Shown here: piece by piece, positions 1 through 64,000 of the stretch
Layout of the letters: the number at the start of each line of letters is the position of its first letter
Position numbering within the stretch: the first letter of the stretch is position 1
Virus record (IMG/VR): IMGVR_UViG_3300045988_159790
Direction: 5' to 3' (one strand)
Length of the DNA: 64,000 nt
Source of the DNA: a virus
Notes under the pieces: generated by a model
Seen by the model: only the letters and a program-made list of their open reading frames with translations
What the model was told of the DNA's origin: nothing
Database searches by the model: none
Translations under genes and position numbers: made by a program

Positions 1-45
1 CGAACATGCGCCGAAACAAATAATTACCAAAACAATTGTAACAAT
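1..45 (-). CDS. 5' end of leftward gene running off window; hydrophobic N-terminus (MIVTIVLVIICFGAC...)
   Basis: ATG at 45 (minus) with AAAGGGG RBS just upstream; frame open to window edge; minus-strand promoters at 121-149 and ~99-116 upstream. Confidence 0.3.
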   Translation of the reverse strand, partial: MVTIVLVIICFGACS

Positions 46-120
46 CATAAAACTCAACCCCTTTCTATATTTATATGATAACATATTTTTTTATAATTGT
101 CAACTCCTTTCTACATTGTT

Positions 121-149
121 ATTATAACATTTTGTAACTTATTTGTCAA
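121..149 (-). promoter_or_regulatory. minus-strand promoter TTGACA-17-TATAAT (proximal, cassette 1)
   Basis: rc hexamers attata 121-126 and tgtcaa 144-149. Confidence 0.6.
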
Positions 150-164
150 GAACTTTCTGAAAAA

Positions 165-192
165 CTTTGTTTTCAATCTCATTTGTTATCTG
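165..192 (-). promoter_or_regulatory. conserved leader motif CAGATAACAAATGAGATTGAAAACAAAG (minus sense), copy 1
   Basis: Near-identical 27-nt block present once in each cassette between the distal and proximal minus promoters. Confidence 0.5.
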
Positions 193-217
193 CTTTTCTC
201 TGTTCCTTACATTGAAT

Positions 218-246
218 AGTATAATACTTTGAGGCAGATATTGCAA
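218..246 (-). promoter_or_regulatory. minus-strand promoter TTGCAA-17-TATACT (distal, cassette 1)
   Basis: Read from rc. Confidence 0.5.
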
Positions 247-255
247 TAGACAATA

Positions 256-295
256 TGCACAAAGTTATGGGAAAATATTTGTGCAGTTTTATGTG
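256..295. promoter_or_regulatory. operator-like inverted repeat TGCACAAAG-N-TTTGTGCA
   Basis: 8-9 bp arms with ~15-bp spacer containing TTATGGGAAAAT; located 10-50 bp upstream of plus promoter. Confidence 0.4.
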
Positions 296-305
296 CGGAT
301 TTCGC

Positions 306-334
306 TTGACAAAATATCAAAAGTATGGTATAAT
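306..334 (+). promoter_or_regulatory. consensus sigma70-type promoter TTGACA-17-TATAAT (cassette copy 1, convergent to flanking genes)
   Basis: Exact hexamers and 17-bp spacer read from sequence. Confidence 0.7.
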
Positions 335-342
335 GGTAAATA

Positions 343-369
343 CCGGCGAAGCCGGACGCCTTCCAGGCG
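343..369 (+). ncRNA. promoter-proximal twin hairpins A (CCGGC-GAA-GCCGG) and B (CGCCT-TCC-AGGCG), copy 1
   Basis: Begins ~9 nt after -10; stems co-vary between copies. Confidence 0.35.
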
Positions 370-394
370 ATGATTTTCTGACGAAAATTTTAGT

Positions 395-426
395 CATAAC
401 TAAAAAGGTAGGCATTTCTGCCTACC
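395..426 (-). terminator. rho-independent terminator of 439..888 (GGGTAGGCAGAAATGCCTACC + TTTTT on minus)
   Basis: Hairpin plus T-run on minus strand. Confidence 0.7.
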
Positions 427-438
427 CGCAACTGACTA

Positions 439-888
439 TTATATTAAATCTTTAAGTCTTTCAATAATGTCCTGTCTCGCGTCTATCGTGCAACCCTGCG
501 ACCAACCGCGTCTTACCTTTTCATTATCATCAACTAATATCTGAAATCCGCCTAAATGTCTAGTACAATTGGCTTTCGTTGTGCCATACTTGACAAGATG
601 TACTTCATCATAAGGGAAACCTATCTGCTCAAGCCATGCTCTCTTAGCACTGCGAACAGCCGCGTCATATTTTTTATTGCTTTCCTTGCTTAACCAACTT
701 ACAATAACAATCTTCCAACCATTAATCTTGAGTGTATTAATCAAATCGTTTAACATTGTAGGCTCATAAACTGGCTGTGCTATCTCATAAGGGCGAGTGC
801 TACAATTCTTTAAATCTTCAAGCCAACCCTCAACTCCATAGAAATCTGCTATTGTTCCGTCCATATCAAAAACTAAAATTTTATTCAT
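439..888 (-). CDS. HAD-superfamily phosphatase (5'-nucleotidase-like)
   Basis: N-terminal FDMDGTIADF (DxDGT motif I), VIVSW (motif II), LVDDN (motif IV); RBS AGAGGT; intrinsic terminator 395-426 just downstream. Confidence 0.75.
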   Translation of the reverse strand: MNKILVFDMDGTIADFYGVEGWLEDLKNCSTRPYEIAQPVYEPTMLNDLINTLKINGWKIVIVSWLSKESNKKYDAAVRSAKRAWLEQIGFPYDEVHLVKYGTTKANCTRHLGGFQILVDDNEKVRRGWSQGCTIDARQDIIERLKDLI

Positions 889-944
889 ATTATATACCTC
901 TTTTCTTTTTTAGATTGTCGGGGCTTTTCAGCCCCAACTTATTA

Positions 945-1916
945 TTAGCAATATCCCTCAAGCATTAACATTAAGCCCTCAATCTTACTTACATAAGAAT
1001 TATGCGTTGTCTGCTGGCTAAGATAGTTGTTAAATGCTTCAATAACTACTGGAATGGCTTTCGGTCTCTTGTTAATAGCATAATCGTAAGTTGTACCCAG
1101 TTCTCTGAAAGGAAAAGCCTTGAGTATTGGTTCAATCTTGCCTTTCTTTAATGCCTTTGTGAGAATATCAGCTTCTATCTCACTATCACTTAATGCGGTA
1201 TGGTCCTCAGTAAAATCGTATCTCTTATTAAGATACTGGAAGCTAGTTTCTGCTGAAGATTTAAAGAACTCTCCGCTGTTAGTGATTAAGCTATTGTCAA
1301 GACAGAAGTTTCTGTACTTATCAATATTTATTAATCTCTCACAAGCTACTGCCCATAAGTCCACGATAGGAAACTCAAAATCTCTTAACTTAAATACTGG
1401 TTTAAGATACTCTGGATTACTCTCTCTATCATCTTTATATCCCCTAACAATCTTCTCACAACTCATTCTCTGCTTATCTTCCCAGTACTGATAGCCTGGT
1501 GCGTAAAGGTGTGCGATGTACTGTTCTGTAAAAGGAATTGCTTTCTTGTAATCAAATGCGGCATTGTATGCACATGTGCAAGTACACATTTCCAAATCTT
1601 CAAGCAATTCTGCAACCATATCATTCCAGTTGCGAACACCTATCTTACCCTCTGCGAGAAGCTGTTCATAAATAGGGCGCTTATTGCGGTAATAGGCTGT
1701 ATTAAAGATAGCCGGTACAAAGAAAGTTTCCTGAATAAGATAATTAACTCTCTTTACTCTATTGCCCAATCTGTCTGTTATTACCCAGCCTATATCATAA
1801 ACAAGTGGCTTGGCAATAGCAATCTTCTGTTTCTGTTTCGGATTCTTTGCAATCTCATTTGCAAAAGGTAGTGTAGCAGTCTCCGTGTCCAATGTTAAAT
1901 AATACTTCTTTTTCAT
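945..1916 (-). CDS. DEDDh 3'-5' exonuclease (DnaQ-like)
   Basis: Exo I LTLDTETAT, Exo II YNAAFD, Exo III HTALSDSEIEAD motifs; RBS GAGGT; co-transcribed with 439..888 (no promoter in 889-944). Confidence 0.85.
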   Translation of the reverse strand: MKKKYYLTLDTETATLPFANEIAKNPKQKQKIAIAKPLVYDIGWVITDRLGNRVKRVNYLIQETFFVPAIFNTAYYRNKRPIYEQLLAEGKIGVRNWNDMVAELLEDLEMCTCTCAYNAAFDYKKAIPFTEQYIAHLYAPGYQYWEDKQRMSCEKIVRGYKDDRESNPEYLKPVFKLRDFEFPIVDLWAVACERLINIDKYRNFCLDNSLITNSGEFFKSSAETSFQYLNKRYDFTEDHTALSDSEIEADILTKALKKGKIEPILKAFPFRELGTTYDYAINKRPKAIPVVIEAFNNYLSQQTTHNSYVSKIEGLMLMLEGYC

Positions 1917-1955
1917 TTCTAAATGATACCTCTTTTCTTTGATTTCTATGTGTTT

Positions 1956-1985
1956 ATTATAACACCCTTTTTATTATTTTGTCAA
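1956..1985 (-). promoter_or_regulatory. minus-strand promoter TTGACA-18-TATAAT (proximal, cassette 2; drives exonuclease-HAD operon)
   Basis: Read from rc. Confidence 0.6.
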
Positions 1986-2001
1986 GTGGTTTTTTAAAAA
2001 A

Positions 2002-2028
2002 CTTGTTTTCAATCTCGGTTGTTATCTG
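2002..2028 (-). promoter_or_regulatory. conserved leader motif copy 2
   Basis: cttgttttcaatctcggttgttatctg. Confidence 0.5.
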
Positions 2029-2057
2029 TTTTTCTCTGTTCCCCTTGAACAATTATA

Positions 2058-2086
2058 ATTATAGACCTACTACAAGAGAATGTCAA
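2058..2086 (-). promoter_or_regulatory. minus-strand promoter TTGACA-17-TATAAT (distal, cassette 2)
   Basis: Read from rc. Confidence 0.6.
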
Positions 2087-2132
2087 GCATTTTTTAGGAA
2101 AAAATTGTTTTTATTTTAGTACATAAAATCGC

Positions 2133-2161
2133 TTGACAAATTACCGAAAGTATGCTACAAT
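2133..2161 (+). promoter_or_regulatory. promoter TTGACA-17-TACAAT (cassette copy 2)
   Basis: Read from sequence. Confidence 0.65.
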
Positions 2162-2169
2162 GCAAAATT

Positions 2170-2196
2170 CCGGCAAAGCCGGTCGCGCAGAGCGCG
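2170..2196 (+). ncRNA. twin hairpins A (CCGGC-AAA-GCCGG) and B (CGCGC-AGA-GCGCG), copy 2
   Basis: Same position relative to promoter; compensatory stem changes. Confidence 0.35.
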
Positions 2197-2205
2197 GTGA
2201 AAATG

Positions 2206-2232
2206 TAAAGAAAAAGTGCGGATTTCCGCACT
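2206..2232 (-). terminator. rho-independent terminator of 2231..2575
   Basis: AGTGCGGAAATCCGCACT + TTTTTC on minus. Confidence 0.7.
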
Positions 2233-2575
2233 AATTCTGATACAAATTTTTTACTTCTATTACATTTCCGCAACTATCACATTTATAATAATAATAGTTA
2301 GTACCTCCTACACCTCTTCCGCGACTGGAAGCACTAACAAATTCATAATGTCCATTTTCGCATTCTGTACAAATTCCATTATTCCATGTTTTTATATCGC
2401 TATCTGCCTCTTGTATAAGACCAAAAGAGAATAAACCCGCAATTATACTTGTAGTTATAATAAATACTAATATTTTTAACCATTTCTTTTTAGTATTCAT
2501 ATTACTAATTATTATTATACCGAAGAATGAACAAATAAGAAACATTAAACAAAACATAACGATATTTCTAAACAT
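2231..2575 (-). CDS. hypothetical membrane protein, two TM helices plus C-terminal CxxC...CxxC zinc ribbon
   Basis: 114 aa ORF, RBS AAAGGGG, hydrophobic segments, CTEC...CDSC; terminator hairpin at 2206-2232. Confidence 0.5.
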   Translation of the reverse strand: MFRNIVMFCLMFLICSFFGIIIISNMNTKKKWLKILVFIITTSIIAGLFSFGLIQEADSDIKTWNNGICTECENGHYEFVSASSRGRGVGGTNYYYYKCDSCGNVIEVKNLYQN

Positions 2576-2613
2576 ATTTTACCCCTTTCTTGGGGCTGTA
2601 TAGCCCCAATCCT

Positions 2614-3084
2614 TTATAATGTTTTACACTCTGCGACGAAATACTTCGCATGATATTTTTCTACAATAGCCTTTACAACAGTGCTTTGCTTTTGTGTCTC
2701 ACAATAGACATTGAATAACATATACTTCTCAATATCTATGTAGCTATATGGAATCCTTAAAGTGTCTAAAGTTTCCATTAACTCTTTAGCATAATGTGGC
2801 TTCACTGTCATTTCCACTTTCCATAGTTTATCTCTTGTACTCTTTTCTTCAATCAGCTTTACAATGTAAACTCCGATAAGATTACACATAGCTATTATGA
2901 AAGCCTTTAAGAGAAGCGGAAGGTCGCACATCATGTATATTACTACAATAGTATACAAACCATAGGCTAATGCGTTGATTGCGGCGGCAGCTCCTTTTCC
3001 ACACTTGACAGTTACTAAAGATTTTGCTGTCTGAATAATAACATTTACAATGTTAAGAATAATAAATAAAACTAATAAATTCAT
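2614..3084 (-). CDS. hypothetical membrane protein (N-terminal TM helices, soluble C-terminal domain)
   Basis: 156 aa ORF with GAGGT RBS; hydrophobic N-terminal half. Confidence 0.5.
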   Translation of the reverse strand: MNLLVLFIILNIVNVIIQTAKSLVTVKCGKGAAAAINALAYGLYTIVVIYMMCDLPLLLKAFIIAMCNLIGVYIVKLIEEKSTRDKLWKVEMTVKPHYAKELMETLDTLRIPYSYIDIEKYMLFNVYCETQKQSTVVKAIVEKYHAKYFVAECKTL

Positions 3085-3101
3085 AATTAATACCTCTTTT
3101 C

Positions 3102-3323
3102 TTAATATTCTTTTACTTCTCTTACTAAATCAACTGGTTCAGGTGGTACATCTGCTTCTGTAAGGTCTAACCAACAATGTCGCTCAAGCCATCTCAAAAG
3201 AACTAACTGTTCTCCTGTTATGTGTAAATATGTTGGCAGATTATCTTCATCATCATAATTGCCCTCAAGGTCTAATTTCTTAATACTTACATCATATTCA
3301 TCTTTCATAATTGAATACCTCAT
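3102..3323 (-). CDS. hypothetical small acidic protein (probable true start at internal ATG 3308, MKDEYD...)
   Basis: ORF; GAGGT RBS sits 8 nt upstream of the internal ATG. Confidence 0.45.
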   Translation of the reverse strand: MRYSIMKDEYDVSIKKLDLEGNYDDEDNLPTYLHITGEQLVLLRWLERHCWLDLTEADVPPEPVDLVREVKEY

Positions 3324-3350
3324 TTCTATTCTATGTTTTTGTCAAGGATA

Positions 3351-3377
3351 CTTGTTTTCAATCTTATTTGTTATCTG
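3351..3377 (-). promoter_or_regulatory. conserved leader motif copy 3
   Basis: cttgttttcaatcttatttgttatctg. Confidence 0.5.
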
Positions 3378-3395
3378 TTCCCTTGAACAATTATA

Positions 3396-3423
3396 ATTAT
3401 AACAGATTATAAGCAAATGTCAA
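3396..3423 (-). promoter_or_regulatory. minus-strand promoter TTGACA-16-TATAAT (distal, cassette 3)
   Basis: Read from rc. Confidence 0.55.
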
Positions 3424-3467
3424 GCAGTTTTGGGAAAATAAAAAAATTTTTTATTTTGATTTTTCTC

Positions 3468-3496
3468 TTGACAAAAATGCCAAAATGTGATATAAT
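3468..3496 (+). promoter_or_regulatory. promoter TTGACA-17-TATAAT (cassette copy 3)
   Basis: Read from sequence. Confidence 0.7.
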
Positions 3497-3505
3497 ATCA
3501 AAATA

Positions 3506-3541
3506 CCGGCGAAGCCGGACGCCCACAGGGCGGTCTTTTTT
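3506..3541 (+). ncRNA. twin hairpins A and B (CGCCC-ACA-GGGCG) followed by T-run GTCTTTTTT; a ~40-nt promoter-to-terminator unit, copy 3
   Basis: Hairpin B plus T7 forms an intrinsic terminator on plus strand. Confidence 0.4.
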
Positions 3542-3545
3542 GAGC

Positions 3546-3582
3546 ATAAAAAGCTGATGACTATTAGTTTAGTCATCAGCTT
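3546..3582 (-). terminator. rho-independent terminator of 3587..3952
   Basis: AAGCTGATGACTAAACTAATAGTCATCAGCTT + TTTT on minus. Confidence 0.7.
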
Positions 3583-3586
3583 ACAG

Positions 3587-3952
3587 CTACTTTTTCTTTC
3601 TATGCTTTATCAGCGACAGTGAGTATTCATTCTCGCCGATGTTAAAGGTCAACTCTTTCTGCGGATTGGCTATCTGAACATTACTAATCTTGCCATTAAG
3701 TACCATTCCTCCAAGTAGAGTTTTTAAACACCCGATAAAATCAACCTTTTCATCATCGAGTTTTACTTCTCGTGGCTTCCGCGGTTTCTTTTCAGCTTCC
3801 GCACCCTTAACATAGTTTTTTATTCCCTTAGCTTTGATTTCCATTTCCGCCATTTCCATAGCTTCTTCTTTTGTGACTGGTTCTCCGTCTGCTTCACATT
3901 CCTTGAAAATCTTTAAAGCTAACTTCTCTAAGGCTTCTTTTTTACTATCCAT
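3587..3952 (-). CDS. hypothetical protein
   Basis: 121 aa ORF, RBS AGAGGT, rho-independent terminator 3546-3582 immediately downstream. Confidence 0.55.
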   Translation of the reverse strand: MDSKKEALEKLALKIFKECEADGEPVTKEEAMEMAEMEIKAKGIKNYVKGAEAEKKPRKPREVKLDDEKVDFIGCLKTLLGGMVLNGKISNVQIANPQKELTFNIGENEYSLSLIKHRKKK

Positions 3953-3974
3953 GCCCTATACCTCTTTCTTTTAA

Positions 3975-3999
3975 ATTGGGCGGTGTATTTCAACCGCCC
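3975..3999 (-). terminator. GC-rich hairpin after 4009..4386 (weak T-run)
   Basis: GGGCGGTTGAAATACACCGCCC. Confidence 0.35.
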
Positions 4000-4008
4000 G
4001 TCCGCAGA

Positions 4009-4386
4009 TTAGACAAGTGAGAAGATTGCCTTGTCCTTTTCCTCTTCTCTCTTTGCTGTGCCATTGGCAACCATAATCTTGAGAAGTGCAACTACTTTCT
4101 GATTAGAAAGCGCCTGAACCGCTTCATCAGCAGGGAAGTCTTTCATAGCCTTGAGCATAATCTGAGTAGAAGTACCCTTGAAACCGTCAAGGACAACCTT
4201 GAGCTTCTCAACCAGTGCTTCATTAGCCTTAGCTTTCTTATCAGAACCAGCCTTAGCCTTAGCTTTCTTCTTCTCAAGGAGTTCCTTTTCGTGCATAAGA
4301 TAAGTCTTATACATCTCATTGTCCTGTACGAACTCTTCTCCAAGCATAGCCTCGATAACCTGTAACTTTGTAATCTTCTTTTCCAT
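4009..4386 (-). CDS. hypothetical protein (K/E-rich, helical)
   Basis: 125 aa ORF, RBS GAGGT; hairpin 3978-3999 downstream. Confidence 0.5.
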   Translation of the reverse strand: MEKKITKLQVIEAMLGEEFVQDNEMYKTYLMHEKELLEKKKAKAKAGSDKKAKANEALVEKLKVVLDGFKGTSTQIMLKAMKDFPADEAVQALSNQKVVALLKIMVANGTAKREEEKDKAIFSLV

Positions 4387-4498
4387 AATGCAATACCTCG
4401 CTTTTATATAATATTTGAAGCTGATTTTTATTTTTTAATGTGGTCGATTGATGGCTCCCTTTCCTTTCCACATATATATGATAGCACATTTTATTGCG

Positions 4499-4789
4499 CT
4501 AGTCAAGCATAAATAATGTCATTCCGGCTATTTCCTTTTCTACCACTTCTAAAGTATCTAAATGAATAGTGGCTCTGACTATCTTCCAACAGCCAGTTTC
4601 AAACTTGTTGTGTTCATGGCGGCGTGGTAGTCTCTCTGCGGCATGGACTGCACTCTGACAATCTTCAAATACACCATCTATAACATAAGCAACTTGCGTT
4701 CCCATGCAATCTAAGTATCTCATTACTTTTAAGACATACTTAGTCTCTGTTTTTCTTGGTACATGCTTAGTCTCTGTTCCCATAACCAT
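4499..4789 (-). CDS. hypothetical protein
   Basis: 96 aa ORF directly downstream of minus-strand TTGACA-17-TATAAT promoter 4810-4838; RBS GGAAG. Confidence 0.5.
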   Translation of the reverse strand: MVMGTETKHVPRKTETKYVLKVMRYLDCMGTQVAYVIDGVFEDCQSAVHAAERLPRRHEHNKFETGCWKIVRATIHLDTLEVVEKEIAGMTLFMLD

Positions 4790-4809
4790 TACTTCCTTTC
4801 TATACCCTT

Positions 4810-4838
4810 ATTATATCACTTAGGTATCTATTTGTCAA
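4810..4838 (-). promoter_or_regulatory. minus-strand promoter TTGACA-17-TATAAT (proximal, cassette 4)
   Basis: Read from rc. Confidence 0.6.
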
Positions 4839-4860
4839 GCACTTCTTTTTTTTTGTTCGG

Positions 4861-4888
4861 GTTGTTTAGCAATCTCATTTGTTATCTC
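4861..4888 (-). promoter_or_regulatory. conserved leader motif copy 4 (more diverged)
   Basis: gttgtttagcaatctcatttgttatctc. Confidence 0.4.
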
Positions 4889-4901
4889 CCTTACAAGTAT
4901 C

Positions 4902-4929
4902 ATTATAGCAGATTGCCCCAAAATTGCAA
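4902..4929 (-). promoter_or_regulatory. minus-strand promoter TTGCAA-16-TATAAT (distal, cassette 4)
   Basis: Read from rc. Confidence 0.5.
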
Positions 4930-4939
4930 TAGTCAAAAC

Positions 4940-4969
4940 TGCACAAGATTTTGGGATAATGTTTGTGCA
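4940..4969. promoter_or_regulatory. operator-like inverted repeat TGCACAAG-N-TTTGTGCA
   Basis: Same architecture in cassette 4. Confidence 0.4.
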
Positions 4970-4988
4970 ATATGTCAACTTTTTTCCC

Positions 4989-5017
4989 TTGACAAAAATC
5001 CTAAAAGGTGGTATAAT
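4989..5017 (+). promoter_or_regulatory. promoter TTGACA-17-TATAAT (cassette copy 4)
   Basis: Read from sequence. Confidence 0.7.
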
Positions 5018-5026
5018 AGGCAAATT

Positions 5027-5050
5027 CCGGCGGGGCCGGACGTGCTCCGC
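5027..5050 (+). ncRNA. hairpin A (CCGGC-GGG-GCCGG) and degenerate hairpin B, copy 4
   Basis: Same spacing from -10. Confidence 0.3.
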
Positions 5051-5059
5051 CCGGTGCGA

Positions 5060-5200
5060 TTATTCTAACTTAAATTAGTTTGAACTAACAAGTGTTTTAT
5101 AAGTCTAACTTAAGTTAGCTTAATCTAACTACAGTTAGTTTGAATTAACAAGGATTAGCTTAATCTAACTAGAGTTAGTTTGAATTAACAACTGTTAAAA
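5060..5200. repeat. tandem ~40-bp iterons (2 near-identical plus 2 degenerate) each carrying palindrome CTAACT-N2-3-AGTTAG followed by TTTGAATTAACAA
   Basis: agcttaatctaactacagttagtttgaattaacaagg at 5117 and 5157; degenerate copies at 5060 and 5098. Confidence 0.7.
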
Positions 5201-5299
5201 ATTGCTAACTTTACTTTTATAAAACGAACTTCAATTCGTCTTCTCTAACTTTAATTTTATACAGCTAATTACAGATATTTGTAGCTAATTAAAATTAGA

Positions 5300-5335
5300 G
5301 AACGCAAATCGAATTTTGGAGGGTTGCCGCTACTT
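5300..5335 (-). terminator. hairpin GGGTTGCC-N7-GGCAACCC overlapping stop of 5330..5614 (weak T-run)
   Basis: 8-bp stem. Confidence 0.35.
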
Positions 5336-5614
5336 GGCAACCCAAACCTTTAATATTATGTCGTCATATTTAGACGACTGGTCATTAATGTCAAATAACA
5401 TCTTGACATTTTGACCCTCCGCGATATCACAGCCATCATATTCCCAGATATCGCCTGCCCTATCAGCAATCCGCACAAATCCATTATCATTGCTGATTAC
5501 CTTACCCTCTCTTGTACAGTGACCCTCAAGGTATATCGCGCCTAAGAATAATATTCCTAAAACTAAACCCAGGGCTATTCTTTTAACTATTGCTTTACTA
5601 TTGTTTTTTCTCAT
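5330..5614 (-). CDS. hypothetical secreted/membrane-anchored protein
   Basis: 94 aa ORF, N-terminal basic stretch plus hydrophobic helix (signal/anchor-like), RBS GAGGT. Confidence 0.5.
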   Translation of the reverse strand: MRKNNSKAIVKRIALGLVLGILFLGAIYLEGHCTREGKVISNDNGFVRIADRAGDIWEYDGCDIAEGQNVKMLFDINDQSSKYDDIILKVWVAK

Positions 5615-5675
5615 TTTAAATACCTCATTTCATTTTTATTTTTATATGTGGGCTTGGCTTCCCAAGCCCTAATCA

Positions 5676-5984
5676 TTAACAATATATCAAACTCATGTCT
5701 GCCCACTTGAGAATAGATATCTGTGCGCATTGTCTACCAAGTGCCAAAGCGTCTCTTTTTGTAGACACTCTGTGGCTCTTGTCTACAAAATAAACGCCAT
5801 TCTCAAGCCAAAGTCCGCAATTACCACCGTATGCTCTAACGGCTTTAATTGCTTCCTCGGGAGTTGTAACCATTACTCCCTCGGTGGCTACTTGATAACC
5901 ACTCTTGTATGTGATTATCTTACCATTCTTGAGTGTTAAACCGCCACACTCCTCAATCTTTCTTATTGTCCTAATGTTTATCAT
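5676..5984 (-). CDS. hypothetical protein
   Basis: 102 aa ORF with RBS GTGAGGT. Confidence 0.5.
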   Translation of the reverse strand: MINIRTIRKIEECGGLTLKNGKIITYKSGYQVATEGVMVTTPEEAIKAVRAYGGNCGLWLENGVYFVDKSHRVSTKRDALALGRQCAQISILKWADMSLIYC

Positions 5985-6026
5985 ACTTATAATACCTCAC
6001 TTTCTTTTCTCTTGGATAGTCCCGGC

Positions 6027-6356
6027 TTAGTAGCCGAGACTTATTAACTTGTCTATGTAAGAGTTCAGAACTGCTACAAACTGCTTGTTTGTCATCTTTC
6101 TAAACCTCTCAAGTGTAAAGTCGATAGGCGGAAGTTCTACACCCTCAACCTTTATGATGTACACCTGCGGACACGCTTTAATTGCATTGACTGCATGGAA
6201 GATGTTCACATCTTCGTATATATAAGTTGTGTCCTCATAGTTTGCAAATCTCATTGAGAACTTCTCTTTTGTATACATATTTAATTTCTTCATAGTAACC
6301 TCTTTTCTGTCTCTCTCTTGAAAGACTATCAATTTTATTTTACGGTTTTCGTTCAC
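6027..6356 (-). CDS. hypothetical protein
   Basis: 109 aa ORF with RBS AGAGGT. Confidence 0.5.
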   Translation of the reverse strand: MNENRKIKLIVFQERDRKEVTMKKLNMYTKEKFSMRFANYEDTTYIYEDVNIFHAVNAIKACPQVYIIKVEGVELPPIDFTLERFRKMTNKQFVAVLNSYIDKLISLGY

Positions 6357-6583
6357 CGCACCATTATAATATCATACCCCGTTTTCAATGTCAACACTTT
6401 TTTCAAAAATTTTTAAAAATTTTTTTATGCCCTATTTTCAAGGCTTTTCACGCACCCAAACACATGCACCAGACGATGATGTGACTACTTTTTTAGTCAG
6501 CAATAGTGACGATGTGTTTACTTTTGTAGTCAAATAGTCATCAATTATGGGATATGATTAGTCTTGTAGTCACACTCAATGTC

Positions 6584-6652
6584 GATTTGAAAAGTTTAAA
6601 TAACTAGTCAAATAGGCAAAATGCGACACGCTTTATGGGAGGAAGCGTGCCG
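6584..6652 (+). repeat. conserved ~70-bp element with hairpin whose loop is UAUGGGAGG (copy A)
   Basis: gatttgaaaagtttaaataactagtcaaataggcaaaatgcgacacgctttatgggaggaagcgtgccg; stem cacgctt/aagcgtg. Confidence 0.5.
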
Positions 6653-6660
6653 TTCAAAAT

Positions 6661-6780
6661 AACTAACCAAAGTTAGTCAAGCCTAACAATAGTTAGACTA
6701 AACTAATTAGATTTCGGGAAGACTAACTAGAGTTAGTTTGAATTAACAAGCATTAAGCTTGACTAACTCAAGTTAGTCTT
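6661..6780. repeat. second cluster of four CTAAC(T)-N-(A)GTTAG palindromes including one full iteron copy (gactaactagagttagtttgaattaacaag)
   Basis: actaac-caaa-gttagt, ctaac-aata-gttag, gactaact-ag-agttag, gactaact-ca-agttagtc. Confidence 0.65.
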
Positions 6781-6790
6781 TCCTAAACTA

Positions 6791-6823
6791 GATGAGTGCG
6801 GATTAGCGGTTTCCGCACTCATC
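6791..6823. repeat. perfect inverted repeat with 11-12 bp arms (GATGAGTGCGG ... CCGCACTCATC)
   Basis: Read from sequence; no adjacent T-run on either strand. Confidence 0.6.
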
Positions 6824-6979
6824 TAATAGACTAGACATGAAGCCGATGATGAACTCCATAAGACTAAGAAGTTCGTCATCAGATATGACTATGTGCGTAA
6901 GCACAAAGTCAACTTTCTGATTGACTTCTGTGACAGTGGAGCATTGCTCCACCATCACTATAGCTTCTAAAAAACTCAT
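6803..6979 (-). CDS. small hypothetical protein (58 aa, MSFLEAIVMVEQCSTVTEV...), not in ORF track
   Basis: Strong RBS GGGGAGGTGG; ATG overlaps the TGA of upstream gene 6976..7461 in ATGA arrangement (translational coupling); stop codon lies in loop of perfect 12-bp-arm palindrome 6791-6823. Confidence 0.45.
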   Translation of the reverse strand: MSFLEAIVMVEQCSTVTEVNQKVDFVLTHIVISDDELLSLMEFIIGFMSSLLDECGNR

Positions 6980-7461
6980 TCTACCACCTCCCCAGTTTTT
7001 TCATTTACTAAGCTACATCTAAGACCTAGTATTTTGCAAGCTTTAGCTGTATTATAGAATACTGATAATGCTGTGCCATAACTTTCAATCCCTGTAAAGA
7101 TTGGAGTGTTGCCATTATAAACTCCGTAGGTTACTTCCTGGAGTTCAAACTCCGCGATTGCGGAGTTTACTTGATTCTGCATTTCCTTAAGTAATGCTCC
7201 ACCGAAAAGCTCCTGAAGCTGATTGCCTTGAGTGAGACAGTCAAGTTCCATCTCTAACTTTGCCCAACACTCTGCTGAATCCTCATAAATAAACCCCTTG
7301 AGGATTATCTTGCAATCTACAGCATTAACTACACTGTGGATTGTATTGATTATCATAAGAGCATTATCTGCTACTGTATCAACACAGAGCCAGTTGCCCT
7401 CTTTAACTTCTTTACCTATTATTGACCTCATTGTTGCAATCAGCTTGTTTCCTTTTATCAT
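6976..7461 (-). CDS. hypothetical protein (ORF track start 7491 is TTG; ATG at 7461 with GGAAAGAGGT RBS preferred)
   Basis: ORF, RBS-supported internal ATG (MIKGNKL...). Confidence 0.5.
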   Translation of the reverse strand: MIKGNKLIATMRSIIGKEVKEGNWLCVDTVADNALMIINTIHSVVNAVDCKIILKGFIYEDSAECWAKLEMELDCLTQGNQLQELFGGALLKEMQNQVNSAIAEFELQEVTYGVYNGNTPIFTGIESYGTALSVFYNTAKACKILGLRCSLVNEKTGEVVE

Positions 7462-7573
7462 AATATACCTCTTTCCGCCCTTGCTTCTCAAGGGCTATCT
7501 AATTTATTTTGCCGCCATTGCCTTGCGACACCATTATAGTACACCCACCGCGCACTCATTGCAATATGCAAAA

Positions 7574-7603
7574 TGCACAAAGTTTGACAGATGTTTTTGT
7601 GCA
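7574..7603. promoter_or_regulatory. operator-like inverted repeat TGCACAAAG-N-TTTGTGCA (third copy, outside a full cassette)
   Basis: Preceded by same ATTGCAATA context as copies 1 and 4. Confidence 0.4.
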
Positions 7604-7741
7604 ATTTGTACAAAAGAGAATGCACCAAGATGGAAGTACCGAACATTTGTTCACCGCTTTAGTCAGCTCCGAGAATAGTTTAGTTTTTTAGACGCATGAG
7701 TTGTGGGAATTTTTATTTGACTACTTGATTAGACTTTTAGA

Positions 7742-7810
7742 ATTTGAAATGTTTAAATGACTAGAAATATAGTAAAATGCGGAGCGCTTTATGGGAGGAA
7801 GCGCGCCGAT
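7742..7810 (+). repeat. conserved ~70-bp element copy B with compensatory stem change (gcgctt/aagcgc)
   Basis: aatttgaaatgtttaaatgactagaaatatagtaaaatgcggagcgctttatgggaggaagcgcgccg. Confidence 0.5.
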
Positions 7811-7987
7811 GATTTGAAAATGTACGGGACTACAGTCTCAGTGTATGCTGATTATTTTTTGATAAAACTACAGACCATACATAAAAGGTGGTCATCAGTT
7901 TAAAATAAAAAAATTTTCTCTTTTTACCCGGGGATATATTATGGGAAAATGAAAAATTAATTCGATGAAATCATATTTAGCTGGTAC

Positions 7988-8050
7988 ATTCACACACCCC
8001 AAATTTTTTGAAATTTAAAAAACGATTCACACACCAAAAATTTTTTCGTT
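7988..8050. repeat. direct repeat ATTCACACACC(C/A)AAAATTTTTT x2 (37-bp period)
   Basis: Read from sequence. Confidence 0.5.
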
Positions 8051-8065
8051 TTTTAAAATACGAGA

Positions 8066-8371
8066 TTAATTCCGAACAACTCTTCCATGTTTCCCTGTTT
8101 GCTTATATGCCATAAACAGATTATTTAATTTAGTATTATTTCCATCCCCTAAGTTAATTAATAGGAAATCACAATTTTTTATAATATCTGAAGTTTCCGC
8201 ATTTTTTATATAGCGGGTCGGCGCGCCAACCGAATCAGCCCATTTTGCGGCAATGCTATCTTTATTTGTTACTAGCATATAAAATAAATAGCATTGACTT
8301 TCCGCAATTAACTTCTGCATTTCCGCATCAATATCTTCAATTTTATTAAAACCAATCGCCGCGACTATCAT
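8066..8371 (-). CDS. hypothetical protein, first gene of leftward arm at the divergent promoter region
   Basis: 101 aa ORF, RBS AAAGGAGTG, minus-strand TTGAAA-17-TATAAT promoter 8394-8422. Confidence 0.5.
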   Translation of the reverse strand: MIVAAIGFNKIEDIDAEMQKLIAESQCYLFYMLVTNKDSIAAKWADSVGAPTRYIKNAETSDIIKNCDFLLINLGDGNNTKLNNLFMAYKQTGKHGRVVRN

Positions 8372-8393
8372 TTTTATTCACTCCTTTATAATA

Positions 8394-8422
8394 ATTATAT
8401 CAAAAATTTTTTTTCTTTTCAA
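8394..8422 (-). promoter_or_regulatory. minus-strand promoter TTGAAA-17-TATAAT for 8066..8371
   Basis: Read from rc; divergent from plus promoter 8440-8468. Confidence 0.55.
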
Positions 8423-8439
8423 ATTATCTACTTTTGTCC

Positions 8440-8468
8440 TTGACTTGTGAAAATTTTTTTGGTATAAT
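8440..8468 (+). promoter_or_regulatory. promoter TTGACT-17-TATAAT for rightward late/structural operon
   Basis: Read from sequence. Confidence 0.65.
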
Positions 8469-8499
8469 TATTATAAGAATAAGAAATAAGGAGAGACTA

Positions 8500-9582
8500 A
8501 TGGAGCAACAAAAAGAAAATAGTGATTATATTAAAATGGATTTTAATATTGAATCACCTGCGGAAAGAGTAGAGAAAGTAAAAGAAATTATTGCCAACAC
8601 TCCTCCTGAAAGATTAACTCATTCTTACTTAGAGAAATTAAGTAATTACATAATTTTTGCTATGGATAAAGAAGAAAGAAAACAAAACAAAATCTTAACA
8701 GATAACCATATGCAAACAGTAAATGTAAGAGAGACATCTTTTGAAGGACTTGTAGGTAGATTAGAAAATGGTGAAGATGGTATATATAATATGATTGCGA
8801 ATGACAAAAATATTATATTTAAACCAAAATTTGAAATTACAGACGCGGATATCGCGGAAATGCCTGAGCTAAGAGAACTCCGCAAGGGCATAGAAGAATT
8901 AAAAGAACAGTTAAAAACAGCAAGAGGCAAAAAAGCATATCAAATAAAAAAACATATCATAGAAGCAAGTCAAGACCAGTATGTAATAAAAAATTCTTAT
9001 AAAAAACCTATCTATTGTATAAATCCCCTTAAAAGTGTAGCAAAATTAGATTTAGATGAACATGTAACTGTTGATGAAAATGATGAAATTCATACTGATG
9101 GTATTTTAAGTTTACTCGTGCCGCGACATATTTGCGCGGTATTATGTAATTATGAAAAATTAAGAATTCAAACTTGGGATAAGTTAAATAGTGATGTTAA
9201 ATGGTTTCTTGTAGACTTAGATAATCTTATAGATGAAACTTTAAAATATGATTATCCAATATATTATGATATCACTCTCTTGAAAATTCGCGGCTACCAG
9301 AATACAGAAATTCAAGAGTATTTAGAAATAAAATATAATGTAAATCACTCTGTTGAATATATTTCTTCTCTTTGGAGAAATAAAATACCAAAATTACTTG
9401 CGGAAAAGGCACAAGAGAAATGGTTAGTTTGGTATTATACTAACAAAGCAGAAGGAAAATGGAAAAAATGTTCAAGATGTGGGCAAATTAAGTTAGCTAG
9501 TAATAGATTCTTTTCAAAAAATAATACAAGCAAAGACCATTTTTACAGTATATGTAAATGTTGCAGAAATAAAAGAAAATAA
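8500..9582 (+). CDS. hypothetical protein with C-terminal Cys4 zinc ribbon; first gene of rightward late operon
   Basis: ATG 8500 with AAGGAGA RBS (ORF track start 8434 lies inside promoter); CSRCGQ...CKCCRNK. Confidence 0.6.
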   Translation: MEQQKENSDYIKMDFNIESPAERVEKVKEIIANTPPERLTHSYLEKLSNYIIFAMDKEERKQNKILTDNHMQTVNVRETSFEGLVGRLENGEDGIYNMIANDKNIIFKPKFEITDADIAEMPELRELRKGIEELKEQLKTARGKKAYQIKKHIIEASQDQYVIKNSYKKPIYCINPLKSVAKLDLDEHVTVDENDEIHTDGILSLLVPRHICAVLCNYEKLRIQTWDKLNSDVKWFLVDLDNLIDETLKYDYPIYYDITLLKIRGYQNTEIQEYLEIKYNVNHSVEYISSLWRNKIPKLLAEKAQEKWLVWYYTNKAEGKWKKCSRCGQIKLASNRFFSKNNTSKDHFYSICKCCRNKRK

Positions 9583-9600
9583 TATAAAGGAGCTGACAAA

Positions 9601-10893
9601 ATGGGCGCACAAGAAGTAGAACCAGGGAAGTATTACTGTGAGAAATGTCGTAAGACAATGGGCGCAGTACAATTCTTTACCTATAAAGATGGTAGTAAAA
9701 GTGAATTATGCAAACAATGCTTAACTATGCATATTAATAATTGGGAGCCAGAAACATTCAAATGGCTATTGGAGAAATTTGATGTTCCATACCTTCCTTG
9801 GGAATGGGATAAAATTAGAGATAAACAATACGCGAAAGACCCTTATAAAATGACTGGAAATAGTGTTTTTGGTCGTTATCTCGCAAAAATGAAATTAAAT
9901 CAATGGAATAAATATCATTGGTCTGATACTGAGCGGCTGGTGCGGGAAGCAGATGAACTTGCTAATAGAGCGGCAGCGGCAAAAGAAGAAGATGAGAAAC
10001 TTGAAAATATGCGGAAACTCGCGGATGAGGGCGCAATTAGTGAATCTCAATATCAAACTTATGCGGAAACGCAGATTGAGAAACCTATACCTAAGTCAGA
10101 GAGTTTACCCAACCCATATGAAAATGGACAAGCTAATCCGGCATATCGAGCTGCTGCGCGAGCATCAGTTTATCCTGTAAATAATAATCCATTTGAAGAA
10201 ATTGATTTACCAGATGTAGGAAATGATTTAACACAAGAAGATAAGATTTATTTAGCCACAAAATGGGGTAGATTTTATTCCGCAGAAGAATGGGTAACTT
10301 TGGAAAAGAAATATAATGATTTTACAAATTCCTTTGATATACACTCTGCGGCGACAATAGATACTTTAATTTTTATCTGTAAGACTTCATTAAAAATGAA
10401 TCAGGCTCTTGATAGTGGAGATATTGAGTCTTATCAAAAATTATCAAGAGTTTATGATGCACAGATGAAAGCTGCGAAGTTTACAGAAGCACAGAACAAA
10501 GAAGATAAAAGTAATGATTTTGATGCTATTGGTTGCATAGTAGAATTCTGTGAAAAAGAGGGAGGATTTATTCCAAGATTTTATACAGAAACTCCGCAAG
10601 ATAAAGTTGATGTTGTTATTGCGGATGAGAAATCTTATGTTAAATCTCTTGTTGATGGCGATTCTGGATTAGCACAACAGATAGAACAGTATCTTAAAAA
10701 GCGTGAAATCCTTGAAGAACAGAAGAGAAATAAAGAAAAAGCAAAATTAGAAGGCAAAGAACAAATTGAATTAACAGATAAAGATATCCAAGAATATATG
10801 GAACATCAACAAAGAGAAAAAGAAAAAGATATTATTGCGGAAGATGATAATGAAGATAATTTTGGAAGCCTCTTTAGTGTGGAGGTTGAGTAA
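9601..10893 (+). CDS. hypothetical protein with N-terminal Cys4 zinc ribbon; possible small terminase/packaging protein by position
   Basis: RBS AAAGGAG; CEKCRK...CKQC; immediately precedes terminase large subunit with TAATG overlap. Confidence 0.55.
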   Translation: MGAQEVEPGKYYCEKCRKTMGAVQFFTYKDGSKSELCKQCLTMHINNWEPETFKWLLEKFDVPYLPWEWDKIRDKQYAKDPYKMTGNSVFGRYLAKMKLNQWNKYHWSDTERLVREADELANRAAAAKEEDEKLENMRKLADEGAISESQYQTYAETQIEKPIPKSESLPNPYENGQANPAYRAAARASVYPVNNNPFEEIDLPDVGNDLTQEDKIYLATKWGRFYSAEEWVTLEKKYNDFTNSFDIHSAATIDTLIFICKTSLKMNQALDSGDIESYQKLSRVYDAQMKAAKFTEAQNKEDKSNDFDAIGCIVEFCEKEGGFIPRFYTETPQDKVDVVIADEKSYVKSLVDGDSGLAQQIEQYLKKREILEEQKRNKEKAKLEGKEQIELTDKDIQEYMEHQQREKEKDIIAEDDNEDNFGSLFSVEVE

Positions 10894-12635
10894 TGAGTTT
10901 ACAAAGTATATTAGACCTTTCCGCGGAAAGAGATAATAAAAAGGTAGGCTGTTCAGAAGAAAGACTAAGAGAATGTCTTCCTGAATTAAGAAAAGCTATT
11001 GCTTTTTATCGTGAATATCCAGATATTTTTGTTGATGATATTAAAGGACCAGATTGTAATTTCCAATTTTATTTTTATCAGAGAGTCTTTTTAAGGTCAG
11101 TTATGCGGCATCGTCGAGTCTATGCAGTATTTCCTCGTGCTTACAGTAAATCATTTTTAACTATGATGGCTTTAATGTTGCGTGCAATTCTTTATCCAGG
11201 TGCAGCATTATTTGTAACTACAGGTGGAAAAGAGCAAGCTGCAAGTATTACAATCGCAAAGATTGAAGAAATTTGTCGACTTATTCCCGCATTAAACAAA
11301 GAAATCAATTGGGACAGAGGAGCCTCAAAAAAATCAAAAGATAATGTAAAATATATCTTTAAAAACGGTTCTACTATTGATATTCTTGCGGCAAGGGAAT
11401 CATCCAGAGGTCAGCGTCGTACAGGTGGAGCAATGGAAGAGTGTGTACTTATTGACGGAACTGCTTTAAATGAAATCATTATTCCAACTACAAATGTCGA
11501 TAGACGACTTGCGGATGGTAGTAGAGACCCTAAAGAAACAGTAAATAAAAGTCAAGTATATATTACAACTGCAGGATGGAAGAATTCATTTGCATATGAA
11601 CACCTTATTGAGATGTTGATTGATTCAATTTTAGACCCTGGTGAAGTAATGATATTAGGTGGAACATATGAAGTTCCAGTTGAAGCTGGTCTGTTGAGTG
11701 AAGATTTTGTAGACCAGTTAAAATTACAAGGTACATTCAACGATGCTTCATTTGATAGAGAATATCGAAGTATTTGGTCAGGAGACGCGGAAAATGCATT
11801 CTTCTCAAATGAATTATTTGATAAATATCGTCAGTTACTTCAGCCAGAATATGAATTTAGTTCAAGAAGTTCAAAAAACGCATATTATATACTATCAGTC
11901 GATGTAGGTCGTTTTGGTTGTACAACTGAGGTTATGGTTATAAAGGTAACGCCGCAAGTGCAAGGAACAGCATTGAAGACTCTTGTTAATATTTACAGTT
12001 ATGATGAAGAACATTTCGGAGTTCAAGCTATAAATATAAAGAAACTTTATTACAAGTATCGTGCAAGAACCGTGGTTATAGATGCTAATGGTTTAGGTGC
12101 TGGACTTGTGGATTTTATGATAATAGGTCAAGAAGACCCGAAAACAGGAGAATATTATCCACCTTTTGGAGTTGAAGGCGGAACTTTTGATGATTGGTAT
12201 GACCAATATAAGAAATTTAAAACTGATGATATGGTTAGAGATGCAATGTATTTAATTAAAGCGAATGCACCAATTAATACTGAAGCACATAGCTATTGTC
12301 AAACTCAAATATCTAGTGGGAAAATTAAATTTTTAATTGATGAAAGAGATGCAAAAATAAAGTTAATGTCTACAAAAGTTGGTCAAGAAATGACTCCAGA
12401 ACAACGTGCGGAAAGGCTGATACCATTCACTTTAACCACGATATTGAAGGAACAGATGTTAAATCTAGTGGAAGAGAATGAGGGCGTAAATATTATTCTT
12501 AAGCAAGCTAATAGAGGAATTAAGAAAGATAAGTTTTCTGCTTTCGAGTATGGATTATATTATATAAAGCAGCAAGAAGATAGGAAAAAAGATAGACATA
12601 GTAGAGATGTTTCAAAAATGATGTTTTTCAGTTAA
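10893..12635 (+). CDS. terminase large subunit
   Basis: 580 aa; N-terminal ATPase region with deviant Walker A-like VFPRAYSKSF, C-terminal acidic nuclease-like region (VVIDANGLGAGLVDF); position before portal; terminator 12640-12676 after. Confidence 0.7.
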   Translation: MSLQSILDLSAERDNKKVGCSEERLRECLPELRKAIAFYREYPDIFVDDIKGPDCNFQFYFYQRVFLRSVMRHRRVYAVFPRAYSKSFLTMMALMLRAILYPGAALFVTTGGKEQAASITIAKIEEICRLIPALNKEINWDRGASKKSKDNVKYIFKNGSTIDILAARESSRGQRRTGGAMEECVLIDGTALNEIIIPTTNVDRRLADGSRDPKETVNKSQVYITTAGWKNSFAYEHLIEMLIDSILDPGEVMILGGTYEVPVEAGLLSEDFVDQLKLQGTFNDASFDREYRSIWSGDAENAFFSNELFDKYRQLLQPEYEFSSRSSKNAYYILSVDVGRFGCTTEVMVIKVTPQVQGTALKTLVNIYSYDEEHFGVQAINIKKLYYKYRARTVVIDANGLGAGLVDFMIIGQEDPKTGEYYPPFGVEGGTFDDWYDQYKKFKTDDMVRDAMYLIKANAPINTEAHSYCQTQISSGKIKFLIDERDAKIKLMSTKVGQEMTPEQRAERLIPFTLTTILKEQMLNLVEENEGVNIILKQANRGIKKDKFSAFEYGLYYIKQQEDRKKDRHSRDVSKMMFFS

Positions 12636-12639
12636 AAAA

Positions 12640-12676
12640 TGCGGGCAGATTTATATAATTTGCCCGTACTTATTTT
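12640..12676 (+). terminator. intrinsic terminator after terminase gene
   Basis: GCGGGCAGA...TTGCCCGT imperfect hairpin + TTATTTTT. Confidence 0.5.
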
Positions 12677-12728
12677 TAATTAATATAGTAAGGATTACAT
12701 CATTGTACACATTGTGGAGGTGAGTAAT

Positions 12729-13085
12729 TTGAGAAGTTCTCGCGGAGAAATAAAAATTGAAGAAATTTTAACAATGGCAAATTTACCTTTTCAGGAAGAA
12801 TATAGCTTTCCAGATTTAGTAAGTTCAAGTGGAAGACCATTACGTTTTGACTTCTGTGTATTTGATGACAATGGAGATATAGATTTCTTAATCGAGTATC
12901 AAGGTATTCAACACTACGAGGCCAAGTCGAAATTTGGAGGTACTAAAGGGTTATATCGCCAGCAATATAATGATAAGATGAAAAGAATTTATTGTCAGCA
13001 ACATAATTATACTTTAGTTATTATTCCTTATTGGGAAGAGGGATTAGTAGATTATGATTATTTATTAAAAGCCGCAGGTTATTGA
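12729..13085 (+). CDS. PD-(D/E)XK endonuclease, DUF559/Vsr-like (free-standing homing-endonuclease-like)
   Basis: RFDFCVFDD...IEYQGIQHYE resembles DUF559 ...DF..IE.DG.QH core; TTG start 12729 with GGAGGTGAG RBS (ORF track GTG 12714 overlaps the RBS). Confidence 0.55.
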   Translation: MRSSRGEIKIEEILTMANLPFQEEYSFPDLVSSSGRPLRFDFCVFDDNGDIDFLIEYQGIQHYEAKSKFGGTKGLYRQQYNDKMKRIYCQQHNYTLVIIPYWEEGLVDYDYLLKAAGY

Positions 13086-13110
13086 CTTTTAACGAAAAAT
13101 TTGATATAAT
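13082..13110 (+). promoter_or_regulatory. internal promoter TTGACT-17-TATAAT upstream of portal gene
   Basis: Read from sequence. Confidence 0.6.
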
Positions 13111-13136
13111 AAGAAAGTAAAGGGGGCGAAAGATTA

Positions 13137-14741
13137 GTGACTGAAAAAACCAAGGAGATTAAAGAAAAAGGTTTCGATATGTTTAATAAAGAACCTTCAG
13201 CTCCAACAACCTTTTACAAAGATATGTTTTCTGAAGATAAATCAGATATCTATTTTAGTAGTGTAAAAGTAGGTCAAAAGAAACTGGATGATGCAACTTT
13301 AACGCTTAGTGATTTAAAGAAAGCAAATCCAAGATTAGCTGATAAAAATACTATTTTACAAGCAATAGATAGATATGATTTAAAACAAATGAGAGAAATT
13401 TCTGATTTCTTTTATCGGACAAGCGGAATTTATTCCAGAATATTACGATATATGGCATTTATGTATAGATATGATTATTTTATCACGCCTTATGTTAATG
13501 ACTCAAATATGAATAAAGAGAAACTTTTAAAAGGTTTTTATAATTCAATGTCAACTTTAGATAATTTTAAAGTTAAGAAAACATTAGGTGAAATAGCATT
13601 AAAAGTATTAAGGCATGGATGTTATTATGGATATAAAGTTGAACAAAACGGCGGAGCGGTATTACAAGAATTACCGCCAAATTATTGTAGAAGTAGATTC
13701 TCAGCTAATGGCAAACCCGCAGTTGAATTTAATATGAAATTTTTTGATGATAATTTTAGAGATATCCAGCAAAGATTACAGGTATTAAACATATTTCCTA
13801 AAGAGTTTTCTAAAGGATATGTAAAATATAAAAAAGGTTTACTGCCACCTCAATTTTCGGGTGACACAAATGGTTGGTATTTATTAGACCCAAAGCAAAC
13901 AGTTAGATTTACTGCAAATGGAGAAGAATATCCTGCTTTTATTTCTGTAATTCCTCTAATACTAGACTTAGATGAAGCGCAAGGTCTTGATAGAAAGAAA
14001 ACTTTACAAAGATTATTAAAACTTGTTGTTCAAAAAATGCCTTTAGATAAGAATGGGGAAATGATTTTTGACATTGATGAAATGAGAGCCTTTCATAATA
14101 ATGCGGTTACGATGTTAAAGAACGCTTTAGGATTAGAAGTTTTAACAACACTCGCGGATGTTAGTGTAGAAGATATGACTGATAGTAATGCTTCTGCGCA
14201 AACAGATGATTTACAAAGAGTTGAGCGTCAATTATATAATGAAGCAGGTGTGTCTCAAATGCAGTTTAATACAGATGGTAATATTGCATTAGAGAAATCT
14301 ATTTTAAATGATGAAGCTACAATGTATAATATGCTTTTACAATTTGAAGATTTTTTAAATGAGCTGTTAGAGCCATATAATAAAAGCCCTAAGAAAGTTC
14401 AGTATAAAGTACAGTTATTAACTACAACTATTTATAATTATAAAGAACTTTCAAAAGCGTATAAAGAGCAAACTCAATTAGGTTATTCTAAGATGTTGCC
14501 GCAGATAGCTTTAGGTCAAACTCAAAGTAGTATTTTAGCTACTGCTTATTTTGAGAATGAAGTTCTTGATTTAGTTAGCTTATTCATCCCACCTATGCAA
14601 AGTAGCGTAATGAACGCAGATATGTTAGATAGAACATCTAAGAAAATTGCAAATGGAGATGAAAAAGAAGCGGGAAGACCTGAAAAAGAAGATGACCAAA
14701 AATCAACTAAAACTTTACAGAATAAAGAAAGTATGAGCTAG
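13137..14741 (+). CDS. portal protein (by size and position)
   Basis: 534 aa, follows terminase; GTG start with GGGGG RBS; consensus promoter 13082-13110 upstream. Confidence 0.55.
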   Translation: MTEKTKEIKEKGFDMFNKEPSAPTTFYKDMFSEDKSDIYFSSVKVGQKKLDDATLTLSDLKKANPRLADKNTILQAIDRYDLKQMREISDFFYRTSGIYSRILRYMAFMYRYDYFITPYVNDSNMNKEKLLKGFYNSMSTLDNFKVKKTLGEIALKVLRHGCYYGYKVEQNGGAVLQELPPNYCRSRFSANGKPAVEFNMKFFDDNFRDIQQRLQVLNIFPKEFSKGYVKYKKGLLPPQFSGDTNGWYLLDPKQTVRFTANGEEYPAFISVIPLILDLDEAQGLDRKKTLQRLLKLVVQKMPLDKNGEMIFDIDEMRAFHNNAVTMLKNALGLEVLTTLADVSVEDMTDSNASAQTDDLQRVERQLYNEAGVSQMQFNTDGNIALEKSILNDEATMYNMLLQFEDFLNELLEPYNKSPKKVQYKVQLLTTTIYNYKELSKAYKEQTQLGYSKMLPQIALGQTQSSILATAYFENEVLDLVSLFIPPMQSSVMNADMLDRTSKKIANGDEKEAGRPEKEDDQKSTKTLQNKESMS

Positions 14742-14753
14742 GAGGATTAAATA

Positions 14754-16103
14754 ATGAAAAGAGCTTTTAATCGTAGTGTTGCTACTATTGATAAGCCAGA
14801 ATTTATAAATGTCACTTCAATTAATCCTCTTATCTCCGAATGTGAAGTAAAGGTTTTATATGTAGGTGAAAACCGCAATAAATCTTTAATCACAAAAGAA
14901 GTTGCTAGAAATATGGCAGAAACACTTCCAGGCTGTCCTATTGTTGGATATTATAGAGCAGATAAAGAAGATTTTTTTGACCATGGCGATATTCTTACTA
15001 TTGATGGAGATGGGATAAAATTTAGTGATGCAACAAGACCTTATGGTTTTGTAGCTCCAAATGCAAAAATTTGGTTTCAGAAATTTATTGATACTGATGA
15101 AAATGGAGTAGAAACGGAAAGAGAATACTTAATGACTACAGCTTTTTTATGGACTGGCTCTTATCCAGAATGTGAACAAGCTTTAGACAATAATAATCCG
15201 CAATCTATGAAATTAGAAAAAGACAGTTTAAAAGGAAATTGGGCAAAAACGGAAAATTCTAATGTTGAATTTTTCATAATAAATGACGCAATAATTCAGA
15301 ACTTATGTATTTTAGGAAATGATATTGAGCCTTGCTTTGAAGGCGCAGATATATCTGAACCAGACATAAGTGCTAATTTTAGTAAAGAAGATAAAGTTAC
15401 TACTTTATTTACTATGATGGAGCAATTAAAAGAATTATTAACTACTCAAAAAGAAGGAGGACAAAGTTCAATGAGTATGGTCGAAGAGACTAAGCTTGAT
15501 GAAACTTCTGTTGAAAATTTTTCAAAAGAACAGGACAAAACTGATGAAACTGTTCAAAAGAAAAATGAAAATACAATAGAAGAGTTCAAGAAACAGGATG
15601 AAGAAGAGAAACCTTCTGACAATAAAGAAGATGAATCTAAGGACAATAAGGAAGAAAAATCTTCTGATAATAAAGACGAAAAAGACAGTGAAGATAAGAA
15701 CGAAGATGAAGATAAAAAGAAAAATGAAAATTTTGAATTACTTCAGTCAGAGTTTGATGCCCTTCAGGCTAAATATACTTCATTAGAAGAGTCTTATAAT
15801 GAACTCGTAGCTTTCAAGAAAAGCATCGAAGATAAGCAAAAAGATGAATTAATTCAGTCTTTTTATATGCTTAGCGATGAAGATAAGAAAGATGTCATTG
15901 AAAACAAATCTAATTATAGTTTAGATGATATTGAAAAGGAACTTTCAGTTATCTGTGTAAGAAAGAAAGTTAATTTCAATTTAGATGATGACAAAGAAGA
16001 TTCTAAAGATGTTTCAACAACATTTAATTTAGATTCTTTAGAATCAGATAGTGATTTACCAGCTTGGTTAAAAGCGGTAGAGTCTACAGCTAAAAAGCAT
16101 TAA
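14754..16103 (+). CDS. capsid scaffolding protein (possibly with N-terminal protease-like domain)
   Basis: 449 aa; highly acidic low-complexity linker (KEDESKDNKEEKSSDNKDEKDSEDKNEDED) then coiled-coil-like C-terminus; between portal and capsid genes. Confidence 0.5.
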   Translation: MKRAFNRSVATIDKPEFINVTSINPLISECEVKVLYVGENRNKSLITKEVARNMAETLPGCPIVGYYRADKEDFFDHGDILTIDGDGIKFSDATRPYGFVAPNAKIWFQKFIDTDENGVETEREYLMTTAFLWTGSYPECEQALDNNNPQSMKLEKDSLKGNWAKTENSNVEFFIINDAIIQNLCILGNDIEPCFEGADISEPDISANFSKEDKVTTLFTMMEQLKELLTTQKEGGQSSMSMVEETKLDETSVENFSKEQDKTDETVQKKNENTIEEFKKQDEEEKPSDNKEDESKDNKEEKSSDNKDEKDSEDKNEDEDKKKNENFELLQSEFDALQAKYTSLEESYNELVAFKKSIEDKQKDELIQSFYMLSDEDKKDVIENKSNYSLDDIEKELSVICVRKKVNFNLDDDKEDSKDVSTTFNLDSLESDSDLPAWLKAVESTAKKH

Positions 16104-16125
16104 TTAAAATAGGAGGAACATAAAA

Positions 16126-16833
16126 ATGGCATTTACTAGAATTGGTTTTGGTCAGGTTGAAGAAAACCAGATGTCTTACTACCATACAGGTCAGATGTTT
16201 GCTAGTTTACCTCTTGATACATCGGTACAGTTACTTCAGAATGGTGAATTCATGTACTATGATTACGCAAGTGGAAAGGTAACAGCAGAGCCTAAAGTTG
16301 AGGGCGTAGAACCTATGTTAGTATTAAATGAAATTAAGGTTTATGAAGATTACCTTGCAAATAAAGATTTTGCTATGATGAGAGTAGGAGAGAACTATGT
16401 TACTAATCCTGCGGCAATCGGTAGAATTACTTCTGTAGTTATTGACCCAGCAACAGGTGGGGCAGCTAATCCTTATGGTGGCGGTTCAAAAACTGTAAGC
16501 GCAACAATCGACCCAGCTCATACAGAGTATGGTTATAGAATGAATGGTATAGCTCCAAGAGTTGTAAAGACTAATATTGGAGATATTTATACAACAAACA
16601 TGGTAGCTACAGGTGTAGATTATGCAGTTGGTAATATTTTAGTTCCAACAGTAACAGAAACAACAGTTAATGATTTAACTAATGGTGGAACAACAACACA
16701 GAAAACTTTAGTTCTTACAAAGAACGCTGATGGTGAGACTGCAGTACCTACTAAGGGTATGGCTTGGGCAGTTGTTAAGGTTTACACAATGCCAGACGGA
16801 CAGCCTGGATTAAAGTTACAAAGAGTACAGTAA
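16126..16833 (+). CDS. head protein (capsid accessory/decoration candidate)
   Basis: 235 aa beta-rich (G/T/V/P/Y) protein with perfect AGGAGG RBS directly upstream of putative major capsid gene. Confidence 0.45.
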   Translation: MAFTRIGFGQVEENQMSYYHTGQMFASLPLDTSVQLLQNGEFMYYDYASGKVTAEPKVEGVEPMLVLNEIKVYEDYLANKDFAMMRVGENYVTNPAAIGRITSVVIDPATGGAANPYGGGSKTVSATIDPAHTEYGYRMNGIAPRVVKTNIGDIYTTNMVATGVDYAVGNILVPTVTETTVNDLTNGGTTTQKTLVLTKNADGETAVPTKGMAWAVVKVYTMPDGQPGLKLQRVQ

Positions 16834-16851
16834 TAGGAGGAAAAGATAATA

Positions 16852-17886
16852 ATGGCATTACAGTATAGTGATATGTTAGCATTATGTAAGACAGTTGCTA
16901 AAGCTAATCCAGCTTCTCCTGTTGCTTATAGCTTCGGAGATAAAAAGTTTGGTTATGAAGATATGCATGAAACACTTCGTTCAGAGTTTCAGGCTTTAGC
17001 TCCAGATTACAGAACTTATGTAGAAAATCAGAATACAATATTCAGATTATTAGAAGAAACTTTCGATGATGTTTTACCAGAGAGAGTTATGCAGCAATAT
17101 TCTCAGTTTGCTGAAATTAAGACATTCGCGCAAGGAGATAAGCCTATTTTCTTACAGAGAATTACAACAGCTTCTCGTAGAAGAGCAAAGCAGTTCATTG
17201 GTAAGGTTGGCTTAAATGGTATGTACGAGGCATTCAGACTTGATGGTCGTGCTTACGAAGTAACAACTAACGCTATTGGTGGCGCTGCTAGAATCGGCTT
17301 TGAAGAATTCCTTGATGGTCGTGTAAATATGGCAGATGTCCTTGATATCGTTCTTGAAGGTCTTGATGAGTGCATCTATGTTGAGATTGAGAAGCAGTTA
17401 ATTGGAGCTGCTAAGAATGTTCAGGCAGCAAATAAGCATTCAGATAGTAAATTCAATGAATCACAGATGGATAGATTACTTTCTATTGCTGATTCTTATG
17501 GAAAGTCAACAATTTATTGTACTTTTGAATTTGCGGCAACAATGATTCCTTCAGAAGGTTGGATTTCAGATGAAATGAGAAATCAGAAGTGGAATAATGG
17601 TTACCTTGGTAACTATAAAGGACATACAGTAATTGTATTACCACAATCTTTTGAAGATGAAACAAATACAACAAAGGTTATTGACCCATCATATGCATTC
17701 ATTATTCCTACTGGTGCTGAAAAGCCAGTTAAGATTGCATTTGAAGGTGGTACAATTGCTAAGAGCTTCACAGGATATGATAACTCAGAAGAAATTCATA
17801 TCTATAAGAAGGTCGGTGTAAGAGCTATATTCTCTAATGCAATTTGTGTATATCAGAACACAACTCTTAAGAGAACAGCAGCCTAA
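16852..17886 (+). CDS. major capsid protein (putative)
   Basis: 344 aa; strong RBS; followed by very strong intrinsic terminator 17900-17934, as expected for the most abundant structural transcript. Confidence 0.6.
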   Translation: MALQYSDMLALCKTVAKANPASPVAYSFGDKKFGYEDMHETLRSEFQALAPDYRTYVENQNTIFRLLEETFDDVLPERVMQQYSQFAEIKTFAQGDKPIFLQRITTASRRRAKQFIGKVGLNGMYEAFRLDGRAYEVTTNAIGGAARIGFEEFLDGRVNMADVLDIVLEGLDECIYVEIEKQLIGAAKNVQAANKHSDSKFNESQMDRLLSIADSYGKSTIYCTFEFAATMIPSEGWISDEMRNQKWNNGYLGNYKGHTVIVLPQSFEDETNTTKVIDPSYAFIIPTGAEKPVKIAFEGGTIAKSFTGYDNSEEIHIYKKVGVRAIFSNAICVYQNTTLKRTAA

Positions 17887-17899
17887 GTAAAATTTAATA

Positions 17900-17934
17900 G
17901 GGGAGATAATTAATTTTATCTCCCCATTTTTTTT
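17900..17934 (+). terminator. strong intrinsic terminator after putative major capsid gene
   Basis: GGGGAGATAATTAATTTTATCTCCCC + ATTTTTTTT. Confidence 0.85.
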
Positions 17935-17958
17935 AGAGATAAAAGGAGAAAAAAGATA

Positions 17959-18552
17959 ATGGATGGAAATAAGTTAATTTCAGTTAGAAATAGAAACAAT
18001 GGTTCTACAGGATATTCTATTCCAGATAGAAACATTACTAGACTTTGGAATGTACCAGGAGAAACAAAAAATATTCCTTTTGCGGAATTACAGAGTTTAC
18101 AATATGTTCCTGGCGGAGAATATATCCTTGAGAATCTTTTAATTGTTGAAGATGATGAAGCTTTAAATGCATTAAATATGCATGTTGAGCCAGAATATAA
18201 ATATACAGAAGAAGATATTAAGAATATTCTTTTATCTGTAGATAATGATAGCCTAGATAGACTTGAAGATTTCTTAAACTTCAGTCCTGCAGGCGGAATT
18301 GATTTAGCTCAAAAATTAGCAGTTGAGTTAGAAATTCCAGATACAAGAAAGAGAAAGATGATTTCTGAAAAAACAGGATTAAATATAGATAACGCTATTA
18401 TGATTAATCATATGATGAATGATGATGATAGTGAAGAAGAAAAAGCTGCAGCTCCAAAAAGAAAAACAACTCCATTAGGAGAGGAAAAGAAGAGTGCTGC
18501 GCCAGTGAGAAAAACAACACCTAAGTATGTTGTAACATCAATGGGAAAATAA
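17959..18552 (+). CDS. hypothetical head-tail joining region protein; C-terminal tandem AAPKRKTTP/AAPVRKTTP repeats
   Basis: ORF with AAAAGGAG RBS. Confidence 0.5.
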   Translation: MDGNKLISVRNRNNGSTGYSIPDRNITRLWNVPGETKNIPFAELQSLQYVPGGEYILENLLIVEDDEALNALNMHVEPEYKYTEEDIKNILLSVDNDSLDRLEDFLNFSPAGGIDLAQKLAVELEIPDTRKRKMISEKTGLNIDNAIMINHMMNDDDSEEEKAAAPKRKTTPLGEEKKSAAPVRKTTPKYVVTSMGK

Positions 18553-18580
18553 TATAGGAAAGAGAGGTGCTTTATTTACA

Positions 18581-19183
18581 ATGAGCAAAATATACACCTC
18601 ATTCTCTACCATATATGATAATTTTTTAACAAGAGTAACTTCTGATATGTACATGGAATGGACTGAATTAGATACTTATAGTCATTTACAAGATTTATTG
18701 ACAGTATCAATTCCAAGATTTGAGTTTCCGCGCTTTAATATTTTTGATTATGAAGAAGGATATTATGATAGTTTAGGTACATATAAAGGAGTAGAAAGTA
18801 ATAATATTGAAGTGCCTGCGGCTGGATGGGTCGGAGGCACTTTTCATAATGACTTAACTCTTGAAGAGATTAATATTATTGCATTAGATATGGTTATAGA
18901 ATGGTTAGGACAGCAGTTATCAACAACAGATAATACTGTTATGAAATATAGCGGAAGTGATTTTAAATTTACATCACAAGCAAATCATATGGCAAAAATT
19001 AAAAATTTACTTGAAAAATATGAACAGGAGTCTAATCATCTTCAAAAGTTATATAAAAGAAGAATTGTTGATAAAGATGGTTCTATAAAAACTACTATTC
19101 CTACATTAATGATGCCTTTCTCTTCTCCGGAAGAAGAACGAATGAAAGGAGTGTTTTTTAATGGTTATGAAATACGACATTGA
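18581..19183 (+). CDS. hypothetical structural protein (connector/adaptor region)
   Basis: ORF with RBS GAGAGGTG. Confidence 0.5.
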   Translation: MSKIYTSFSTIYDNFLTRVTSDMYMEWTELDTYSHLQDLLTVSIPRFEFPRFNIFDYEEGYYDSLGTYKGVESNNIEVPAAGWVGGTFHNDLTLEEINIIALDMVIEWLGQQLSTTDNTVMKYSGSDFKFTSQANHMAKIKNLLEKYEQESNHLQKLYKRRIVDKDGSIKTTIPTLMMPFSSPEEERMKGVFFNGYEIRH

Positions 19184-19472
19184 TATTAGTATTAAAGCAG
19201 TTGAAAAGAATCTGGATAGAATTACAAATCGTATTTTTAAGCTACTTCCTTCAAGAGAAGAAGGAGATGATTGGAAAACTCCTTTAAAAAATTTAATTGT
19301 AGAAATTGGCGGAATGTCAAGTCTGTTATACGACCAAACAGATTTATTACATTTATTATGTAAGTTAGAAGGATTATTAGTCTTAACTGAAGATAATGAT
19401 TTTTTAGTATTTAGAGCAACTATTTTTGAATGCTTAGGACTAATAAATAAAATAAAACAATGTCTGGCTTAG
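19161..19472 (+). CDS. hypothetical structural protein
   Basis: ORF with AAAGGAGTG RBS, overlaps neighbours by a few codons (operon packing). Confidence 0.5.
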   Translation: MVMKYDIDISIKAVEKNLDRITNRIFKLLPSREEGDDWKTPLKNLIVEIGGMSSLLYDQTDLLHLLCKLEGLLVLTEDNDFLVFRATIFECLGLINKIKQCLA

Positions 19473-20410
19473 ACAATATGAAACAAAGACTTGATAGTCG
19501 CGGTGGTTTTCTTAATGGTCGTAATGTAAAAGGAAAATTGAATTCTTTTCATGCCGCACTTAATAACTCCTATCAGTCAGAGTGGATAACAGTAAATAAA
19601 GGAAAAGAAAATGAACAAAAAGTTCATTGCCTTATAAATCCTAGTAGATTAACAGAAGAGTTTGATAAAAAGGTTATTTCTGTTGATTTTGACAAAGGTA
19701 TAACTGAAGGAACTGTGTTCTATTGGGATAGAACAGAGAAATATTGGATTGTAAATTTACAGCAACATACTGAAGAAGCTTATTTTAGAGGAGATATTAC
19801 AAGATGTGATTATCAAGTTGATATTGATGGAGAGCATTATTGGGTTTATCTTCGTGGTCCAATAGAAACAGATATATCTTGGAGTCAAAAACATGGAATA
19901 TATTTTAATAATTTGAATTACTCTATGTTAATGCATATAACAAAAAATAAGAAGACTTTAGATTATTTTTCACGATTTAATGTAGTTAAGGTAAGTTTCT
20001 CTTATATAGATGAGAATGGTGAAAAACAAGAAGAATGGCATAGATGGCAAGTCGCGGCAACTGATAAATATTCTAATAACAATATTATTGAAGTGTATTT
20101 GAATGAATATGCGGATAACCCAATTGAAGAAGATAAAGTCAAGCAAGAAGAGAAAAAATTCTCTCCTGAAGAAGCTTATATCGATGGTCCGCAGTTTATA
20201 AATCCTTACGATGAAAATATTGTCTATACTATTAAAAATAGTGTTTGTGGAAGATTTATAGTTAATTCTAATAAAGTTAAAATTGTTGAATCGAATGACA
20301 ATTCATTAACATTAAATGTTTTAACAGGAAAATCTGCAAAATTTGATATTATATATCGGAAGCCAGAAGAAGATGATGTTGTTCTTAATGTAACAATTAA
20401 ATCATTATAG
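19460..20410 (+). CDS. hypothetical structural protein
   Basis: 316 aa ORF, overlaps previous stop. Confidence 0.5.
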   Translation: MSGLDNMKQRLDSRGGFLNGRNVKGKLNSFHAALNNSYQSEWITVNKGKENEQKVHCLINPSRLTEEFDKKVISVDFDKGITEGTVFYWDRTEKYWIVNLQQHTEEAYFRGDITRCDYQVDIDGEHYWVYLRGPIETDISWSQKHGIYFNNLNYSMLMHITKNKKTLDYFSRFNVVKVSFSYIDENGEKQEEWHRWQVAATDKYSNNNIIEVYLNEYADNPIEEDKVKQEEKKFSPEEAYIDGPQFINPYDENIVYTIKNSVCGRFIVNSNKVKIVESNDNSLTLNVLTGKSAKFDIIYRKPEEDDVVLNVTIKSL

Positions 20411-20428
20411 AGATAAAAGGAGAATAGA

Positions 20429-21037
20429 ATGGGAGTTAGAAGTCAGAAAATGAACTCAACTCTTCAAGGAGAGCCAAAATCCTCTTTTCTTTCATGTGAA
20501 AAAGATTTGGAATCAATTATTCGTAAGCTTTTTATAGAAGATAAAACTGTAAGTAATTATTTAAAAAGATTACTTGCAGTAAATACTTCAGATTGTTTAA
20601 TTGACAAAACAAATCCTGCTTACACAGATAAAGTAAATAAGTTATCTATAAAGAAATTATTAGATGATGGATATATCAGAATAAGTCCAAAGATTGAAAG
20701 AAAAGAAAATGAAGAAGTAAAATCATATATTAGAATTAATTTTGATAATTTTACTGAATCTAGTAATCCAGAATATAGAGACTGTATAGTAGAAATAGAT
20801 GTTTTATGTCATACTGATTACTGGGAATTGGAAAACTATCAATTAAGACCAATAAAAATTGTTGGATATATAGACGCCATTTTAAATAAAGCAAAACTTT
20901 CGGGAATAGGAACATTAAACTTTTTTGGTTGTACTGAAGTAACTTTAAGTAATGATTTATCAGGTTATTGTTTAATGTATCAAGCAACACATGGAAGTGA
21001 TGATTCAATTCCTGAAGAAGATGAAGATAATGATTAA
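20429..21037 (+). CDS. hypothetical structural protein (tail completion/terminator region)
   Basis: ORF with AAAGGAG RBS. Confidence 0.5.
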   Translation: MGVRSQKMNSTLQGEPKSSFLSCEKDLESIIRKLFIEDKTVSNYLKRLLAVNTSDCLIDKTNPAYTDKVNKLSIKKLLDDGYIRISPKIERKENEEVKSYIRINFDNFTESSNPEYRDCIVEIDVLCHTDYWELENYQLRPIKIVGYIDAILNKAKLSGIGTLNFFGCTEVTLSNDLSGYCLMYQATHGSDDSIPEEDEDND

Positions 21038-21779
21038 TGAGTTATTATTACTATCAAAAAATGACATTCCTTTTATTGAAGGACATGCAGTTATTCATAA
21101 TCCAACAATGAACGAGATTGCTCTTATAGGAGAGCGAGCTTTTAATATTGGCACACAATTTTTAAATTTTTCTAAAGAACTTTTATCTTCTAAGGACAAA
21201 AATGATTTAGAGGATAAAAGCGATTTTGATATATTTATGTCAGTAATGAATAGTCATGAGCGCTATGAATATAGAACTGATGCAATGCTAGTATTAGCAT
21301 TATTATTTCCAAACTGTCAATTAAAGATAGATAAAGATAAACTTATTTTAAAAGACCAAAATGGAGAAATCTTTATGGAAATAAATAATGATAATTTTAT
21401 TTCTTTTAGAGATAAAATAAGTGATTTATTTTGTCTTAAAAAAGTTGCAACTACTGCGGCGGTCTATGACCCAGCAGATAAGCAAGCCCGCAAGATAGCT
21501 GAGAAATTGAAAAAGAGACATGAGACTCTTGATAAAAAGAAAAATGGGGAAGAAAATGAGAATCAAAAAGTTTCAATTTTTGTTCGATATATTTCTATTC
21601 TTTCTATTGGTAATCATAAAGATATTAATGAGCTTATGAATTATACAGTTTATCAATTATTAGATGAGTTTACTCGTTTTCAAAAGAAACAAAGCTTTGA
21701 TGCTTATGTTCAAGCTAAAATTGCAGGGGCTAAAGACTTAGAAGAAGTTGAAAATTGGATGGGAGACATCCATTCATAG
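21030..21779 (+). CDS. hypothetical structural protein (start ATG 21030 overlapping upstream stop as ATGATTAA preferred over track start 20991)
   Basis: ORF; coupling overlap. Confidence 0.45.
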   Translation: MINELLLLSKNDIPFIEGHAVIHNPTMNEIALIGERAFNIGTQFLNFSKELLSSKDKNDLEDKSDFDIFMSVMNSHERYEYRTDAMLVLALLFPNCQLKIDKDKLILKDQNGEIFMEINNDNFISFRDKISDLFCLKKVATTAAVYDPADKQARKIAEKLKKRHETLDKKKNGEENENQKVSIFVRYISILSIGNHKDINELMNYTVYQLLDEFTRFQKKQSFDAYVQAKIAGAKDLEEVENWMGDIHS

Positions 21780-21809
21780 CAAATTATTTATTTAAGGAGG
21801 AAAAATATA

Positions 21810-22775
21810 ATGAAGTTTGGTGTCCGCGAAATATGCGATGTAACTTTTAAAGCTACTTCAAATAACCAAAAAATCGGAAAGAAAACTTTCAAAGCTGGAC
21901 AGCCAGCGTTTTTCATTGATAGTGCAAAAACATCTACTTTAGAGCAGGCTACAACAACAGTATATGCTCAAGGTGGTAAAGGTAACTCTCGTCTTATTGC
22001 TTGGGAAGGTGAAAAGACTATGACATTTACAGTTGAAGATGCTTTAATTTCTCCACAGGGTCTTGCTGTACTTTCAGGTGCAGGATTACTTGAAGCTGGT
22101 GAAAACGCAATTCAGCATGTTCATGTTACTATTGATGCAACAGTTGGTGATGAAGGTAAGGTAGAAATAAGCTTAGCAGAACTTAATGATGAATTAGGTA
22201 CAAATGAAGAAGAGCTTACTATCTGCGGAGATATTCCAGTATATGCTACAAAGCTTGATGGTTCAGGTGCAGGTATTGATTATTATTCAGATGTTACACT
22301 TACAGGTGCAACAGGAACAGAAAATGATTATCTTGTAAAAGTTAGCGATAATGCTGAATTTACAATTAAGGATGATGCATCTTTAGCTGTTACTAAGGGT
22401 ACTGTTGTTAAGTTAGACTTCTATGTAGCAATGAAGAAAGGTGTATCTGAAATTACTATTGCTCCAGAAGATTTCGGTGGATATTACTATGTTGAAGCTG
22501 ATACTTTATTCAGAAGTGAAGCTACTGGTAAAGATATGGCAGCTACAATTACAATTCCTAAAGCTAAAGTACAGTCAGCAATGACATTTACAATGGCTTC
22601 TAGTGGAGACCCAAGTACATTCACATTCACAATGGATGCATTCCCTGGATATACTTACTTTGATAGAACAAAGAAAGTTATGTGTACTATCCAGGTTGTA
22701 GGTACAGATGGAACAACAGAGGATGAAACATACCATAAAAATGTTCCAGCAGATACTCACAAAGCTACACCCTAA
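21810..22775 (+). CDS. major tail protein (zero-frame product)
   Basis: 321 aa beta-rich protein with AAGGAGG RBS between head-tail genes and chaperone/TMP genes; followed (after extension ORF) by strong terminator 23101-23140. Confidence 0.6.
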   Translation: MKFGVREICDVTFKATSNNQKIGKKTFKAGQPAFFIDSAKTSTLEQATTTVYAQGGKGNSRLIAWEGEKTMTFTVEDALISPQGLAVLSGAGLLEAGENAIQHVHVTIDATVGDEGKVEISLAELNDELGTNEEELTICGDIPVYATKLDGSGAGIDYYSDVTLTGATGTENDYLVKVSDNAEFTIKDDASLAVTKGTVVKLDFYVAMKKGVSEITIAPEDFGGYYYVEADTLFRSEATGKDMAATITIPKAKVQSAMTFTMASSGDPSTFTFTMDAFPGYTYFDRTKKVMCTIQVVGTDGTTEDETYHKNVPADTHKATP

Positions 22776-23073
22776 AGAAGAGCCGGCAGAGCCGGTATAC
22801 ACTATTTCATTAGGAGAGCCTGATAGTAGTGTTGTAGGAAAAGTATCGTGGGATGTTACAGTTCAGAAAGACGGAAAAACAGAAGGAACTTGTGCATTAG
22901 TAAGCTCTACTGTAAACGCTCTTGATGCAACAGAGAACACAACAGTAGTAGGAAATAAAGTAACAGTTGACTATACAGCAGCAGGAGGAACTACTGATGA
23001 AGAAGTTAAGATTGTCGTTAAGTGTGTAGAAGACAATACTAAGACAGCTACTGGAACTTATACAATCGCGTAA
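22774..23073 (+). CDS. C-terminal Ig-like (Big_2-type) extension of major tail protein reached by predicted programmed +1 frameshift at CCC_UAA (22770-22775)
   Basis: +1 frame ORF with no RBS of its own overlapping end of 21810..22775; sequence ...VTVDYTAAGG...TGTYTIA typical of phage Ig-like domains; shifty stop context CCC UAA A. Confidence 0.45.
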   Translation, partial: KEEPAEPVYTISLGEPDSSVVGKVSWDVTVQKDGKTEGTCALVSSTVNALDATENTTVVGNKVTVDYTAAGGTTDEEVKIVVKCVEDNTKTATGTYTIA

Positions 23074-23100
23074 GCGGGAATCCCGGTCAAGGATTTCTTT

Positions 23101-23140
23101 AGCGGGGTCGGGTTATTATACTCGACCCCGCATTTTTTTT
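23101..23140 (+). terminator. strong intrinsic terminator after major tail protein/Ig extension
   Basis: GCGGGGTCGGGTTATTATACTCGACCCCGC + ATTTTTTTT. Confidence 0.85.
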
Positions 23141-23159
23141 GTTTATAGGAGGTGAGACA

Positions 23160-24314
23160 GTGTCAAGAAAAAGTAATAAAAATACTGATACAGCATTATT
23201 TACTGCTAATGAAATTGAAGAGATAATTACTAATGTAGAAGGAATATTTAATTCTACAGAAGTAGATAATATTAGAGAAAAATTATTCAATATTTTAACA
23301 AAATTAAAAAGCTTAAAAGAAGACCTTATAAATGAATCTAATAAAAGAAATACTGTAAAACAAATGCGAGATTTTATAACAAAGAGATATACTGAATTAA
23401 AACCAAAAGATATACAGACGAAAAATCAAATGATAAAAATATATAACCATCATTTAACACAGTTATATGCTGAAGTTTATTTATGGATTATGAAAACTAG
23501 AGAATTTTTAACAGACCAAATAATTGATTATCATATATATTTTGGTGATGATACAAATAATATTAAATTATTAGATTTGAATGATTATGAGCTATTAAGA
23601 GTTTTAACTGGCTCAGTAAACGAAATTAAAATAGTGACTAGTAAGCTATTAGAACAAATTAGACAAGAAAGATTGGAAGGAAAACAGTTAGTTCAAAAAG
23701 AAGGAATACTTTCTAATGAAGAGAAGCAAAGAATAATAGATAGTCAAAATATTTCAGATTCACAAGGCGCACAACTTTCTAAATATTACAATTTAGCATT
23801 ACAAAGTGGGCATCTTAAAAAAGAAGGAAATTCAACTTATTATGTAAAATTACCATTTCCAAAGTACCAAAAAGGAAAAGGGAAAGAAAAGGAAGAAGTA
23901 AGTTTCAATTTTGGACATGTAGCGGAAGGTTTTGATACAGCTTTTAGTGAGGCACAAAGAGACGAAAAATTATTCACATTAAACGATTTTGCTATTAAAA
24001 TTGAACGAGATAATGTTAAAGCAGCTCAAGGTGGAGATAATTCTACATATATGTTTCATCATTATTCTGTTAAAGCGAATATGAAAGATAGTGGAGCTTC
24101 TCTTCAGCTTACTTCAACTATAATGTTAAATTTAGATAGATTAATCAAATTACTAAATACAAACACTGAAGAACTAAAGAAAAGAGAAGTTCTAAAAGAG
24201 TTGTATTTTAAAGAAAAAAAATATGAAGATTTAAAAAATGGTGCAGAATTAATGAATTCTCAGATAGATAAAGCTTTAGATATCGTTCTAAATGATTTTA
24301 ATAAGAAGACTTAG
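23160..24314 (+). CDS. hypothetical protein in tail assembly chaperone position (K/E-rich, helical)
   Basis: GTG 23160 with AGGAGG RBS (track TTG 23139 less likely); between major tail and tape measure. Confidence 0.5.
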   Translation: MSRKSNKNTDTALFTANEIEEIITNVEGIFNSTEVDNIREKLFNILTKLKSLKEDLINESNKRNTVKQMRDFITKRYTELKPKDIQTKNQMIKIYNHHLTQLYAEVYLWIMKTREFLTDQIIDYHIYFGDDTNNIKLLDLNDYELLRVLTGSVNEIKIVTSKLLEQIRQERLEGKQLVQKEGILSNEEKQRIIDSQNISDSQGAQLSKYYNLALQSGHLKKEGNSTYYVKLPFPKYQKGKGKEKEEVSFNFGHVAEGFDTAFSEAQRDEKLFTLNDFAIKIERDNVKAAQGGDNSTYMFHHYSVKANMKDSGASLQLTSTIMLNLDRLIKLLNTNTEELKKREVLKELYFKEKKYEDLKNGAELMNSQIDKALDIVLNDFNKKT

Positions 24315-24317
24315 AAA

Positions 24318-24346
24318 TTGACAATTTAAAAAAAATATGATATACT
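24318..24346 (+). promoter_or_regulatory. internal promoter TTGACA-17-TATACT upstream of 24376..24903
   Basis: Read from sequence. Confidence 0.6.
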
Positions 24347-24375
24347 ATAATTAAGAAATAAAAGGAGGGCTAATA

Positions 24376-24903
24376 ATGCCAAGTTTTAAAGAGTTAGATA
24401 TATCAGTAAATTCTGATTTATATTATGAGGGAGCAACTATAAATAATCACCCTATAAAAGTAAAGCAATATATCCCTATTGAAGAAAAAATAGAGATTGC
24501 GACAAATGTATTAAAAAATTCTTTTGATGAAAAGAATAGTTTTGCCAATCCTTTTAAAGTATCTGTTTATTTTGCTTTAGAGGTTATATATCATTATACA
24601 GATATTTTCTTTACAGATGAAGAAAAAGAAGACCCTACTAACTTATATAACATTCTTGAAAGTAATGATGTTATAAGTGCGGTTATTTCATTAATACCAA
24701 AAGATGAATATGATTATTTAAAATCAACTACAGATGAATTAATTAAGAATTTTTATGCTTATCGTAATTCTGTGTTAGGTATTTTAGAAGCTGTTAATGA
24801 AGATTATGCTGTTACACAGGCAGATTTAGACAATATTATTAAGGAAGTAGAAGACCCTAATTCATTAGGATTATTAAAAGAAATTATGACAAAATTGGGC
24901 TAA
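24376..24903 (+). CDS. hypothetical acidic protein in tail assembly chaperone position
   Basis: RBS AAAGGAGGG; own consensus promoter 24318-24346; terminator 24960-24996 after. Confidence 0.5.
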   Translation: MPSFKELDISVNSDLYYEGATINNHPIKVKQYIPIEEKIEIATNVLKNSFDEKNSFANPFKVSVYFALEVIYHYTDIFFTDEEKEDPTNLYNILESNDVISAVISLIPKDEYDYLKSTTDELIKNFYAYRNSVLGILEAVNEDYAVTQADLDNIIKEVEDPNSLGLLKEIMTKLG

Positions 24904-24959
24904 AATGTTCTATCGGTTCATAGGTTTCTCGAAATATTTTAGAAAAAGAAAATTATAAT

Positions 24960-24996
24960 GGGAATGTGATATTCATATCGCATTCCCATTTTTTAG
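24960..24996 (+). terminator. intrinsic terminator before tape measure gene
   Basis: GGGAATGTGATATTCATATCGCATTCCC + ATTTTTT. Confidence 0.7.
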
Positions 24997-25020
24997 TATA
25001 GAGAAAAAGGAGAAAAATGA

Positions 25021-28000
25021 ATGGCAGGAAGAAAAAGAATTGATATTGATATAGGGTTCAATACCGATACCTCAAGAGCAAAAGCTCAAATTCAAGATTT
25101 ACAAAAACAGATAGTTAATTTATCGGTTGCCGCAAAGCAGAATACAGCAACTAATACCTTATCTTCTGATATTTCCAAAGCTGTAATAGAAGCTAGTAAA
25201 TTAAATGGTATATTATCACAATCAATGACTTTTAAGGGAGATAACCTTGATTTATCTAAATTTGTTACAAACTTAAATAAGTCTGGTACTACTATTTCTC
25301 AAGTTCGTAAGAATTTAGAATCATTAGGTCCTCAAGGTCAAAAAGCATTTACATCTTTAGCGCAATCTATTATGTCTGCGGAAGTTCCTTTAAGACAGTC
25401 TGAAGGACTTTTAAAGAGTTTTTCTACTACTCTTACAAATAGTGCGAAATGGACTGTAGCTTCAGGTGCCGTTCATCAAGTACAAACAGAATTTAGTAAA
25501 GCTTTTGAATATAGTAGAAAGCTTGATAAATCATTAAATGAAATTAGAATAGTATCTGGAGAAAGTTCAGATAATATGGCTAAATTTGCTAAACAAGCAA
25601 ATGAATCTGCCAAAGCTTTAAATACAACAACAACTGCATATACAAATGCGGCATTAATCTTCTATCAGCAAGGTCTGGATACTGCCGCAGTTAAGGAACG
25701 TACTGATGCAGTTACAAAGATGGCAAGTGTTACAGGAGAGACTGCGGCGGATGTTTCTTCTTATATGACAGCTATTTGGAATAACTTTAATGATGGTTCA
25801 AAAAGCGTAGAATACTTTGCAGATGTTCTTACTGCATTAGGTGCGGCAACTGCATCTAGTACAGATGAAATCGCAGCAGGTCTTGAGAAGTTTGCTTCTA
25901 TTGGTAATACTGTAGGTTTATCATACGAATATGCTACTTCTGCTCTTGCAACTGTTGTTGCAGAAACTCGTCAGTCCGCAGATACTGTAGGTACTGCATT
26001 TAAGACATTATTCGCACGTATCCAGGACTTAGAGTTAGGTAATACTTTAGATGATGGAACAACATTAGGTCAGTATTCTAAGGCTCTTGAATCTATTGGT
26101 GTTAATATTAAAGATTCAAAAGGCGAAGTTCGTGATATGGATGATATCTTAGACGATATGGGTTCTAAATGGAAAACCATTTCTAAGGATACACAGATTG
26201 CAGTTGCGCAAGCAGTTGCAGGTACTCGTCAGTATAGCCAATTAATTGCCTTAATGGATAAATGGGATGTCTTCCAAGAGAACTTAAATATAGCTAAGGG
26301 TGCAGAAGGTTCTTTACAACAGCAAGCTGATATTTATGCAGAATCATGGGATGCCGCATCTAAGAAAATAAAAACTTCATTAGAAGAAATTTATTCAAAT
26401 CTTATTGATAGTAAAACTATGGTTGATTTAATGAAATTCCTTAGTAAAGCTATTGAAGGATTTGGTCATTTTGTTGATTCTGTTGGTGGAGTTAGAACTG
26501 CTTTTATTTTATTAGCAAATACTATAATTTCTAATCAAGGTCCTCAAATAAGCAAATATGTTGATAAAGTTGTTGATAACTTTAAAATTAAATTTGGTAT
26601 TATGGGCAAAGAAATTGAGGCAACCCGAGAGAAGGCTCAAAAAGAATATAAAGCTATGATTGCGGGAATGGATATAAGAACGCCAGAAGACCGTGCGCAA
26701 GTAGCTAATATGAAAGCAAATTATGATATTGAAAATGCTATTTTTGAGAAGAAAAAAGAGTTAGCTAAAATAAATGCAAATTTAACTGAATCTCAAATAG
26801 AACAAATAGCTAATGAAAAAGCTCAATTAAAACAATTAACAGAAGAAGCTGAAGTTACAGCTCAGATTTATGATACTAAAAATAAAGCTAGACACGCTGC
26901 ATCTGACGATATTTCATCTATTGGTCAGAGATTTAAAAGCACTAATTTATCTTTAGACAACGTAGACAGTAAAAAAATTCGTGAAAAAATTACTTCAGAA
27001 GTAAACAAAGCTTATTATGCAAAAAATTTACCTGAAAATACTTTACAAGAGCTTTATGCAAAGAAAGTATTATTAGGTGAAGCAGATGAATTACCTAGTG
27101 AATATTATCTTAGTCAAAACTATAAAGGTATAGAAAAAACCAGAGCAAGAAATAGCCGCTATTGGGATATGATACATCAAGTTGACCCTGCAGATGAGAA
27201 TGGTAATTATAGATTCTCAGAAAAAGAACGAAGACCAACAAATAGTGCGAATATTAATAAAACAGTATATAAATCATACCTTGAAAAATATAGAGATACT
27301 AAAAAGTTAGCTGAAGGCATGGTTAATCCTAATTTTGATGAAGAAGCACAGGAAGCTCTTCAGAATCAATTTTTTGAAGACTATAATGCTGCAGAATTAG
27401 CATATGCTGGAAATGAAACTAATATTTCTACTAGTAATAAAGTTTTAAATTTATTTGATATGAATAAAGTTAAATCAGGTAAATTTTCTTTAAAAGATAT
27501 GCAAGAAACATTATCTACTCTTTATAATTCTTCAAATGAAAATAAGCGAATGATTGATGACCTTATGAAATTAAATGAATATAAAAAAGAAGGTAATATT
27601 AAAAAGCTTATTACTGGTCAGAATGTAGCAGGTGCAGATAAAACAGACTATGCTCATATGCTACAGATGATTGAAAACAATAGAACGAGTTATCTTACAA
27701 ATCGAGATACTCTTAGTGGCAATCTCAGAGGTGTTTTACAAAATTACGGTTTTGAAGCTACAGATGTTACAAAGATATCTGACGCACTTGATGAACAACA
27801 TAAAGCGATAAAGGCTTCAGATAAGTCTTTAGCAGATTATGTAAAATCTTTATTAGATGTTCAAAATCATTCTAAATCAGTAGTTGATTCTATTAATGAG
27901 ATGGGATTTTCTGTAGGTAGTATTGGCGAGAATTTTGCTAATGGCGCGAGTGCTATGAGTAGTTTTGCGATGACTGCTAATAGTGCTTATTCTGTTTTTG

Positions 28001-31000
28001 AATCTATAGAAGAATTATTTTCTGGAGATTTAAAATTAAGTATTGGTTCTATAATTGGACTTTTTACTCAATTGGGCTTTAGTGTGTCTGGTTTTCTTCA
28101 AACAAAGAAATCATTTAATCAATTTTCAAACATGCTTTCGGGAACTATTGGTAATAGAGCTACTTTAAAAGACCAAAAAGCATTAGAAGACAGAAAATAC
28201 AATTTAGCAGAAACAAAAGATAGTATTGATGCTTCATTTAAAGAATATCTTGAAAAGAAAAGTGTATTTGGAAAAGATAAAGGTAAACAAAAGAAATTAT
28301 CAGATTTTGCAAGTTTGATAGGTGAAAGTCAAACAATAGACTTGCCAGATAATTTATCTAAAATGAGTGCTGATGAAAGAAAAGATTGGCTTTCTAAAGT
28401 AAGTGGAGCAAAAATTGATTCGCAATATAGAACTAGAGATTCTAGACTTACAGGAATTACAAAGGGTCTTATTACAAATGATAATGAATGGGCAAACTTT
28501 ACTGAAAGTTTAAAGCAGAGAAAAGCTGCCGCACAAGAAGAGCAAGATATTGTAGCAACAACTCAAGCGGTTGAAGGTCGTGGAATTCAAATCGCAAGTA
28601 AAGTTTCAAAGGCAATGGGCGCAATTGGTATTGCTGTTCAGGTTGCAACAGCAGCGTATGCCGCGTATAACCTTATTCATAAAGCGGTTGTAGCTAATTT
28701 ACAAAAAGAGGCAGAAGAAAGTCTTAGAGTAGCACAAAATACAACAGAAAGAACAAAGCAGTATAAAGAAGAATCAGATAAAGTTAGTGAATTAAAGAAA
28801 GCTTATGATGAATTATATAATAAGTATAATGATGGAGAATTATCAGCTTCCGCATTAAAGAAACAAAGCTATGACCTTTGTATGCAATATGGTGAAGAAG
28901 AGCTTGCAGTAAAAGCATTAAGTGGAGAATATAAGAGTCTCGAAGAAGCTATGAAGTCTATTGAGAGTAAAAAAACAGAGAAAACACTTAATTCTGCAAA
29001 GCAAGAACAGAAAAACTATGAAATAGCTCTTAAAGACCAATTAAGTGCAAGTGCAGAAGAAGATTCAGGTAGAAGAGATTTTGTTAATGGAACTGAGACT
29101 ATTGACTTAAAAGGTATGGTTGCAAGAAATTCTAAAGAAAAGAATTTAGCTAGTCAACTTCAAGAATTAGGAGTTCAATTCCTTACAAATGATAAAATTA
29201 GTCTCCAAAGTTTAGCTACTGCAATTAAGACAGATGCGGATGCAGTTCAATCTGTATTAAATGATTCTGATACTTCTGCAGCAAAACAATTAAGACAGTA
29301 TTTATCAAGTGCAAAAGACCAAATTGATGGTTTAACAGAATCTATAGATACTGCGCATGAAGCCCAAAAGACTATGATTGTAGATGCCCAAAACTTTGAT
29401 GCGATTAATTCTATTGAAGACTATACTACAACATGGAGAAATATGGTCCATGAAGCGTTAAGTAAAGGTGTTTATGATTCTATTGAGGATGCTTCAAAAT
29501 GGGCAAATTCGTATATGTCTGCTATTGATAGTATAAAAGAATATGCTCAAACTGCAACAGTTGCTGACACTATTATGTCTAATACTTCTACAGATGTATT
29601 TAAAGATATTCAAAAACAGAAAGATGAAATTGATAAGAAGACTACTGAAGATTATCTTAATGCTGTTGGGGATAATGCTAAATATATCTATCAAGATAAA
29701 GGTTTATTTGGTACGGGTCTTTTTGCAAAAGGTGAAATAACTGAAGAAGAATACAATAGCCATAATAAGTCTTATAATCAAGTTGGCGCAGGCGGTAATT
29801 ATATATATACTAAAGAAGTTGACCAAAATGCTGTTCAAGAATGGAAAGATAGTCAAAAAATAGCTTCTGAATTAAATAGTTTACAATATTATGAATCTAT
29901 GACGAAAGCTTTAGATAACTATTCTACTTATGAACAAAGTTTCTTTAGTGATAATTTTTCTCAGTTGCTTAGTGAAGCAATGGAGAAGAATAGTAATAAT
30001 ACAGAAAAAGCTTTATCTTCATTGGCAGAAAAGCTTCCTAATGTATTTAAAGGAAGTGCAGAAAAAGGCGAAGCTGATTATGCACAAACTTTAGTTGATG
30101 GTTTAATTACTGATAAAACAGAACTAACAGATAAGCAAAAGAAACAAATTCTTGATACTCTTGATTTTTCCGGTGTTACATCTGAAGGTGTATCAGTTGA
30201 TGAAAAAACTTTAAATAATATGGATTGGTCATCTCAAGCTACTCTTATGGCATCTTTCTATGGCGAGAAATTAAAGTTAATTGAAGAGACTGGTGATGCG
30301 GCAAGAGAAGAAGCTCAATTAGAAGCTGATACATATAAAGAAAAATATAAAGAGCAAATAGATGACTATAAAGAAGCTCAAAAAGAATTAGAATTATTAT
30401 CAGAAGATTCAGATGCTAATTTCACTCAAGATGATATTGGTAAATTAGTTGATAAGTTTAATGGCAATGATTTAAGTGGTCTTAATAGTGACACTATTAG
30501 AGATTTAAAAGATGCTATGAAAAATCAAGGCTATGGCAGTGATGATAGTGATGTTGTAAATTTCTTTAAAAAGCTTAGTAATAAAAAATATTCAGACCAG
30601 TTAGAGAAACTTGATGATTTAGTTAAAGACCTTACCGTTGATTCAGAAGATTGGAACAAGGTTGTTAAAGCTGGCGAAAAAGCGCAAGAAGCTAATAGTA
30701 GTGTTATTGATGAAATTCAAACTGGGTATAAGACTCTAACATCTGCTATGAAGGATTATAATGCTAATGGTTACTTTACTATGGATAATCTTCAAGCTAT
30801 CCTTGAACTTGAACCTAAATATCTTTCAGCATTAGAGTGGGATGGAAGTCAGTTTAAGTTAAATACTGCTGACTTAAAAGAGATGACTAAGGCTAAACTT
30901 GCGGATATGGCAGTAAGTCAAGCAAGAATTACTGTAGCTAAAGTTGAATCTATTTTATCAAGCGATAATGTAGTTAATGCAGCTATGGAATTAGAGATGA

Positions 31001-34000
31001 CTCAAAAGTTGACTACATCGACAATGAGTTATGCAGAGACTTTAATTGCAGAAGCTAGAGGTTTAGCTGCTGCAAACACAGAGCTTCAGAACAATGCTGC
31101 AGCAATGCAACAAGTTACAATGTATATTGATGCGCAGGAAAATGCGATTGCCGCGATAGGCAATGTTTATGATAATATTGATGCGCATTTTGATAAGATT
31201 ATGGGTAGTAGTTCTGCTGCTTCATCTTCAAAGAAGAAATACTTTGAAGATGAGTTCGATAGATATTGGGAATTTAAGAAGGCTATTGATGAAGTTGCTC
31301 ATGCAATGGAGCGCCTTGAAGATGAACAAGATAATCTGTACGGACAAGAATTAATTGATAATCTTAATCAAGTAAATGATTTATTAGTAACTCAAAAAGC
31401 TAATTATGAAGCTTTATATGAAGCACAAAAGGTTGAAGCAGAAGAATTAAGAAGCTCATTAAGTGCTTATGGTGCATTATTTGATGAGGAAGGTCGTCTT
31501 ACAAACTATGCAGATATTACGACATCTATGTTTGCACAGTATGGTAATGTTGATGATTCAGAAACATATGAAGAATTTAAGAAATATCTTGAAAGATATG
31601 ATACTCTTTATTATTCTGAAATGGTCGATACTACAGATAAGATTGTAGAAGAATCTAAGAAGATACTTGAAAATAATCTTAAGATTTGGGAAACAGATAT
31701 CCAAATTAACTTAGATTTAAAACAAGCTGAAAGAGACTGGAATGATTTCTTAAAAGAGATTAACAGAAACTTTAAATCAACATTTAGTGATGCAGGACAA
31801 GAGATTGAATATGCTTTAAAGAAAGCTCAAACATTTAACTTAAATGATGGAACTCTTGCAAGTGATATTCAGAAAGTTGAGAATATCAACTATGAAATAG
31901 ACCAATTGAAGAATGGCGGAACAAGTGATTTATTTAGTTCTTTATCAGAAGCAGAAAATGCTTTAAAAGAAGCTAACAAGACACTTCAAGATGATGCTGA
32001 GGAGCTATTCTCAACATATGAAGAAGGTTGGAACGCTTATTTAGAATATATTGATGATGTAGGAACGCATCTTGATAATATTAATAAGAAATATGAAGAA
32101 TTAAATGAAGAGCTTGAACATCAAGCTAATTTAATTAGTCTTTTATATGGAGATACAGCTTATGATAAACTTGCTAAGTTATATGATACTCAACAGAAAA
32201 ATAATTTAGCTCAATTAAAATCTTTAAGACAACAGACAGATTTTTATCAGGCACAATATGAGAAAGCTGTTCAATTAGATGGTGAAGATAGTAAATCCGC
32301 AGAAAAATGGCTTGAAAAGAAAAAACAAGCTATGCAAGACCTTCGTTCAGAAGAAGAGACTTACATTAAGACTATTCAAAGTAAATATAATAATACTATT
32401 GATAGTATCATTAAAAAAGCTAGAATGGCTACTAATGGCGGAGTTGACACTGATTGGGCTAGAACCATGTATGATTTAACAAAGACTAAATCAGAAGGTA
32501 ATTATGATGATGTTGAAAGAGTATATCAATTAACTTCATTACAATCTAAATGGAATAAATTAATTGCAGATACTACAGGAACTAAAAATCAAGAAAAGTT
32601 AAAGAAGATTATGGATGAGCAATTAGCTAATCTTGAAAAGAAAGCTACTTTAACAGAGTATGACATTGGTCTCGCGGAAAAAGCACTTGCGGTAGAACAA
32701 GCTAGAATAGCGCTTGAGCAAGCTCAGAATTCAAAAGATAGTATGAAGCTTACTAGAAATGCAGAAGGTAATTGGTCTTATCAATATGTAGCAGATGAAG
32801 ATAATGTTGCGGAAAAGCAACAAGATTTATTAGATGCTATTAATGATAAATATGAATATGTAAAATCTGCAAATCAACAAGCTTTAGATGATTTACTTCA
32901 ATATGAAGAAGATTTCTGGAATAAATACGCGGAGATTATGAAAGATGTTTCCTTATCTGATGAAGAAAGACAAAGTAGAATAGCTCAACTTTATGATATG
33001 TATTATGGAAAAGAAGGTATTCTTACTCAAGCTTATCAAGACTCTGCACAAACACAACAAGATTTAAACCTTGTTACAGCAGAACAATTATGGGCTATTT
33101 ACGAATCAGACCAAGAGAAGTATGCTACTATGACTGCTGCAGAACAAGAGTTAATAGATGGTTTAAAGAACGGAACTATTAAATCTTATGAAGATATTCA
33201 AGAAGCTGGTCAAAGAGTTAATGATGAAAGTCTTGACTATTGGAATACAACTGCACAAGCAATGGCAGATGCATGGAATGCAGATGATGGAATGAGTATT
33301 AAATCTCAGGTTAATGAAGCTTTAAAGGATTGCTCATCTGCATTAGGAGATTATAATGCAGATGTTGATGCAGGATGCGCAGCCGCAGGTGAAGATTTTA
33401 CAGATGTGGGTAGTGCGATAGATGATGTATCTAGTGCTATTGATGATTTAGATGGAACAACTGAAGATTATATTGACAATGCAGAAAAATTAATTGATGA
33501 TTACATAAATAGTTTAAAAGAATTAGAATCTCAATGGAAAGAAGTTAAGGCTATTGTTGAACAAAATATTGAAACTATGAAGAAATATGAGTTAGCAGCA
33601 AAGAGTGCTTCTACTGTCAAAACTCCAGCTGCTGCAGCTCCATCAAGCGGAGGTAGTGTAGGTGGAAATTCTACTGATATTGCAGATAATAACCCTCCGG
33701 AAGAAACAGTTCATTACTATTCAGTAGATAGCGCACCAGATGGTGATGGTTTAGTAGTAACAGTATATGAAAGAACGGGAAATAGTGAAAAAGCGATAGG
33801 ACGAGATGGAGAAGAGCCAAAAGATTACAGAGACCATAGAATTAGTTCTGTTTGGGAAGCTAGAGATTATATAAATCAAGTTTTATCTGATAATGGATAT
33901 GATGAAGAGTTAGACCCTAATGTAAATGTTCAAACAAGCGGTTACAAATATTATTTAGATAATGCAAGAGTAAATACATATTCTTTCGATACTGGCGGAT

Positions 34001-34353
34001 ACACTGGAGAATGGGATAATTCAGGAAGACTTGCAGTATTGCATCAAAAAGAGCTAGTTTTAAATAAAGATGATACAGAAAACATTCTTAATGCAGTTGA
34101 ATTTGTTCGTGGAATTGCAAGCTCTATAGGAGCTTCATTATTATCTCAACTTGCGGGAATGACAAATGCTACTTCTAGTATTCATCCAGTTAGTGCAGAT
34201 TACTTATCTTCTAATGTTAGTAATGCTTCTAATAATAATGTCTATAATGTTACTGCAGAGTTCCCTAATGCAGAGAGTGTTCAAGATATTAGAGAAGCTT
34301 TATTAAGTTTACCTAATTTAGTTAGTCAAAAAGTTAATGAAAAAAATATTTAA
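25021..34353 (+). CDS. tail tape measure protein (3110 aa)
   Basis: Very long A/S/Q/K/E-rich, largely helical ORF in canonical position after major tail/chaperones; RBS AAGGAG. Confidence 0.85.
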   Translation: MAGRKRIDIDIGFNTDTSRAKAQIQDLQKQIVNLSVAAKQNTATNTLSSDISKAVIEASKLNGILSQSMTFKGDNLDLSKFVTNLNKSGTTISQVRKNLESLGPQGQKAFTSLAQSIMSAEVPLRQSEGLLKSFSTTLTNSAKWTVASGAVHQVQTEFSKAFEYSRKLDKSLNEIRIVSGESSDNMAKFAKQANESAKALNTTTTAYTNAALIFYQQGLDTAAVKERTDAVTKMASVTGETAADVSSYMTAIWNNFNDGSKSVEYFADVLTALGAATASSTDEIAAGLEKFASIGNTVGLSYEYATSALATVVAETRQSADTVGTAFKTLFARIQDLELGNTLDDGTTLGQYSKALESIGVNIKDSKGEVRDMDDILDDMGSKWKTISKDTQIAVAQAVAGTRQYSQLIALMDKWDVFQENLNIAKGAEGSLQQQADIYAESWDAASKKIKTSLEEIYSNLIDSKTMVDLMKFLSKAIEGFGHFVDSVGGVRTAFILLANTIISNQGPQISKYVDKVVDNFKIKFGIMGKEIEATREKAQKEYKAMIAGMDIRTPEDRAQVANMKANYDIENAIFEKKKELAKINANLTESQIEQIANEKAQLKQLTEEAEVTAQIYDTKNKARHAASDDISSIGQRFKSTNLSLDNVDSKKIREKITSEVNKAYYAKNLPENTLQELYAKKVLLGEADELPSEYYLSQNYKGIEKTRARNSRYWDMIHQVDPADENGNYRFSEKERRPTNSANINKTVYKSYLEKYRDTKKLAEGMVNPNFDEEAQEALQNQFFEDYNAAELAYAGNETNISTSNKVLNLFDMNKVKSGKFSLKDMQETLSTLYNSSNENKRMIDDLMKLNEYKKEGNIKKLITGQNVAGADKTDYAHMLQMIENNRTSYLTNRDTLSGNLRGVLQNYGFEATDVTKISDALDEQHKAIKASDKSLADYVKSLLDVQNHSKSVVDSINEMGFSVGSIGENFANGASAMSSFAMTANSAYSVFESIEELFSGDLKLSIGSIIGLFTQLGFSVSGFLQTKKSFNQFSNMLSGTIGNRATLKDQKALEDRKYNLAETKDSIDASFKEYLEKKSVFGKDKGKQKKLSDFASLIGESQTIDLPDNLSKMSADERKDWLSKVSGAKIDSQYRTRDSRLTGITKGLITNDNEWANFTESLKQRKAAAQEEQDIVATTQAVEGRGIQIASKVSKAMGAIGIAVQVATAAYAAYNLIHKAVVANLQKEAEESLRVAQNTTERTKQYKEESDKVSELKKAYDELYNKYNDGELSASALKKQSYDLCMQYGEEELAVKALSGEYKSLEEAMKSIESKKTEKTLNSAKQEQKNYEIALKDQLSASAEEDSGRRDFVNGTETIDLKGMVARNSKEKNLASQLQELGVQFLTNDKISLQSLATAIKTDADAVQSVLNDSDTSAAKQLRQYLSSAKDQIDGLTESIDTAHEAQKTMIVDAQNFDAINSIEDYTTTWRNMVHEALSKGVYDSIEDASKWANSYMSAIDSIKEYAQTATVADTIMSNTSTDVFKDIQKQKDEIDKKTTEDYLNAVGDNAKYIYQDKGLFGTGLFAKGEITEEEYNSHNKSYNQVGAGGNYIYTKEVDQNAVQEWKDSQKIASELNSLQYYESMTKALDNYSTYEQSFFSDNFSQLLSEAMEKNSNNTEKALSSLAEKLPNVFKGSAEKGEADYAQTLVDGLITDKTELTDKQKKQILDTLDFSGVTSEGVSVDEKTLNNMDWSSQATLMASFYGEKLKLIEETGDAAREEAQLEADTYKEKYKEQIDDYKEAQKELELLSEDSDANFTQDDIGKLVDKFNGNDLSGLNSDTIRDLKDAMKNQGYGSDDSDVVNFFKKLSNKKYSDQLEKLDDLVKDLTVDSEDWNKVVKAGEKAQEANSSVIDEIQTGYKTLTSAMKDYNANGYFTMDNLQAILELEPKYLSALEWDGSQFKLNTADLKEMTKAKLADMAVSQARITVAKVESILSSDNVVNAAMELEMTQKLTTSTMSYAETLIAEARGLAAANTELQNNAAAMQQVTMYIDAQENAIAAIGNVYDNIDAHFDKIMGSSSAASSSKKKYFEDEFDRYWEFKKAIDEVAHAMERLEDEQDNLYGQELIDNLNQVNDLLVTQKANYEALYEAQKVEAEELRSSLSAYGALFDEEGRLTNYADITTSMFAQYGNVDDSETYEEFKKYLERYDTLYYSEMVDTTDKIVEESKKILENNLKIWETDIQINLDLKQAERDWNDFLKEINRNFKSTFSDAGQEIEYALKKAQTFNLNDGTLASDIQKVENINYEIDQLKNGGTSDLFSSLSEAENALKEANKTLQDDAEELFSTYEEGWNAYLEYIDDVGTHLDNINKKYEELNEELEHQANLISLLYGDTAYDKLAKLYDTQQKNNLAQLKSLRQQTDFYQAQYEKAVQLDGEDSKSAEKWLEKKKQAMQDLRSEEETYIKTIQSKYNNTIDSIIKKARMATNGGVDTDWARTMYDLTKTKSEGNYDDVERVYQLTSLQSKWNKLIADTTGTKNQEKLKKIMDEQLANLEKKATLTEYDIGLAEKALAVEQARIALEQAQNSKDSMKLTRNAEGNWSYQYVADEDNVAEKQQDLLDAINDKYEYVKSANQQALDDLLQYEEDFWNKYAEIMKDVSLSDEERQSRIAQLYDMYYGKEGILTQAYQDSAQTQQDLNLVTAEQLWAIYESDQEKYATMTAAEQELIDGLKNGTIKSYEDIQEAGQRVNDESLDYWNTTAQAMADAWNADDGMSIKSQVNEALKDCSSALGDYNADVDAGCAAAGEDFTDVGSAIDDVSSAIDDLDGTTEDYIDNAEKLIDDYINSLKELESQWKEVKAIVEQNIETMKKYELAAKSASTVKTPAAAAPSSGGSVGGNSTDIADNNPPEETVHYYSVDSAPDGDGLVVTVYERTGNSEKAIGRDGEEPKDYRDHRISSVWEARDYINQVLSDNGYDEELDPNVNVQTSGYKYYLDNARVNTYSFDTGGYTGEWDNSGRLAVLHQKELVLNKDDTENILNAVEFVRGIASSIGASLLSQLAGMTNATSSIHPVSADYLSSNVSNASNNNVYNVTAEFPNAESVQDIREALLSLPNLVSQKVNEKNI

Positions 34354-34457
34354 AAAATGGGGCAGGAAACTGCCCCAATATTTTTTTGGTCAGTTTTAAA
34401 TAATTTTGCCCAAAGAAAAATTAATTATTGTAAGAGATTAAAAGGAGGTTTTACAGA

Positions 34458-37400
34458 ATGTCAAATAAGAATAGTCAAGATATTTCTTCAGCTTTATTAG
34501 CGGCATTTGAAACTTATAGTAAAAGTACTGCCGCGTCAGTAAAAGCATCTGCTACTATTGAATGTACAATTACTGGTATCGTAGATAGAGCTGCAGGCAT
34601 TTATACAGTTAAATATCAAAACAATATATTTAATGTATACTCTAATAACGCTGACTACTCTATTAAAGATATTGTTTATGTTTTAGTTCCAGAAAATGAT
34701 TTTTCAAAAAAGAAAATGATTGTAGGATTAATAAAGCATAATACTAATGAATCAGCATCTTCTGCAGAGGAAGATTCTACAGCTAGCCAATATCTTGTAA
34801 TTGCAGACAATGTTTTAGATATTAACTCAAAAGAAGTTATAAACCTTTGTTCTTTTCATACAGAAACGAAAGATGTTTTTTCAAGTAATGTAGATTCCGC
34901 AGACCAAGTTTTAATGCCAAAATACTTAAAACATTATAAAACTTATGCTTTATCTATGAAAGTAAAAACTGCATTAATAGATAGTCAAAGAGTTGGCGGA
35001 GATTATGGTATTATATTACAACTTCCATTTTTTAGATATAGTGAAGATAATGATAAGATGATTAATGATAAGACTTTAACATTTGATATTCATAAGATGT
35101 TAGGTAATCCATATAATTATCAAGTTTGGACACAACAGACTTATTACTTTACATTAGAAGAAAATGATGAAGAATTTTATGATAGCCGCAGAAGCCCTAT
35201 TATTTCTGCTTTTGTGAGAGACTTTAATCAAGATGAAAATATTGATACAAATGATATTTTTATTAAAGATGTTCAATTTTTAGTTGTTCAAGCTTTAACA
35301 GAAACAGAAATGCAAGGTAACTATTTAAAAATAAAATCCGATACTGGAGAATACTTTTTAAAGAACTACTTTGAAACAACGAAAACTTTAAAGCCAATTT
35401 TAAAGATAAAAGGACAAGAAAAAAATATTAATGGTTATGATTGCTATTGGTTTGTAAAAGATGCTTCAGTTAATGCAACTAATAATCCTGACTATTGTAC
35501 AAAAGGTGGACTTGGTTGGAAGTGTCTTAATGAGAAAACTAAAGTTAATACAAATGACAATGGCGATACTTCTTATCAATATGTTACAAATGTATATAGT
35601 TATCAAGTAAAGATAGAAGATGTTAAAACATCATTAATTTATAAATGTGTATTAACAAAAGATACAGAAAGAATTTCTGATGAATTAGAAATTGTAAATC
35701 TTAATTCAGATATTAAGTTTAGTTTGTATTCAACAACAGGAAGTAATAATTTTGTAAAAAATATAGGTAAAGTAAGTCTTGCGGCAGACCTTTATTATCC
35801 AGGAATTACAGATAATGAAAACTCAACAAGTAATTTTAAATATTACTGGGATAGATACGCAAAAGATGGAACTTACTTAGATAGTGACTTCTTAACTTTT
35901 AGTGATATAAATGCTAAAGAGAACGGACATTATATTACTAAAGGTACTTATCCGACTTCTAAAATGCAAGATAGTAATTTAATTACTTGTACAGTATTTG
36001 AAGAAAAACAACGCGCGGATGGTAGTATAGAGAGCATTAACCTTGGTAGCGCAGATTTAGCTGTCGCCGCAGCGGATAGTTATGAATATGTAACTTATTT
36101 ATATAATGCAACTAGATTATATAATTATGATTCAGATGGAGATTCTCCTTTTACAGAATATTATGATAAAGATACAGTAAACTTAAATGAAATTGAACCA
36201 ATTACATTTAAGATATATAAAGCAAATGGAAATGAATTAACAGAAACAGAATATTTAGCTGTTAATATTATTTGGAGAATACCAAAGAAGTCTTTGATTA
36301 ATATTAATCCTGTTTTAATTAGTGAGGAAGACGATAATTATTATTATGTTCGTGGCGAGAGAAATCTTCCTTATACCATTGATGCTACATACAATCCTTC
36401 AAAAAGCAATAATGAGATTACTTTATATACCACTTTTGCGGGAGTTGAGATGTTAAATAATACATCATTTACTTTTGTTAAAGATGGCGGAAATGGTACT
36501 AATGGTACAAATTATAGTGCAGAAATTATCATTGACGGATATGCATATGGACAAAAGAATCCTACTACTAACGGAGTGTATAAACTTTGTTATGTTTATT
36601 TTGCAGATAGTGCAAAATGGATGCTATATGATATGCAAAATAATCAATTAATTGATGATACAACATTAAGGACTCTTGATGTAAGAGTATTTAGTCAAGG
36701 TAAAGTTATTACTGATGATACTTTATATACAGTAACATGGAGTATGTTTGATAATAAAGCAACTAATCCTTGCTTTACTTTTGATAGTACAAAAAATCAG
36801 TTAATTCCATCAAAGATATTTGACCCTTCAGAAGTATATTGTAATATTTTGCAAGCAGAAGTAACTGTTACAGATACAAGCGTTGCTAATAAGAATTGGA
36901 TAATTTATGCTTACTATCCTATTGAAATTACTTATTGTGCAAAAGAGTCAGATGTTATTTATACAGATGAAAAAGGCAATAAGAAATGCGCAGTTCCAGT
37001 GCTTAATGGCGGATATTCAGAAGTCTTATTTGCTTCAGATGGTACAAATCCAAAGTGGGACAATAGTTCTAACTTTACTGTTGTAGATAATCTATATAGT
37101 ATAGATAGTTCAAATGTTTATGATTATGAATGGGAGGCTTCAGAAAACTTAAACATTTCAGAATATAGAAGTGCAGACTTACCAGAAAATCAGAAAGTAA
37201 TTGAGCCTACTTCAAAATTTGATAGTGGTATTAGTAAGAACTATATAAAGACAACACTTACTCTTGATTCAAAAACTAAAGAGGGATTAACTAAAACAAA
37301 AGCAGAATATGATAAAGAAGCAGAAGATTATCAAAATCAAATTACTACTTTAACAACTAATTATTCAACTTTAAAAAATGTTTTAAGCTATTTCCAATAT

Positions 37401-39896
37401 AAACCTTGGTTAAATGTTTTAACAGAAGTAAAAGATTATATTTCTCTTAATAATGATATGATTAGAACTTTAAGAGAAAGTGAAAGTCTTTTAAGTGATG
37501 TTAGTAAATATTATCAACAACATACTGAAATTGGCGGAATTGTAACTATTGATTTTGTTACTTATAATAACTATATCAATAGAGATGTTACAAATGCATT
37601 GTTAGGTAAAACTTTGCCAGTTTCTTTTTCAACTAGAAAAATTGATTTAACAGATAGACAGCTTGCTAGGTTAAAAGAAAAACTTGATATTTCTGTTTAT
37701 AATGTATTTATAAATTATGTAAATATATATAATGATAAAGTAGAAGTAGTTCTTCAATATAAGAATCAATTAATCGCAGAAGAAGGCGGTGCTAGAAAGT
37801 ATGAAAGTAAAAGAGAAAAACTCTATAATCTTTGCTCTGGAGATTCTACTAGTGCAATTACAGGAGGAATCTATCCTGTTTCCCGCATGATTTCTACTTT
37901 TGATAAGATTAAAACAACATATAAAAATTCTTATGATAATTTGGTCGCATTACAAAATCATTTCACAGAGATAAGTTCTTATTCTGAATACAGCGATATT
38001 TTTGAAAATATGAAAAAGACACTGTTAGATTATGGAAAATTATCAGATTCAGAAGAGAATATGGAAATTAAAGAAAATCTTACAAATGATTATAATGAAC
38101 AATTAAAATCATTATATAGTTCTAAAATGGCAGCTATAACTCATGCTAATGCGTATGATGTATTAATTGGTGTTGAAATGAATAGAATTATTCATATTAA
38201 ACCAATTATTATGTTGTATAATAGATATGCTATGTCTAACATTAATGGTTGGGATGGTAATAAAATATATACAGGTGATGAAGATAGCTTCTTATTAGCT
38301 CCGCAAGTAGGCGCAGGTAAAAAAGATAGTAATAATAAATTCACAGGTATGGTTATGGGACTTAGAAATTTGAATAAGACATCTGCCGCAGAAGATACCC
38401 AAGTAGGTCTTTTTGGATATAGTGGCGGCGCGCAATCACTTTTCTTAAATGCGGAAGATGGTTCTGCAATATTTGGTCTTCATAAAAGAGGACAAATTAT
38501 TATTGACCCATTAACATCACAAGCCTTGTTATACAGTGGTAATTTTTATAAAGAATTCGGTAAAGATGGAAAGCCAACTGGTTATTCTTCTCAAAATAGG
38601 AATAATCAAGGTATGCAGATTGATTTAACAACACCTAAAATTGAGTTTGGTTCTGGTAATTTCATAGTTACTCCTGAGGGGCATGTAACTGCAAAAGGTG
38701 GAGGCTCAATCGCGGGTTGGCAAATTGGAAATACAACTTTAAAAAGTTCTGATGGGAATGTTACATTAGATTCTCAAAATACTAAGATTTATGGTCATGG
38801 TCACTCTACTCTTGACAATACTACTGATGGATTCTACTTAGGTCCAGATGGTATTAGTATAGGTTCTTGTTTTAGAGTAAATCAAGATACTTTATTATTA
38901 GGAAGCTTAAGAAGCGGTAGTAGACATTGGGAATTAAAGTATGATGCAGATAATAGCTATTTAAGTTACGGTAGAAAAGGAAGTAGTAGTTCTGTTTATG
39001 TAGGAACAGATGCAATCACTTTAGGTCGAAAATTCAGTGTTAATAACGAAGGTGAACTAACTGCAACATTAGGTCACATAGGCGGCTGGAGTATTGAAGA
39101 TAAAAGTTTATCTTGTGATAGTAGGAGTGCTTCTATGTATAGTGGTAGTCATACTACTTTAGATTCAACATCTGGCGGATTTTATTTAAGTTCAGATGGA
39201 TTTAGTCTTGGTAAACATTTTAAATTTAAAGAAAATGGAGAAGGAACAGTTGGTAATCTATATGTTTCTGATTCGGGTTGGTTAGCTTTAAATGTAAATG
39301 AAGATAATGAGTGTGGTATAGGCACTAATTCATCTGCATTTTATGGTGGAAGTCCAGATTCGAGTACTGCGCCTTTTAGAGTTACATATGATGGTCATTT
39401 ATATTCAACTAATGCTACAATATCTGGTGATATAACTGCTTCAAGTGGAACTATTGGTGGTTGTACGATTGAAGAAGGTGTCTTAAAAGTAGACACTATA
39501 AATATTAGAACTGGAGCTATTACTGCAAATGAAATTGCTTCACATACTATTACATCTGATGAAATAGATACTGATAGACTATATTGTAATGCTGCGAATG
39601 TTAAAGGAACTCTTACTGCAAATCAAATAGATTGTCAAGGTGTTATTGATGCTGGAACTATTAATGCAGACAATATCACAACAGGAACTCTTTCTGTAGA
39701 AAGATTAAGTAGTCCAAAGCATACGAAGGCTATTGAATGGTATAGCTATTTTATACCTGGTTTTACGCAAAAAACAATTCAGGTTAATGAAAAACAGGCT
39801 GATGGGACATATCTTTTTCATGATGTTACAATTGATGTAATTCAAAGTAATACTCAACATTACTTCTTAGCAGCAGTACCTGATACTGGTAATTAA
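34458..39896 (+). CDS. large tail/baseplate-associated protein or tail fibre (1812 aa) with C-terminal GGW/IGGW beta-repeat region
   Basis: RBS AAAGGAGG; repeated ...SIAGWQIG.../...IGGWSIED.../...TIGGCTIEEG... motifs and G/S/T-rich C-terminus typical of phage fibre proteins. Confidence 0.55.
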   Translation: MSNKNSQDISSALLAAFETYSKSTAASVKASATIECTITGIVDRAAGIYTVKYQNNIFNVYSNNADYSIKDIVYVLVPENDFSKKKMIVGLIKHNTNESASSAEEDSTASQYLVIADNVLDINSKEVINLCSFHTETKDVFSSNVDSADQVLMPKYLKHYKTYALSMKVKTALIDSQRVGGDYGIILQLPFFRYSEDNDKMINDKTLTFDIHKMLGNPYNYQVWTQQTYYFTLEENDEEFYDSRRSPIISAFVRDFNQDENIDTNDIFIKDVQFLVVQALTETEMQGNYLKIKSDTGEYFLKNYFETTKTLKPILKIKGQEKNINGYDCYWFVKDASVNATNNPDYCTKGGLGWKCLNEKTKVNTNDNGDTSYQYVTNVYSYQVKIEDVKTSLIYKCVLTKDTERISDELEIVNLNSDIKFSLYSTTGSNNFVKNIGKVSLAADLYYPGITDNENSTSNFKYYWDRYAKDGTYLDSDFLTFSDINAKENGHYITKGTYPTSKMQDSNLITCTVFEEKQRADGSIESINLGSADLAVAAADSYEYVTYLYNATRLYNYDSDGDSPFTEYYDKDTVNLNEIEPITFKIYKANGNELTETEYLAVNIIWRIPKKSLININPVLISEEDDNYYYVRGERNLPYTIDATYNPSKSNNEITLYTTFAGVEMLNNTSFTFVKDGGNGTNGTNYSAEIIIDGYAYGQKNPTTNGVYKLCYVYFADSAKWMLYDMQNNQLIDDTTLRTLDVRVFSQGKVITDDTLYTVTWSMFDNKATNPCFTFDSTKNQLIPSKIFDPSEVYCNILQAEVTVTDTSVANKNWIIYAYYPIEITYCAKESDVIYTDEKGNKKCAVPVLNGGYSEVLFASDGTNPKWDNSSNFTVVDNLYSIDSSNVYDYEWEASENLNISEYRSADLPENQKVIEPTSKFDSGISKNYIKTTLTLDSKTKEGLTKTKAEYDKEAEDYQNQITTLTTNYSTLKNVLSYFQYKPWLNVLTEVKDYISLNNDMIRTLRESESLLSDVSKYYQQHTEIGGIVTIDFVTYNNYINRDVTNALLGKTLPVSFSTRKIDLTDRQLARLKEKLDISVYNVFINYVNIYNDKVEVVLQYKNQLIAEEGGARKYESKREKLYNLCSGDSTSAITGGIYPVSRMISTFDKIKTTYKNSYDNLVALQNHFTEISSYSEYSDIFENMKKTLLDYGKLSDSEENMEIKENLTNDYNEQLKSLYSSKMAAITHANAYDVLIGVEMNRIIHIKPIIMLYNRYAMSNINGWDGNKIYTGDEDSFLLAPQVGAGKKDSNNKFTGMVMGLRNLNKTSAAEDTQVGLFGYSGGAQSLFLNAEDGSAIFGLHKRGQIIIDPLTSQALLYSGNFYKEFGKDGKPTGYSSQNRNNQGMQIDLTTPKIEFGSGNFIVTPEGHVTAKGGGSIAGWQIGNTTLKSSDGNVTLDSQNTKIYGHGHSTLDNTTDGFYLGPDGISIGSCFRVNQDTLLLGSLRSGSRHWELKYDADNSYLSYGRKGSSSSVYVGTDAITLGRKFSVNNEGELTATLGHIGGWSIEDKSLSCDSRSASMYSGSHTTLDSTSGGFYLSSDGFSLGKHFKFKENGEGTVGNLYVSDSGWLALNVNEDNECGIGTNSSAFYGGSPDSSTAPFRVTYDGHLYSTNATISGDITASSGTIGGCTIEEGVLKVDTINIRTGAITANEIASHTITSDEIDTDRLYCNAANVKGTLTANQIDCQGVIDAGTINADNITTGTLSVERLSSPKHTKAIEWYSYFIPGFTQKTIQVNEKQADGTYLFHDVTIDVIQSNTQHYFLAAVPDTGN

Positions 39897-39915
39897 AAAA
39901 GGAGATAAAAGGATA

Positions 39916-40095
39916 ATGGAAAAATTAAGATTAAAATTAATAGAAGATATTAATGCAAGCGGACTTCCGCTTGAAGCAATTGTTTTTGTAGTTAGAGATG
40001 TTTATAGAGATGCTCAAGAAACATATCAAAAATATCAACTTGCACAACAAACTCAAACTACAGAAGAAAAGAAAGAAGATATAGACCACCAGTAA
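39916..40095 (+). CDS. small hypothetical protein (59 aa), not in ORF track
   Basis: AAAGGAG RBS, ATG 39916, ends immediately before strong terminator 40085-40114. Confidence 0.45.
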   Translation: MEKLRLKLIEDINASGLPLEAIVFVVRDVYRDAQETYQKYQLAQQTQTTEEKKEDIDHQ

Positions 40096-40114
40096 TGGTG
40101 GTCTTATTTTTTTG
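40085..40114 (+). terminator. intrinsic terminator after small ORF 39916..40095
   Basis: GACCACCAGTAATGGTGGTC + TTATTTTTTT. Confidence 0.8.
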
Positions 40115-40182
40115 GTCTAAAATATGTAATTTATATTTTTTAGATTTTAAATGTAATATAGGATAGGAGGTAGCTTATCTAA

Positions 40183-40635
40183 ATGTTAGCTTTATTGAAA
40201 TCTTATTCTGTTGGAGAAATTTTTATCTTCATAGTTGTGCTTGCTTTGGCGGTAAAGGAAGCTATCTCATTATATCAATATTTTGCAAAAGGAATTTCTG
40301 ATAACTTTGATAAGAAGTATAAAAAGCAGGAAACTCTTAATAGTTTAAGTGAGAAAATAAACCAATTAACAATAATGGTTAAACAACTTCAAGAAAATAA
40401 TGAACAGCAAAATAAGAAAATCGAGAACTTAATTGATTCTGATGTACAAGATATAAGAAGTTGGATTGTGCAACAACATCATGCGTGTCAACAAGGAAAA
40501 CGCTTAGACTCGTTTGAAATGGATTGTATTGAAAAAAGATATGCGTGTTATGATAAAGAAGGCGGCAATTCATACATCCATAATCTTGTAGAGGGGATTA
40601 GAAAAATGAATAATAGTCAAGAACAAGAGAAATAA
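40183..40635 (+). CDS. hypothetical protein with N-terminal TM helix and coiled-coil
   Basis: 150 aa ORF with AGGAGG RBS. Confidence 0.5.
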   Translation: MLALLKSYSVGEIFIFIVVLALAVKEAISLYQYFAKGISDNFDKKYKKQETLNSLSEKINQLTIMVKQLQENNEQQNKKIENLIDSDVQDIRSWIVQQHHACQQGKRLDSFEMDCIEKRYACYDKEGGNSYIHNLVEGIRKMNNSQEQEK

Positions 40636-40651
40636 AAGGAGGCATATTTCG

Positions 40652-43231
40652 ATGGCAAGTAATACTTTATATGCACCAACATTAAGTAGTTATATGCCAG
40701 CTTTTCTTGCAAGTAGCAATTCTTGCAGAATATATTTTTCTCTATCTAAATTTAATACCGCCGCAGATATTAAGTCCGCTCATATTTCAGTTGTTAAACA
40801 ACCGAGCGGACTTAGTGTTGTTGAAACAAATTCTGGAGCGAGAATAAATAATAGATATAGAAATACTGGTATTATAGTTAATGCGGAAGTCCATGCCGCA
40901 GATAATGATTTATATTATGTTGAGTTATTTGGAAATGAATTAAAAAATAATAATTATGATAAAGATTCTTCTTCAGGCATAACAGCTCTTGGTCGTGTAG
41001 GTTTTACAGCCGGATGGATTTATAAAATTCAAATTCGATTATGCGGAACGGAGAATTATACAGCTTCTTCTATTGGTCTAGCACAATGGCTCGTAGATAA
41101 TTCAAATAGTTTTTCTGAATGGTCTACAGTAACTTTAACTAAAGCTATTGATGATACGAGAATCCAGATTAGCACTTTAGATTTTGATTCCTCTGTTATT
41201 AATAATGTAAATGAAGATAAAAGTCTATATTTATCCACACTGGATTTAAAGGGTAAATATAGTTGTAAAGACACAACTGAATTACTCTATTCATATCAAT
41301 TAAAATTATATGGAGAAGATTATATTGCCGCAGATTCTGAGGAAGGTTTATTAGAAGATAGCGGAATTAAATATGGAAACCAGTATGAGGCAAGTCAAAA
41401 TGAATTTGGACATACTTTTAAAACAGAATTAAAAGATGGGCAGAATTACACATTAGTATTTTCATATATGACTACCAATAAATATGAAAAACAACTAATT
41501 ATTCCTTTTGATGTTATAGTAGATGAGCTACCCGAGGTTGATGCGGAAGTTTATACAATAGATAGTTTTAGCCCTTATAATCATCATAAGCCTGAAACTA
41601 AAAATTTTATGCGAGCTATTACAGATTTAGCAACAGAAGAAGAAGAAGGTTATATTTGCTTAAAGTTACATACATCAAGTGAAAATTTATATAATGGAGT
41701 TATTTGTTTGCGCAGAGCAGATAGTAAAGATAATTTCAAGACATGGCAAGATATTAAATTGATTTATATTAAAAATCAAAATATTAATGATATTCCTGAA
41801 GTATATGATTTTGCTATTGAAAGTGGTGTTTGGTATAAATATGGTATTCAGACATATTCAGAGTTAGGTCGTGGCATATTAAAGTCTATGTCTGTACCTG
41901 TTATAAGAAATTTTGAGCATATGTTTCTTTTAGGAGAGAATAATCAACAATTAAAGATTGAATTTAATCCAAAGATAAATAGTTATAAATATAATGTATC
42001 AGATGGGAAGACTGATACTATTGGCGGCAAGTATCCATTTATTACAAGAAATGGCGCAGTTCGATATAGAACAATTCCACTTGAAGGTCTTATTTCTTTT
42101 AACATGGATGAGAATGGACATTTTATAACAAAAGATAAAGTATATGGGAAAGAGATTGCGGATTTACATAGAGCTTATGAACAAGAACATGGAATTGATT
42201 TTTATAATTATAATTATGAAAAAGATTTTCGTGAAGAAGTATTAAAGTTCTTATTAGATGGAAAACCAAAACTTTTCAAATCTCCAACTGAAGGAAATAT
42301 TATTCTGAGATTAATGGATGTCAGTTGTACACCAAATCAACAGTTGGCAAGAATGATATATACATTTACCGCAAATGGACATGAAATTGCGGAGAATACT
42401 TTAGAGAATTATGTAAAATATAATTTCTATGACCCAGGTCAATATGGAGAAGATGAAATGTCAACAGAAGTAAGACTTGGGCAATATTGCGGAACTATTA
42501 AATTAGGAGAGAATATCCTTGCGAAAGTAAAAGAGAAATATAATTTTAAAAATGAAAGTTTAAATCTCCAAGAAGAGCTTATTAAATTATCAAATGTAAG
42601 AATCGAAATTCAAGATGGAAAAGGTGTTACATCTAATATTCTTCAAAAACCTGGATACACTTTAGTCTATAATAATAATATACCTATTAACTTATTTGGA
42701 CCAAATGAAGAATATCAATTTGACGAAATGATAGAGATTGCCGCGGATGATAATTTACATATTGTAAGTGCAGAAGAGACTAATCCAAACACTACAGTTA
42801 CTATACAAATGGATTATTTATATACTGTTTCTATTGGCGCTTATACTGCAAAGCCAGTAAAATCAAGAATTATTAGAAGAAATATTGGACAGATATATGA
42901 TGTATTTGAACCTAATACTTCTCTATATAATGAAATATATTATAAATATTATATTGACTGGGATAATCAATATAGAAAATTATATAATTTAAGTTCTATT
43001 TCTATTGAAGCAGAACCTGGAGCAACTTTTAGTATCAAAACTAAAGATAACAAAGAAGCTAATAAGTATATAATTGGCGAAAATGGACGATTAACATTAG
43101 GAGATATTACAACTATTACTGCAATAGATTTTATTGGATATACTACTGCAGATGGTCAAGCAGAAGAAAAGGCTATGCAGATTATGCTTGACTATACTTA
43201 TAGTGTAATATCTGGTGAATATATAGGATAG
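40652..43231 (+). CDS. baseplate/distal tail structural protein (859 aa)
   Basis: Large ORF with AAAGGAGG RBS in tail-tip gene block. Confidence 0.5.
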   Translation: MASNTLYAPTLSSYMPAFLASSNSCRIYFSLSKFNTAADIKSAHISVVKQPSGLSVVETNSGARINNRYRNTGIIVNAEVHAADNDLYYVELFGNELKNNNYDKDSSSGITALGRVGFTAGWIYKIQIRLCGTENYTASSIGLAQWLVDNSNSFSEWSTVTLTKAIDDTRIQISTLDFDSSVINNVNEDKSLYLSTLDLKGKYSCKDTTELLYSYQLKLYGEDYIAADSEEGLLEDSGIKYGNQYEASQNEFGHTFKTELKDGQNYTLVFSYMTTNKYEKQLIIPFDVIVDELPEVDAEVYTIDSFSPYNHHKPETKNFMRAITDLATEEEEGYICLKLHTSSENLYNGVICLRRADSKDNFKTWQDIKLIYIKNQNINDIPEVYDFAIESGVWYKYGIQTYSELGRGILKSMSVPVIRNFEHMFLLGENNQQLKIEFNPKINSYKYNVSDGKTDTIGGKYPFITRNGAVRYRTIPLEGLISFNMDENGHFITKDKVYGKEIADLHRAYEQEHGIDFYNYNYEKDFREEVLKFLLDGKPKLFKSPTEGNIILRLMDVSCTPNQQLARMIYTFTANGHEIAENTLENYVKYNFYDPGQYGEDEMSTEVRLGQYCGTIKLGENILAKVKEKYNFKNESLNLQEELIKLSNVRIEIQDGKGVTSNILQKPGYTLVYNNNIPINLFGPNEEYQFDEMIEIAADDNLHIVSAEETNPNTTVTIQMDYLYTVSIGAYTAKPVKSRIIRRNIGQIYDVFEPNTSLYNEIYYKYYIDWDNQYRKLYNLSSISIEAEPGATFSIKTKDNKEANKYIIGENGRLTLGDITTITAIDFIGYTTADGQAEEKAMQIMLDYTYSVISGEYIG

Positions 43232-43241
43232 GAGGAATTGA

Positions 43242-45533
43242 ATGAATAGCAATGATTATTTACAAGATTATTCTTTTTTAAAAGAGTTAGATAATGAAAG
43301 AATAAAAGTCTATTATGTTAAAATCATTGTCTTAACATTAGATGAACTTCCTATTAGAGCTATTGAAGGAAGAGTCGGGATTGGCTCTTCTATATCAATA
43401 GCCGCAAACTCTGCGGTTCGTAGAACATGTAGTTTAAATTTTGTCGCAGAAGATTCTGATAATGATTTAAGCGATATTGATAACTTATTAAGTATGAATA
43501 GAAAGATTAAAATACTTATAGGTTTTGAAAATACAATTAATAACAAATATGATAAAATAGTGTGGTTTCCGCAAGGAATTTATGTTATAAATCAAATTTC
43601 TTTAACGCATGGTATAACAGGAGTTAATGTTTCAATCTCTTGTAAAGATAAGATGTGTTTATTAAATGGTGAGAATGGCGGTAATTTTCCTACTTCAGTT
43701 ACATTTAATCCATATGACCAATTATATGGTTATATGAAAATTGACTATGATAGTGATGAGATACCGTTTCCCGCAGATTATAATGATTATACAATTTATG
43801 GATTCTATAGTACTGTTACTAAAAGTATTTCTTATTATTATCATAGTAAAGATACTGGCTTATGGACAGAGGGTGGAGAAGATTTAATCAACTCTACTGT
43901 TTCTATTGAAACAAAGATATATGATATCATTCAGACAGTTGTATGTAATTATGGCGGAGAATCTATAGATAAAATTTTAATTACTGACATTCCGCTTAGA
44001 ACAAAACAGCTATCTCATTATGGCGGTTCTAATGTTTTATATTATAACAGTAAAAATAATTATTACACCACTAATGAGAAGTATGTTGCAGAAGATACAA
44101 GAAGTAACACAGAAGAAACATCCGCATGGCAGCAATTTTCTTTTAATGAAGATGTAGGATATGAATATGTTGATTTTGTTTATCCAAAAGAACTTACTGG
44201 CGGAATGGGAGATAATGTTTGCACTATCCTAGATACTATTGTTTCTACATTAGGTAATTATGAATATTTTTATGACATAGATGGAAATTTTGTTTTTCAA
44301 GAGAAAAAGAATTATCTTAATAATTCTTATACTCCTGATAATTATTATAGACTAGATAATGGAAAGCCAATGGCTTTAAATAGTTTAAATAATATGGTTG
44401 TATTAGATAATACTAATTATCAAGTTGATTTTACAGGAAATACCGAATCTGTATATACCTTTAATGAAGGTAATGGATTAATTTCATCTTATTCAAATAA
44501 TCCTTCTTATACAAATATTAAAAATGACTATCATATCTGGGGTAAAGATGATAATTCTAATGCTATTCACTATCATTTAGTTATAAAAGAAAAACCTAAA
44601 ATAGAAAATGAATATAAAGTTATTTTCTTAAAAAATGAAGATGGACAGTATAATGGTAAAATTAGATTAGCTTTGCCTAATGAGATAAGCGCCATGTTAG
44701 AGTATAATGAAAATCAAAAATCACTTGATATGAGCGGTAATGCTTCATTCAAGTATGATGAAGAAAGTGGTACTTATATTATTGATACTAATTATTATGG
44801 TCAAGTTGACAAATCTGCATTACAAATTGACGGTAATACAATTTATAATTATATTCCGGATGATTGGCGTGCGGAGATATACTTACAAGGTTTAACAAAA
44901 TTACAAGCTTCTCAAAGACCAGATATTTATGAACAAGAATTATTAGATAATTTTAATTCTATTTATGAATTTTGTTATTATAATGAAGATAATGAATTCA
45001 TTCCGCATGGTCGTTTTAAAGAAGATGTATTTAAGCCAAATAATTTAAAATACTATATTGATTATTTAGAACCTGTAGATAGTATGTATGATTTTTCTGT
45101 TGATGCTATTAATAGCAAGATATATACTTACCAACAAGACAGTATTAAAAAAATTTATGATAGAGATGTTCCAAATGTTATTTTAATAGATATCAATGAT
45201 GAACAAAGAGATTCTCTTATAAAAGAATGTGAACTAGCAGGACAAACTTATTCAAATATTGATTCTGCATTATTTAAAAATATTATTCCAACAACAGTAG
45301 GATATTCTGCCGCGGAAATAGCTAGACAAGCATTATACCAATATATTACTTATAATGAGTCAATTTCACTTCAAAGTAGACCTATTTACTATTTAGATGT
45401 AAATAGAAGAATTACAGTAGAAGACAAAGCATCAAAGATATCAGGAGATTATATTATATCATCTATCTCAATGCCATTAGATGCGTCTGGCAATATGTCT
45501 ATAACAGCCACTCGTGCAGCAGATAGATTATAA
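43242..45533 (+). CDS. baseplate/tail-tip structural protein (763 aa)
   Basis: Large ORF with AGGAGG RBS. Confidence 0.5.
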   Translation: MNSNDYLQDYSFLKELDNERIKVYYVKIIVLTLDELPIRAIEGRVGIGSSISIAANSAVRRTCSLNFVAEDSDNDLSDIDNLLSMNRKIKILIGFENTINNKYDKIVWFPQGIYVINQISLTHGITGVNVSISCKDKMCLLNGENGGNFPTSVTFNPYDQLYGYMKIDYDSDEIPFPADYNDYTIYGFYSTVTKSISYYYHSKDTGLWTEGGEDLINSTVSIETKIYDIIQTVVCNYGGESIDKILITDIPLRTKQLSHYGGSNVLYYNSKNNYYTTNEKYVAEDTRSNTEETSAWQQFSFNEDVGYEYVDFVYPKELTGGMGDNVCTILDTIVSTLGNYEYFYDIDGNFVFQEKKNYLNNSYTPDNYYRLDNGKPMALNSLNNMVVLDNTNYQVDFTGNTESVYTFNEGNGLISSYSNNPSYTNIKNDYHIWGKDDNSNAIHYHLVIKEKPKIENEYKVIFLKNEDGQYNGKIRLALPNEISAMLEYNENQKSLDMSGNASFKYDEESGTYIIDTNYYGQVDKSALQIDGNTIYNYIPDDWRAEIYLQGLTKLQASQRPDIYEQELLDNFNSIYEFCYYNEDNEFIPHGRFKEDVFKPNNLKYYIDYLEPVDSMYDFSVDAINSKIYTYQQDSIKKIYDRDVPNVILIDINDEQRDSLIKECELAGQTYSNIDSALFKNIIPTTVGYSAAEIARQALYQYITYNESISLQSRPIYYLDVNRRITVEDKASKISGDYIISSISMPLDASGNMSITATRAADRL

Positions 45534-45550
45534 TATTAGAAAGGAGAATA

Positions 45551-46300
45551 ATGAATTATAGTATTGGACAATATAATAATATAAATGAGTCTTTACAAAT
45601 TATGAGTCCTGTGAGCCAAAGTGGTGACCCATATGAAGTAGAAACTGTTATTGAAGATACAGGTATTGTTTTTAAAGACCCCGCAGTTAAATTAAGTGGG
45701 TCTTTATCTAGTAATAACAATTACTTTTTACATTGTAAAATAAAACGACTTAGTACAGAACAAACTTTTTATGTTAAATTAAGAACTGCAAATGATGCAG
45801 AAACAAAAGAACAGAATATCAAGATTGTAACTGTAAAACAAGGTGCGGGATGGTTTGACCTTCAAATAATTTTTAATCCAATTATAAATTCTTTTAATGA
45901 AATTTTATTTAATTTAACAAGAAGTACAATTGACTATACTAGCGCTCCAAGAAAACCAATTATTATTTTTGAAGAATTATCTGAATTACAAAATTTATTA
46001 GGCGGAAGTGCGATTCCCGCGAGTGTAGTTTTAAAATTAGGAGTTCAAGCAGGACCAGGTCTTAATATGTGTATTAACGGGGAAGGTGTTATGGTTGGTA
46101 ATAGTGGAAAATATGAAGTTAATAATGGAAAAGTTTATGTAACTTTTCTTTCTATTGTTACAACCGCAACAGATACAGATATAGAAGATAAGCAAGCTGA
46201 AAATAAAACAATCTGTTTATTTAACAGAGTGGATGGAGATAATAGAGTACGAAAAGTACGACCATTTACTATTGATTATATTTATGAGGAAGGAGAATAA
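45551..46300 (+). CDS. baseplate-associated hypothetical protein
   Basis: 249 aa ORF with AAAGGAG RBS. Confidence 0.5.
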   Translation: MNYSIGQYNNINESLQIMSPVSQSGDPYEVETVIEDTGIVFKDPAVKLSGSLSSNNNYFLHCKIKRLSTEQTFYVKLRTANDAETKEQNIKIVTVKQGAGWFDLQIIFNPIINSFNEILFNLTRSTIDYTSAPRKPIIIFEELSELQNLLGGSAIPASVVLKLGVQAGPGLNMCINGEGVMVGNSGKYEVNNGKVYVTFLSIVTTATDTDIEDKQAENKTICLFNRVDGDNRVRKVRPFTIDYIYEEGE

Positions 46301-46303
46301 TAA

Positions 46304-47983
46304 ATGGAAAGCTTTTATGGCGGAAGACAAGGTAAATCATTTATTCTAGTTGACCATTTTGACACAATTGCGGATATGGAAAAATGCTTTGCCGCAGGTG
46401 GTAGTACAACAGATAGAGTGAATTATGGAGAATATGTTATTATTGATACTATCATAAATAGACATGATAAACAAGATTTGGACAATGGTAAAGTCTATAT
46501 GCGTAAGATAGATAATACTGCAGAATATATAGGTCAAATTGTAGGACCACAAGGTAATTGTCCTATTGTTGATTTTCAAGAATTTAATGACCCTAATCAT
46601 TATTTAACTGATGGTACGCAGATTTCTACTATTTCTAATACGGGACTTGTACCGGGTAAAGATAGTGCGGGTAATTATAATGATAGTGTAACTACTAAAT
46701 GGGGAATTATGAGAGACAAATATAACAATGTAATAGGCTGTTATATTGGTTTAAAATTTCCTTATTTAGTTGAAGATTATACTGCAACAAGCGTTTCTGC
46801 GTATGTAGATGCATCTATTGATAAGATAGAAGATGAACATCCATTTTATAAGAAGTGGAGAATTAATGTTCCAAAAGGTATTAAAGGTGATGCTGTTACT
46901 GGAGTTGAAACAGTAACAAATAGCGGAAGACAGTATTATAGATTTACAATTACTAACTATGATAATTCAACTCCAACAACAAGAACTGTTGATTTTGATT
47001 ATAATGTAATTAGCAATATTACAGTAGCGGATAATGGTACTTTAACAATATCCTTAACTTGCCATGATGATATTATATTTAGTAATAGATTAAGATGGAT
47101 TGATGAAATGACATTAAATGATAGTGGTGTCTTAAGTGTTACATATAATAATGTTAATAGCCCAACTATTATTAATCAAGATAATCCAGTTAGATGGGTT
47201 AATGGTATGAATATTGCGGCAGATGGTAAAGTTTCTACAACATATAACACTTCAACAGCACCTGTTATTATTAACAATGATAATCCTATTAAATGGATTG
47301 AATCTATATCATTTGCGCAAAATGGTCAGGTTAGTGTAAAATATAATACACAAGAAACTGCTACAATAGTAAATAGTGAAAATCCTATTTTATGGATTGC
47401 CGCAATGTCGATTGATGATGAAGGTCATGTCGTTGCTACCATGAATGATAATAGTGAAAAGAAATCAACTGGTCATTTAAAGTGGTTTGATAATGTCACA
47501 CTCGCGGCAGATGGTACACTTACTTTTGTTTATCATAATTCAGAAGATGGAAATGTTATTTTTAGTAAAGCTATTAAATGGATTAGCGGTATTAAAGTTA
47601 ATACAGGAGATAGTGAAGGCGAAGGGAATCAAAAGCTTAATATAAGTTATAATAATGGAACTAATGAAGATATTGGTAATCCTATTAACTATATTATGGA
47701 AGCTATTGTTTCTCAACCAAATATTGAAAATTCAACAGCAGAACCTTATCATTTATTAATTTTATATGCAGACCCTGCATATCGTGCAGCATTAGCCTCA
47801 CCAGTTAGTTATCCAAGTCAGAAATTTAATACTTTAAGAACAGATTGGTTTGATGCGGGTATGATTCGTGGAGAAAAAGGTGAAGTGACTGGAATAGTTC
47901 CAAGTCAGATTATTAGTACATCTGCAGATAGTTTAGTAGAGAATGGTATTTTATTAAATACAGTAACAATAAAACATGCTTAA
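46304..47983 (+). CDS. tail fibre protein with six to seven ~22-aa tandem repeats (NP.rW..g...dG.vsv.YN)
   Basis: RBS AAGGAG; internal periodic repeats; strong terminator 47988-48016 after. Confidence 0.55.
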   Translation: MESFYGGRQGKSFILVDHFDTIADMEKCFAAGGSTTDRVNYGEYVIIDTIINRHDKQDLDNGKVYMRKIDNTAEYIGQIVGPQGNCPIVDFQEFNDPNHYLTDGTQISTISNTGLVPGKDSAGNYNDSVTTKWGIMRDKYNNVIGCYIGLKFPYLVEDYTATSVSAYVDASIDKIEDEHPFYKKWRINVPKGIKGDAVTGVETVTNSGRQYYRFTITNYDNSTPTTRTVDFDYNVISNITVADNGTLTISLTCHDDIIFSNRLRWIDEMTLNDSGVLSVTYNNVNSPTIINQDNPVRWVNGMNIAADGKVSTTYNTSTAPVIINNDNPIKWIESISFAQNGQVSVKYNTQETATIVNSENPILWIAAMSIDDEGHVVATMNDNSEKKSTGHLKWFDNVTLAADGTLTFVYHNSEDGNVIFSKAIKWISGIKVNTGDSEGEGNQKLNISYNNGTNEDIGNPINYIMEAIVSQPNIENSTAEPYHLLILYADPAYRAALASPVSYPSQKFNTLRTDWFDAGMIRGEKGEVTGIVPSQIISTSADSLVENGILLNTVTIKHA

Positions 47984-47987
47984 TATA

Positions 47988-48016
47988 GGGCGGCTTAATT
48001 GCCGCCCATTTTTTTA
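47988..48016 (+). terminator. intrinsic terminator after repeat-containing fibre gene
   Basis: GGGCGGCTTAATTGCCGCCC + ATTTTTTTATT. Confidence 0.85.
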
Positions 48017-48084
48017 TTGGTCAAAGTTTTGTAATTTATTAATTGAGATTTTTATATTATATATAAATATGGAGGTGTTGTTTA

Positions 48085-48300
48085 ATGAGTAAAAGTGATT
48101 CATCTAAGTTCATCTCACAAATAACACTTGGAGAAGATAAAGTTGTATTAAAAGACCCAAATGCTATTGAGAGAGAAAAAGATAGTGATGTTGAAGCTGT
48201 TTTAAATTTTGTAAATGGTTTTAATATTTTTGGTATGAATATAACTTTAAACAAGGAAGATAATACAATTAATTTTGGAAAACAGGAGGGTGAAGAATGA
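48085..48300 (+). CDS. small hypothetical protein, paralog of next gene
   Basis: RBS GGAGGTG; shares V.LKDPNAI...DSD...LNF.NG..FG...TINFG with 48297..48641. Confidence 0.5.
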   Translation: MSKSDSSKFISQITLGEDKVVLKDPNAIEREKDSDVEAVLNFVNGFNIFGMNITLNKEDNTINFGKQEGEE

Positions 48301-48641
48301 GTGATAAAGTAAGTACGAAGATTACTTTTGAAAATGAAGTTTATACTGTAAAAGACCCAAATGCAATAAATAAATATGAAGATAGCGCTGATTCTGATGA
48401 AGTACAAGGTCAGGGTGATGTAACTGGAATTTTAAATTTTTCAAATGGAATGAAATTATTTGGAATTACTGGTGTCGATTATGATAAAGATACTGAAACA
48501 ATTAACTTTGGGGAATATAATCCTGAAGACAATGCGCCAGTATATAAATTTAAAATAATGACAGAAGATGAGTATTCTGTTTTAACTGATAAAGACCCTT
48601 ATACTTTTTATTTATTAGAAAAAAGTAGTAAGGAGGAATAA
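48297..48641 (+). CDS. small hypothetical protein, tandem paralog; C-terminal ...DKDPYTFYLLEK motif
   Basis: RBS AGGAGGG, ATGA overlap with previous gene. Confidence 0.5.
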   Translation: MSDKVSTKITFENEVYTVKDPNAINKYEDSADSDEVQGQGDVTGILNFSNGMKLFGITGVDYDKDTETINFGEYNPEDNAPVYKFKIMTEDEYSVLTDKDPYTFYLLEKSSKEE

Positions 48642-50545
48642 TGCAAGAATATTATTTAGATGGTAATGATAATAAAACTAAAACAAGTTTTTATCAAGAT
48701 ATTAATAGTGGAATATATAATAATGTTGCTATTGGTAAAATATATTTTGATAATAGATTACTTTGGACTGCACCAAAGAAAAAATATGCTATTATTAATA
48801 TCTATAAAATGAGCAGAATTAGAACAATAGAAAATAATCAGTATAATTATTTAACTTATGATATTAATTTTACAAAAGGCGCCTTACCAGAATATTATAA
48901 TGTAGCAGAAAAAGACTCTCCTGCCGCAATTTATGCAAAAGAAGGTAAGCTTTATTCAACTGCAGATTATGCTTATTTTAGTGAATTAAGATTATTAAAT
49001 TCATATATGGGGTTCGGTGGCATACCGACAGAAGGACCTATCACAAGTCAACCAATTGATATAGGTAATTCAAATATATGGTTTAATAAAAGCAATTATC
49101 ATGGTAGTTATAATGATGATGGATTTATGACTTTTTCAGATTGTTACTGGAATTATCAAAATATTATTTTTCCCAATACTGTAACTAATCTATCCTATAC
49201 TTTTTCAAATGCTTGGGGATTAACTTGGCAGTTACCTCTTAAATCTAGTGATTTTGTATTAAATATGTATTATACTTATTTTAATGCGGGTGGCGGTATA
49301 GAAATTATAAATAATAAAGTTCAAAGAAAATCTATTAATAATTGGAGTACTTTATGTTTAATGCATGAAGGCGGAATTGGCAATAATGTATTAGATATGC
49401 AAAGTACTTTTGAAGGTAGTTCTTTAACGGTTCCACCTTGGCCTCATGCTATGGATAATTCATGGGGTTTTTTTGGTCCTAATACGGTAAGAGCTATATC
49501 TACTTATCGTAGCTGTCCTATGATTACTGCAGTAGGGATTGATTGGATGGGACATAGTGATTCTAATATTTTTCCTACTAATTTAAAATATATTAGTCAA
49601 GTTTTTTATAATTGTCAAAATTTAACAACTGCAGTAGTTGGAGTACAAGACCCAGCAAATACTTATATTTGGGAAGTATATCGTGATTGTCCAAATATAA
49701 ATTTAATACTTATGGACCCAACGGTATCTAATTTTGGAGGTAGTATTTTTGGAGGCTGGAATTGGTGCATTGGTGGGGATTGTGCTTTACTTAAAGATAA
49801 TATAGTTTTTAGAGCTGGTGGTTGTGGTGCTTTGTTAAATGCCAGTGCTTTAGGACCTAGTTTAGGTTATAATGCTAGAAGACAAGTTAATAATATGAGT
49901 TTTAGTATGTCATTAAATGTAGTAGATTTTTCTTATTGCGCAGATTCTTGTTCAAATCTAAATTATTTTGAATTTGAAGGTGAAAATGTTATTAATATAG
50001 CATGGTGTTTTAATAACTGTAATAATTTAAGAAATGTATATCAAAGACAATTAATGCAAAATTGTAATACTGTAGATATGAGCTTTACTTTTTCTTATTG
50101 CCCTAAATTAGAATATGATGAAACTTTATTAATAACTTCAAAAAACTTAATGACTATTCAATGTTGTTATTTTGGTTGTACTAATTTAAAACATATTCAT
50201 GACCGTTATATCACTAGTAATTGGACAAGAATTGGCGGAGATAAATTGGTAAATGTAAGTGCTGCATTTCAAGGATGTCCATTATTAGGTGGTAATTATT
50301 ATTTTGCTTCTGAAAATATCATATATGGAGATTTATTAGGATATCAATCTTCACCTGGAAGAGGGAATATCTTAAATATTTATATTAAATCAAATACTTT
50401 AACAAATAATAGTTTTGCAAAACATTATGCAAAAAATATTTGGTCTAATGGGAATGGTTATGATGATGCTGCAAATAATATTTTTATATATTATGCTGAA
50501 AGACAACCAGAATATAATCGTTATAAAGAAGCTAATTGGGGATAA
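48641..50545 (+). CDS. LRR_5 (BspA-type leucine-rich repeat) protein; putative receptor-binding/fibre protein
   Basis: Repeated F.nC.nL/YY.C.NL units; C-terminal WSNGNGYDDAANNIFIYY motif shared with 51679..54312. Confidence 0.55.
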   Translation: MQEYYLDGNDNKTKTSFYQDINSGIYNNVAIGKIYFDNRLLWTAPKKKYAIINIYKMSRIRTIENNQYNYLTYDINFTKGALPEYYNVAEKDSPAAIYAKEGKLYSTADYAYFSELRLLNSYMGFGGIPTEGPITSQPIDIGNSNIWFNKSNYHGSYNDDGFMTFSDCYWNYQNIIFPNTVTNLSYTFSNAWGLTWQLPLKSSDFVLNMYYTYFNAGGGIEIINNKVQRKSINNWSTLCLMHEGGIGNNVLDMQSTFEGSSLTVPPWPHAMDNSWGFFGPNTVRAISTYRSCPMITAVGIDWMGHSDSNIFPTNLKYISQVFYNCQNLTTAVVGVQDPANTYIWEVYRDCPNINLILMDPTVSNFGGSIFGGWNWCIGGDCALLKDNIVFRAGGCGALLNASALGPSLGYNARRQVNNMSFSMSLNVVDFSYCADSCSNLNYFEFEGENVINIAWCFNNCNNLRNVYQRQLMQNCNTVDMSFTFSYCPKLEYDETLLITSKNLMTIQCCYFGCTNLKHIHDRYITSNWTRIGGDKLVNVSAAFQGCPLLGGNYYFASENIIYGDLLGYQSSPGRGNILNIYIKSNTLTNNSFAKHYAKNIWSNGNGYDDAANNIFIYYAERQPEYNRYKEANWG

Positions 50546-50558
50546 AAGGAGGGCTTAA

Positions 50559-51671
50559 ATGAAAAATTGGAACTTTAATGGTTCATTAAAAGAAAATAAT
50601 AAAAGAGTTCTTACTGAAGCAGAAGGTACTGTAAACATGATTGGCGCAAGAAAAGACCCTTCTGTATCTTTTAATAATGACAATGGTAAGCTTAAAATGA
50701 CATTAAATATACCTGCGGGAGGCGGTTCTTCTGGTGGAGGCAGTGAAGAATCTGGAGTAGGTAGAACATATGTTACTGAAGATGGCGAAAGCCGTGGAGA
50801 ATATTTTAATGTTTATGAAGCACCTGAAGGAACTGATTATATTGGAAATGCATGGGGGTATGGCTCTCATGCAGAGGGCGGAGATTTATGGAGAAGTGAT
50901 GTTTCTCAAACACCTTCTTATTTAGAATATGATGCAGAAAAAATACCCTATAATATAATAGCTAGAGATACTCTTTTTGCAGCAGGGTCTTGTGTATATA
51001 TTCACACTTCTGCAGCGATAGGCTTAAATTCTCATGCCGAGGGGTATCAATGTATTGCTGCGGGAGATGCTTCTCATGCAGAAGGATATAAAACATTTGC
51101 AGATAGTAGTGCATGTGGAGCGTCGCATGCTGAAGGTTATAAAACAAAAGCAACTGGTAAATATAGTCATGCAGAAGGATATCAATCAGAAGCTAGTGGA
51201 GGAGCATCTCATGTAGAGGGTACTAATACAAATGCTACTGGATGGGGTTCTCATGCAGAAGGATGTAGTACAATAAGTGCGTGTGATTATAGTCATGCAG
51301 AAGGATACTATACAAAAGCTAATAGAAGTATGTCTCATGCTGAAGGTAACAATACTATTGCAGATGGAGTAGCTGCTCATGTAGAAGGTAATACAACTAT
51401 TGCAGGTAGCGATTATCAGCATGTACAAGGAAGGTATAACATTGCAGATTATAATAATAAATATGCTATGATTATTGGAAATGGAACTGGTAGTAGTAGT
51501 AATCGTAGAGCCAATGCCTTAACGGTAGATTGGGGAGGAAATCAAACAATTGCAGGTGAATTATATATTAAGAATTCATCCCAACCTTTGATTAGATGTT
51601 TAACTCAATCAGAATATGATAATTTAGCTACTAAAAATCCATATACATTATATTTAATAAAGGAGGAATAA
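50559..51671 (+). CDS. fibre protein with YadA-head/Hep_Hag-like beta-roll repeats (SHAEGY...A.G ~14-aa period, >=10 copies)
   Basis: Periodic SHAEGY.T.A.G repeats; C-terminal ...KNPYTLYLIKEE motif shared with 48297..48641. Confidence 0.55.
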   Translation: MKNWNFNGSLKENNKRVLTEAEGTVNMIGARKDPSVSFNNDNGKLKMTLNIPAGGGSSGGGSEESGVGRTYVTEDGESRGEYFNVYEAPEGTDYIGNAWGYGSHAEGGDLWRSDVSQTPSYLEYDAEKIPYNIIARDTLFAAGSCVYIHTSAAIGLNSHAEGYQCIAAGDASHAEGYKTFADSSACGASHAEGYKTKATGKYSHAEGYQSEASGGASHVEGTNTNATGWGSHAEGCSTISACDYSHAEGYYTKANRSMSHAEGNNTIADGVAAHVEGNTTIAGSDYQHVQGRYNIADYNNKYAMIIGNGTGSSSNRRANALTVDWGGNQTIAGELYIKNSSQPLIRCLTQSEYDNLATKNPYTLYLIKEE

Positions 51672-51678
51672 ATATTAT

Positions 51679-54312
51679 ATGTTAATTATTAATAATTTTA
51701 ATATTTGCGATGGATACTATAATAATAGTCCTCTTATAGCAGCTTATTGGGGTAGTAATTTAGTTTGGCAGAAACAACTTTCTAATCCATATGTTAGATA
51801 TTTAAACGGAATTGCTTTTAAAAATATTTTCGATACTTTAGAATATGGAGCCTATTCTGAAAATATTGCTAATATTTGTTTTTATAATGCTTCTAATGAG
51901 ATAGCTAATCATTTTACAAAAAATATCTTTTTTGCATATAATGAACCAATAAATTTTAGAACTACAACCCGAAATATCTTTATTGAAGATAATAAAGAGC
52001 CTCCTTCAGAAATTTTTCTTGTAGGAGATTGTAGCTATTTATTATCAAAATGGCAAACGCAAGCTTATTATTTTGATATTAAAAATAATAAAAATAAAAT
52101 TCCTTCTTTAAATTTTCATTATGCAGAAAATTTAGCTTTTTTTTTAGGGGACCCCTATTATTATAATTATAAAGTTTATTCAAGATATTCCAAAAATAAT
52201 ACTTTTTATTACTATCTCTTTGATGAAGTACCATTTTCTATAGATTGTGGAGATAATACTTTAAATTTATATTGTGCATATTATAATCAAAATACTATTA
52301 TAAAAGCAAAAAATCTATGTGGTGAAAATACTATTTCACTATATGGTAGTTATGAGAATTGTTCCAATTTAGTAGCTTTTCCGCAATGTAAGAATAATGT
52401 TATAGATATGTCTCGTACTTATTATAATTGCAGCAACTTGATAGGTACTCCAGTATGTGGAGATAATGTTATAAATATGGATTGTACATATTATAATTGT
52501 AGTAATATTACTGGGCAGGCAAGAATAAGCAAAAAAGCTACTATGGTATCTCAGACTTATGCTTTTTCAGGCGTAAATGAGGTAGCTCGAGAATTAAATC
52601 CTCTAATGACCCATTATAATTGGGTATATTTAGGTTGTCATAATATAAAAAATATTTATTGGGATTCAAAAATAAATTATAGAAATATTGGAGAACTAGA
52701 CCATTATGGTTTTTTTAATCATTATTTTAGTGGAGTGTATGCAGATACTGGAATTGAAGAGGCTTTTTTCCCTTTTATTAACAATAATTCATATTATGAA
52801 TTAGAGTCTGGCTACTCTATGTTTCAATCTTGTCAAAATCTTCATAAAATAAATTATTCTTTTGATAATAATATAACTAAAATAAGCGGACATGTCTTTA
52901 TAAATAATAGTTTCTCATATTGTCCTAATTTAAAAAATATTCATTTTCCAAATTATGCAACTTCAGTATCTTTTTTATCTCAAAATACAGGAGTGACTTC
53001 TATTAATTTTGATAATCTTATTAATACTTCTAGTGTTACATTAGACTTATCTTATAGTCAAAATTTAATAGAGGTTAATAGTTGTAATATAAATTATTTA
53101 CGTTCGTATAGAACTGTTTATTATTATTTTGAAAATTGCAGTAATTTAAAAATTTTTAATGTTAGTAATTTAAACCTAGGAGGCGATACCTGGGCTGGAG
53201 GTGTAAAGTTAAATAACTGTATTAATTTATATTCTGCCAAAGTAGATGAGTTTCCTCATGTAAACTTTTATAATTGTAGAAATTTAAAAAATATAGTTCT
53301 TGGAAAAAAAATAAGAGAATTATATCATACTTTTGAAAATTGTATAAGTTTATCATCTGCAATACTACCAGAAGATTTTTCTAATAGTAATAAAACAGGA
53401 CATTATCCAGATAGAGGCTTGCTCTTCTGTATGGAAGCAGCTTTTAAAAATTGTACAAATTTATTATCTGTTAATGGAGGTTTACAATTATTTAGAAGCG
53501 CTGCGGATAGAAAGGAAATTTTTTGTAATTGTTATAATCTTGTAAATGTGCCAACTTCTTTTTATAATAATGCAAAATATAATTTTATTATGTTTCAATA
53601 TGATTATAATACTAATAATTATGGTATTTGGAATAATACTTTTGCAAACTGTTATAATTTAATTACAGCTCCTTTTATTCCTGTTAGGAGTTACAATGGA
53701 TGCTATTTCTATGATACTTATTGGAATTGTACAAATTTAAGGTATTTAAAAGTAGAAGGTATTGATATGAATGATTATTATAATATAAATAAAGATATGC
53801 TTCAATATAACATATCTTTAAGTAGAACTTTTGGATATTGTAGATGTTTGAACAAAGAGGGCTTCGGACCTTTATTTAATAGAATATTAAATAATGTATC
53901 CTTTTTATTTGAAACTTTTATTGGTTGCGATAATTTATATGAAGCTTTTGAAATGCCAAATGTTAGACTAATGGAAGGTGCATATAGTAATTGTAAAAAT
54001 TTAATTACTGCATATAGTGGACCAAATACAATAGATTTATATTCAACATATTCAGATTGTCCTAATTTAAGAGGCAATCTTTATCTTCAAAATAATAATA
54101 TGAATAATATTAGTCGTTGTATTTATAATAGGAATAATCAGAATATTTTAAATATTTATGTAAATTCAAACACAAAAACCAACAATACTTTATATTATAA
54201 TAATTTATATGAAATATGGAGTAATGCAAATTATTGGAATATATGGTCTAATGGTTTAGGATATGATGATGCAAAGAACAATGTTTATGTTTATTACTTA
54301 GATAAAATGTAA
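51679..54312 (+). CDS. LRR_5 (BspA-type) repeat protein, larger paralog of 48641..50545
   Basis: Many NCxNL repeat units; shared C-terminal WSNGLGYDDAKNNVYVYY motif. Confidence 0.55.
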   Translation: MLIINNFNICDGYYNNSPLIAAYWGSNLVWQKQLSNPYVRYLNGIAFKNIFDTLEYGAYSENIANICFYNASNEIANHFTKNIFFAYNEPINFRTTTRNIFIEDNKEPPSEIFLVGDCSYLLSKWQTQAYYFDIKNNKNKIPSLNFHYAENLAFFLGDPYYYNYKVYSRYSKNNTFYYYLFDEVPFSIDCGDNTLNLYCAYYNQNTIIKAKNLCGENTISLYGSYENCSNLVAFPQCKNNVIDMSRTYYNCSNLIGTPVCGDNVINMDCTYYNCSNITGQARISKKATMVSQTYAFSGVNEVARELNPLMTHYNWVYLGCHNIKNIYWDSKINYRNIGELDHYGFFNHYFSGVYADTGIEEAFFPFINNNSYYELESGYSMFQSCQNLHKINYSFDNNITKISGHVFINNSFSYCPNLKNIHFPNYATSVSFLSQNTGVTSINFDNLINTSSVTLDLSYSQNLIEVNSCNINYLRSYRTVYYYFENCSNLKIFNVSNLNLGGDTWAGGVKLNNCINLYSAKVDEFPHVNFYNCRNLKNIVLGKKIRELYHTFENCISLSSAILPEDFSNSNKTGHYPDRGLLFCMEAAFKNCTNLLSVNGGLQLFRSAADRKEIFCNCYNLVNVPTSFYNNAKYNFIMFQYDYNTNNYGIWNNTFANCYNLITAPFIPVRSYNGCYFYDTYWNCTNLRYLKVEGIDMNDYYNINKDMLQYNISLSRTFGYCRCLNKEGFGPLFNRILNNVSFLFETFIGCDNLYEAFEMPNVRLMEGAYSNCKNLITAYSGPNTIDLYSTYSDCPNLRGNLYLQNNNMNNISRCIYNRNNQNILNIYVNSNTKTNNTLYYNNLYEIWSNANYWNIWSNGLGYDDAKNNVYVYYLDKM

Positions 54313-54328
54313 TAAAGGAGAGCAGATA

Positions 54329-54763
54329 ATGATAACAACCACAATAAATAGCTTAACTAAAAAAGCTGAAAATTCAGATACTACATACCAAATTGCAGTA
54401 AAACAATTTCTAGTAGAACCTTTAAGAGGTTCTACTGGAGTTAATAATCTTGAAGAACAATTTTTATTAGGAGTTGATTGTGTAACAACAGAGCAAGAGG
54501 ATTCTAGTACACATGTAAAAACAATAGTACAAGAATTTAGAAACGCGGATTCTGTTACAACTAATTATTATACAATCACTTCAACTATACAACCAGAACT
54601 AAGTGCGGGATACACCGCTGCATATACTGAAATAGAAAGACATGTTCTCTCTTTTGTTTCTGCGGCTGGCACTATTACTGTAGCAACTAAGGTTGTATCA
54701 AAAAAGAAAGAGAACAATATTACTTCTACTAAGACAGTAATTACAAATAGTCTGGCGGGTTAA
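54329..54763 (+). CDS. hypothetical T/S-rich protein, last gene of fibre operon
   Basis: RBS AAAGGAG; strong terminator 54754-54783 overlaps its stop. Confidence 0.5.
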   Translation: MITTTINSLTKKAENSDTTYQIAVKQFLVEPLRGSTGVNNLEEQFLLGVDCVTTEQEDSSTHVKTIVQEFRNADSVTTNYYTITSTIQPELSAGYTAAYTEIERHVLSFVSAAGTITVATKVVSKKKENNITSTKTVITNSLAG

Positions 54764-54783
54764 AATACCCGCCTTCTTTTTTG
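54754..54783 (+). terminator. intrinsic terminator ending fibre operon
   Basis: GGCGGGTTAAAATACCCGCC + TTCTTTTTT. Confidence 0.85.
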
Positions 54784-54974
54784 TAATTAGCTGTAATCTA
54801 ATTTTCTTTGTCAATTCGGACAAGTTTTCACTTTAAAAAATAATCGTATGTCTCCTGTTAAATTGCGAATTTCTACATGAAATAGTTAAAATTTTCCAAA
54901 ATTTCATGACAATTCTACATAAATCACTTAACGCTATTTTTATATAGTATTGCAAGGGAAAGGAGAAAAGAAAA

Positions 54975-55385
54975 ATGTATAATCAAATGCCTTATTTTGG
55001 TCAACAAACTCAGTCGCCATATAGCTTGCCACAATACTACCAGCAAGCACCAACGCCGCAACCACAGTTTGTAGCACCACAACCACAACAACCTACATTA
55101 AAAGGAAGACCGGTTTCTTCAATAGATGAGGCTAAAGCCTCTCAGATTGATTTTGATGGAAGTCTATATCTATTCCCAGATATTGCTAATAAAAGAATTT
55201 ATACAAAGCAGATAAGCGAAAATGGAATAGCTATAATGAATTCTTATTCTTTGCAAGAAGAAATTTCCACACTTCCGCAAGAATATGTAACTAAGGAAGA
55301 GTTTGACAAGGTTGTTGCACAATTGAAGTCTCTATTGGAAGAAAGAGATAAAAAGGAAACACCCAAAGCAACTATGAGTTTTTAA
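54975..55385 (+). CDS. hypothetical protein with Q/P/Y-rich low-complexity N-terminus
   Basis: RBS AAAGGAG; first gene of a separate five-gene unit. Confidence 0.5.
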   Translation: MYNQMPYFGQQTQSPYSLPQYYQQAPTPQPQFVAPQPQQPTLKGRPVSSIDEAKASQIDFDGSLYLFPDIANKRIYTKQISENGIAIMNSYSLQEEISTLPQEYVTKEEFDKVVAQLKSLLEERDKKETPKATMSF

Positions 55386-55397
55386 TAGGAGGTTTTA

Positions 55398-55634
55398 ATG
55401 AGTAATGGAATAAATCCAATGCAACTACTTGGAATGATAAAAAATGGTTCTAACCCACAGCAATTAATGCTGTCAATCTTAGAACAAAATCCTAATATGA
55501 AGACATTAACAGACTTAGCAAAAGCTAATAATGCAAATGGTATTGAGAATTTTGTTAGAAATTATGTTAATAGTCAAGGTGGAGATTTTGATAAAGATTT
55601 TAATGCCTTTAAACAAATGTTAGGCGTTAAATAA
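55398..55634 (+). CDS. small hypothetical protein (N/Q-rich)
   Basis: RBS AGGAGG. Confidence 0.5.
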   Translation: MSNGINPMQLLGMIKNGSNPQQLMLSILEQNPNMKTLTDLAKANNANGIENFVRNYVNSQGGDFDKDFNAFKQMLGVK

Positions 55635-55661
55635 ATAAATTTTATAAGGAGGACAAAAGAA

Positions 55662-56444
55662 ATGTTCAATTCAAACAGTGGTTATTCATTAGCCGATATT
55701 GCTGCGGCAACCGGCAATAATAACTGTAACAATGGCGGTTGGAATGACGGAGGTGCCTGGTGGATTATTATCTTGTTCTTATTCTGCTTTGCTGGCGGAT
55801 GGGGAAATGGACGAGGTGGACTCTTCGGAGGTTCAGATTCTACAGGTAGTGGTATAACAGATGGTTATATTTTAACTTCAGATTTCGCTAACATCGAAAG
55901 GAAAATCGACAATGTAAACAACGGTATCTGCGATGGATTCTATGCTATGAATACTGGTATGTTAAATGGCTTTGGTCAGGTAAATAACAATATTACACAG
56001 CAAACAATAGCAGATATGCAGAATACTAACGCAGTAACTGCTCAAATTACCGCGTTAAGTAATCAGATGAGTCAGTGCTGCTGCGATAACAAATTCCAGT
56101 CTGCAACGCAATCAGCTGACTTAAATTATCGCTTAGCTGAACAGAGTTGCCAGACTCGTCAGACTATAGCGGATGCTGCGCAGGCAATAACATTAGGAAA
56201 TGATGCTAATACTCGTAGTATCTTAGCTGCTATCCAGGATATGAATACTCAAGCATTACAAGATAAGATTGCTACTCTTACAGCAGACAATCAGGCTCTT
56301 AAGTTTGCTGCTTCTCAGCAAGCTCAGAATGCATATCTTGTTCACACTTTAGCACCAAGTCCAAACCCAGCATATATTGTTCCTAATCCTTACACAGGAA
56401 ATTATGGATACAATAATTGTGGTTGTTGTGCATGTGCAGGCTAA
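55662..56444 (+). CDS. hypothetical protein with one TM helix, Gly-rich segment, Q-rich helical middle and Cys-rich termini (QCCCDN; NNCGCCACAG)
   Basis: RBS AAGGAGG. Confidence 0.5.
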   Translation: MFNSNSGYSLADIAAATGNNNCNNGGWNDGGAWWIIILFLFCFAGGWGNGRGGLFGGSDSTGSGITDGYILTSDFANIERKIDNVNNGICDGFYAMNTGMLNGFGQVNNNITQQTIADMQNTNAVTAQITALSNQMSQCCCDNKFQSATQSADLNYRLAEQSCQTRQTIADAAQAITLGNDANTRSILAAIQDMNTQALQDKIATLTADNQALKFAASQQAQNAYLVHTLAPSPNPAYIVPNPYTGNYGYNNCGCCACAG

Positions 56445-56460
56445 TTAAAGGAGGTCTATA

Positions 56461-56883
56461 ATGGAGATTACAGCAAATGCAGTTCAGACAGTAACAGCAA
56501 ATTCAAATGTAATATTTACAGACACTCCGGTGTCAGGTAATTGCTCTATTGTTCATAGAGAAGGTTCAGGTCTCGTAAAATTACGCGGCCTGACTTCTAC
56601 CCAATGTAGAGCAAGATTTAGAGCTAGTTTTGGAGCAAATATCGCATTGCCAGATGGCGGTACTGCTGGTCCAATTTCAGTAACTATCTCTCTTGATGGA
56701 GAACCAATCTCCGCTACTAGAATGATTGTTACACCAGCCGCAGTTAGTAATTATTTTAATGTTTCTGCAGATATTTTTGTAGATGTGCCTAAAAATTGTT
56801 GTGCTACAATAGCAGTTACAAATACAAGTGGAGTAACTATCTTAGTACAAAATGCTAATTTAATTGTTGAGCGAGTAGCTTAA
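56461..56883 (+). CDS. beta-sandwich protein resembling C-terminal (C1q/TNF-like) domain of exosporium protein BclA (ends ...NANLIVERVA)
   Basis: RBS AAAGGAGG; all-beta composition; C-terminal ...LIVERVA resembles the BclA ending ...IIIEKVA as I recall it (not checked). Confidence 0.4.
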   Translation: MEITANAVQTVTANSNVIFTDTPVSGNCSIVHREGSGLVKLRGLTSTQCRARFRASFGANIALPDGGTAGPISVTISLDGEPISATRMIVTPAAVSNYFNVSADIFVDVPKNCCATIAVTNTSGVTILVQNANLIVERVA

Positions 56884-56897
56884 AGAAAGGAGTCCTT

Positions 56898-57443
56898 ATG
56901 AATAACTTAAAAAGTATGAAAGAGCAATTAACCAGTGTTGTCCAAGCGCAAATGGGAAATATGCAAAATGTAAATGCTAAAGAGTTAGGCGAAGCTGTTG
57001 ATATGATAAAGGACCTATCTGAAGCTATTTATTATTGCACAATTACAGAAGCTATGGAAGAAAAAGAGAAAGAAGAAATACATTATTATACAGATAAAAG
57101 ATATCCAGATTACTATAGAGACGTAGATAGAGAATATGGAAGAATGTATTATGATGACAAACCTGGTGCGGGAACTGGATATACTGGTACACGAATGATG
57201 TATACAGAACAAATTCCAAAGACAATGATGCGTGATTCTAGAGAGGGTAGAAGCGGTATGAGCCGCCGCATGTATATGGAATCTAAGGAAATGCACAAAG
57301 ATAGTACTACTCAAATGCATGAATTAGATAACTATATTAAAGAATTAGGTAGTGATATCACAGAAATGATAAAAGATTCTACTCCAGAAGAAAAACAAGT
57401 TCTCCAACAGAAAATAGCTAATTTAGCTGCAAAGATAAAATAA
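56898..57443 (+). CDS. hypothetical Tyr/Met/Arg-rich low-complexity protein
   Basis: RBS AAAGGAG; YYTDKRYPDYYRDVDREYGRMYYDD. Confidence 0.5.
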   Translation: MNNLKSMKEQLTSVVQAQMGNMQNVNAKELGEAVDMIKDLSEAIYYCTITEAMEEKEKEEIHYYTDKRYPDYYRDVDREYGRMYYDDKPGAGTGYTGTRMMYTEQIPKTMMRDSREGRSGMSRRMYMESKEMHKDSTTQMHELDNYIKELGSDITEMIKDSTPEEKQVLQQKIANLAAKIK

Positions 57444-57760
57444 TGAAAATAAATGGTATTGATTGGAGGGTTTATTTTGTTGAAAAAGATAATGAAAAAT
57501 TACAAAGAAGTGATGGCTCATATACCCTCGGTTCATGCGATAATAATACTAATATTATTTATCTTAGAGAGGATTTGTATGGAAGGTCATTAAAAAAAGT
57601 CTTATGTCATGAACTAGCGCATGCGGCAATGTTTTCGTATCAAATTAATTTGACATTAGACCAAGAAGAGCTAATTGCAGATTTTATTGCAACTTATGGA
57701 GAAGAAATTATTGATATTACGAATTTTCTTTTTAATAAATTAAAGGAGAGGTCTTATTGA
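57443..57760 (+). CDS. small HExxH zinc metallopeptidase-like protein (SprT/ImmA-like)
   Basis: CHELAHAAMF motif; TAATG overlap with previous gene; stop inside bidirectional terminator hairpin. Confidence 0.5.
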   Translation: MKINGIDWRVYFVEKDNEKLQRSDGSYTLGSCDNNTNIIYLREDLYGRSLKKVLCHELAHAAMFSYQINLTLDQEELIADFIATYGEEIIDITNFLFNKLKERSY

Positions 57761-57780
57761 CCTCTCCTATTTTTTTGTTT
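57745..57780. terminator. terminator hairpin at convergence of rightward and leftward arms
   Basis: GGAGAGGTCTTATTGACCTCTCC + TATTTTTTTGTTT on plus; sits between convergent genes. Confidence 0.7.
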
Positions 57781-58304
57781 TAAAAAGCAGATTTACTAGG
57801 TATACTATTAGCTTTAACTTTTTGGGCATTTGTAGTCCCATTTACTAAATAGGCATCTAAGATGCAAATAGCATCTGCTTCATCATCATTTACTATTTTA
57901 TTATAATTATTTTTTACATATTCTATATCTGCCGCTTTTAACCTATCTCTTGTTATTCCACGTCCCGTATGAATACCAATAGCACTTCTCCAAGAGCTTG
58001 GTAGTATAGTCTCAATTTTTATATTTTTATTATATTCCCAAACTGCAACTCTTAAACATCCTTGTAACCAATTTAATTTTTGATTAACTGTTGAATTATG
58101 CGTATACTCTGCATGAACTTCTTCTATTACTATTATATCTATATTATATTTTTTTATAAGTTTTAGTATCTCATCTCGCATATATGCAATTCTTTTCTCT
58201 ATTGATGTACTTGCGGAAGCTATACATCCTGAGTCTCTTACTTCTTCACTTTTAATACTCCAACCTGTTGATTTAGTACTGGCATCTAATGCTAATATAT
58301 TCAT
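57780..58304 (-). CDS. RuvC-like Holliday junction resolvase
   Basis: N-terminal ILALDASTKSTGWSI and C-terminal DDEADAICILDAY catalytic motifs; RBS AGGAGA. Confidence 0.8.
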   Translation of the reverse strand: MNILALDASTKSTGWSIKSEEVRDSGCIASASTSIEKRIAYMRDEILKLIKKYNIDIIVIEEVHAEYTHNSTVNQKLNWLQGCLRVAVWEYNKNIKIETILPSSWRSAIGIHTGRGITRDRLKAADIEYVKNNYNKIVNDDEADAICILDAYLVNGTTNAQKVKANSIPSKSAF

Positions 58305-58454
58305 TGTTTTTTTCTCCTATCTAAAATTTGATTTAAAAAAATCCAAAACCTAATTTTGTTTTCTATTTACGAGTGTCTGCAACCTGAGCAGATTTTTTCT
58401 CTTACATTTAGTATATCAAATTTTTTCTTTAGAGTCAATGAGTTTAATGTAGAA

Positions 58455-58489
58455 AATAAAAAAAAATGGAGAGTGAATTAACACTCTCC
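58455..58489 (-). terminator. intrinsic terminator after dut-region genes
   Basis: GGAGAGTGTTAATTCACTCTCC + TTTTTTTTT on minus. Confidence 0.8.
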
Positions 58490-58729
58490 ATCAAACATAC
58501 AAGTAAAATTTTTATTTCCTTTATAGTAATATTCTTTCATCATCTTATTATGATAATATTCTAAATCTCTAAAAGTAACAAATTTATTTCCAAAATCATC
58601 ACGTATATCATTGGCAACAATTTTTTCTGCTGTTATCACTCCAGTACTTAAATTACTTGCATCAATAGTAGTTGAAATATTAGTTATTTCCGGAAGAACC
58701 AAAACCGCCATCTCCTCTATCTGTTTCAT
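58478..58729 (-). CDS. small hypothetical protein overlapping 3' end of dut in another frame
   Basis: ORF only; no clear RBS; ends at terminator 58455-58489. Confidence 0.3.
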   Translation of the reverse strand: MKQIEEMAVLVLPEITNISTTIDASNLSTGVITAEKIVANDIRDDFGNKFVTFRDLEYYHNKMMKEYYYKGNKNFTCMFDGEC

Positions 58730-59138
58730 TCAAATCATTAACTTCTGTGAATTCCATTGATTGATATGGTAATAAAATCATTTGCGCAATTCTATCCCCA
58801 GGCGAGATAACTGTATTTCTATTCGAGTCATTATGAATAGCTACGATAACTTCGCCTCGATAGTCACAATCAACCACACCTACGCAATTAGCTGGTCTAA
58901 GCCCTTGCTTAGTAGCCAATCCGCTTCTAGCAAAGATTCCTGCAAAGAATCCTTCAGGTAACTCAAAAGCTAAGCCAGTTCCAATTTTAACAGTTTCTTC
59001 AGATTTTATTGTAATTGGAGCATCTATAGCTGCATAGAGGTCATATCCGGCAGCATACTTTGAACCCTGAGTAGGAATAATAGCATCGTCCCGCAATTTT
59101 TTAACATTAATCATAAATGTATTACTTAAAAGACTCAT
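58680..59138 (-). CDS. dut: dUTP diphosphatase
   Basis: AAGYDLYAA, GVVDCDYRGEV, RGDGGFGSSG dUTPase motifs; RBS GGAGGA. Confidence 0.95.
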   Translation of the reverse strand: MSLLSNTFMINVKKLRDDAIIPTQGSKYAAGYDLYAAIDAPITIKSEETVKIGTGLAFELPEGFFAGIFARSGLATKQGLRPANCVGVVDCDYRGEVIVAIHNDSNRNTVISPGDRIAQMILLPYQSMEFTEVNDLNETDRGDGGFGSSGNN

Positions 59139-59431
59139 TAATCTTCATCCTCCTCATCATTCCTTGCTATTGTTGGGAAACTGCCAAATTTTCTTGAATA
59201 ATCTACTGAAATAGTAGAATCTGGTTCTTTCTCTTCCTGGAATACTCTATTAAGAGTAACACGATACCATGACTGAACAACTTCACCTTTAACCTTCTGC
59301 TCTTTATATTCTGATGAATATTTTGCTAAAATAGAAGTTTTTTCATTTTTAGCTTCTTCAATAAGAGCTTTTGCTTCAGACTCTGAGTCTACTCTCCATT
59401 GCTCTTGTGTTTTTATTAAATATTTTGACAT
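59138..59431 (-). CDS. hypothetical protein
   Basis: 97 aa ORF with AAAGGAG RBS. Confidence 0.5.
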   Translation of the reverse strand: MSKYLIKTQEQWRVDSESEAKALIEEAKNEKTSILAKYSSEYKEQKVKGEVVQSWYRVTLNRVFQEEKEPDSTISVDYSRKFGSFPTIARNDEEDED

Positions 59432-59445
59432 TTTATTAACTCCTT

Positions 59446-59706
59446 TTATCTCGAAACAATATTTATATTCAAATCTTCACAATCATACTTAGTAAAGAAA
59501 TCTTTTTTATATTTTTCAAGATAAGCTGTATTTCCTACTAAGTCTATATCATTTATTGAATACTCTTTACAAAAACCAATTATAGCATCGACTAAAGAGT
59601 CAGTAGGCGCAGATTGTAACTCTACGCCTATACCACGCTTATAGATAGCTATTGTTTGGTCATAATCTCCTATATTAAACAATACAATTATTTTATCCAT
59701 TAGCAC
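59446..59706 (-). CDS. hypothetical protein
   Basis: 86 aa ORF with AAGGAG RBS. Confidence 0.5.
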   Translation of the reverse strand: MLMDKIIVLFNIGDYDQTIAIYKRGIGVELQSAPTDSLVDAIIGFCKEYSINDIDLVGNTAYLEKYKKDFFTKYDCEDLNINIVSR

Positions 59707-60068
59707 TCAATTACTCCTTGTGACCAATCTGCTAAATAATATACAAAGCTATCATTTAACTGCGGATTTCTTATCCATATCTCATAGGCATCTCCCTCAG
59801 ATTGCTTAATAATATCCATAACCTCTCCAAGAGAATGAAGAATTTCTGATAACTTTAAAGTAATGTTATCCCAATCTGCATTCTTGCAATTAAACAATGT
59901 ATAATAATGTGTTTCATTATTTACAAGTATAAAATATGTCTGTTTATCACTCATATATCCAGAAACTTGATTAAGCTTTTTATTATACTCAAGGGGGTCT
60001 AAAGGCTGACCTTGATTTATAATCTGTTTATTAATCTCATATATAGTTCCTAACTGAATATTAGCCAT
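59700..60068 (-). CDS. hypothetical protein
   Basis: 122 aa ORF. Confidence 0.5.
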   Translation of the reverse strand: MANIQLGTIYEINKQIINQGQPLDPLEYNKKLNQVSGYMSDKQTYFILVNNETHYYTLFNCKNADWDNITLKLSEILHSLGEVMDIIKQSEGDAYEIWIRNPQLNDSFVYYLADWSQGVIEC

Positions 60069-60119
60069 TCTTTTCTTACCTTTCTTCTTTTTATTAATTA
60101 TATCATAAATTTTTAAAAA

Positions 60120-62288
60120 TTACAAATGTAATACTCTATCTCTTATTTCTTCTGTTCTCCCCTGATTCCAAAAATTCGTGCCTATATATCCACATGTTCT
60201 TCTGGCAACATTCATCTTGCTAGTATCTGTATTACCGCAGTTAGGACATCTCCAATAAAGTTTATGATTGTCATCTTCTTCAATCATTATTTGACCGGTG
60301 TATCCACAACATTGACAATAATCAGATTTGGTGTTAATTTCTGCATACATAATATTGCCATAAATAAATTGTAAAACTGATTCAATAGCCTCAATATTAT
60401 TCTGCATATCTGGAACTTCAATATAACTGATTGCACCACCAGGAGAAAGTTTCTGAAATTCTGATTCAAGTTTTAATTTCTTAAAAGCATCTATTTTCTC
60501 TCTTACACATACATGATAAGAATTTGTAATATAATCATGGTCTGTTACATTTTCAATAATACCAAATCTTTTCTTCAAACATTTTGCAAATTTATATGTT
60601 GTTGATTCTAGAGGGGTTCCATATACAGAATAATCTATATCTTCTGCAGCTTTCCATTGTTCGCATTTATCATTAAGATACTGCATTACGGATAAAGCAA
60701 AATGCTTTCCTTCTTCTGTAGTATGAGATTTTCCTAACATTCGATATGTCATTTCATATAATCCTGCATAACCTAAAGATATAGTGGAATAACCATGATA
60801 TAATAATTCATTAATATTATCATCCTTACTTAATCTTGCTATTGCGCCATGTTGCCATAATATTGGTGCAATTTGAGAAGATGTATTTAATAATCTACCA
60901 TGTCTACATTTTAAAGCTATATGACATAATTCAAGTCTTTCCTCTAATATTTTCCAAAATTCATCAAAATCTCCATTAGAAGAACATGCAACATCTACTA
61001 AATTAATAGTAACAACACCTTGATTAAATCTGCCATAGTATTTACCTTTATTTTTATCATAATTTAAGGCATGAGCATAATTTTCCTTCATTCTATCAAC
61101 TGTCAAGAAGCTACGACAGCCCATACAAGGATATAAATCGCCTTCCTTAATTTCTTTTTCAATCTTATTAGAAATATAGTCTGGAACCATTCTTTTAGCA
61201 GTACATTGAGCAGCTAAGTGTGTTAAGTACCAATATTTACTATCTTTATGAATATTTATATCATCAAGAGCGTAAATTAATTTAGGAAAAGCCGGAGTAA
61301 TATAAACACCTTTTTCATTCTTTACACCTTGTATTCTTTGTTTTAACACTTCTTCAATAACAAGAGCTAAATCTTCTCTGTCTTGTCCTTCTTCAGCTTC
61401 TATTAAGTTCATATAAACAGTAATAAAAGGAGCTTGACCATTTGTAGTCATCAAAGTAACTATCTGATATTGTAAGGTTTGAACACCTGCGCGAACATCA
61501 TTTAAAACCATTTTTTCAATAGTCTCTTCTGAAAGCTCTGGATAATCTTTTCTAAATTTCTTTCTACTTTCTTCAACAAAAGGAGATAAATGAGCTAAAC
61601 TTACTGACTGTCCTCCATATTGAGAACTTGCAACTTGAGCAATTATTTGTGTGGCAATGTTACAAGCTGTTGAAAATTTATGAGGTTTATCAATCTTTGT
61701 TTTACTTATAACAGTTCCATTTTGTAGCATATCTTCCAAATTTATTAAACAGCAATTATAAATTCTTTGAATAAAATAATCTGCATCATGGAAATGCAAA
61801 ATTCCTTTTTCATGAGCATCTACAATTTCCTGTGGTAATAGAAATCTTTTAGTTACATCTACTGAAACTTCACCAGCTACATAATCTCTCTGTGTAGTAG
61901 CAAGCATTGCGTCCTTATTTGAATTTTCATGTAAATAATAATCATTTGAAGAATCTACAATTTCATTAATTGTGTCATCTATTGTATTCTTTCTTTTTTT
62001 ATTTCTTTTTTCACGAAATAATATATAAGATTTTGCCACATCTTTTCTTTTTGTTGACATAAGACCTTTTTCAACATAGTCTTGAATCTCTTCTATTGTT
62101 AAAGTTTTTTCTTCTGCAATATCGCTAATATAATCTGCAATATTACCAGCTTTCTCAATAGCATAATCATCTACATTACCATTGTCAACATCTTTAAACG
62201 CGGCAAGCACAGCATCAATAATTTTATTTCTATCAAATTTCTGTACTCTTCCATCTCTTTTTATAATAGTTTTCATTAGAACCTCCAT
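60120..62288 (-). CDS. nrdD: anaerobic ribonucleoside-triphosphate reductase (class III RNR)
   Basis: N-terminal ATP-cone, C-terminal Zn ribbon CQCCGYTG...CPNCG and glycyl-radical motif RRTCGYIG; RBS GGAGGT. Confidence 0.93.
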   Translation of the reverse strand: MEVLMKTIIKRDGRVQKFDRNKIIDAVLAAFKDVDNGNVDDYAIEKAGNIADYISDIAEEKTLTIEEIQDYVEKGLMSTKRKDVAKSYILFREKRNKKRKNTIDDTINEIVDSSNDYYLHENSNKDAMLATTQRDYVAGEVSVDVTKRFLLPQEIVDAHEKGILHFHDADYFIQRIYNCCLINLEDMLQNGTVISKTKIDKPHKFSTACNIATQIIAQVASSQYGGQSVSLAHLSPFVEESRKKFRKDYPELSEETIEKMVLNDVRAGVQTLQYQIVTLMTTNGQAPFITVYMNLIEAEEGQDREDLALVIEEVLKQRIQGVKNEKGVYITPAFPKLIYALDDINIHKDSKYWYLTHLAAQCTAKRMVPDYISNKIEKEIKEGDLYPCMGCRSFLTVDRMKENYAHALNYDKNKGKYYGRFNQGVVTINLVDVACSSNGDFDEFWKILEERLELCHIALKCRHGRLLNTSSQIAPILWQHGAIARLSKDDNINELLYHGYSTISLGYAGLYEMTYRMLGKSHTTEEGKHFALSVMQYLNDKCEQWKAAEDIDYSVYGTPLESTTYKFAKCLKKRFGIIENVTDHDYITNSYHVCVREKIDAFKKLKLESEFQKLSPGGAISYIEVPDMQNNIEAIESVLQFIYGNIMYAEINTKSDYCQCCGYTGQIMIEEDDNHKLYWRCPNCGNTDTSKMNVARRTCGYIGTNFWNQGRTEEIRDRVLHL

Positions 62289-62362
62289 TATTTTTATATT
62301 TTTGAGTCTATAAATATATAACTTTTATTATATAAAAGTTATATATTTTTGACCAATGGAAA

Positions 62363-62635
62363 CTATTCTGTGTAACCTAATTTTACATCATCACTAGGTC
62401 TTGGTATATCACATAGTTCCTTATATTTATTGATATACCAATCTGATTTCCGCATATCTTCCTCACCATTCTTAAAAAGCGCTCTTTTTCTATATTTCCA
62501 AGCATTTAATTTACAAAAAGATTTAACCTCTTCTTTACCAAAAAGTAAAATCATTTCATCTATACATTCCATAGACCCTTCTCTACAATAATGAGAAGGG
62601 TGGTTTACAGCATCATGTTTTTGTGATTCTGACAT
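62363..62635 (-). CDS. DUF3310-family phage protein
   Basis: NHPSHY signature near N-terminus; RBS AAAGGAG. Confidence 0.6.
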   Translation of the reverse strand: MSESQKHDAVNHPSHYCREGSMECIDEMILLFGKEEVKSFCKLNAWKYRKRALFKNGEEDMRKSDWYINKYKELCDIPRPSDDVKLGYTE

Positions 62636-62647
62636 TTTTTATCTCCT

Positions 62648-64000
62648 TTAATCATAATATTCTTCTTCTTCAAAAGCGTCTACAGATGTCCATCTTTCAT
62701 GGGTAATTTGCATTTTATCTCCCATAACATTTGTAATTTTATACAACTGATGCGCATTTGTTGATTTATAAGTTTTTCCAACAAAAGTATCTTCTCTTCT
62801 GAAGCCTGTTATCATTAACATTGTTCCTCGTGTGAACCAACCTTTTTCCATAACAGTTTTAGTTCCATCAGGGTTTCTTCTACTAATCTGTTTTTTAAAC
62901 ATTGCATAATACTCTCTTGTAAATTTTACATTCACAACACCTGTTGTTGTTAATAAAGAAATTGATGATTTACTATCATTCTTTGCAACTACAGTACCAA
63001 TAATAGTAGAAAGTTTAAAGATTGGAATTCTAGACTTTCCTCTCTTAAAGAAGTAGTCTACTTCTGGTTCTGAACTTAAATCATTAAAATCACTTAATCC
63101 ATAAGTATATTTATTTATATTACTTAATTCATGTGGATGGAAATAAAAACATAAAGATTGCATTTCCCAATGCGAAATTGTTCCTAATGCATATTTATTC
63201 CACATTTGTTTAAATAATAATAAATTATAATCATACAATAATTGATTTTGGTTTTCAGATAACCATGCTCTTACCATGTCCATTTTCTTTTTATAATAAT
63301 TGTCCCAAACTGTTTGTTTAAAACAAATATAATTATTTATATTTTCTGTATCATTCATAGCTTCAGGGATAAATTTTTCTATAAAGCTAATACAACTTCC
63401 ATCTAAAACATAATATAAACCTGTTCGATGAGTTTTTAGATACTTATTAAAATTATATATTCTCACATATAACTCTAAATCTTTTGGAACTAAATTATTT
63501 TGTATTAAGCCATTAAAATTCTGTAATGTTAATTTCTTTTTAGGCTCGCAAACTTGACTAATATAATATATCATAATAGATTGTCTATTAGAAAAATCTT
63601 TATCAACTTCATCAAAAGCTCCACTCTTAATCAAATTAATCATTGCCGTTTTTGGTAATTGTATTTTAAACATAAAGTCTTTTATACCATAAAATGGTCT
63701 TAATTGTTTAATTACATCTATTGTATTTTTATTAATTCCACTAATAGCTTTTAATCCATACAAGATTCGATTATTTTCAACATCTGGCTTAAAACCATAA
63801 TCCGAAGTATTTATATTAACAAGAGATACTTCAATTCCCTTTGATGTAATCGCGCCAATGGCTTTTGCTATTTTTGTATAATCAGTACCTTTTTCTTTTT
63901 TCTTTAACTCATCTTCATTATCATATTCATACTCTATATCTTCATCTTCTTCAAGAGACCCGCTATTTACAACTAAGCACGCAGTATCCCAATATATAGG
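62648..64000 (-). CDS. DNA polymerase III alpha (DnaE-type) C-terminal region, gene continues off window
   Basis: Frame open upstream of track start (TTG 63763) to the window edge, with ...GFKPDVENNRILYGLKAISGINKNTIDVIKQLRPFYGIKDFMFKIQ...IKSGAFD matching the DnaE helix-hairpin-helix/PDVN region, then OB-fold-like C-terminus. Confidence 0.75.
   Translation of the reverse strand, partial: PIYWDTACLVVNSGSLEEDEDIEYEYDNEDELKKKEKGTDYTKIAKAIGAITSKGIEVSLVNINTSDYGFKPDVENNRILYGLKAISGINKNTIDVIKQLRPFYGIKDFMFKIQLPKTAMINLIKSGAFDEVDKDFSNRQSIMIYYISQVCEPKKKLTLQNFNGLIQNNLVPKDLELYVRIYNFNKYLKTHRTGLYYVLDGSCISFIEKFIPEAMNDTENINNYICFKQTVWDNYYKKKMDMVRAWLSENQNQLLYDYNLLLFKQMWNKYALGTISHWEMQSLCFYFHPHELSNINKYTYGLSDFNDLSSEPEVDYFFKRGKSRIPIFKLSTIIGTVVAKNDSKSSISLLTTTGVVNVKFTREYYAMFKKQISRRNPDGTKTVMEKGWFTRGTMLMITGFRREDTFVGKTYKSTNAHQLYKITNVMGDKMQITHERWTSVDAFEEEEYYD

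Follow-up and report, generated by a model that had tools for sequence, protein, structure and literature searches.

A PF24243-type C-terminal tail on two phage fibre proteins and its association with the product of the next gene

Fibre tips and their partners in described phages

In fibres of the T2/S16 type (gp37 with its adhesin gp38), as in Tfa-type systems, a trimeric fibre has its C-terminal tip bound by a protein that the following gene encodes separately, and in S16 each fibre trimer carries one adhesin. No sequence relationship to gp38 or to the Tfa systems was detected for the proteins described here, and the connector that we propose for the present phage would be a short split unit completed by three tandem strands. 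Other trimeric proteins end in short or autonomous C-terminal elements that fix the register of the trimer, such as the foldon of T4 fibritin and the Peptidase_S74 and Peptidase_G2 domains. The tail examined below resembles them in being short and C-terminal, but the window proteins have no sequence match to any of the three (Pfam, for Peptidase_S74 and Peptidase_G2) and no sign of self-cleavage, and an association with the next gene, seen for the tail, is not a property of the foldon.

Two proteins with PDB entries end in the same tail as the window proteins. One is FibU (gp68) of Staphylococcus phage 80alpha (PDB 6v8i), with the C-terminus ..TENEYNYIYQKDPNTLYLIKG. Its body consists of a BppU-like N-domain and a collagen-like stalk, not of SHAEG repeats as in the 370-aa fibre described below. 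In the 80alpha virion, FibU is seated in the baseplate by its N-terminal domain, and its opposite end, which bears the motif, is distal, disordered and not resolved; the gene is dispensable in the laboratory (PMC7048315). The other is gp4 of mycobacteriophage Bxb1, 'tail collar fibers' (PDB 9d93, C-terminus ..TIWVGTEAQYTAIGTKDSNTIYLRTA), a collar fibre as opposed to a tail-tip fibre. Genes of the 80alpha FibU type are followed, after 4-5 nt, by that of a 131-aa protein beginning ..KKFIYEGEEYIKVYAGNIQVW, and Bxb1 gp5, annotated as hypothetical, begins 9 nt after gp4 with ..AKAAIGSTEIQKISIGTTEIW; neither the 131-aa protein nor gp5 has a PDB entry.

A structural precedent for a small fibre joined to the next protein is found in mycobacteriophage Mysterious, where gp40, a trimeric mini-fibre of 136 aa in the baseplate, engages the N-terminus of gp41 through a beta-alpha-beta element at its C-terminus, and where the tandem paralogs gp35-37 form a heterotrimer (PMC13252515, preprint). 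We liken it by description to proteins A and B of the present phage.

Two tail-bearing proteins in the window

In the window, that is, the whole 64,000-nucleotide stretch of viral DNA analysed here, from an uncultured long-tailed phage, the fibre cassette comes after the tape measure and baseplate genes (Table 1). The sequence-only reading had proposed that 48085..48300 and 48297..48641 are tandem duplicates, and that one C-terminal motif links three proteins of the region. Its open reading frames are confirmed and the duplication is borne out: A and B are tandem paralogs with 28 of 77 residues identical (36%, E=5e-13, BLASTP), the N-terminal two thirds of B being the part paralogous to A. The motif, however, links two proteins rather than three, as a six-frame search of the window by regular expression and HMM found it in B and in the 370-aa fibre only; A stops before the position of the motif.

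Table 1. Features of the fibre cassette, in window coordinates
Feature	Position	Strand	Description
A	48085..48300	+	ORF; small fibre-like protein of 71 aa, no tail
B	48297..48641	+	ORF; 114 aa; conserved N-terminal A/B domain (residues 1-~78), variable C-terminal half
Tail of B	48537..48623	+	residues ~81-109, ..PVYKFKIMTEDEYSVLTDKDPYTFYLLEK; PF24243-like strand-helix-strand
Shine-Dalgarno of 634-aa gene	48630..48638	+	AAGGAGGAA, inside last codons (K-E-E) of B
634-aa protein	48641..50545	+	probable BspA-type LRR protein, putative cargo of B; directly after B in all 9 loci
Putative divergent plug	48641..48766	+	first 42 residues of 634-aa protein; EYYLDGNDN / SFYQDINSGI / KIYFDNRLLW
370-aa fibre	50559..51671	+	14-residue SHAEG (YadA-head-like) repeats
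N-terminal module	50559..50723	+	MKNWNFNG..IPAGGG (~55 aa); likely virion anchor; common to a second fibre in relatives
Tail of 370-aa fibre	51579..51668	+	..SQPLIRCLTQSEYDNLATKNPYTLYLIKEE; PF24243
Shine-Dalgarno of 877-aa gene	51660..51668	+	AAGGAGGAA, inside last codons (K-E-E) of 370-aa fibre gene
877-aa protein	51679..54312	+	ORF; probable LRR-type repeat protein, putative cargo of 370-aa fibre
Putative plug	51679..51768	+	MLIINNFNICDGYYNNSPLIAAYWGSNLVW, first 30 residues of 877-aa protein; three 10-residue units; strict pattern match

The tail is a copy of the 'phage tail tip' element PF24243 (Phage_tail_C), a strand-helix-strand of ~26 residues that closes a fibre protein. On the 370-aa fibre, PF24243 scores 29.7 bits over residues 346-368, its last 23 residues, above the curated gathering cut-off of 23.7 bits; on B it scores 12.7 bits at the corresponding place (residues 84-106), below that cut-off, and the tail of B is, judged from its sequence, a divergent relative of the family and no certified member. 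The two tails share 10 of 24 residues (E=9e-5, BLASTP), and an HMM built from 23 tails with B excluded retrieves B at E=2.3e-7 (25.9 bits), the next of the 815 stop-to-stop segments of the window reaching 6.3 bits. In AF2 monomer models, poor overall (pLDDT 49 and 56), the tail is the best-predicted part of both proteins: strands at residues 83-89 and 103-108 enclose a helix at 90-94 in B (pLDDT up to 75), and strands at 343-349 and 364-368 enclose a helix at 350-354 in the 370-aa fibre (pLDDT 76-87). Both tails end 2-8 residues ahead of the stop, and for both genes the K-E-E-stop part of the common ending is also the Shine-Dalgarno sequence of the gene that follows.

Since the motif is already catalogued as PF24243, it is not in itself new, and the earlier observation as written is a modest one. 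Nor is the motif peculiar to this phage: PF24243 tails close fibre proteins of Staphylococcus, Mycobacterium, Gordonia and gut phages, and family and window tails agree in their short length and C-terminal position. The library entry offers a name and the description 'Phage tail tip domain'; the link to the N-terminus of the next gene's product is drawn in the present analysis. As to conservation in orthologs, which the earlier reading had set as its test, it holds throughout for one carrier and in part for the other. Alignment of 30 orthologs of the 370-aa fibre shows a tail with little or no variation, and PF24243 reaches 27.9 and 28.1 bits in those of the related loci L003 and L004. Among the three allelic classes of B, the tail is present in two (25.9 and 20.8 bits) and degenerate in the third (2.1 bits).

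The remainder of the two carriers differs. B may be a mini-fibre whose conserved N-terminal half is presumably seated on the tail tip; a tblastn search with B against phage genomes gave no match. Relative to L001, L002 and L006, B has a recombination breakpoint at 48440 (~residue 48). Across the nine related loci, A and B evolve under purifying selection (pN/pS 0.09 and 0.16, respectively). The 370-aa fibre has orthologs of 306-523 aa, which vary in the middle and are conserved at both ends. Its MKNWNFNG module, the likely virion anchor, is unrelated to the A/B domain; L003, L004 and L009 carry it, at 63-66% identity, on a second fibre that differs from this one. The YadA head repeat PF05658 gave no Pfam match on the 370-aa fibre itself at E<=0.1; on the L004 ortholog it reaches 22.9 bits, the cut-off being 25, and it figures in the precomputed annotation of several orthologs.

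The gene that follows the tail

Viral contigs were scanned for the tail in two independent searches (DPNT[LF]Y[LF]I and DANT[LF]YFI). In these contigs the motif mostly ends 1-3 residues ahead of the stop codon, the next gene usually starts at -4 to +26 nt, and its product begins with about three tandem 10-residue strands of the form h-Y-x-G-x-x-x-h, which we call a plug. A strict pattern, Y.G...[IVL][WYF], was set after the first sample had been viewed, and the second sample replicated it; the rule for a tail-plus-plug pair asks for this pattern in the first 45 residues of the next gene's product, with the gene starting within ~30 nt. With both scans pooled (1160 unique ORF N-termini), 30 of the 31 strict matches stand directly after a tail. 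Counted by lineage, the figures are ~15 of 27 with a tail against 1 of 1129 (Fisher p=4e-26), the former being hand-corrected for two mis-called downstream genes; the automatic pass before correction gave 13 of 29 clusters. About a third to half of the tail lineages have no recognisable plug downstream. Aligned, 19 plugs have their G in columns 7, 21 and 31, the period being 10.

The two elements also occur in one chain. In 13 sequences, a fibre has the tail at its N-terminus, and one I[FY]KG or LYxG strand comes 5-11 residues after it; the N-terminal tail of L030 scores 25.3 bits with PF24243. A profile made from these N-terminal contiguous units alone, run against the PDB, picks out the tail of FibU (E=3.8e-5), and ranks the two window tails first and second among the 815 segments, over profile positions 5-31 and ending at the protein ends. 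In some other proteins an internal motif is followed by Gly-rich or collagen-like linkers, so that the tail can exist without a strand in trans.

In other phages, the downstream proteins are binding-type modules (BspA LRR/DUF285, ConA-like lectin). The gene-order rule fits Bxb1 gp4/gp5, FibU of the 80alpha type with its 131-aa neighbour, gp7/gp8 of Gordonia phage Switzerland, and gp35/gp36 of LilBib, the tail-bearing gp35 being a minor tail protein of 69 aa. Neither the window proteins nor the downstream partners elsewhere matched known assembly-protein or adhesin families of the Tfa or gp38 type in Pfam or PHROG.

Both tail genes of the window are followed at once by the gene of a probable LRR-type protein. 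The stop of the 370-aa fibre gene is 7 nt from the ATG of the 877-aa gene, and the product of the latter begins ..AAYWGSNLVW, which fits the strict pattern, so that the two genes form a tail-plus-plug pair; a plug HMM trained on other phages also ranks this N-terminus first in the window (E=0.014). The stop TAA of B overlaps the ATG of the 634-aa gene by 1 nt. Here D, N or Q replace G (D in KIYFDNRLLW), the N-terminus does not match the plug HMM, and it fits only a relaxed pattern, as do ~3% of control N-termini. The three tail classes of B are each paired with a different plug class, but with only three classes linkage alone could suffice. As for the bodies of the downstream proteins, LRR_5 (PF13306) scores 23.6 bits on the 634-aa protein and 26.6 bits on a 386-aa LRR relative in L004, against a cut-off of 27.7 bits; the 877-aa protein has no Pfam match at E<=0.1, and a regular expression finds 15 repeats of the 'NCxNL' type in it.

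Within the phage family, the gene after the 370-aa fibre gene encodes the 877-aa LRR protein, the 386-aa LRR protein, or a mini-ORF of 33 aa. This mini-ORF (MIFMGTSNIQDLKYGNINIVRVYWGNNLIWIKI), found in L003 and L009, which have no LRR gene at that place, is a plug alone. It has its own ribosome-binding site, its exact sequence is present on 45 contigs, and the 4 nucleotide differences between L003 and L009 are all synonymous.

A possible joint between fibre and tip

Considering the homology and position of the tail, the gene-order rule and the counts behind it, the fused units in which tail and strand are contiguous, and a mini-ORF that is all plug, we lean towards reading the tail as a socket for the protein encoded by the next gene. 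Module borders on either side of the tail and plug, at the L004 island and at the end of the L005 homology given below, speak for it too. The tail would open a small connector unit whose last strand or strands are supplied by the N-terminus of the next gene's product, usually in the form of three tandem 10-residue h-Y-x-G-x-x-x-h units, so that one downstream protein would be held by the three tails of one trimeric carrier. In the present phage, B would carry the 634-aa LRR protein, and the 370-aa fibre, anchored by its MKNWNFNG module, would bear the 877-aa one distally; host binding would fall to these LRR tips. The earlier proposal of a common docking or assembly signal is a reasonable one, docking being favoured. 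Of the two partners that had been suggested, recognition by a chaperone or partner protein comes closer to the evidence, comparative genomics pointing to the N-terminus of the immediately downstream protein.

A broader proposal, which we hold more tentatively, is that PF24243 may be half of a widespread split connector, in which three tails are completed by three strands of one downstream protein, and by which phages of Firmicutes, of Actinobacteria and of the gut may hang interchangeable monomeric binding modules (LRR, lectin-like, beta-sandwich) on their fibre tips. The mini-ORF would then be a stand-alone cap without cargo, and this phage would possess two orthogonal socket/plug pairs. PF24243 would thereby gain a testable role, that of a generic plug-and-socket joint between a fibre and a separately encoded host-binding protein. 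If true, this would explain the mosaic borders of fibre cassettes, would locate within the virion many 'hypothetical proteins' encoded after minor tail or fibre genes (the 80alpha 131-aa protein, Bxb1 gp5, the gp36-like proteins of cluster A mycobacteriophages), and would provide a compact, portable junction for swaps of receptor-binding modules in host-range engineering.

Alternatively, the tail may, as the T4 fibritin foldon does, act as a self-sufficient end cap or trimerisation nucleus without a partner, and common ancestry of the cassettes would then account for the pattern in the next gene. The strand-helix-strand is short and autonomous and stands at the very C-terminus, SHAEG-stalk homologs elsewhere carry the intramolecular chaperone domains Peptidase_S74 or Peptidase_G2 at its position, its internal copies have only linkers after them, and the 370-aa fibre is conserved at both ends around its variable middle. 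However, an end cap leaves unexplained the 30 of 31 plug-type N-termini placed directly after a tail in unrelated phages, the contiguous tail-plus-strand units, and a plug-only mini-ORF under purifying selection, and we find this explanation unlikely.

The downstream protein, or its plug, could also be a fibre assembly chaperone that recognises the tail during folding and then departs, in the manner of Tfa in lambda and Mu. This was among the two suggestions of the sequence-only reading; the gene order is that of fibre/Tfa pairs, translational coupling is tight, and a plug-only ORF of 33 aa would suit a minimal folding helper. We nevertheless regard it as rather improbable: chaperones are not typically large binding-type modules such as these downstream proteins (386-877 aa for the LRR proteins, and one that is lectin-like), which have no Pfam match to known assembly-protein families, and three tandem strands suit a permanent structural fit better.

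A third possibility is that the tail, together with the start of the next gene, serves mainly as a DNA-level recombination linker for the exchange of shafts and tips, with no function of its own at the protein level. The fibre cassette is indeed mosaic across the nine loci: positions 51528-51774 form a homology island with L004, the shaft and tip DNA on its two sides being unrelated, and L005 ceases to be homologous at 48771, just past the first putative plug. Yet the protein-level pattern is kept between Staphylococcus, Mycobacterium, Gordonia and gut phages without DNA similarity, the mini-ORF substitutions are synonymous, and the tails are under purifying selection. Such a linker is very unlikely as the whole explanation; it is compatible with docking and no replacement for it.

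Docking of both proteins on one common baseplate acceptor, as the earlier reading had it, would account for a tail common to two otherwise unrelated proteins of one cassette and for its invariance in the 370-aa fibre orthologs, but is most unlikely because the anchoring modules are N-terminal (in 80alpha FibU, whose motif end is distal, and in this phage and its relatives, where the conserved and shared modules such as MKNWNFNG are found at that end), because the tail is degenerate in one class of B despite upstream baseplate genes that are ~95% identical, and because collar fibres (Bxb1 gp4) and the fibres of virions of very different kinds have the motif as well.

As for the small paralog without a tail, the exact A sequence is found on more than 100 contigs, and its second half resembles one shaft repeat of the 1580-aa fibre P0012.

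A C-terminal motif shared by two fibre-region proteins

The genes of the small proteins A and B and of a 370-aa fibre with SHAEG repeats (the SHAEG fibre) sit within the final section of this uncultured phage's tail module, in which baseplate-type proteins come after the tape measure gene; an anaerobic ribonucleotide reductase is encoded on the opposite strand. Megablast of window 43000-56000 against GenBank phages gave zero matches, that is, no DNA-level similarity, and the close relatives L003 and L004 are viral contigs of 147-150 kb. Next after the tape measure protein comes an 1812-aa protein without PHROG match, and together the two imply an unusually long non-contractile tail.

The sequence-only reading had attributed a common C-terminal tail to three proteins. 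This holds for B and the SHAEG fibre but not for A, which stops upstream of the motif. The two tails share 10/24 residues (E=9e-5), and an HMM built from 23 tails without B finds B at E=2.3e-7 among the 815 stop-to-stop segments of the window, the next-best segment scoring 6.3 bits. Because identity is limited to these 10/24 residues, we reject recent duplication or gene conversion as the source of their similarity; nor do the LRR proteins end in further copies, their C-termini scoring about 0-1 bits with the tail HMM. The motif is already known as Pfam family PF24243 (Phage_tail_C, 'Phage tail tip domain'), to which the window adds members: the SHAEG fibre scores 29.7 bits (cut-off 23.7) and B, at the same position, 12.7 bits. 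In AF2 monomer models of B and the SHAEG fibre, both of low confidence overall (pLDDT 49 and 56), no part is predicted better than the tail, which has a strand-helix-strand layout in each. Since Foldseek of the SHAEG fibre model against the PDB gave insignificant beta-helix matches only, no fold was assigned.

Conservation in orthologs, on which the idea of a shared signal had been staked, is found in SHAEG fibre orthologs and in two classes of B, a third class being degenerate (25.9, 20.8 and 2.1 bits). Among 30 aligned SHAEG fibre orthologs, from a set ranging from 306 to 523 aa, residues 1-100 and 321-370 show identities of 0.73-0.99, against 0.29-0.65 in the SHAEG-repeat middle. A word-index homolog search with the last 71 residues returned a single protein. 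At the other extremity, the first 55 residues (MKNWNFNG...IPAGGG) recur, 63-66% identical, in L003, L004, L009 and L011 on a second fibre of a different kind, which is the classical signature of a putative shared virion anchor. The final codons of the B and SHAEG fibre genes, AAG GAG GAA TAA, double as the Shine-Dalgarno site for the gene that follows, so the shared K-E-E ending partly reflects a nucleotide-level constraint.

Features of the window and of related contigs (window positions unless a contig is named)
Feature	Position	Remark
Large terminase	10893..12635	
Portal	13137..14741	
Tape measure protein	25021..34353	3110 aa
A	48085..48300	71 aa
B	48297..48641	114 aa
Mosaic cassette	48440-54326	mid-B to start of conserved 144-aa gene (54329)
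Final codons of B gene	48630-48641	
LRR protein after B	48641..50545	634 aa
Ending of 634-aa LRR protein	50470-50545	
SHAEG fibre	50559..51671	370 aa
Tail-plus-plug homology island	51528-51774	versus L004
Final codons of SHAEG fibre gene	51660-51671	
LRR protein after SHAEG fibre	51679..54312	877 aa
Ending of 877-aa LRR protein	54240-54312	
Gly/Cys-rich 260-aa protein gene	55662-56444	
Corresponding region of L007	L007:12988-14309	140-aa and 243-aa ORFs
Mini-ORF MIFMGTSNIQDLKYGNINIVRVYWGNNLIWIKI	L003:15811-15912; L009:9056-9157	33 aa; directly after SHAEG fibre gene, loci without LRR there
Ortholog of A (P0009)	L006:2-91	99 aa

Gene order downstream of the motif in other phages

Viral contigs were scanned for DNA encoding DPNT[LF]Y[LF]I, with DANT[LF]YFI as a replication scan. 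In both scans, most unique cases had the motif ending 1-3 residues upstream of the stop codon. The following gene starts at -4 to +26 nt, and its product typically opens with tandem short 'h-Y-x-G-x-x-x-h' units, which we call the plug (MKLGTTDILDCKIGTTQIESVYLGTNLVW; MIKLGEINISSVKLGDSNISKVYQGETLIF; MPIYKGSQNQGLIYKGGSIITQVYKGSTLVY; staphylococcal ..KKFIYEGEEYIKVYAGNIQVW). A strict form of the pattern, Y.G...[IVL][WYF] within the first 45 residues, matches 31 of 1160 unique ORF N-termini; 30 of these 31 lie directly downstream of a tail, and the remaining one belongs to a tandem paralog of a plug-bearing protein. Counted by lineage, the pattern is present in about 15/27 cases after a tail versus 1/1129 elsewhere (p=4e-26); the 15/27 contains a hand correction for two mis-called downstream genes, the automatic pass giving 13/29 clusters. 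The 19 aligned plug N-termini show three 10-residue repeats with G in columns 7, 21 and 31, and are covered by no Pfam family.

Annotated phages show the same order: after Bxb1 gp4 comes gp5 (..AKAAIGSTEIQKISIGTTEIW), after gp7 of Gordonia phage Switzerland gp8 (..AFVGTGEFTPYLGSTALERIYVGSSLVW), and after LilBib gp35 gp36. LilBib gp35, a 69-aa 'minor tail protein' with scarcely more than a coiled coil and the tail, parallels B. Where recognisable, the downstream proteins carry binding-type modules (a BspA LRR/DUF285 protein, a ConA-like lectin). The first residues of the staphylococcal 131-aa protein are matched by a PHROG family only 27 residues long; comparable mini-ORFs may therefore occur in that setting too. 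On viral contig L143 (IMGVR_UViG_3300045988_154999), one tail-bearing fibre gene is followed by tandem paralogous plug-bearing genes of 269 and 272 aa, which may be alternative tips for one socket.

In 13 sequences the motif lies at the extreme N-terminus of a fibre protein, with a single I[FY]KG or LYxG strand 5-11 residues on (for example, MANVNFGYGTKANYDKLTTKDANTLYFITDTRQIFKGTDEY). A profile from these contiguous units alone recovers the tail of FibU from Staphylococcus phage 80alpha in the PDB (E=3.8e-5) and ranks the window tails 1 and 2 of 815 segments (E=8.6e-5 and 4.1e-3), covering positions 5-31 on both and stopping at the protein ends. The tail thus appears to be the opening portion of a unit; in the two-gene arrangement, the final strand of that unit would come from the start of the next gene. 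Solved-structure proteins ending in the motif are FibU (6v8i) and the 'tail collar fibers gp4' of 9d93, which is Bxb1 gp4 by tblastn (this fragment matches 941 phage records); tail and contiguous-unit profiles matched only these two among PDB sequences. The N-terminal domain of FibU is in the baseplate, its C-terminal part being distal and unresolved (PMC7048315). The PDB has no entry for Bxb1 gp5 or for the staphylococcal 131-aa protein.

Proposed pairs of tail and plug in the window and their possible roles

LRR-type proteins come after both tail genes of the window. Only 7 nt separate the stop codon of the SHAEG fibre gene from the ATG of the 877-aa LRR protein, whose N-terminus (MLIINNFNICDGYYNNSPLIAAYWGSNLVW) has units at positions 5, 15 and 25, matches the strict pattern, and is the top window match of the plug HMM from other phages (E=0.014). 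At seven complete related loci, the SHAEG fibre gene is followed by the 877-aa LRR gene, by a 386-aa LRR gene with a similar start, or by a 33-aa mini-ORF. The mini-ORF amounts to a three-unit plug alone, equals the plug N-terminus of the 386-aa LRR protein and has its own ribosome-binding site; its copies in L003 and L009 differ at four nucleotides, all synonymous. Gene calls with this exact peptide exist on 45 contigs, alongside nine conservative variants. Compared with L004, the tail-plus-plug stretch is a homology island with unrelated shaft and tip sequences on either side.

The B gene overlaps that of the 634-aa LRR protein by one base, and the three tail classes of B pair with three N-terminal classes downstream (MQEYYLDGN.., MLKYYLQDN.., MLQYFLQDP..). 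Homology to L005 stops at 48771, just past the first 43 codons of the 634-aa LRR gene. The units of this protein, with D/N/Q replacing G, fit a relaxed pattern only and give no plug-HMM match; this pair is less well supported than that of the SHAEG fibre and the 877-aa LRR protein.

Taking sequence and gene order together, the best-supported reading is that the tail would act as a socket into which the next gene's product fits. The 634-aa LRR protein would then be the cargo of B, and the 877-aa one that of the SHAEG fibre, held at the fibre's distal end; three tandem strands opposite a trimer suggest a single cargo molecule for each fibre. A structural precedent for such docking is the 136-aa trimeric mini-fibre of mycobacteriophage Mysterious, whose C-terminal beta-alpha-beta engages the N-terminus of the neighbouring protein (preprint, PMC13252515). 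A rival reading takes the tail as a self-sufficient cap: internal copies of the motif are followed by linkers only, and homologs hold chaperone domains at the same position. The downstream product might also be a transient assembly chaperone. The data fit least well with the common baseplate acceptor first proposed for the shared tail and with a recombination linker acting at the DNA level alone. In the literature as far as it was searched, we know of no prior description of the pairing between the tail and the N-terminus encoded next, the plug with three repeats, the contiguous versions of the unit or the plug-only mini-ORF, all of which are open to direct testing.

From the middle of B to the start of the conserved 144-aa gene, the whole stretch is a mosaic cassette when set against L001, L003, L004, L009 and L011, and its contents vary among relatives: LRR proteins of 386 or 877 aa, a second MKNWNFNG fibre, an F5/8-type-C protein and 441-483-aa proteins. 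Both LRR proteins of the window end alike (..IWSNG.GYDDA.NN[IV][FY][IV]YY..), and in relatives an LRR gene with such an ending precedes one whose product begins MKNWNFNG.., a hint that the chain may have another link. In L007, the call for the gene of the Gly/Cys-rich 260-aa protein is cut down to a 140-aa ORF, and after it comes a 243-aa ORF with no equivalent in the window; the start of the latter (MNNIFYVYEWYN..VFYVGKG) resembles, by eye, a GIY-YIG endonuclease, and it may be a mobile insertion.

The tandem paralogs A and B

A and B are real genes. Their coordinates and tandem duplication, as originally proposed, were confirmed: they are paralogous across all of A (28/77 identical, E=5e-13, BLASTP), and the genes overlap by ATGA. 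Their exact sequences are present on many contigs, and at nine related loci A has a pN/pS of 0.09 and B, over its first 47 codons, one of 0.16; being under purifying selection, neither is a pseudogene fragment. The three allelic classes of B have in common their N-terminal half, the conserved part, up to a breakpoint at 48440, near residue 48. With 7 matches among 1.84 billion representatives, the A/B domain is so rare that no annotated relative turned up; against phages, tblastn of B returned chance matches only. The second half of the domain is similar to one shaft repeat of a 1580-aa fibre, and hhalign found no relation to the MKNWNFNG module.

A relative at greater distance has an ortholog of A with a 28-residue C-terminal extension (..EEQLDFVILDHFLSPTYITKLSVRGGV) that gives no score as a PF24243 tail; in A, a tail may have been lost or altered. 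Finally, P0006, an 80-aa called protein from a 714-bp ENA contig, joins 50 unrelated N-terminal residues to the last 30 residues of B; recombination, a frameshift in the call or a misassembly could account for it.

Follow-up and report, generated by a model that had tools for sequence, protein, structure and literature searches.

Predicted BspA-like leucine-rich repeat proteins as candidate exchangeable host-recognition proteins in a phage tail operon

Related systems and the tail operon

BspA-type leucine-rich repeat (LRR) proteins, represented by the structures 4fs7, 4h09, 4gt6, 4fd0, PcpA (4cp6) and TpLRR (6mlx), are built from repeats of ~22–27 residues with an (F/Y)xxCxNL core. Annotations as BspA, LRR_5 or 26-residue-repeat proteins already exist in uncultured phages, and LRR proteins of uncultured Caudovirales, Myoviridae sp. 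ctIty1 and Aeromonas phage D3 carry BspA- or LRR-type labels at the level of annotation only. The literature on LRR, BspA or DUF285 in phage tails yielded annotation-level mentions only (for example for Vibrio phage pir03) and no functional study. Siphovirus cassettes of receptor-binding proteins (RBPs) and fibres from Gram-positive hosts combine conserved N-terminal attachment with variable distal domains, and the baseplate of 80alpha carries an RBP, FibL and FibU, of which the extra fibre FibU is dispensable (PMC7048315).

We analysed a window of 64,000 nucleotides of viral DNA (IMG/VR record IMGVR_UViG_3300045988_159790; all positions refer to this whole stretch), in which two LRR genes, A and B, flank a third gene, Y. 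The open reading frames of A and B were found exactly where the initial annotation had placed them, at 48641–50545 and 51679–54312 on the + strand, and encode 634 and 877 aa. They share the repeat length and core of the BspA-type proteins, but lack a signal peptide, a lipobox, a dockerin and a cell-wall anchor, and carry instead group-specific N-terminal domains and a C-terminal cap common to LRR proteins of other phages. They differ also in that their repeats are irregular, except for three 23-residue two-cysteine repeats in B, in that their genes lie in the tail operon of a phage, and in that their scores miss the Pfam cut-offs. As in 80alpha, the tape measure and hub genes are followed by genes for several different peripheral proteins. 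The conserved N-terminal and variable distal organisation of the Gram-positive siphovirus cassettes recurs in A and B, and the dispensability of FibU is paralleled by the optional slot of B. In contrast to 80alpha-type cassettes, however, the distal domains of A and B are predicted LRR solenoids rather than beta-propeller/tower, beta-sandwich or coiled-coil trimers, and no similarity to BppU-type Ig anchors was detectable at their N-termini.

The window most likely derives from a large (~145–150 kb), very long-tailed phage of siphovirus type with a gut bacterium as host. PHROG matches in the window include terminase, portal and virion families. The portal has its kin among SPbeta-like Enterococcus phages and the gut phage phAss-1, and the gene at 25021–34353 encodes a tape measure protein of 3110 aa with a PhageMin_Tail domain, compared with ~3150 aa in phAss-1. 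The GC content is ~30% and the window encodes NrdD, which indicates an anaerobic host; we infer an anaerobic, probably low-GC, gut bacterium. A search of 185,579 GTDB species genomes with the conserved 559-aa tail protein revealed no related prophage, and therefore no host was assigned.

On the + strand the tape measure gene is followed by genes for proteins of 1812, 150, 859, 763, 249, 559, 71 and 114 aa, then by A, Y, B and a gene for 144 aa. The 763-aa product matches tail PHROG 1887; a PDB sequence search with the 763-, 859- and 1812-aa proteins returned no Dit or Tal homologs, and only a weak lambda J-like stretch. Within the tail module A, Y and B come after the tape measure and hub genes and share their orientation, which is the location of RBP and tail-fibre genes. 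The features of the region are listed below.

47988..48007, + strand: terminator-like GC hairpin and T-run; 7 pairs, all G-C, then ATTTTTTTAT
48085..48300, + strand: 71-aa open reading frame, kept in all related contigs; 36% identity over 77 aa to the 114-aa protein
48297..48641, + strand: conserved 114-aa protein with a Phage_tail_C-like end, DPYTFYLLEK; 89–100% identical across relatives
48641..50545, + strand: gene A, predicted BspA-like LRR protein of 634 aa, found in every related contig
48641..48997, + strand: A residues 1–119, conserved N-terminal domain with hairpin motif IGK(I/V)YFDNxLLW; putative tail-tip anchor
48998..50284, + strand: A residues ~120–548, variable irregular LRR solenoid with the sub-threshold LRR_5 match at 432–531; putative binding surface
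50285..50545, + strand: A residues 549–634, conserved C-terminal cap LNIYIKSNTLTNNSF...IWSNGNGYDDAANNIFIYYA, homologous to the B cap
50559..51671, + strand: gene Y, 370 aa, with conserved N-terminus MKNWNFNGSLKEN..., nine SHAEG-headed repeats and a C-terminal Phage_tail_C
51679..54312, + strand: gene B, second predicted BspA-like LRR protein, 877 aa, in an optional, highly variable slot
51679..51777, + strand: B residues 1–33, conserved B-type N-terminal motif ..NI.D..Y....I.(A/S)AYWG..L(V/I)W.K, common to all B-type variants
52333..52539, + strand: B residues 219–287, three regular 23-residue two-cysteine repeats, NV.xMxxxYxNCSNLxGxPxCGx
53983..54312, + strand: B C-terminal cap region, residues ~769–877, homologous to the A cap
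54329..54763, + strand: conserved 144-aa gene, last of the unit; 93–95% identity between the window copy and relatives
54754..54773, + strand: terminator-like hairpin at the downstream end of the cassette unit, overlapping the 144-aa stop codon

The best explanation of this arrangement is that the genes for 71 aa, 114 aa, A, Y, B and 144 aa form the last transcription unit of the tail operon, spanning 48085–54763 and bracketed by hairpins. The hairpin at 47988–48007 lies directly 3′ of the conserved 559-aa tail gene, at the upstream edge of the unit. The 114-aa protein matched Phage_tail_C (PF24243) below the cut-off (E 0.084), and is possibly a small connector or adaptor.

Repeats, predicted fold and relatives of A and B

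The repeat core of A and B is [FY]xxCxNL, and both proteins contain tandem repeats of ~22–26 residues with the aromatic-x-x-Cys-x-x-Leu core of LRR_5. B contains 18 copies of the motif [FYWLM]xxCxx[LIMV], compared with a mean of 1.9 (sd 1.3, max 8) in 5000 shuffles; A contains 8, compared with a mean of 0.9 (max 5) in 5000 shuffles. Most pairs of motifs in B are spaced by 19–46 residues, with a mode of 22–27.

The profile-HMM search for LRR_5 that had been proposed as a check was negative for both proteins at the strict cut-off. Against gathering cut-offs of 27.7 bits for LRR_5 (PF13306) and 25 bits for DUF285 (PF03382), A reached 23.6 bits with LRR_5 (E 5.3e-5, residues 432–531), B gave no LRR_5 match at E<=1, and DUF285 matched neither protein at E<=1. 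The B ortholog P0012 passed the LRR_5 cut-off with 28.5 bits, and B-type proteins of 387 and 386 aa scored below it, with 27.5 and 26.6 bits. PHROGs contained no family for A or B, NCBIfam gave nothing meaningful, and a PDB sequence search returned no match for A and LRR matches for B only at E 0.09–0.35. A profile of the A family matched 7539 proteins at E<=1e-3 and 1735 at E<=1e-10, through positions ~160–620 and mostly ~250–560. Seven large proteins among these matches were scanned: DUF285 scored 380–510 bits in six and 55 bits in the seventh, and LRR_5 was also present in four of the seven, with one protein being mainly LRR_5 (146 bits).

The best Foldseek matches of the AF2 model of A were 4h09, PcpA 4cp6, 4fs7, 4gt6 and 4fd0 (E 2e-4 to 1e-3, probability 0.99–1.00). 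For the predicted B model 4fs7 was best (E 1.9e-7), and 4h09 and 4gt6 were also in the top four. The best 50 matches listed for each model were all LRR proteins, with BspA-type structures first. TM-scores against solved LRR_5 structures were low (0.17–0.47), as expected because solenoids differ in length and curvature. The A model had a pLDDT of 74 overall and mostly >80 from about residue 250; confidence was low at residues 1–35 of A, within its proposed anchor, and at residues 1–188 of B, a region that covers the proposed anchor. The same fold was predicted for the phage-encoded LRR proteins of uncultured Caudovirales, ctIty1 and D3 named above, and for gp353 of both Bacillus phage G and Klebsiella phage Eowyn; A and B matched annotated phage LRR proteins at E 2.5e-7 to 1e-3, with an identity of just 12–16%. 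On the grounds of predicted fold, remote profile relatives and the B ortholog above the LRR_5 cut-off, A and B are predicted to belong to the BspA-like LRR_5/DUF285 superfamily, in agreement with the BspA-type identity first proposed for both. Judged by their relatives, they are at least as close to DUF285 as to LRR_5.

The similar ends of A and B had been taken to indicate duplication and divergence. The end motifs IWSNGNGYDDAANNIFIYY and IWSNGLGYDDAKNNVYVYY are present as quoted, with 13/18 positions identical counted from the W. BLASTP aligned the C-terminal parts of A and B with an E-value of 1e-13 and 28% identity across 212 columns, and profile–profile comparison of the two families with hhalign gave a probability of 99.8% (E 1.4e-27, 171 columns). 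As judged by these alignments, A and B are paralogous in their C-terminal third, and the duplication is old. The same cap is found on LRR fibre proteins of unrelated metagenome contigs, some of them phage-like, and the end motif is therefore not evidence for a recent local duplication. The B cap is identical to that of its ortholog in the related contig L008 at 15/18 positions, compared with 13/18 for A, and some A orthologs differ more from A in the cap than B does. At the DNA level the B cap has 75% identity to L008 across 53983–54321, and contains a repeat (D3) with 75% identity over 59 nt to 50435–50493 in A. Thus the proposed duplication stands for the C-terminal region, but the end motif gives no sign that it was recent or local.

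When A and B were compared with 50,697 deposited phage genomes by tblastn, no match was obtained. LRR proteins of this type were present in 10 of the 50,697 records, in all cases unannotated or hypothetical. In large phage-like contigs, LRR genes occur in up to four tandem copies. The description of such domains as unusual phage tail components therefore holds for deposited genomes, but not for uncultured phages, with their existing annotations and tandem copies. Annotated BspA-type LRRs exist in many uncultured phages, and A and B add an uncharacterised variant; the annotated phage LRR proteins carry a BspA or LRR label, whereas the A family (10 clusters, from metagenomes only) has no annotated member.

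The 23-residue two-cysteine subtype found in B makes up entire fibre proteins in other phage contigs. The B relatives P0013–P0024 (loci L006, L012, L013 and L014) are LRR fibre proteins of this kind, encoded on phage-like gut metagenome contigs of 213–244 kb. They have in common with residues 219–287 of B the repeat NV(T/I)xMxxxYxNCxNL(T/I)GxPVCGx, and P0013, P0018 and P0020 also have the C-terminal cap (...LN(I/L)Y(V)P...NIYIYP). They contain tens of very regular copies, whereas B has three such repeats in an irregular solenoid, and their N-terminal regions are unlike that of B; some have C-terminal beta-sandwich-like extensions. Pfam gave no match whatever on the pure-repeat two-cysteine proteins. 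The B relatives adjoin other large LRR proteins at L006, L013 and L014, and at L012 the relative lies two genes after a Peptidase_G2 gene; in general these fibre proteins have other large genes of tail type as neighbours. One protein of L014, a large phage-like contig, fuses DUF285 (76 bits) to Phage_tail_C (37 bits).

Comparison with cellular genes, suggested initially as a check for capture from a host, gave no evidence for it. A repeat-unit alignment scan detected the 23-residue subtype in only 2 of 185,579 GTDB species genomes, and one of the two contigs is laid out like the large phage-like contigs. No high-identity cellular homolog of A or B was found, which led us to reject the recent acquisition of a host BspA gene. 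When the best relatives of cellular appearance were looked up by cluster, the members were all metagenome proteins without taxonomy.

Exchange of A, Y and the B slot among related contigs

Six related phage contig types have near-identical flanking tail genes (91–100% aa identity), whereas aa identity across types is 31–92% for A and 45–90% for Y. The window matches contig L010 in A (92%) but not in Y (45%), and contig L004 in Y (90%) but not in A (31%). The B slot (386–909 aa across relatives) holds an LRR gene of 877, 909, 387 or 386 aa, holds other fibre genes, or is empty; L009 and L005 have no B-type gene, and B may be absent where Y is retained. A, Y and the B slot form the most variable block at the end of the tail operon, each reassorting independently.

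DNA breakpoints fall at codon ~119 or ~56 of A, at the A cap, at codon ~33 of B and at the B stop. The N-terminal DNA of A is 97.8% identical to L001 as far as 48998, beyond which similarity is lost. Identity returns at 50285, where the cap begins, at 92.6%, and the cap together with the first ~235 codons of Y (its N-terminal ~60%) makes up one block, 50285–51262, in common with L001. Across relatives, residues 1–60 of A are 81–90% conserved, compared with 31–56% in the centre. At the N-terminus of B, DNA similarity with L001, L004 and L008 stops at 51774–51777. The invariant columns of the B N-terminal motif are N8, I9, D11, Y14, A22, Y23, W24, G25, L28, W30 and K32, and the motif resembles the hairpin motif of A. 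The region therefore shows the pattern of RBPs and tail fibres: a conserved attachment domain, a variable distal domain and mosaic exchange among close relatives. The initial suggestion of a swappable module is borne out by alleles of A, Y and the B slot that reassort on near-identical flanks; this independent reassortment, with breakpoints at N-terminal anchors and C-terminal caps, supports a putative swappable receptor-binding module.

Two other sources of variation were considered. Switching by an invertible segment was rejected, as the cassette genes are all co-oriented and inverted repeats are only short and AT-rich. Targeting by a diversity-generating retroelement was set aside, as the differences include large indels and whole-gene replacements and are not of the kind of point changes in a short C-terminal region.

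The last eight SHAEG-headed repeats of Y are mostly 14 residues apart, with a 42-nt periodicity in the DNA. Y carries a Phage_tail_C domain (PF24243; 29.7 bits against a cut-off of 23.7, residues 346–368) and matches phrog_25468 with an E-value of 1.9e-30. Its C-terminus has the same terminal motif as the 80alpha upper fibre FibU (6v8i gp68; E 0.65). The middle gene had been described as YadA-like, and this was in line with the repeats, tandem 14-residue units rich in Gly and Ala that are compatible with a left-handed beta-roll, but only weakly supported by HMM searches: Y matched NCBIfam Ata at E 0.1, YadA_head (PF05658) gave no match to the window Y at E<=1, and the precomputed YadA_head match of the L008 ortholog is only 'faint'. 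Y is a putative YadA-head-like beta-roll fibre.

Proposed role and its alternatives

We consider it probable that A and B are exchangeable LRR solenoids for host recognition at the tail tip, with A, Y and the B slot swapped by recombination. The unit at 48085–54763 would then encode the proteins at the periphery of the tail tip that recognise the host. A and B may each be attached to the tail tip or to the Y fibre through a short, conserved N-terminal domain, the variable solenoid would be the ligand-binding part, and the conserved C-terminal cap would close it. The Y fibre would have its own conserved N-terminal anchor, a YadA-head-like beta-roll and a Phage_tail_C tip. Host range would change when homologous recombination within the conserved anchors, the caps or the genes on either side exchanges the A solenoid, the Y shaft and the whole B slot independently of each other. 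Characterised phage RBPs are usually trimers and LRR solenoids usually monomers, which counts against this proposal. The lack of PHROG matches for A and B, their scores below the strict Pfam cut-off, the low AF2 confidence in the proposed anchors and the negative search for a related prophage were also counted against it.

The variability of A and B would equally suit another diversifying pressure, for example on a protein that adheres to surfaces other than those of the host. In bacteria and protists, LRR proteins of the BspA family serve as adhesins that bind host matrix and cells. A and B might thus be virion-borne adhesins for non-host targets such as mucus, epithelium, food particles or bystander bacteria, keeping the phage in a favourable niche, with Y or another protein as the true RBP. 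We regard this as unlikely. B is dispensable, as L009 and L005 show, but A occurs in all seven related contig types, and the pattern of anchor, variable domain and cap is typical of host-range determinants. Modular epithelial adhesins are known from gut phages, but the examples demonstrated to date are Ig-like (PMC13370021), and no link from A or B to mammalian ligands was found. The reassortment of A and Y alleles on a near-identical backbone is what would be expected for host switching.

Somewhat less likely again is a non-virion role, in which A and B would be late intracellular or exported LRR proteins, for example binders of host-defence proteins or surface proteins of lysogenic conversion. 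The N-termini of A and B have no signal peptide or membrane anchor, and a conserved N-terminal domain with a variable remainder is the pattern of structural attachment. LRR domains are general protein-binding modules and accessory genes often lie at operon ends, both of which would suit such a role, as would the failure of A and B to match a PHROG structural family and the related LRR gene of Butyrivibrio virus Arian, which has no obvious tail context. However, A and B are interleaved with a bona fide fibre gene carrying Phage_tail_C, and relatives join DUF285 to Phage_tail_C or to long fibre-like N-terminal regions.

It is improbable that A and B help to assemble the Y fibre, as chaperones or scaffolds, rather than being binding proteins themselves. 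Fibre chaperone genes normally adjoin fibre genes, A and B do flank Y, and the A cap is co-inherited with the start of Y in some relatives (the block in common with L001). Against this, A and B are far larger than Y and than known fibre chaperones, Y is kept where B is missing, and Y alleles occur with unrelated A alleles (window compared with L004 and L010), which argues against a specific chaperone–client pair. That the repeats are a composition artefact of Asn/Tyr/Ile-rich proteins in an AT-rich genome, as the composition of B (16% Asn, 10% Tyr) and the blank (B) or sub-threshold (A) Pfam results might suggest, is refuted by motif counts above all 5000 shuffles, by the uniformly LRR Foldseek matches of the predicted models and by the profile relatives at E<=1e-10, of which those sampled are DUF285/LRR_5 proteins.

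Returning to the proposal of exchangeable tail-tip solenoids, a host-recognition role is putative, for A and B as for the LRR fold in phages generally. As the finding is based on prediction and comparative genomics alone, its present value is that of a well-defined experimental target. The seven near-isogenic contig types, which differ almost solely in their A, Y and B alleles, are a natural allelic series for host-range tests, and the N-terminal anchor and C-terminal cap offer recombination-safe boundaries for engineered tail-tip swaps. Most host-range predictors and RBP catalogues rest on the trimeric beta-helix, beta-sandwich and fibre folds of cultured phages. Should LRR solenoids prove to be genuine receptor-binding modules, such tools would miss a sizeable group of host-recognition proteins of gut phages that are now called 'hypothetical' or bacterial 'surface protein'. 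More tentatively, BspA-like LRR solenoids might constitute a distinct and widespread receptor-binding class of gut phages, with short lineage-specific N-terminal anchors, a cap found across several phage groups, a two-cysteine subtype that is essentially phage-restricted and invisible to Pfam, and a host range that evolves as entire solenoids are exchanged as cassettes. If true, phages would be using a scaffold that animals employ in TLRs and lamprey VLRs.

Position and composition of the A-Y-B unit

The window is phage DNA of about 30% GC, encoding a sigma-factor-like protein, terminase, portal, proteins matching virion-protein PHROGs and an anaerobic ribonucleotide reductase. The nearest relatives of its portal are on an unannotated human fecal contig (59.6%), in gut phage phAss-1 (38%) and in SPbeta-like Enterococcus phages (33%). 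The tape measure gene (25021-34353) encodes 3110 aa, with PhageMin_Tail at residues 193-401, implying a non-contractile tail of exceptional length. Among described groups, only the phAss-1 gut phages were found to be comparable; their tape measures have about 3150 aa and their hosts are guessed to be Clostridia (PMC10607447). Unlike the window, these phages recode TAG.

Co-oriented genes for proteins of 1812, 150, 859, 763, 249 and 559 aa lie 3′ of the tape measure gene, and the 763-aa protein matches tail PHROG 1887. They are followed by these features:

47988-48007, strong terminator-like hairpin, after the 559-aa gene
48085-48300, gene for a 71-aa protein, overlapping the 114-aa gene
48297-48641, gene for a 114-aa protein, ahead of A
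48641-50545, + strand, A, ORF of 634 aa
50559-51671, Y, ORF of 370 aa between A and B
51679-54312, + strand, B, ORF of 877 aa
52333-52539, three clean 23-residue units in B (residues 219-287)
54754-54773, second terminator-like hairpin, after the 144-aa gene that follows B

From this gene order, with hairpins at both edges, A-Y-B looks like part of a separate transcription unit, the last in the tail module. Y contains a Phage_tail_C domain above the cut-off, and its terminal motif is the one that also ends FibU (gp68), the upper fibre of staphylococcal phage 80alpha, a peripheral and dispensable baseplate fibre (PMC7048315). The 71- and 114-aa proteins are paralogs (36% identity over 77 aa) and may be connectors for the A, Y and B proteins; the 114-aa protein ends in a Phage_tail_C-like motif, DPYTFYLLEK, resembling the end of Y. 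Further downstream, a 260-aa protein (55662-56444), 96-97% conserved in relatives, is rich in Gly and Asn at its N-terminus and in Cys at its C-terminus (NNCGCCACAG); it also has a single hydrophobic segment (WWIIILFLFCFAGGW) and a coiled region rich in Gln and Ala. A function in lysis or in the membrane is possible. At the junction of the + strand late genes with - strand genes (RuvC-like, dUTPase, NrdD) lies a bidirectional terminator-like hairpin with a perfect 10-bp stem (57744-57768).

Both repeat ORFs were found on the + strand where the initial annotation had placed them. The motif [FYWLM]xxCxx[LIMV] occurs 18 times in B, mostly at spacings of 19-46 residues (mode 22-27), and 8 times in A; 5000 shuffles gave 1.9 ± 1.3 (maximum 8) and 0.9 ± 0.9 (maximum 5) respectively. 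The explanation that the repeats are a by-product of AT-rich composition is refuted by these counts, which exceed those of all shuffles. The near-identical C-terminal motifs reported for A and B are present (13 of 18 residues identical), and form the terminal part of a longer homologous stretch. BLASTP aligned A with B over 212 columns (E 1e-13), and profile-profile comparison of the two families gave 99.8% probability (E 1.4e-27, 171 columns). By this homology A and B are paralogs, at least in their C-terminal third. Neither sequence contains an N-terminal signal peptide or membrane segment, which is more consistent with assembly into virions in the cytoplasm than with an exported bacterial surface protein.

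Repeat class of A and B and their distant relatives

A scored 23.6 bits against Pfam LRR_5, under the 27.7-bit cut-off, B gave no match at E<=1, and the DUF285, PHROGs and NCBIfam models matched neither protein. Even so, both proteins are assigned to the BspA-like LRR superfamily by three independent lines of evidence: predicted fold, remote relatives and orthologs. For A, the AlphaFold2 model (mean pLDDT 74, mostly >80 from about residue 250; pTM 0.73) had as its best PDB matches the BspA-type structures 4h09, PcpA 4cp6, 4fs7, 4gt6 and 4fd0, and the remaining matches listed were all LRR proteins. The model of B (pLDDT 63, residues 1-188 unreliable) matched 4fs7 best (E 1.9e-7), with 4h09 and 4gt6 in the top four and only LRR proteins among the matches listed. 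When 1.84 billion representative proteins were searched with an A-family profile, 7539 matched at E<=1e-3 and 1735 at E<=1e-10, in many stretches and through profile positions of about 160-620, mostly about 250-560. When seven large proteins from these matches were scanned for domains, DUF285 was found in six (380-510 bits), LRR_5 above its cut-off in four (93-146 bits) and dockerin in three; one matched mainly LRR_5 (146 bits). The full-length B ortholog P0012 scored 28.5 bits against LRR_5, just over the cut-off, and short B-type proteins scored 27.5 and 26.6 bits. Of the earlier label, BspA-type LRR_5, the superfamily stands and the Pfam family does not: A and B are divergent BspA-like LRR proteins of the LRR_5/DUF285 superfamily.

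Distant relatives of B include proteins of 500-1500 aa with tens of very regular 23-residue repeats, NV(T/I)xMxxxYxNCxNL(T/I)GxPVCGx, carrying two cysteines per unit. Several end in a cap (...CFxxRNxxxxLN(I/L)YVP...NIYIYP) of the kind formed by the conserved C-terminal region of A and B. The cap motif is thus found far outside this phage group, which weakens the local duplication of A and B that had been deduced from the end motif alone. The B cap shares 15 of 18 residues with that of its ortholog at the related locus L008 and 13 of 18 with A, the identities grouping partly by gene, and divergent A alleles (L004, L005) are no nearer to the window A cap than B is. The A/B duplication is older than the divergence of these phages.

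The distant relatives were found on phage-like contigs of 213-244 kb, and terminase and/or portal genes, or a Peptidase_G2 gene, also lay at three of four of their loci. At positions 10001-23627 of the 244-kb scaffold L012, three large ORFs and a gene containing Peptidase_G2 are followed downstream by four tandem LRR_5/DUF285 genes (955-1363+ aa); on this large phage-like scaffold they look like arrayed LRR fibre paralogs. In a 394-aa protein from one large phage-like contig, DUF285 (76 bits) and Phage_tail_C (37 bits) occur together, which directly links this LRR type to phage fibre ends in one molecule.

P0013 and P0018, metagenome proteins made up almost completely of the 23-residue repeat NVTxMxxxYxNCxNLTGSPVCGx, had no Pfam match at E<=0.01, and in related proteins the repeat set off spurious Kazal_2 and DUF7736 matches; this two-cysteine LRR subtype, to which B residues 219-287 also belong, is without a family model. 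A scan for the repeat pattern covering 185,579 bacterial and archaeal species, each represented by a single genome, yielded only two loci, both on MAG contigs:

L014, JBGVED010000022.1, 'Bacilli bacterium' fecal MAG, 238 kb
L015, JAFUOX010000026.1, 'Kiritimatiellae bacterium' MAG, 94 kb

In both, LRR genes are followed by a GT2 glycosyltransferase gene. The LRR-fibre layout of L014 is that of the phage-like contig L006 (213 kb) and its relative L013 (31 kb), where terminase and portal genes are next door; L015 has only the LRR gene followed by a glycosyltransferase in common with the large phage-like contigs. Both are probably binned phage genomes and not bacterial chromosome. The subtype looks close to phage-restricted, and nothing in the scan of these species genomes points to a host gene as its recent source.

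Variation of the unit among related phages

Exact-protein look-ups and an IMG/VR scan identified six further versions of the locus (L001/L002/L003, L004, L005, L008, L009 and L010) on contigs of up to about 150 kb. The backbone around A-Y-B is almost invariant, with identities to the window of 96-100% for the 859-, 763- and 249-aa genes, 89-100% for the 559- and 114-aa genes and 93-95% for the downstream 144-aa gene. The A allele types are 92, 87, 66, 45, 44 and 31% identical to window A, and Y is 45-90% identical and 344-523 aa long. The most variable part is the B slot. Its LRR genes encode 877, 909, 386 or 387, or 405+ aa, the 877- and 909-aa types being 36% identical by BLASTP. In L010 the slot has an LRR gene with three other fibre-type genes, and in L005 and L009 it has no LRR gene, carrying only a second Y-like gene and genes for other proteins. 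In these empty or extended slots (L005 13447-17290; L009 15935-18115; L010 17012-20202) the second Y-like gene has the N-terminus of Y (MKNWNFNGSLKEN...), and the alternative genes include phrog_19291 proteins of 441-487 aa. The three loci carry an alternative fibre set with the N-terminal adaptor of Y.

A and Y alleles reassort: the window shares A with L010 (92%) but not Y (45%), and Y with L004 (90%) but not A (31%). At the DNA level the breakpoints are abrupt and coincide with domain borders. The window matches L001 at 97.8% as far as 48998 (A codon ~119); identity returns at 50285 in the A cap and runs through about the first 235 codons of Y (92.6%), and returns again at 54328, just past the B stop. 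The borders with L004 are at 48808 (A codon ~56) and at 50475-51777, a segment that spans the A cap, the whole of Y and B codons 1-33. Conservation in A is 81-90% for residues 1-60, 31-56% for residues 120-570 and 56-62% for the cap. All B-type proteins have an N-terminal motif of about 33 residues in common, and all four whose C-terminus is on the contig end in YVY(Y/F)LDK(M/I). Taken together, an attachment domain that is conserved, a distal domain that can be exchanged and recombination at the conserved edges are the classical signature of a host-range determinant. The swappable module of the initial annotation is supported by the independent reassortment of A and Y, the variable B slot and the position of the breakpoints; its receptor-binding part is putative.

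The C-terminal ~400 residues of the 1812-aa protein (34458-39896) also vary among relatives (63-95% identity, against 96-100% for the genes next after it). This part may be a second host-range hotspot; residues 1632-1675 form a weak lambda J-like stretch (E 0.05).

Proposed role and alternatives

The analysis shows the class of fold, the paralogy of A and B, their place in the operon, the distribution of conservation and the mosaicism; presence in the virion, the anchoring partner, the receptor and the host are inferred. In the joint proposal, which we think more probable than not, A and B would be tail-tip proteins, each held by a conserved N-terminal domain (the anchor), with the variable LRR solenoid as the ligand-binding part and the cap closing it. 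Y would be a beta-roll fibre next to them on the tail, and host range would change as recombination at the conserved edges swaps recognition modules. Weak points of the proposal are the low confidence with which the proposed anchors were modelled and the mounting of usually monomeric LRR solenoids on a symmetric tail. That A and B are virion adhesins for non-host surfaces is unlikely; that they are LRR proteins acting outside the virion, for example as binders of host proteins or as conversion factors, we rate lower still, and a role as assembly partners of Y is very improbable.

A and B had no match in 50,697 deposited phage genomes, among which a regular-repeat relative matched only 10 records, all unannotated or 'hypothetical'. 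Annotated examples from uncultured Caudovirales, Aeromonas phage D3, Klebsiella phage Eowyn and Bacillus phage G indicate that phage-encoded BspA-like LRRs are already known at annotation level. In the library that was searched, no paper was found that gives them a tail role or tests one. The tail-tip arrangement proposed for A and B is a standard exchangeable, putatively receptor-binding cassette with BspA-like LRR solenoids as distal domains, a principle that will not surprise a phage specialist. Putative host-recognition proteins of the LRR class are overlooked by current tools, and the versions of this locus provide a clean natural allelic series, with clear domain boundaries, for testing them.

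Follow-up and report, generated by a model that had tools for sequence, protein, structure and literature searches.

The unit described here lies in a stretch of viral DNA of 64,000 nucleotides (the window) and comprises six genes, g1 to g6 (Table 1). The five ORFs g1 to g5 are present where the original prediction had placed them, with the compositions that it described, and all of the peptides that it quoted (QCCCDN, NNCGCCACAG, LIVERVA and YYTDKRYPDYYRDVDREYGRMYYDD) were found in the translations. The terminator at 54754 and a separate upstream region of 211 nt are both real as well. However, the unit, which had been called a five-gene cluster, should be counted as six genes, because the start of the HExxH gene lies within the stop codon of g5 (TAATG) and a terminator then follows. 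Thus, two terminators bracket the whole unit (54754-57768).

Table 1. Genes and sequence signals of the six-gene unit (positions are those of the window)
Feature	Position	Strand	Length	Description
Terminator of tail-fibre operon	54754..54773	+		intrinsic; GGCGGG-loop-CCCGCC, then T run
Promoter-like site	54817..54844	+		CGGACA-16-AATAAT; weak evidence
Conserved box	54941..54956	+		upstream of g1; window copy ATATAGTATTGCAAGG, consensus of relatives YATATAMTAATGAAAGG
g1	54975-55385	+	136 aa	ORF; family phrog_21718, E 7e-6
g2	55398-55634	+	78 aa	Asn/Met/Gln-rich ORF with repeated NP..QL motifs
g3	55662-56444	+	260 aa	family phrog_16490, E 5e-29
g4	56461-56883	+	140 aa	family phrog_20016, E 6e-54
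g5	56898-57443	+	181 aa	helical ends, disordered linker
g6	57443-57760	+	105 aa	minimal HExxH...EE; family phrog_1233, E 5e-17
Terminator hairpin	57744..57768	.		bidirectional; closes the unit and the converging RuvC gene

Two elements precede g1. The promoter-like site is similar to the GGTC...TGTAATTTAT boxes found after the terminators at 40.1 kb and 48.0 kb, and no statistical enrichment of boxes of this type was found. The conserved box is present in 46 distinct upstream sequences, 25-45 nt 5′ of the start codon, and has no second intergenic copy elsewhere in the window; it could be either a module-specific -10 or leader element or the site of a regulator. Among candidate late-promoter motifs, TGTAATYTAW has three matches in the window, all of them just after terminators and not above chance, and neither TTGGWC-N-TATAWT nor GGWCWANNTTTT is enriched there.

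It had also been noted that no holin or endolysin is recognisable at this position. This holds for the window stretch, where no holin adjoins the module, but not for the relatives, most of which have a holin gene (phrog_13712, E 1.9e-25) directly 5′ of g1.

The encoded proteins

The N-terminus of g1 is rich in Q, P and Y (12, 9 and 5, respectively, in the first 42 residues) and is followed by a conserved core, LKGRPVSSIEE..IDFDGS.F.FPD.ANK.IYTKQI, and a C-terminal helix. The protein is also present in the C. perfringens phage CPD1 and in phage Ceridwen. Asparagine accounts for 17% of g2, whose position is kept in 79 of the 86 first loci; a module variant of small phages carries phrog_22984 as its analogue. 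g2 is a possible candidate chaperone for the hydrophobic segment of g3. In g5, which contains 14 Tyr and 17 Met, a variable, disordered linker rich in Tyr, Arg, Asp and Met joins conserved helices at the N- and C-terminus. PDB profile searches with g1 and g5 gave no meaningful match, and scans of Pfam, NCBIfam and PADLOC gave no family match for any of g1 to g5. In the window proteins g1, g2, g4, g5 and g6, no signal peptide or membrane segment was found.

The sole membrane-like segment of the unit is carried by g3 (residues ~30-48), a protein with 11 Cys and 27 Gly. From the N-terminus, g3 consists of an acidic tail, a membrane segment of the form Gly-rich/WWIIILFLFCFAG/Gly-rich, a long helix (115-230), the motif P.PAY.VPNPY and a Cys-rich C-terminus, so that the protein ends in a Pro/Cys tail. 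The helix, ~115 residues long, carries an invariant CCC as well as a CQTRQ motif. The flanks of the membrane segment are sparsely charged, with mild acidity on the N-side alone. The AF2 monomer model (pLDDT 55) is too poor for a fold search. In the PHROG search g3 matched no holin or spanin family, only families labelled as of unknown function.

Homologues of g3 were found in crAss-like phages and in phages of Bacteroides (including Bacteroides uniformis), Clostridium and Butyrivibrio, and also in viruses assigned to Methanomassiliicoccales. Every g3 that is followed by a small, beta-rich protein with Cys (in the window, Ceridwen, CPD1, cr116_1 and C3_41T2LP) has the Pro/Cys tail; the archaeal versions have neither the tail nor such a neighbour. 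In public metagenomes, the g3 family and the g4 family each have at least 7,700 matches, counted as 90%-identity clusters. Like other conserved phage genes, those of the module are targets of HNH homing endonuclease genes and, in one case, of a precise insertion. When the 767-bp insertion in the g3 of one relative (L135) was searched against Rfam for a group I intron, nothing was found at E<=0.01.

The last protein, g6, is predicted from its motifs to be a minimal zinc metallopeptidase of the minigluzincin/M78/SprT-like kind. It has the gluzincin-type HExxH with a downstream Glu as putative third ligand, its length falls in the range of ~100-110 aa, and residues H56, E57, H60, E75 and E76 are invariant in 14 diverse sequences. 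Size, HExxH and downstream EE are shared with minigluzincins (MJ1213 'selecase'), ImmA/IrrE (M78) and SprT-like peptidases, but all matches are below the curated thresholds: the Pfam scores against the cut-offs are 24.2/27 bits for DUF6782, 24.1/25.6 for SprT-like and 21.7/22 for M78, and the best PDB sequence matches are MJ1213 (minigluzincin, E 0.019) and IrrE (E 0.14). Unlike the usual ImmA, g6 has no adjoining repressor gene.

The PHROG database labels the families of g1, g3, g4 and g6 'unknown function', and no paper citing phrog_16490, phrog_20016, phrog_21718 or phrog_1233 was found in the searchable literature.

The jelly roll g4 and the spore-coat reading

The original prediction found g4 reminiscent of the C1q/TNF-like C-terminal domain of BclA and, from this and the Cys- and Tyr-rich proteins, read the cluster as one for spore-coat or exosporium assembly. 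The fold was borne out. g4 is a stand-alone jelly roll of the C1q/TNF/BclA-CTD type that starts at residue 2 and is presumably trimeric. A fold search places it closest to BclA, F-BclA and ExsFA, at an identity to the BclA structures of only 16-17%; against Pfam (including BclA_C) and NCBIfam it has no match at E<=0.1. The cysteine pair CC113-114 and the C-terminal NANLIVERVA are invariant.

The proposed function is not supported. It would have the proteins imitate or reshape the coat or exosporium of spores made by a Clostridia host, or give the virions an exosporium-like decoration, which we consider very improbable. The nearest structures of g4, the confirmed Cys- and Tyr-rich composition and the binning of most contigs with Clostridia are consistent with it, and SPbeta-type phages have known ties to sporulation. 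However, in the profile searches that had been suggested as a check there was no BclA_C, Cot, Cde or ExsY match at E<=0.1 (Pfam, NCBIfam, PHROG), and g1 to g5 have no profile match to the Cys-rich families CotY/ExsY and CdeC/CdeM (Pfam, NCBIfam, PHROGs). Collagen-like stalks and long forms are absent from the best 150 of the 844 clusters of g4 relatives, all of which are <=196 aa. Of seven longer forms that were read, six lack GXX repeats and are either chimeras (g1-g4 or C22-g4) or proteins extended at the N- or C-terminus by unrelated sequence. No fusion of stalk and knob was seen in either set. In a motif-limited scan of 185,579 species genomes, g4 was found only on contigs of MAGs or uncultured isolates, with no match on cultured-isolate records, and the contigs with sufficient flank have the same phage gene order around it.

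The promoter region was also checked for sporulation sigma motifs. Some of the relatives have CATATAAT as their conserved box, a sequence that fits a sigma-E/K -10 element; the window has TATATAGT, in which the C is missing. Its core, (C/T)ATATAAT, overlaps the sigma-A as well as the sigma-E/K -10 consensus, and the host's own consensus may differ. No matching -35 element was seen by eye in the upstream sequences inspected, and the phage sigma factor has no NCBIfam match by which it might be typed as sporulation-like.

The distribution of the anchor protein also bears on this question. Neither the hosts of the crAss-like and Bacteroides uniformis phages nor Methanomassiliicoccales sporulate, and a spore-coat role is unlikely because g3 is also found in these viruses of spore-less hosts. 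Moreover, g3 and g4 occur as a pair in a phage of Butyrivibrio fibrisolvens, which is non-sporulating. A 'BclA-like fold' should therefore not be read as 'spore-related'.

Relatives and genomic setting

The order g1-g6 is kept in ~100 independent related phage contigs, at protein identities of 40-70%, so the module is not a product of chance; g6 was detected together with g1-g5 in 79 of the 86 first loci. In most of the SPbeta-like relatives the module comes straight after the holin gene. The window phage itself matches the Pfam families YonG_N, YonD_N, YonB, YomW, YomV_2nd, YomU_Tube and YomO on its own proteins and has a tape measure protein of 3110 aa; we take the module to sit in an SPbeta-like siphophage of ~150 kb that infects gut Firmicutes. 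In recoded relatives, in-frame TAG/TGA codons are more frequent in g1-g6 (2.9-29 per 1000 codons) than in the dUTPase, NrdD and polymerase genes (0.1-1.6 per 1000), a comparison confounded by the abundance of Gln in g1 and g2.

Some small phages have a variant of the module. One of them is Butyrivibrio phage Ceridwen, which alone among cultured phages carries both g3 and g4; there the module begins ~0.6 kb after the endolysin gene. In cr116_1 it lies ~0.7 kb after a carboxypeptidase gene that follows the holin gene, in CPD1 ~3.4 kb after amidase and holin genes, and in provirus vir215 between a tail gene and the integrase. At the site of the cr116_1 module, which is flanked by the lysis cassette and by gp31/MCP-type genes, ΦcrAss001 has none, nor is it among the tblastn matches listed; the module is therefore accessory in the crAss-like lineage. 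The neighbours of g3 in Bacteroides phages were compared with g4, g5 and g6 by an HMM built from 113 g4 representatives, by hhalign of two family profiles (probability 2.4%) and by profile-to-sequence comparison. All results were non-significant. Accordingly, outside g3 these neighbours can be regarded as analogies only, their apparent equivalence being one of size, composition and HExxH motifs.

One reading of this setting is that the module contributes a part of the virion: g3 and g4 would make up either a head or tail fibre that ends in a TNF-like knob or a membrane-inserting ejection protein, with g1, g2 and g5 as assembly chaperones and g6 as maturation protease. The position directly after the tail-fibre genes on the same strand, the absence of signal peptides from all module proteins, and the labels that depositors gave to crAss-like homologues ('spike protein/glycoprotein', 'outer capsid protein/viral fiber') would all fit. 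We nevertheless regard a virion part as unlikely. The g3 segment between the Gly runs is strongly hydrophobic, the module is a separate transcription unit with a holin gene between it and the tail genes in most relatives, and ΦcrAss001 lacks what its relative cr116_1 has. In addition, g4 is 60-70% identical between phages with unrelated fibre genes, which is not the pattern of a host-range determinant.

Alternatively, a membrane complex could block the entry of DNA from other phages (superinfection exclusion) or alter the surface of the infected or lysogenic cell. A single-pass membrane protein is a design typical of exclusion proteins, and the accessory status of the module in crAss-like phages is consistent with such a role. 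So is its place in Ceridwen and CPD1, where lysis genes lie on one side and early or regulatory genes on the other, as is typical of morons, and the finding that in archaeal proviruses g3 adjoins large surface-anchored repeat proteins near the integrase. Still, known exclusion systems are much simpler than a set of six genes with a protease, the partner proteins have no export signals, the operon is late with no integrase seen in the window, and conservation this high is unusual for arms-race genes. Overall, exclusion or surface conversion seems quite improbable to us.

Two further candidates were rejected. The module is not the lysis cassette proper, since an ordinary endolysin and/or holin is also encoded by Ceridwen, CPD1 and cr116_1; because canonical lysis genes coexist with it there, the module is dispensable for basic lysis. 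Nor is it a mini-capsid or satellite, as the combination of a jelly roll, a protease and a scaffold-like protein might suggest: replication and packaging genes are absent, and the module is fixed inside phage genomes.

A proposed membrane-anchored assembly and its comparison with known systems

Tentatively, we prefer the explanation that the six genes are a late accessory module whose products form a membrane-anchored stalk-and-knob assembly acting at lysis or egress. In this model g3 would form a coiled-coil stalk anchored in the membrane, and a g4 trimer would cap its Pro/Cys tail, giving the stalk and knob of TNF ligands, BclA and phage fibres in a form split over two proteins. g3 and g4 would then bind each other. 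g2, and possibly g1 and g5, may chaperone or scaffold the assembly, and g6 may trim one of the components. Because g1, g2, g4, g5 and g6 lack signal peptides and membrane segments, the complex would most likely form at the membrane's cytoplasmic side. Lysis or egress, not the spore, would be its most likely point of action, where it might for example be a holin-associated device for timing or for membrane lesions.

Several observations are consistent with this model. First, the module lies near lysis genes in several lineages. Second, late timing is suggested by its location immediately downstream of the tail genes, in the same orientation, by its own conserved upstream box and, in recoded relatives, by the higher density of in-frame stop codons in g1-g6. 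Third, viruses with a g3-family protein infect monoderms, diderms and archaea, and the cytoplasmic membrane is the structure common to all three envelopes, which points to the membrane as the shared target. Fourth, the Pro/Cys tail of g3 and a small beta-rich Cys neighbour are present or absent together. Against the model, g3 matches no holin or spanin family, canonical lysis genes coexist with the module in Ceridwen, CPD1 and cr116_1, the module of the Bacteroides phage C3_41T2LP sits amid recombination genes, and in the window phage no holin adjoins it.

In a broader sense, phrog_16490 (g3) might anchor an unrecognised membrane machine of the gut virome, common to phages of Firmicutes and Bacteroidota and to archaeal viruses, serving lysis, egress or exclusion and capped by g4 in Firmicutes phages; alternatively, the highly conserved g4, set free by lysis, might bind a conserved ligand of the host animal or its mucus. 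We regard these wider readings as rather doubtful. If true, a membrane machine serviced in Firmicutes phages by its own protease and by disordered helpers would add a new class to the devices for lysis, egress or exclusion. Both the g3 and the g4 family are very large and strongly conserved and have no Pfam model, they sit in abundant gut phages beside genes that decide when and how cells burst, and the anchor crosses host phyla and even domains. A functional assignment would annotate thousands of 'hypothetical' genes and might reveal a new membrane function of late infection; it would also tell what a virus uses a free-standing BclA/C1q-like trimer for.

Compared with the C-terminal domains of BclA and F-BclA and with ExsFA (BxpB) of the Bacillus exosporium and endospore appendages, g4 has no N-terminal exosporium-targeting region and no collagen-like stalk. 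g3, g5 and g6 have no counterpart in exosporium loci, and g4 is phage-encoded, including by a phage of a non-sporulating host.

The T4-type class III holin (T) and the i-spanins (Rz) resemble g3 in having a short N-tail, one membrane segment and a C-terminal domain of ~200 residues with cysteines and a coiled coil, and g3, like their genes, is encoded at or beside the lysis cassette. The Rz-type arrangement of an N-terminal membrane-like segment (~30-48) and a helix (115-230) is predicted in g3. However, g3 matches no holin or spanin PHROG and coexists with canonical holins, that of the relatives being a separate gene (phrog_13712). An Rz1-type lipoprotein partner was not found, since g1, g2, g4, g5 and g6 all lack a signal peptide and a hydrophobic N-terminus, and spanins would make no sense in monoderm bacteria and archaea, both of which are among the hosts of the g3 family.

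Further parallels in design may be the TNF-family ligands, the tail-needle knob of Sf6, PRD1 P5 and the tail-fibre tips of cyanophages, with which the unit is proposed to share an N-terminal anchor, an elongated coiled-coil stalk and a trimeric TNF-like knob. The fold matches of g4 include such stalk-plus-knob fibre tips of viruses and phages as well as TNF-like proteins. TNF ligands, too, span the membrane once and are anchored through their N-terminus. Unlike in these ligands and in phage fibres, the stalk (g3) and the knob (g4) are here separate polypeptides, and the junction between them would be the Pro/Cys-rich tail.

The six-gene module and its phage background

The late region of a large siphophage makes up the window. 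PHROG matches in it include a terminase, a portal, a sigma factor and a tape measure protein of 3110 aa, and precomputed Pfam assignments on the window's proteins include YonG_N, YonD_N, YonB, YomW, YomV, YomU_Tube and YomO, families named after genes of the Bacillus prophage SPbeta. Genes for RuvC, dUTPase, the anaerobic ribonucleotide reductase NrdD and a PolIII-alpha-type polymerase lie on the opposite strand, downstream of the module, and a 99%-identical copy of g4, the fourth module gene, is present on an IMG/VR contig of 150,460 bp. The source phage is SPbeta-like, with a genome of about 150 kb and an anaerobic low-GC host, and belongs to the gut-anaerobe branch of these phages. MAG bins indicate Clostridia as the host, and such binning of phage contigs is unreliable.

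The sigma factor whose gene opens the late region (phrog_5767, E 1.3e-49) matches no NCBIfam sigma model, and the 1812-aa protein encoded after the tape measure protein has no family match. Just upstream of the module is the gene of an 877-aa protein, probably a variable receptor-binding fibre. It is extremely Asn/Tyr/Cys-rich, has repeated 'Y.NC.NL' units resembling BspA-type leucine-rich repeats, and has no PHROG or Pfam match. The corresponding position in the close relative L134 is occupied by a non-orthologous 387-aa ORF with a faint match to PF13306 (LRR_5).

The original prediction described a self-contained cluster of five genes for spore-coat- or exosporium-like proteins. All five ORFs (g1-g5) were found, and residue counts bear out the claimed compositions: 12 Gln, 9 Pro and 5 Tyr among the first 42 residues of g1, 17% Asn in g2, 11 Cys and 27 Gly in g3, and 14 Tyr and 17 Met in g5. 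The preceding terminator and the unit's own upstream region were confirmed as well, with a 211-nt spacer before g1. The unit comprises six genes, because the HExxH gene g6 starts inside the g5 stop codon (TAATG) and a terminator follows only after g6. The observation was real and under-called, both in gene number and in the very large size of the families.

Coordinates of features in the window and of selected features in related loci
Feature	Position	Strand	Product or remark
Phage sigma factor	8434-9582		
Structural genes with SPbeta-named Pfam families	9601-24903; 25021-39896		
TGTAAT(T/C)TA(T/A) copies	40125-40134; 48030-48039; 54792-54801		
877-aa protein	51679-54312		
144-aa ORF	54329-54763		
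Intrinsic terminator	54754-54773		end of tail-fibre operon
Conserved box	54941-56		
g1	54975-55385	+	136 aa
g2	55398-55634	+	78 aa
g3	55662-56444	+	260 aa
g4	56461-56883	+	140 aa
g5	56898-57443	+	181 aa
g6	57443-57760	+	HExxH gene
Bidirectional terminator	57744-57768		after g6
Interrupted g3	L135:8438-9984		corresponds to window 55662-56444
g3-family genes	L138:4878-5759; L139:4860-5783		
phrog_3754 gene	L001:4068-4445		
Holin genes (examples)	L020:5991-6380; L015:6720-7034		

Proteins of the module

The AlphaFold model of g4, built on a 33-sequence alignment, is all-beta and confident (pLDDT 84.9, pTM 0.78). Sequence identity to BclA structures is only 16-17%, and a Pfam scan gave no model matching g4. 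An exhaustive profile search returned 844 clusters of relatives at 50% identity; the best 150 of these stand alone, with lengths up to 196 aa. Of seven longer forms inspected, six were deletion chimeras of g1 or of the Cys-peptidase-like family C22 with g4, or carried unrelated N- or C-terminal extensions; a collagen fusion was absent from all seven. The closest BFVD structures are stand-alone gut-phage proteins of 130-142 aa, and one BFVD neighbour bears the depositor name 'BclA protein'. Conservation in this family is unusually high: a CC pair is invariant, and the C-terminus reads NANLIVERVA. In the metagenomic proteins P0250, P0253, P0381 and P0247, an N-terminal part of g1 or C22 is fused directly to a C-terminal part of g4; one junction of this kind falls at a common 'GS' dipeptide. 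These chimeras are either natural deletions or assembly artefacts that removed g2-g3.

For g3, the alignment and a low-confidence model agree on the layout: a conserved acidic tail at the N-terminus, the hydrophobic segment WWIIILFLFCFAG between two Gly-rich runs, a helix (115-230) that contains an invariant CCC and an almost invariant CQTRQ, a conserved P.PAY.VPNPY and a Cys-rich end. The family also occurs in C. perfringens phages, many crAss-like phages, the Bacteroides uniformis phage C3_41T2LP and two viruses assigned to Methanomassiliicoccales, and all these homologues keep the CCC motif and the hydrophobic segment with its Gly runs on either side. The members in the Methanomassiliicoccales-assigned proviruses (L138, L139) have two CCC motifs plus CQTRQ, without the Pro/Cys tail; their neighbourhood includes genes for a DGR reverse transcriptase, for large surface-anchored repeat proteins and for an integrase. 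In L135, a 96-99% identical relative, a 767-bp insertion splits g3 exactly after nucleotide 100. It carries an HNH_3 endonuclease ORF, matches no Rfam intron family and looks like an intron or homing-endonuclease insertion. Free-standing HNH/AP2-type genes are found between g2 and g3 in L017, L034-36, L061 and phage CPD1, and after g4 in the Butyrivibrio phage Ceridwen.

The g1 protein has a variable Q/P/Y-rich head followed by a conserved core, and g5 a variable Tyr/Arg/Asp/Met-rich linker between conserved terminal helices; PDB profile searches gave no solved relative of either. Residues H56, E57, H60, E75 and E76 of g6 are kept in 14 diverse sequences. Among solved sequences, g6 is closest to the minigluzincin MJ1213 (110 aa, E 0.019) and to IrrE, and its scores against Pfam metallopeptidase families are slightly below the cut-offs. 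No match to g1-g5 was found in Pfam, NCBIfam or PADLOC, while PHROGs assigns g1, g3, g4 and g6 to families labelled unknown function.

Conservation, neighbours and regulation

Searches with g4 brought in 80 IMG/VR loci and 44 GTDB contigs, and the order g1-g2-g3-g4-g5-g6 is kept in about 100 of them at 40-70% identity (tblastn and all-against-all clustering). The module is an uncharacterised phage cassette with a wide distribution. The upstream tail-fibre genes are unrelated from lineage to lineage. The gene immediately before g1 encodes a holin in most of these phages, either phrog_13712 (E 1.9e-25) or C47, a family that is holin-like by its sequence alone. The lineage of the window has a 144-aa ORF and a terminator there instead, and neither a holin nor an endolysin was found in the 64 kb.

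Phages of about 40 kb, including Ceridwen, carry a shorter variant: a Cys-peptidase-like protein (phrog_3754), g1, a g2-like protein (phrog_22984), g3, g4, a Tyr/Arg/Ser/Asp-rich g5-like protein and a small helical protein. The phrog_3754 proteins (125-160 aa, no Pfam match) have conserved DC.VRA, GH.V and D.WDS motifs resembling those of papain-like cysteine peptidases. A protease may therefore recur in the module even without the HExxH gene. Downstream of g3, two Bacteroides-phage loci encode in turn a small Cys protein rich in beta structure, a protein with beta and coiled-coil parts, a tiny protein rich in Tyr/Arg/Asp/Glu and an HExxH protein. This neighbourhood mirrors the window's module as an analogy; profile comparisons demonstrated no homology of these neighbours to the window's proteins.

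The box YATATAMTAATGAAAGG is common to 46 distinct relatives, 25-45 nt before the g1 start codon; in many of them a TTGGCAAAA- or TTGACAAA-like box precedes it by about 30 nt. The common box holds a TATAAT-like hexamer, reading CATATAAT in part of the relatives, which would also fit the sigma-E/K -10 consensus. The window copy, the sole intergenic one there, reads TATATAGT, and no matching -35 element was seen. On sporulation-sigma sites upstream of g1, the evidence is thus divided between those relatives and the window. TGTAAT(T/C)TA(T/A) has only three copies in the window, a count not above chance, each a few tens of bases past an intrinsic terminator and before a late gene block; their location hints at a late promoter or an element for anti-termination. 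Other motifs common to the window's late operons had no statistical support.

About half of the relatives have in-frame TAG, mostly aligned to Gln (L003-L006, L013, L020, L026, L030, L050, L076, L097, L100, L103 and others), or TGA, aligned to Trp (L039, L048, L063, L101, L108), in module genes and RuvC, which indicates stop-codon recoding; the window uses the standard code. Within a locus, g1-g6 have more of these stops per codon than do the genes of nucleotide metabolism and replication, a density that fits a late gene class in a comparison confounded by the Gln-rich g1 and g2.

Possible function of the module

The BclA-like fold of g4 is the sole element of the spore-coat reading to survive; the original prediction was right on this fold and wrong on function. 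First, g1-g5 match no coat or exosporium family, and there is no collagen stalk. Second, a motif-limited scan found no g4 copy on any cultured-isolate record. Third, the g3+g4 pair occurs in Ceridwen, whose host Butyrivibrio fibrisolvens is non-sporulating, and the anchor family g3 extends to viruses of Bacteroides and archaea. A spore-related role is highly improbable.

The data suggest that g3 could be a membrane-anchored coiled coil capped by a TNF-like g4 trimer, a stalk-and-knob assembly, because the TNF-like fold is universally used as a trimeric tip and because the Pro/Cys tail of g3 is found in exactly those loci in which a small beta protein with Cys comes next. The one module protein with a membrane-like hydrophobic segment is g3, and its flanking charges are compatible with either topology. 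None of g1, g2, g4, g5 and g6 has a signal-peptide-like N-terminus; since the partners lack export signals, the complex would probably form on the cytoplasmic side of the membrane. Superinfection exclusion or surface conversion, as roles for such a complex, are doubtful.

In several unrelated lineages the module adjoins lysis genes, and the hosts span very different envelope types, with the cytoplasmic membrane as the sole common structure. From these two observations we infer, tentatively and at clearly less than even confidence, that the module may act late at the membrane, most plausibly at lysis or egress. The alternative of a virion fibre or ejection component is unlikely, if somewhat less so than exclusion or conversion. 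In cr116_1 the module stands between the lysis cassette and gp31/MCP, a site that is empty in the related crAss-like phage ΦcrAss001, so the module is accessory in that lineage and probably dispensable for virion building. The remaining probability goes to some reading beyond these four.

The interest of the module is moderate, and would be high if both the stalk-and-knob complex and the role in lysis or egress are true. Compared with the known theme of a stalk plus TNF-like knob, we propose the module as a new variant, split and membrane-anchored.
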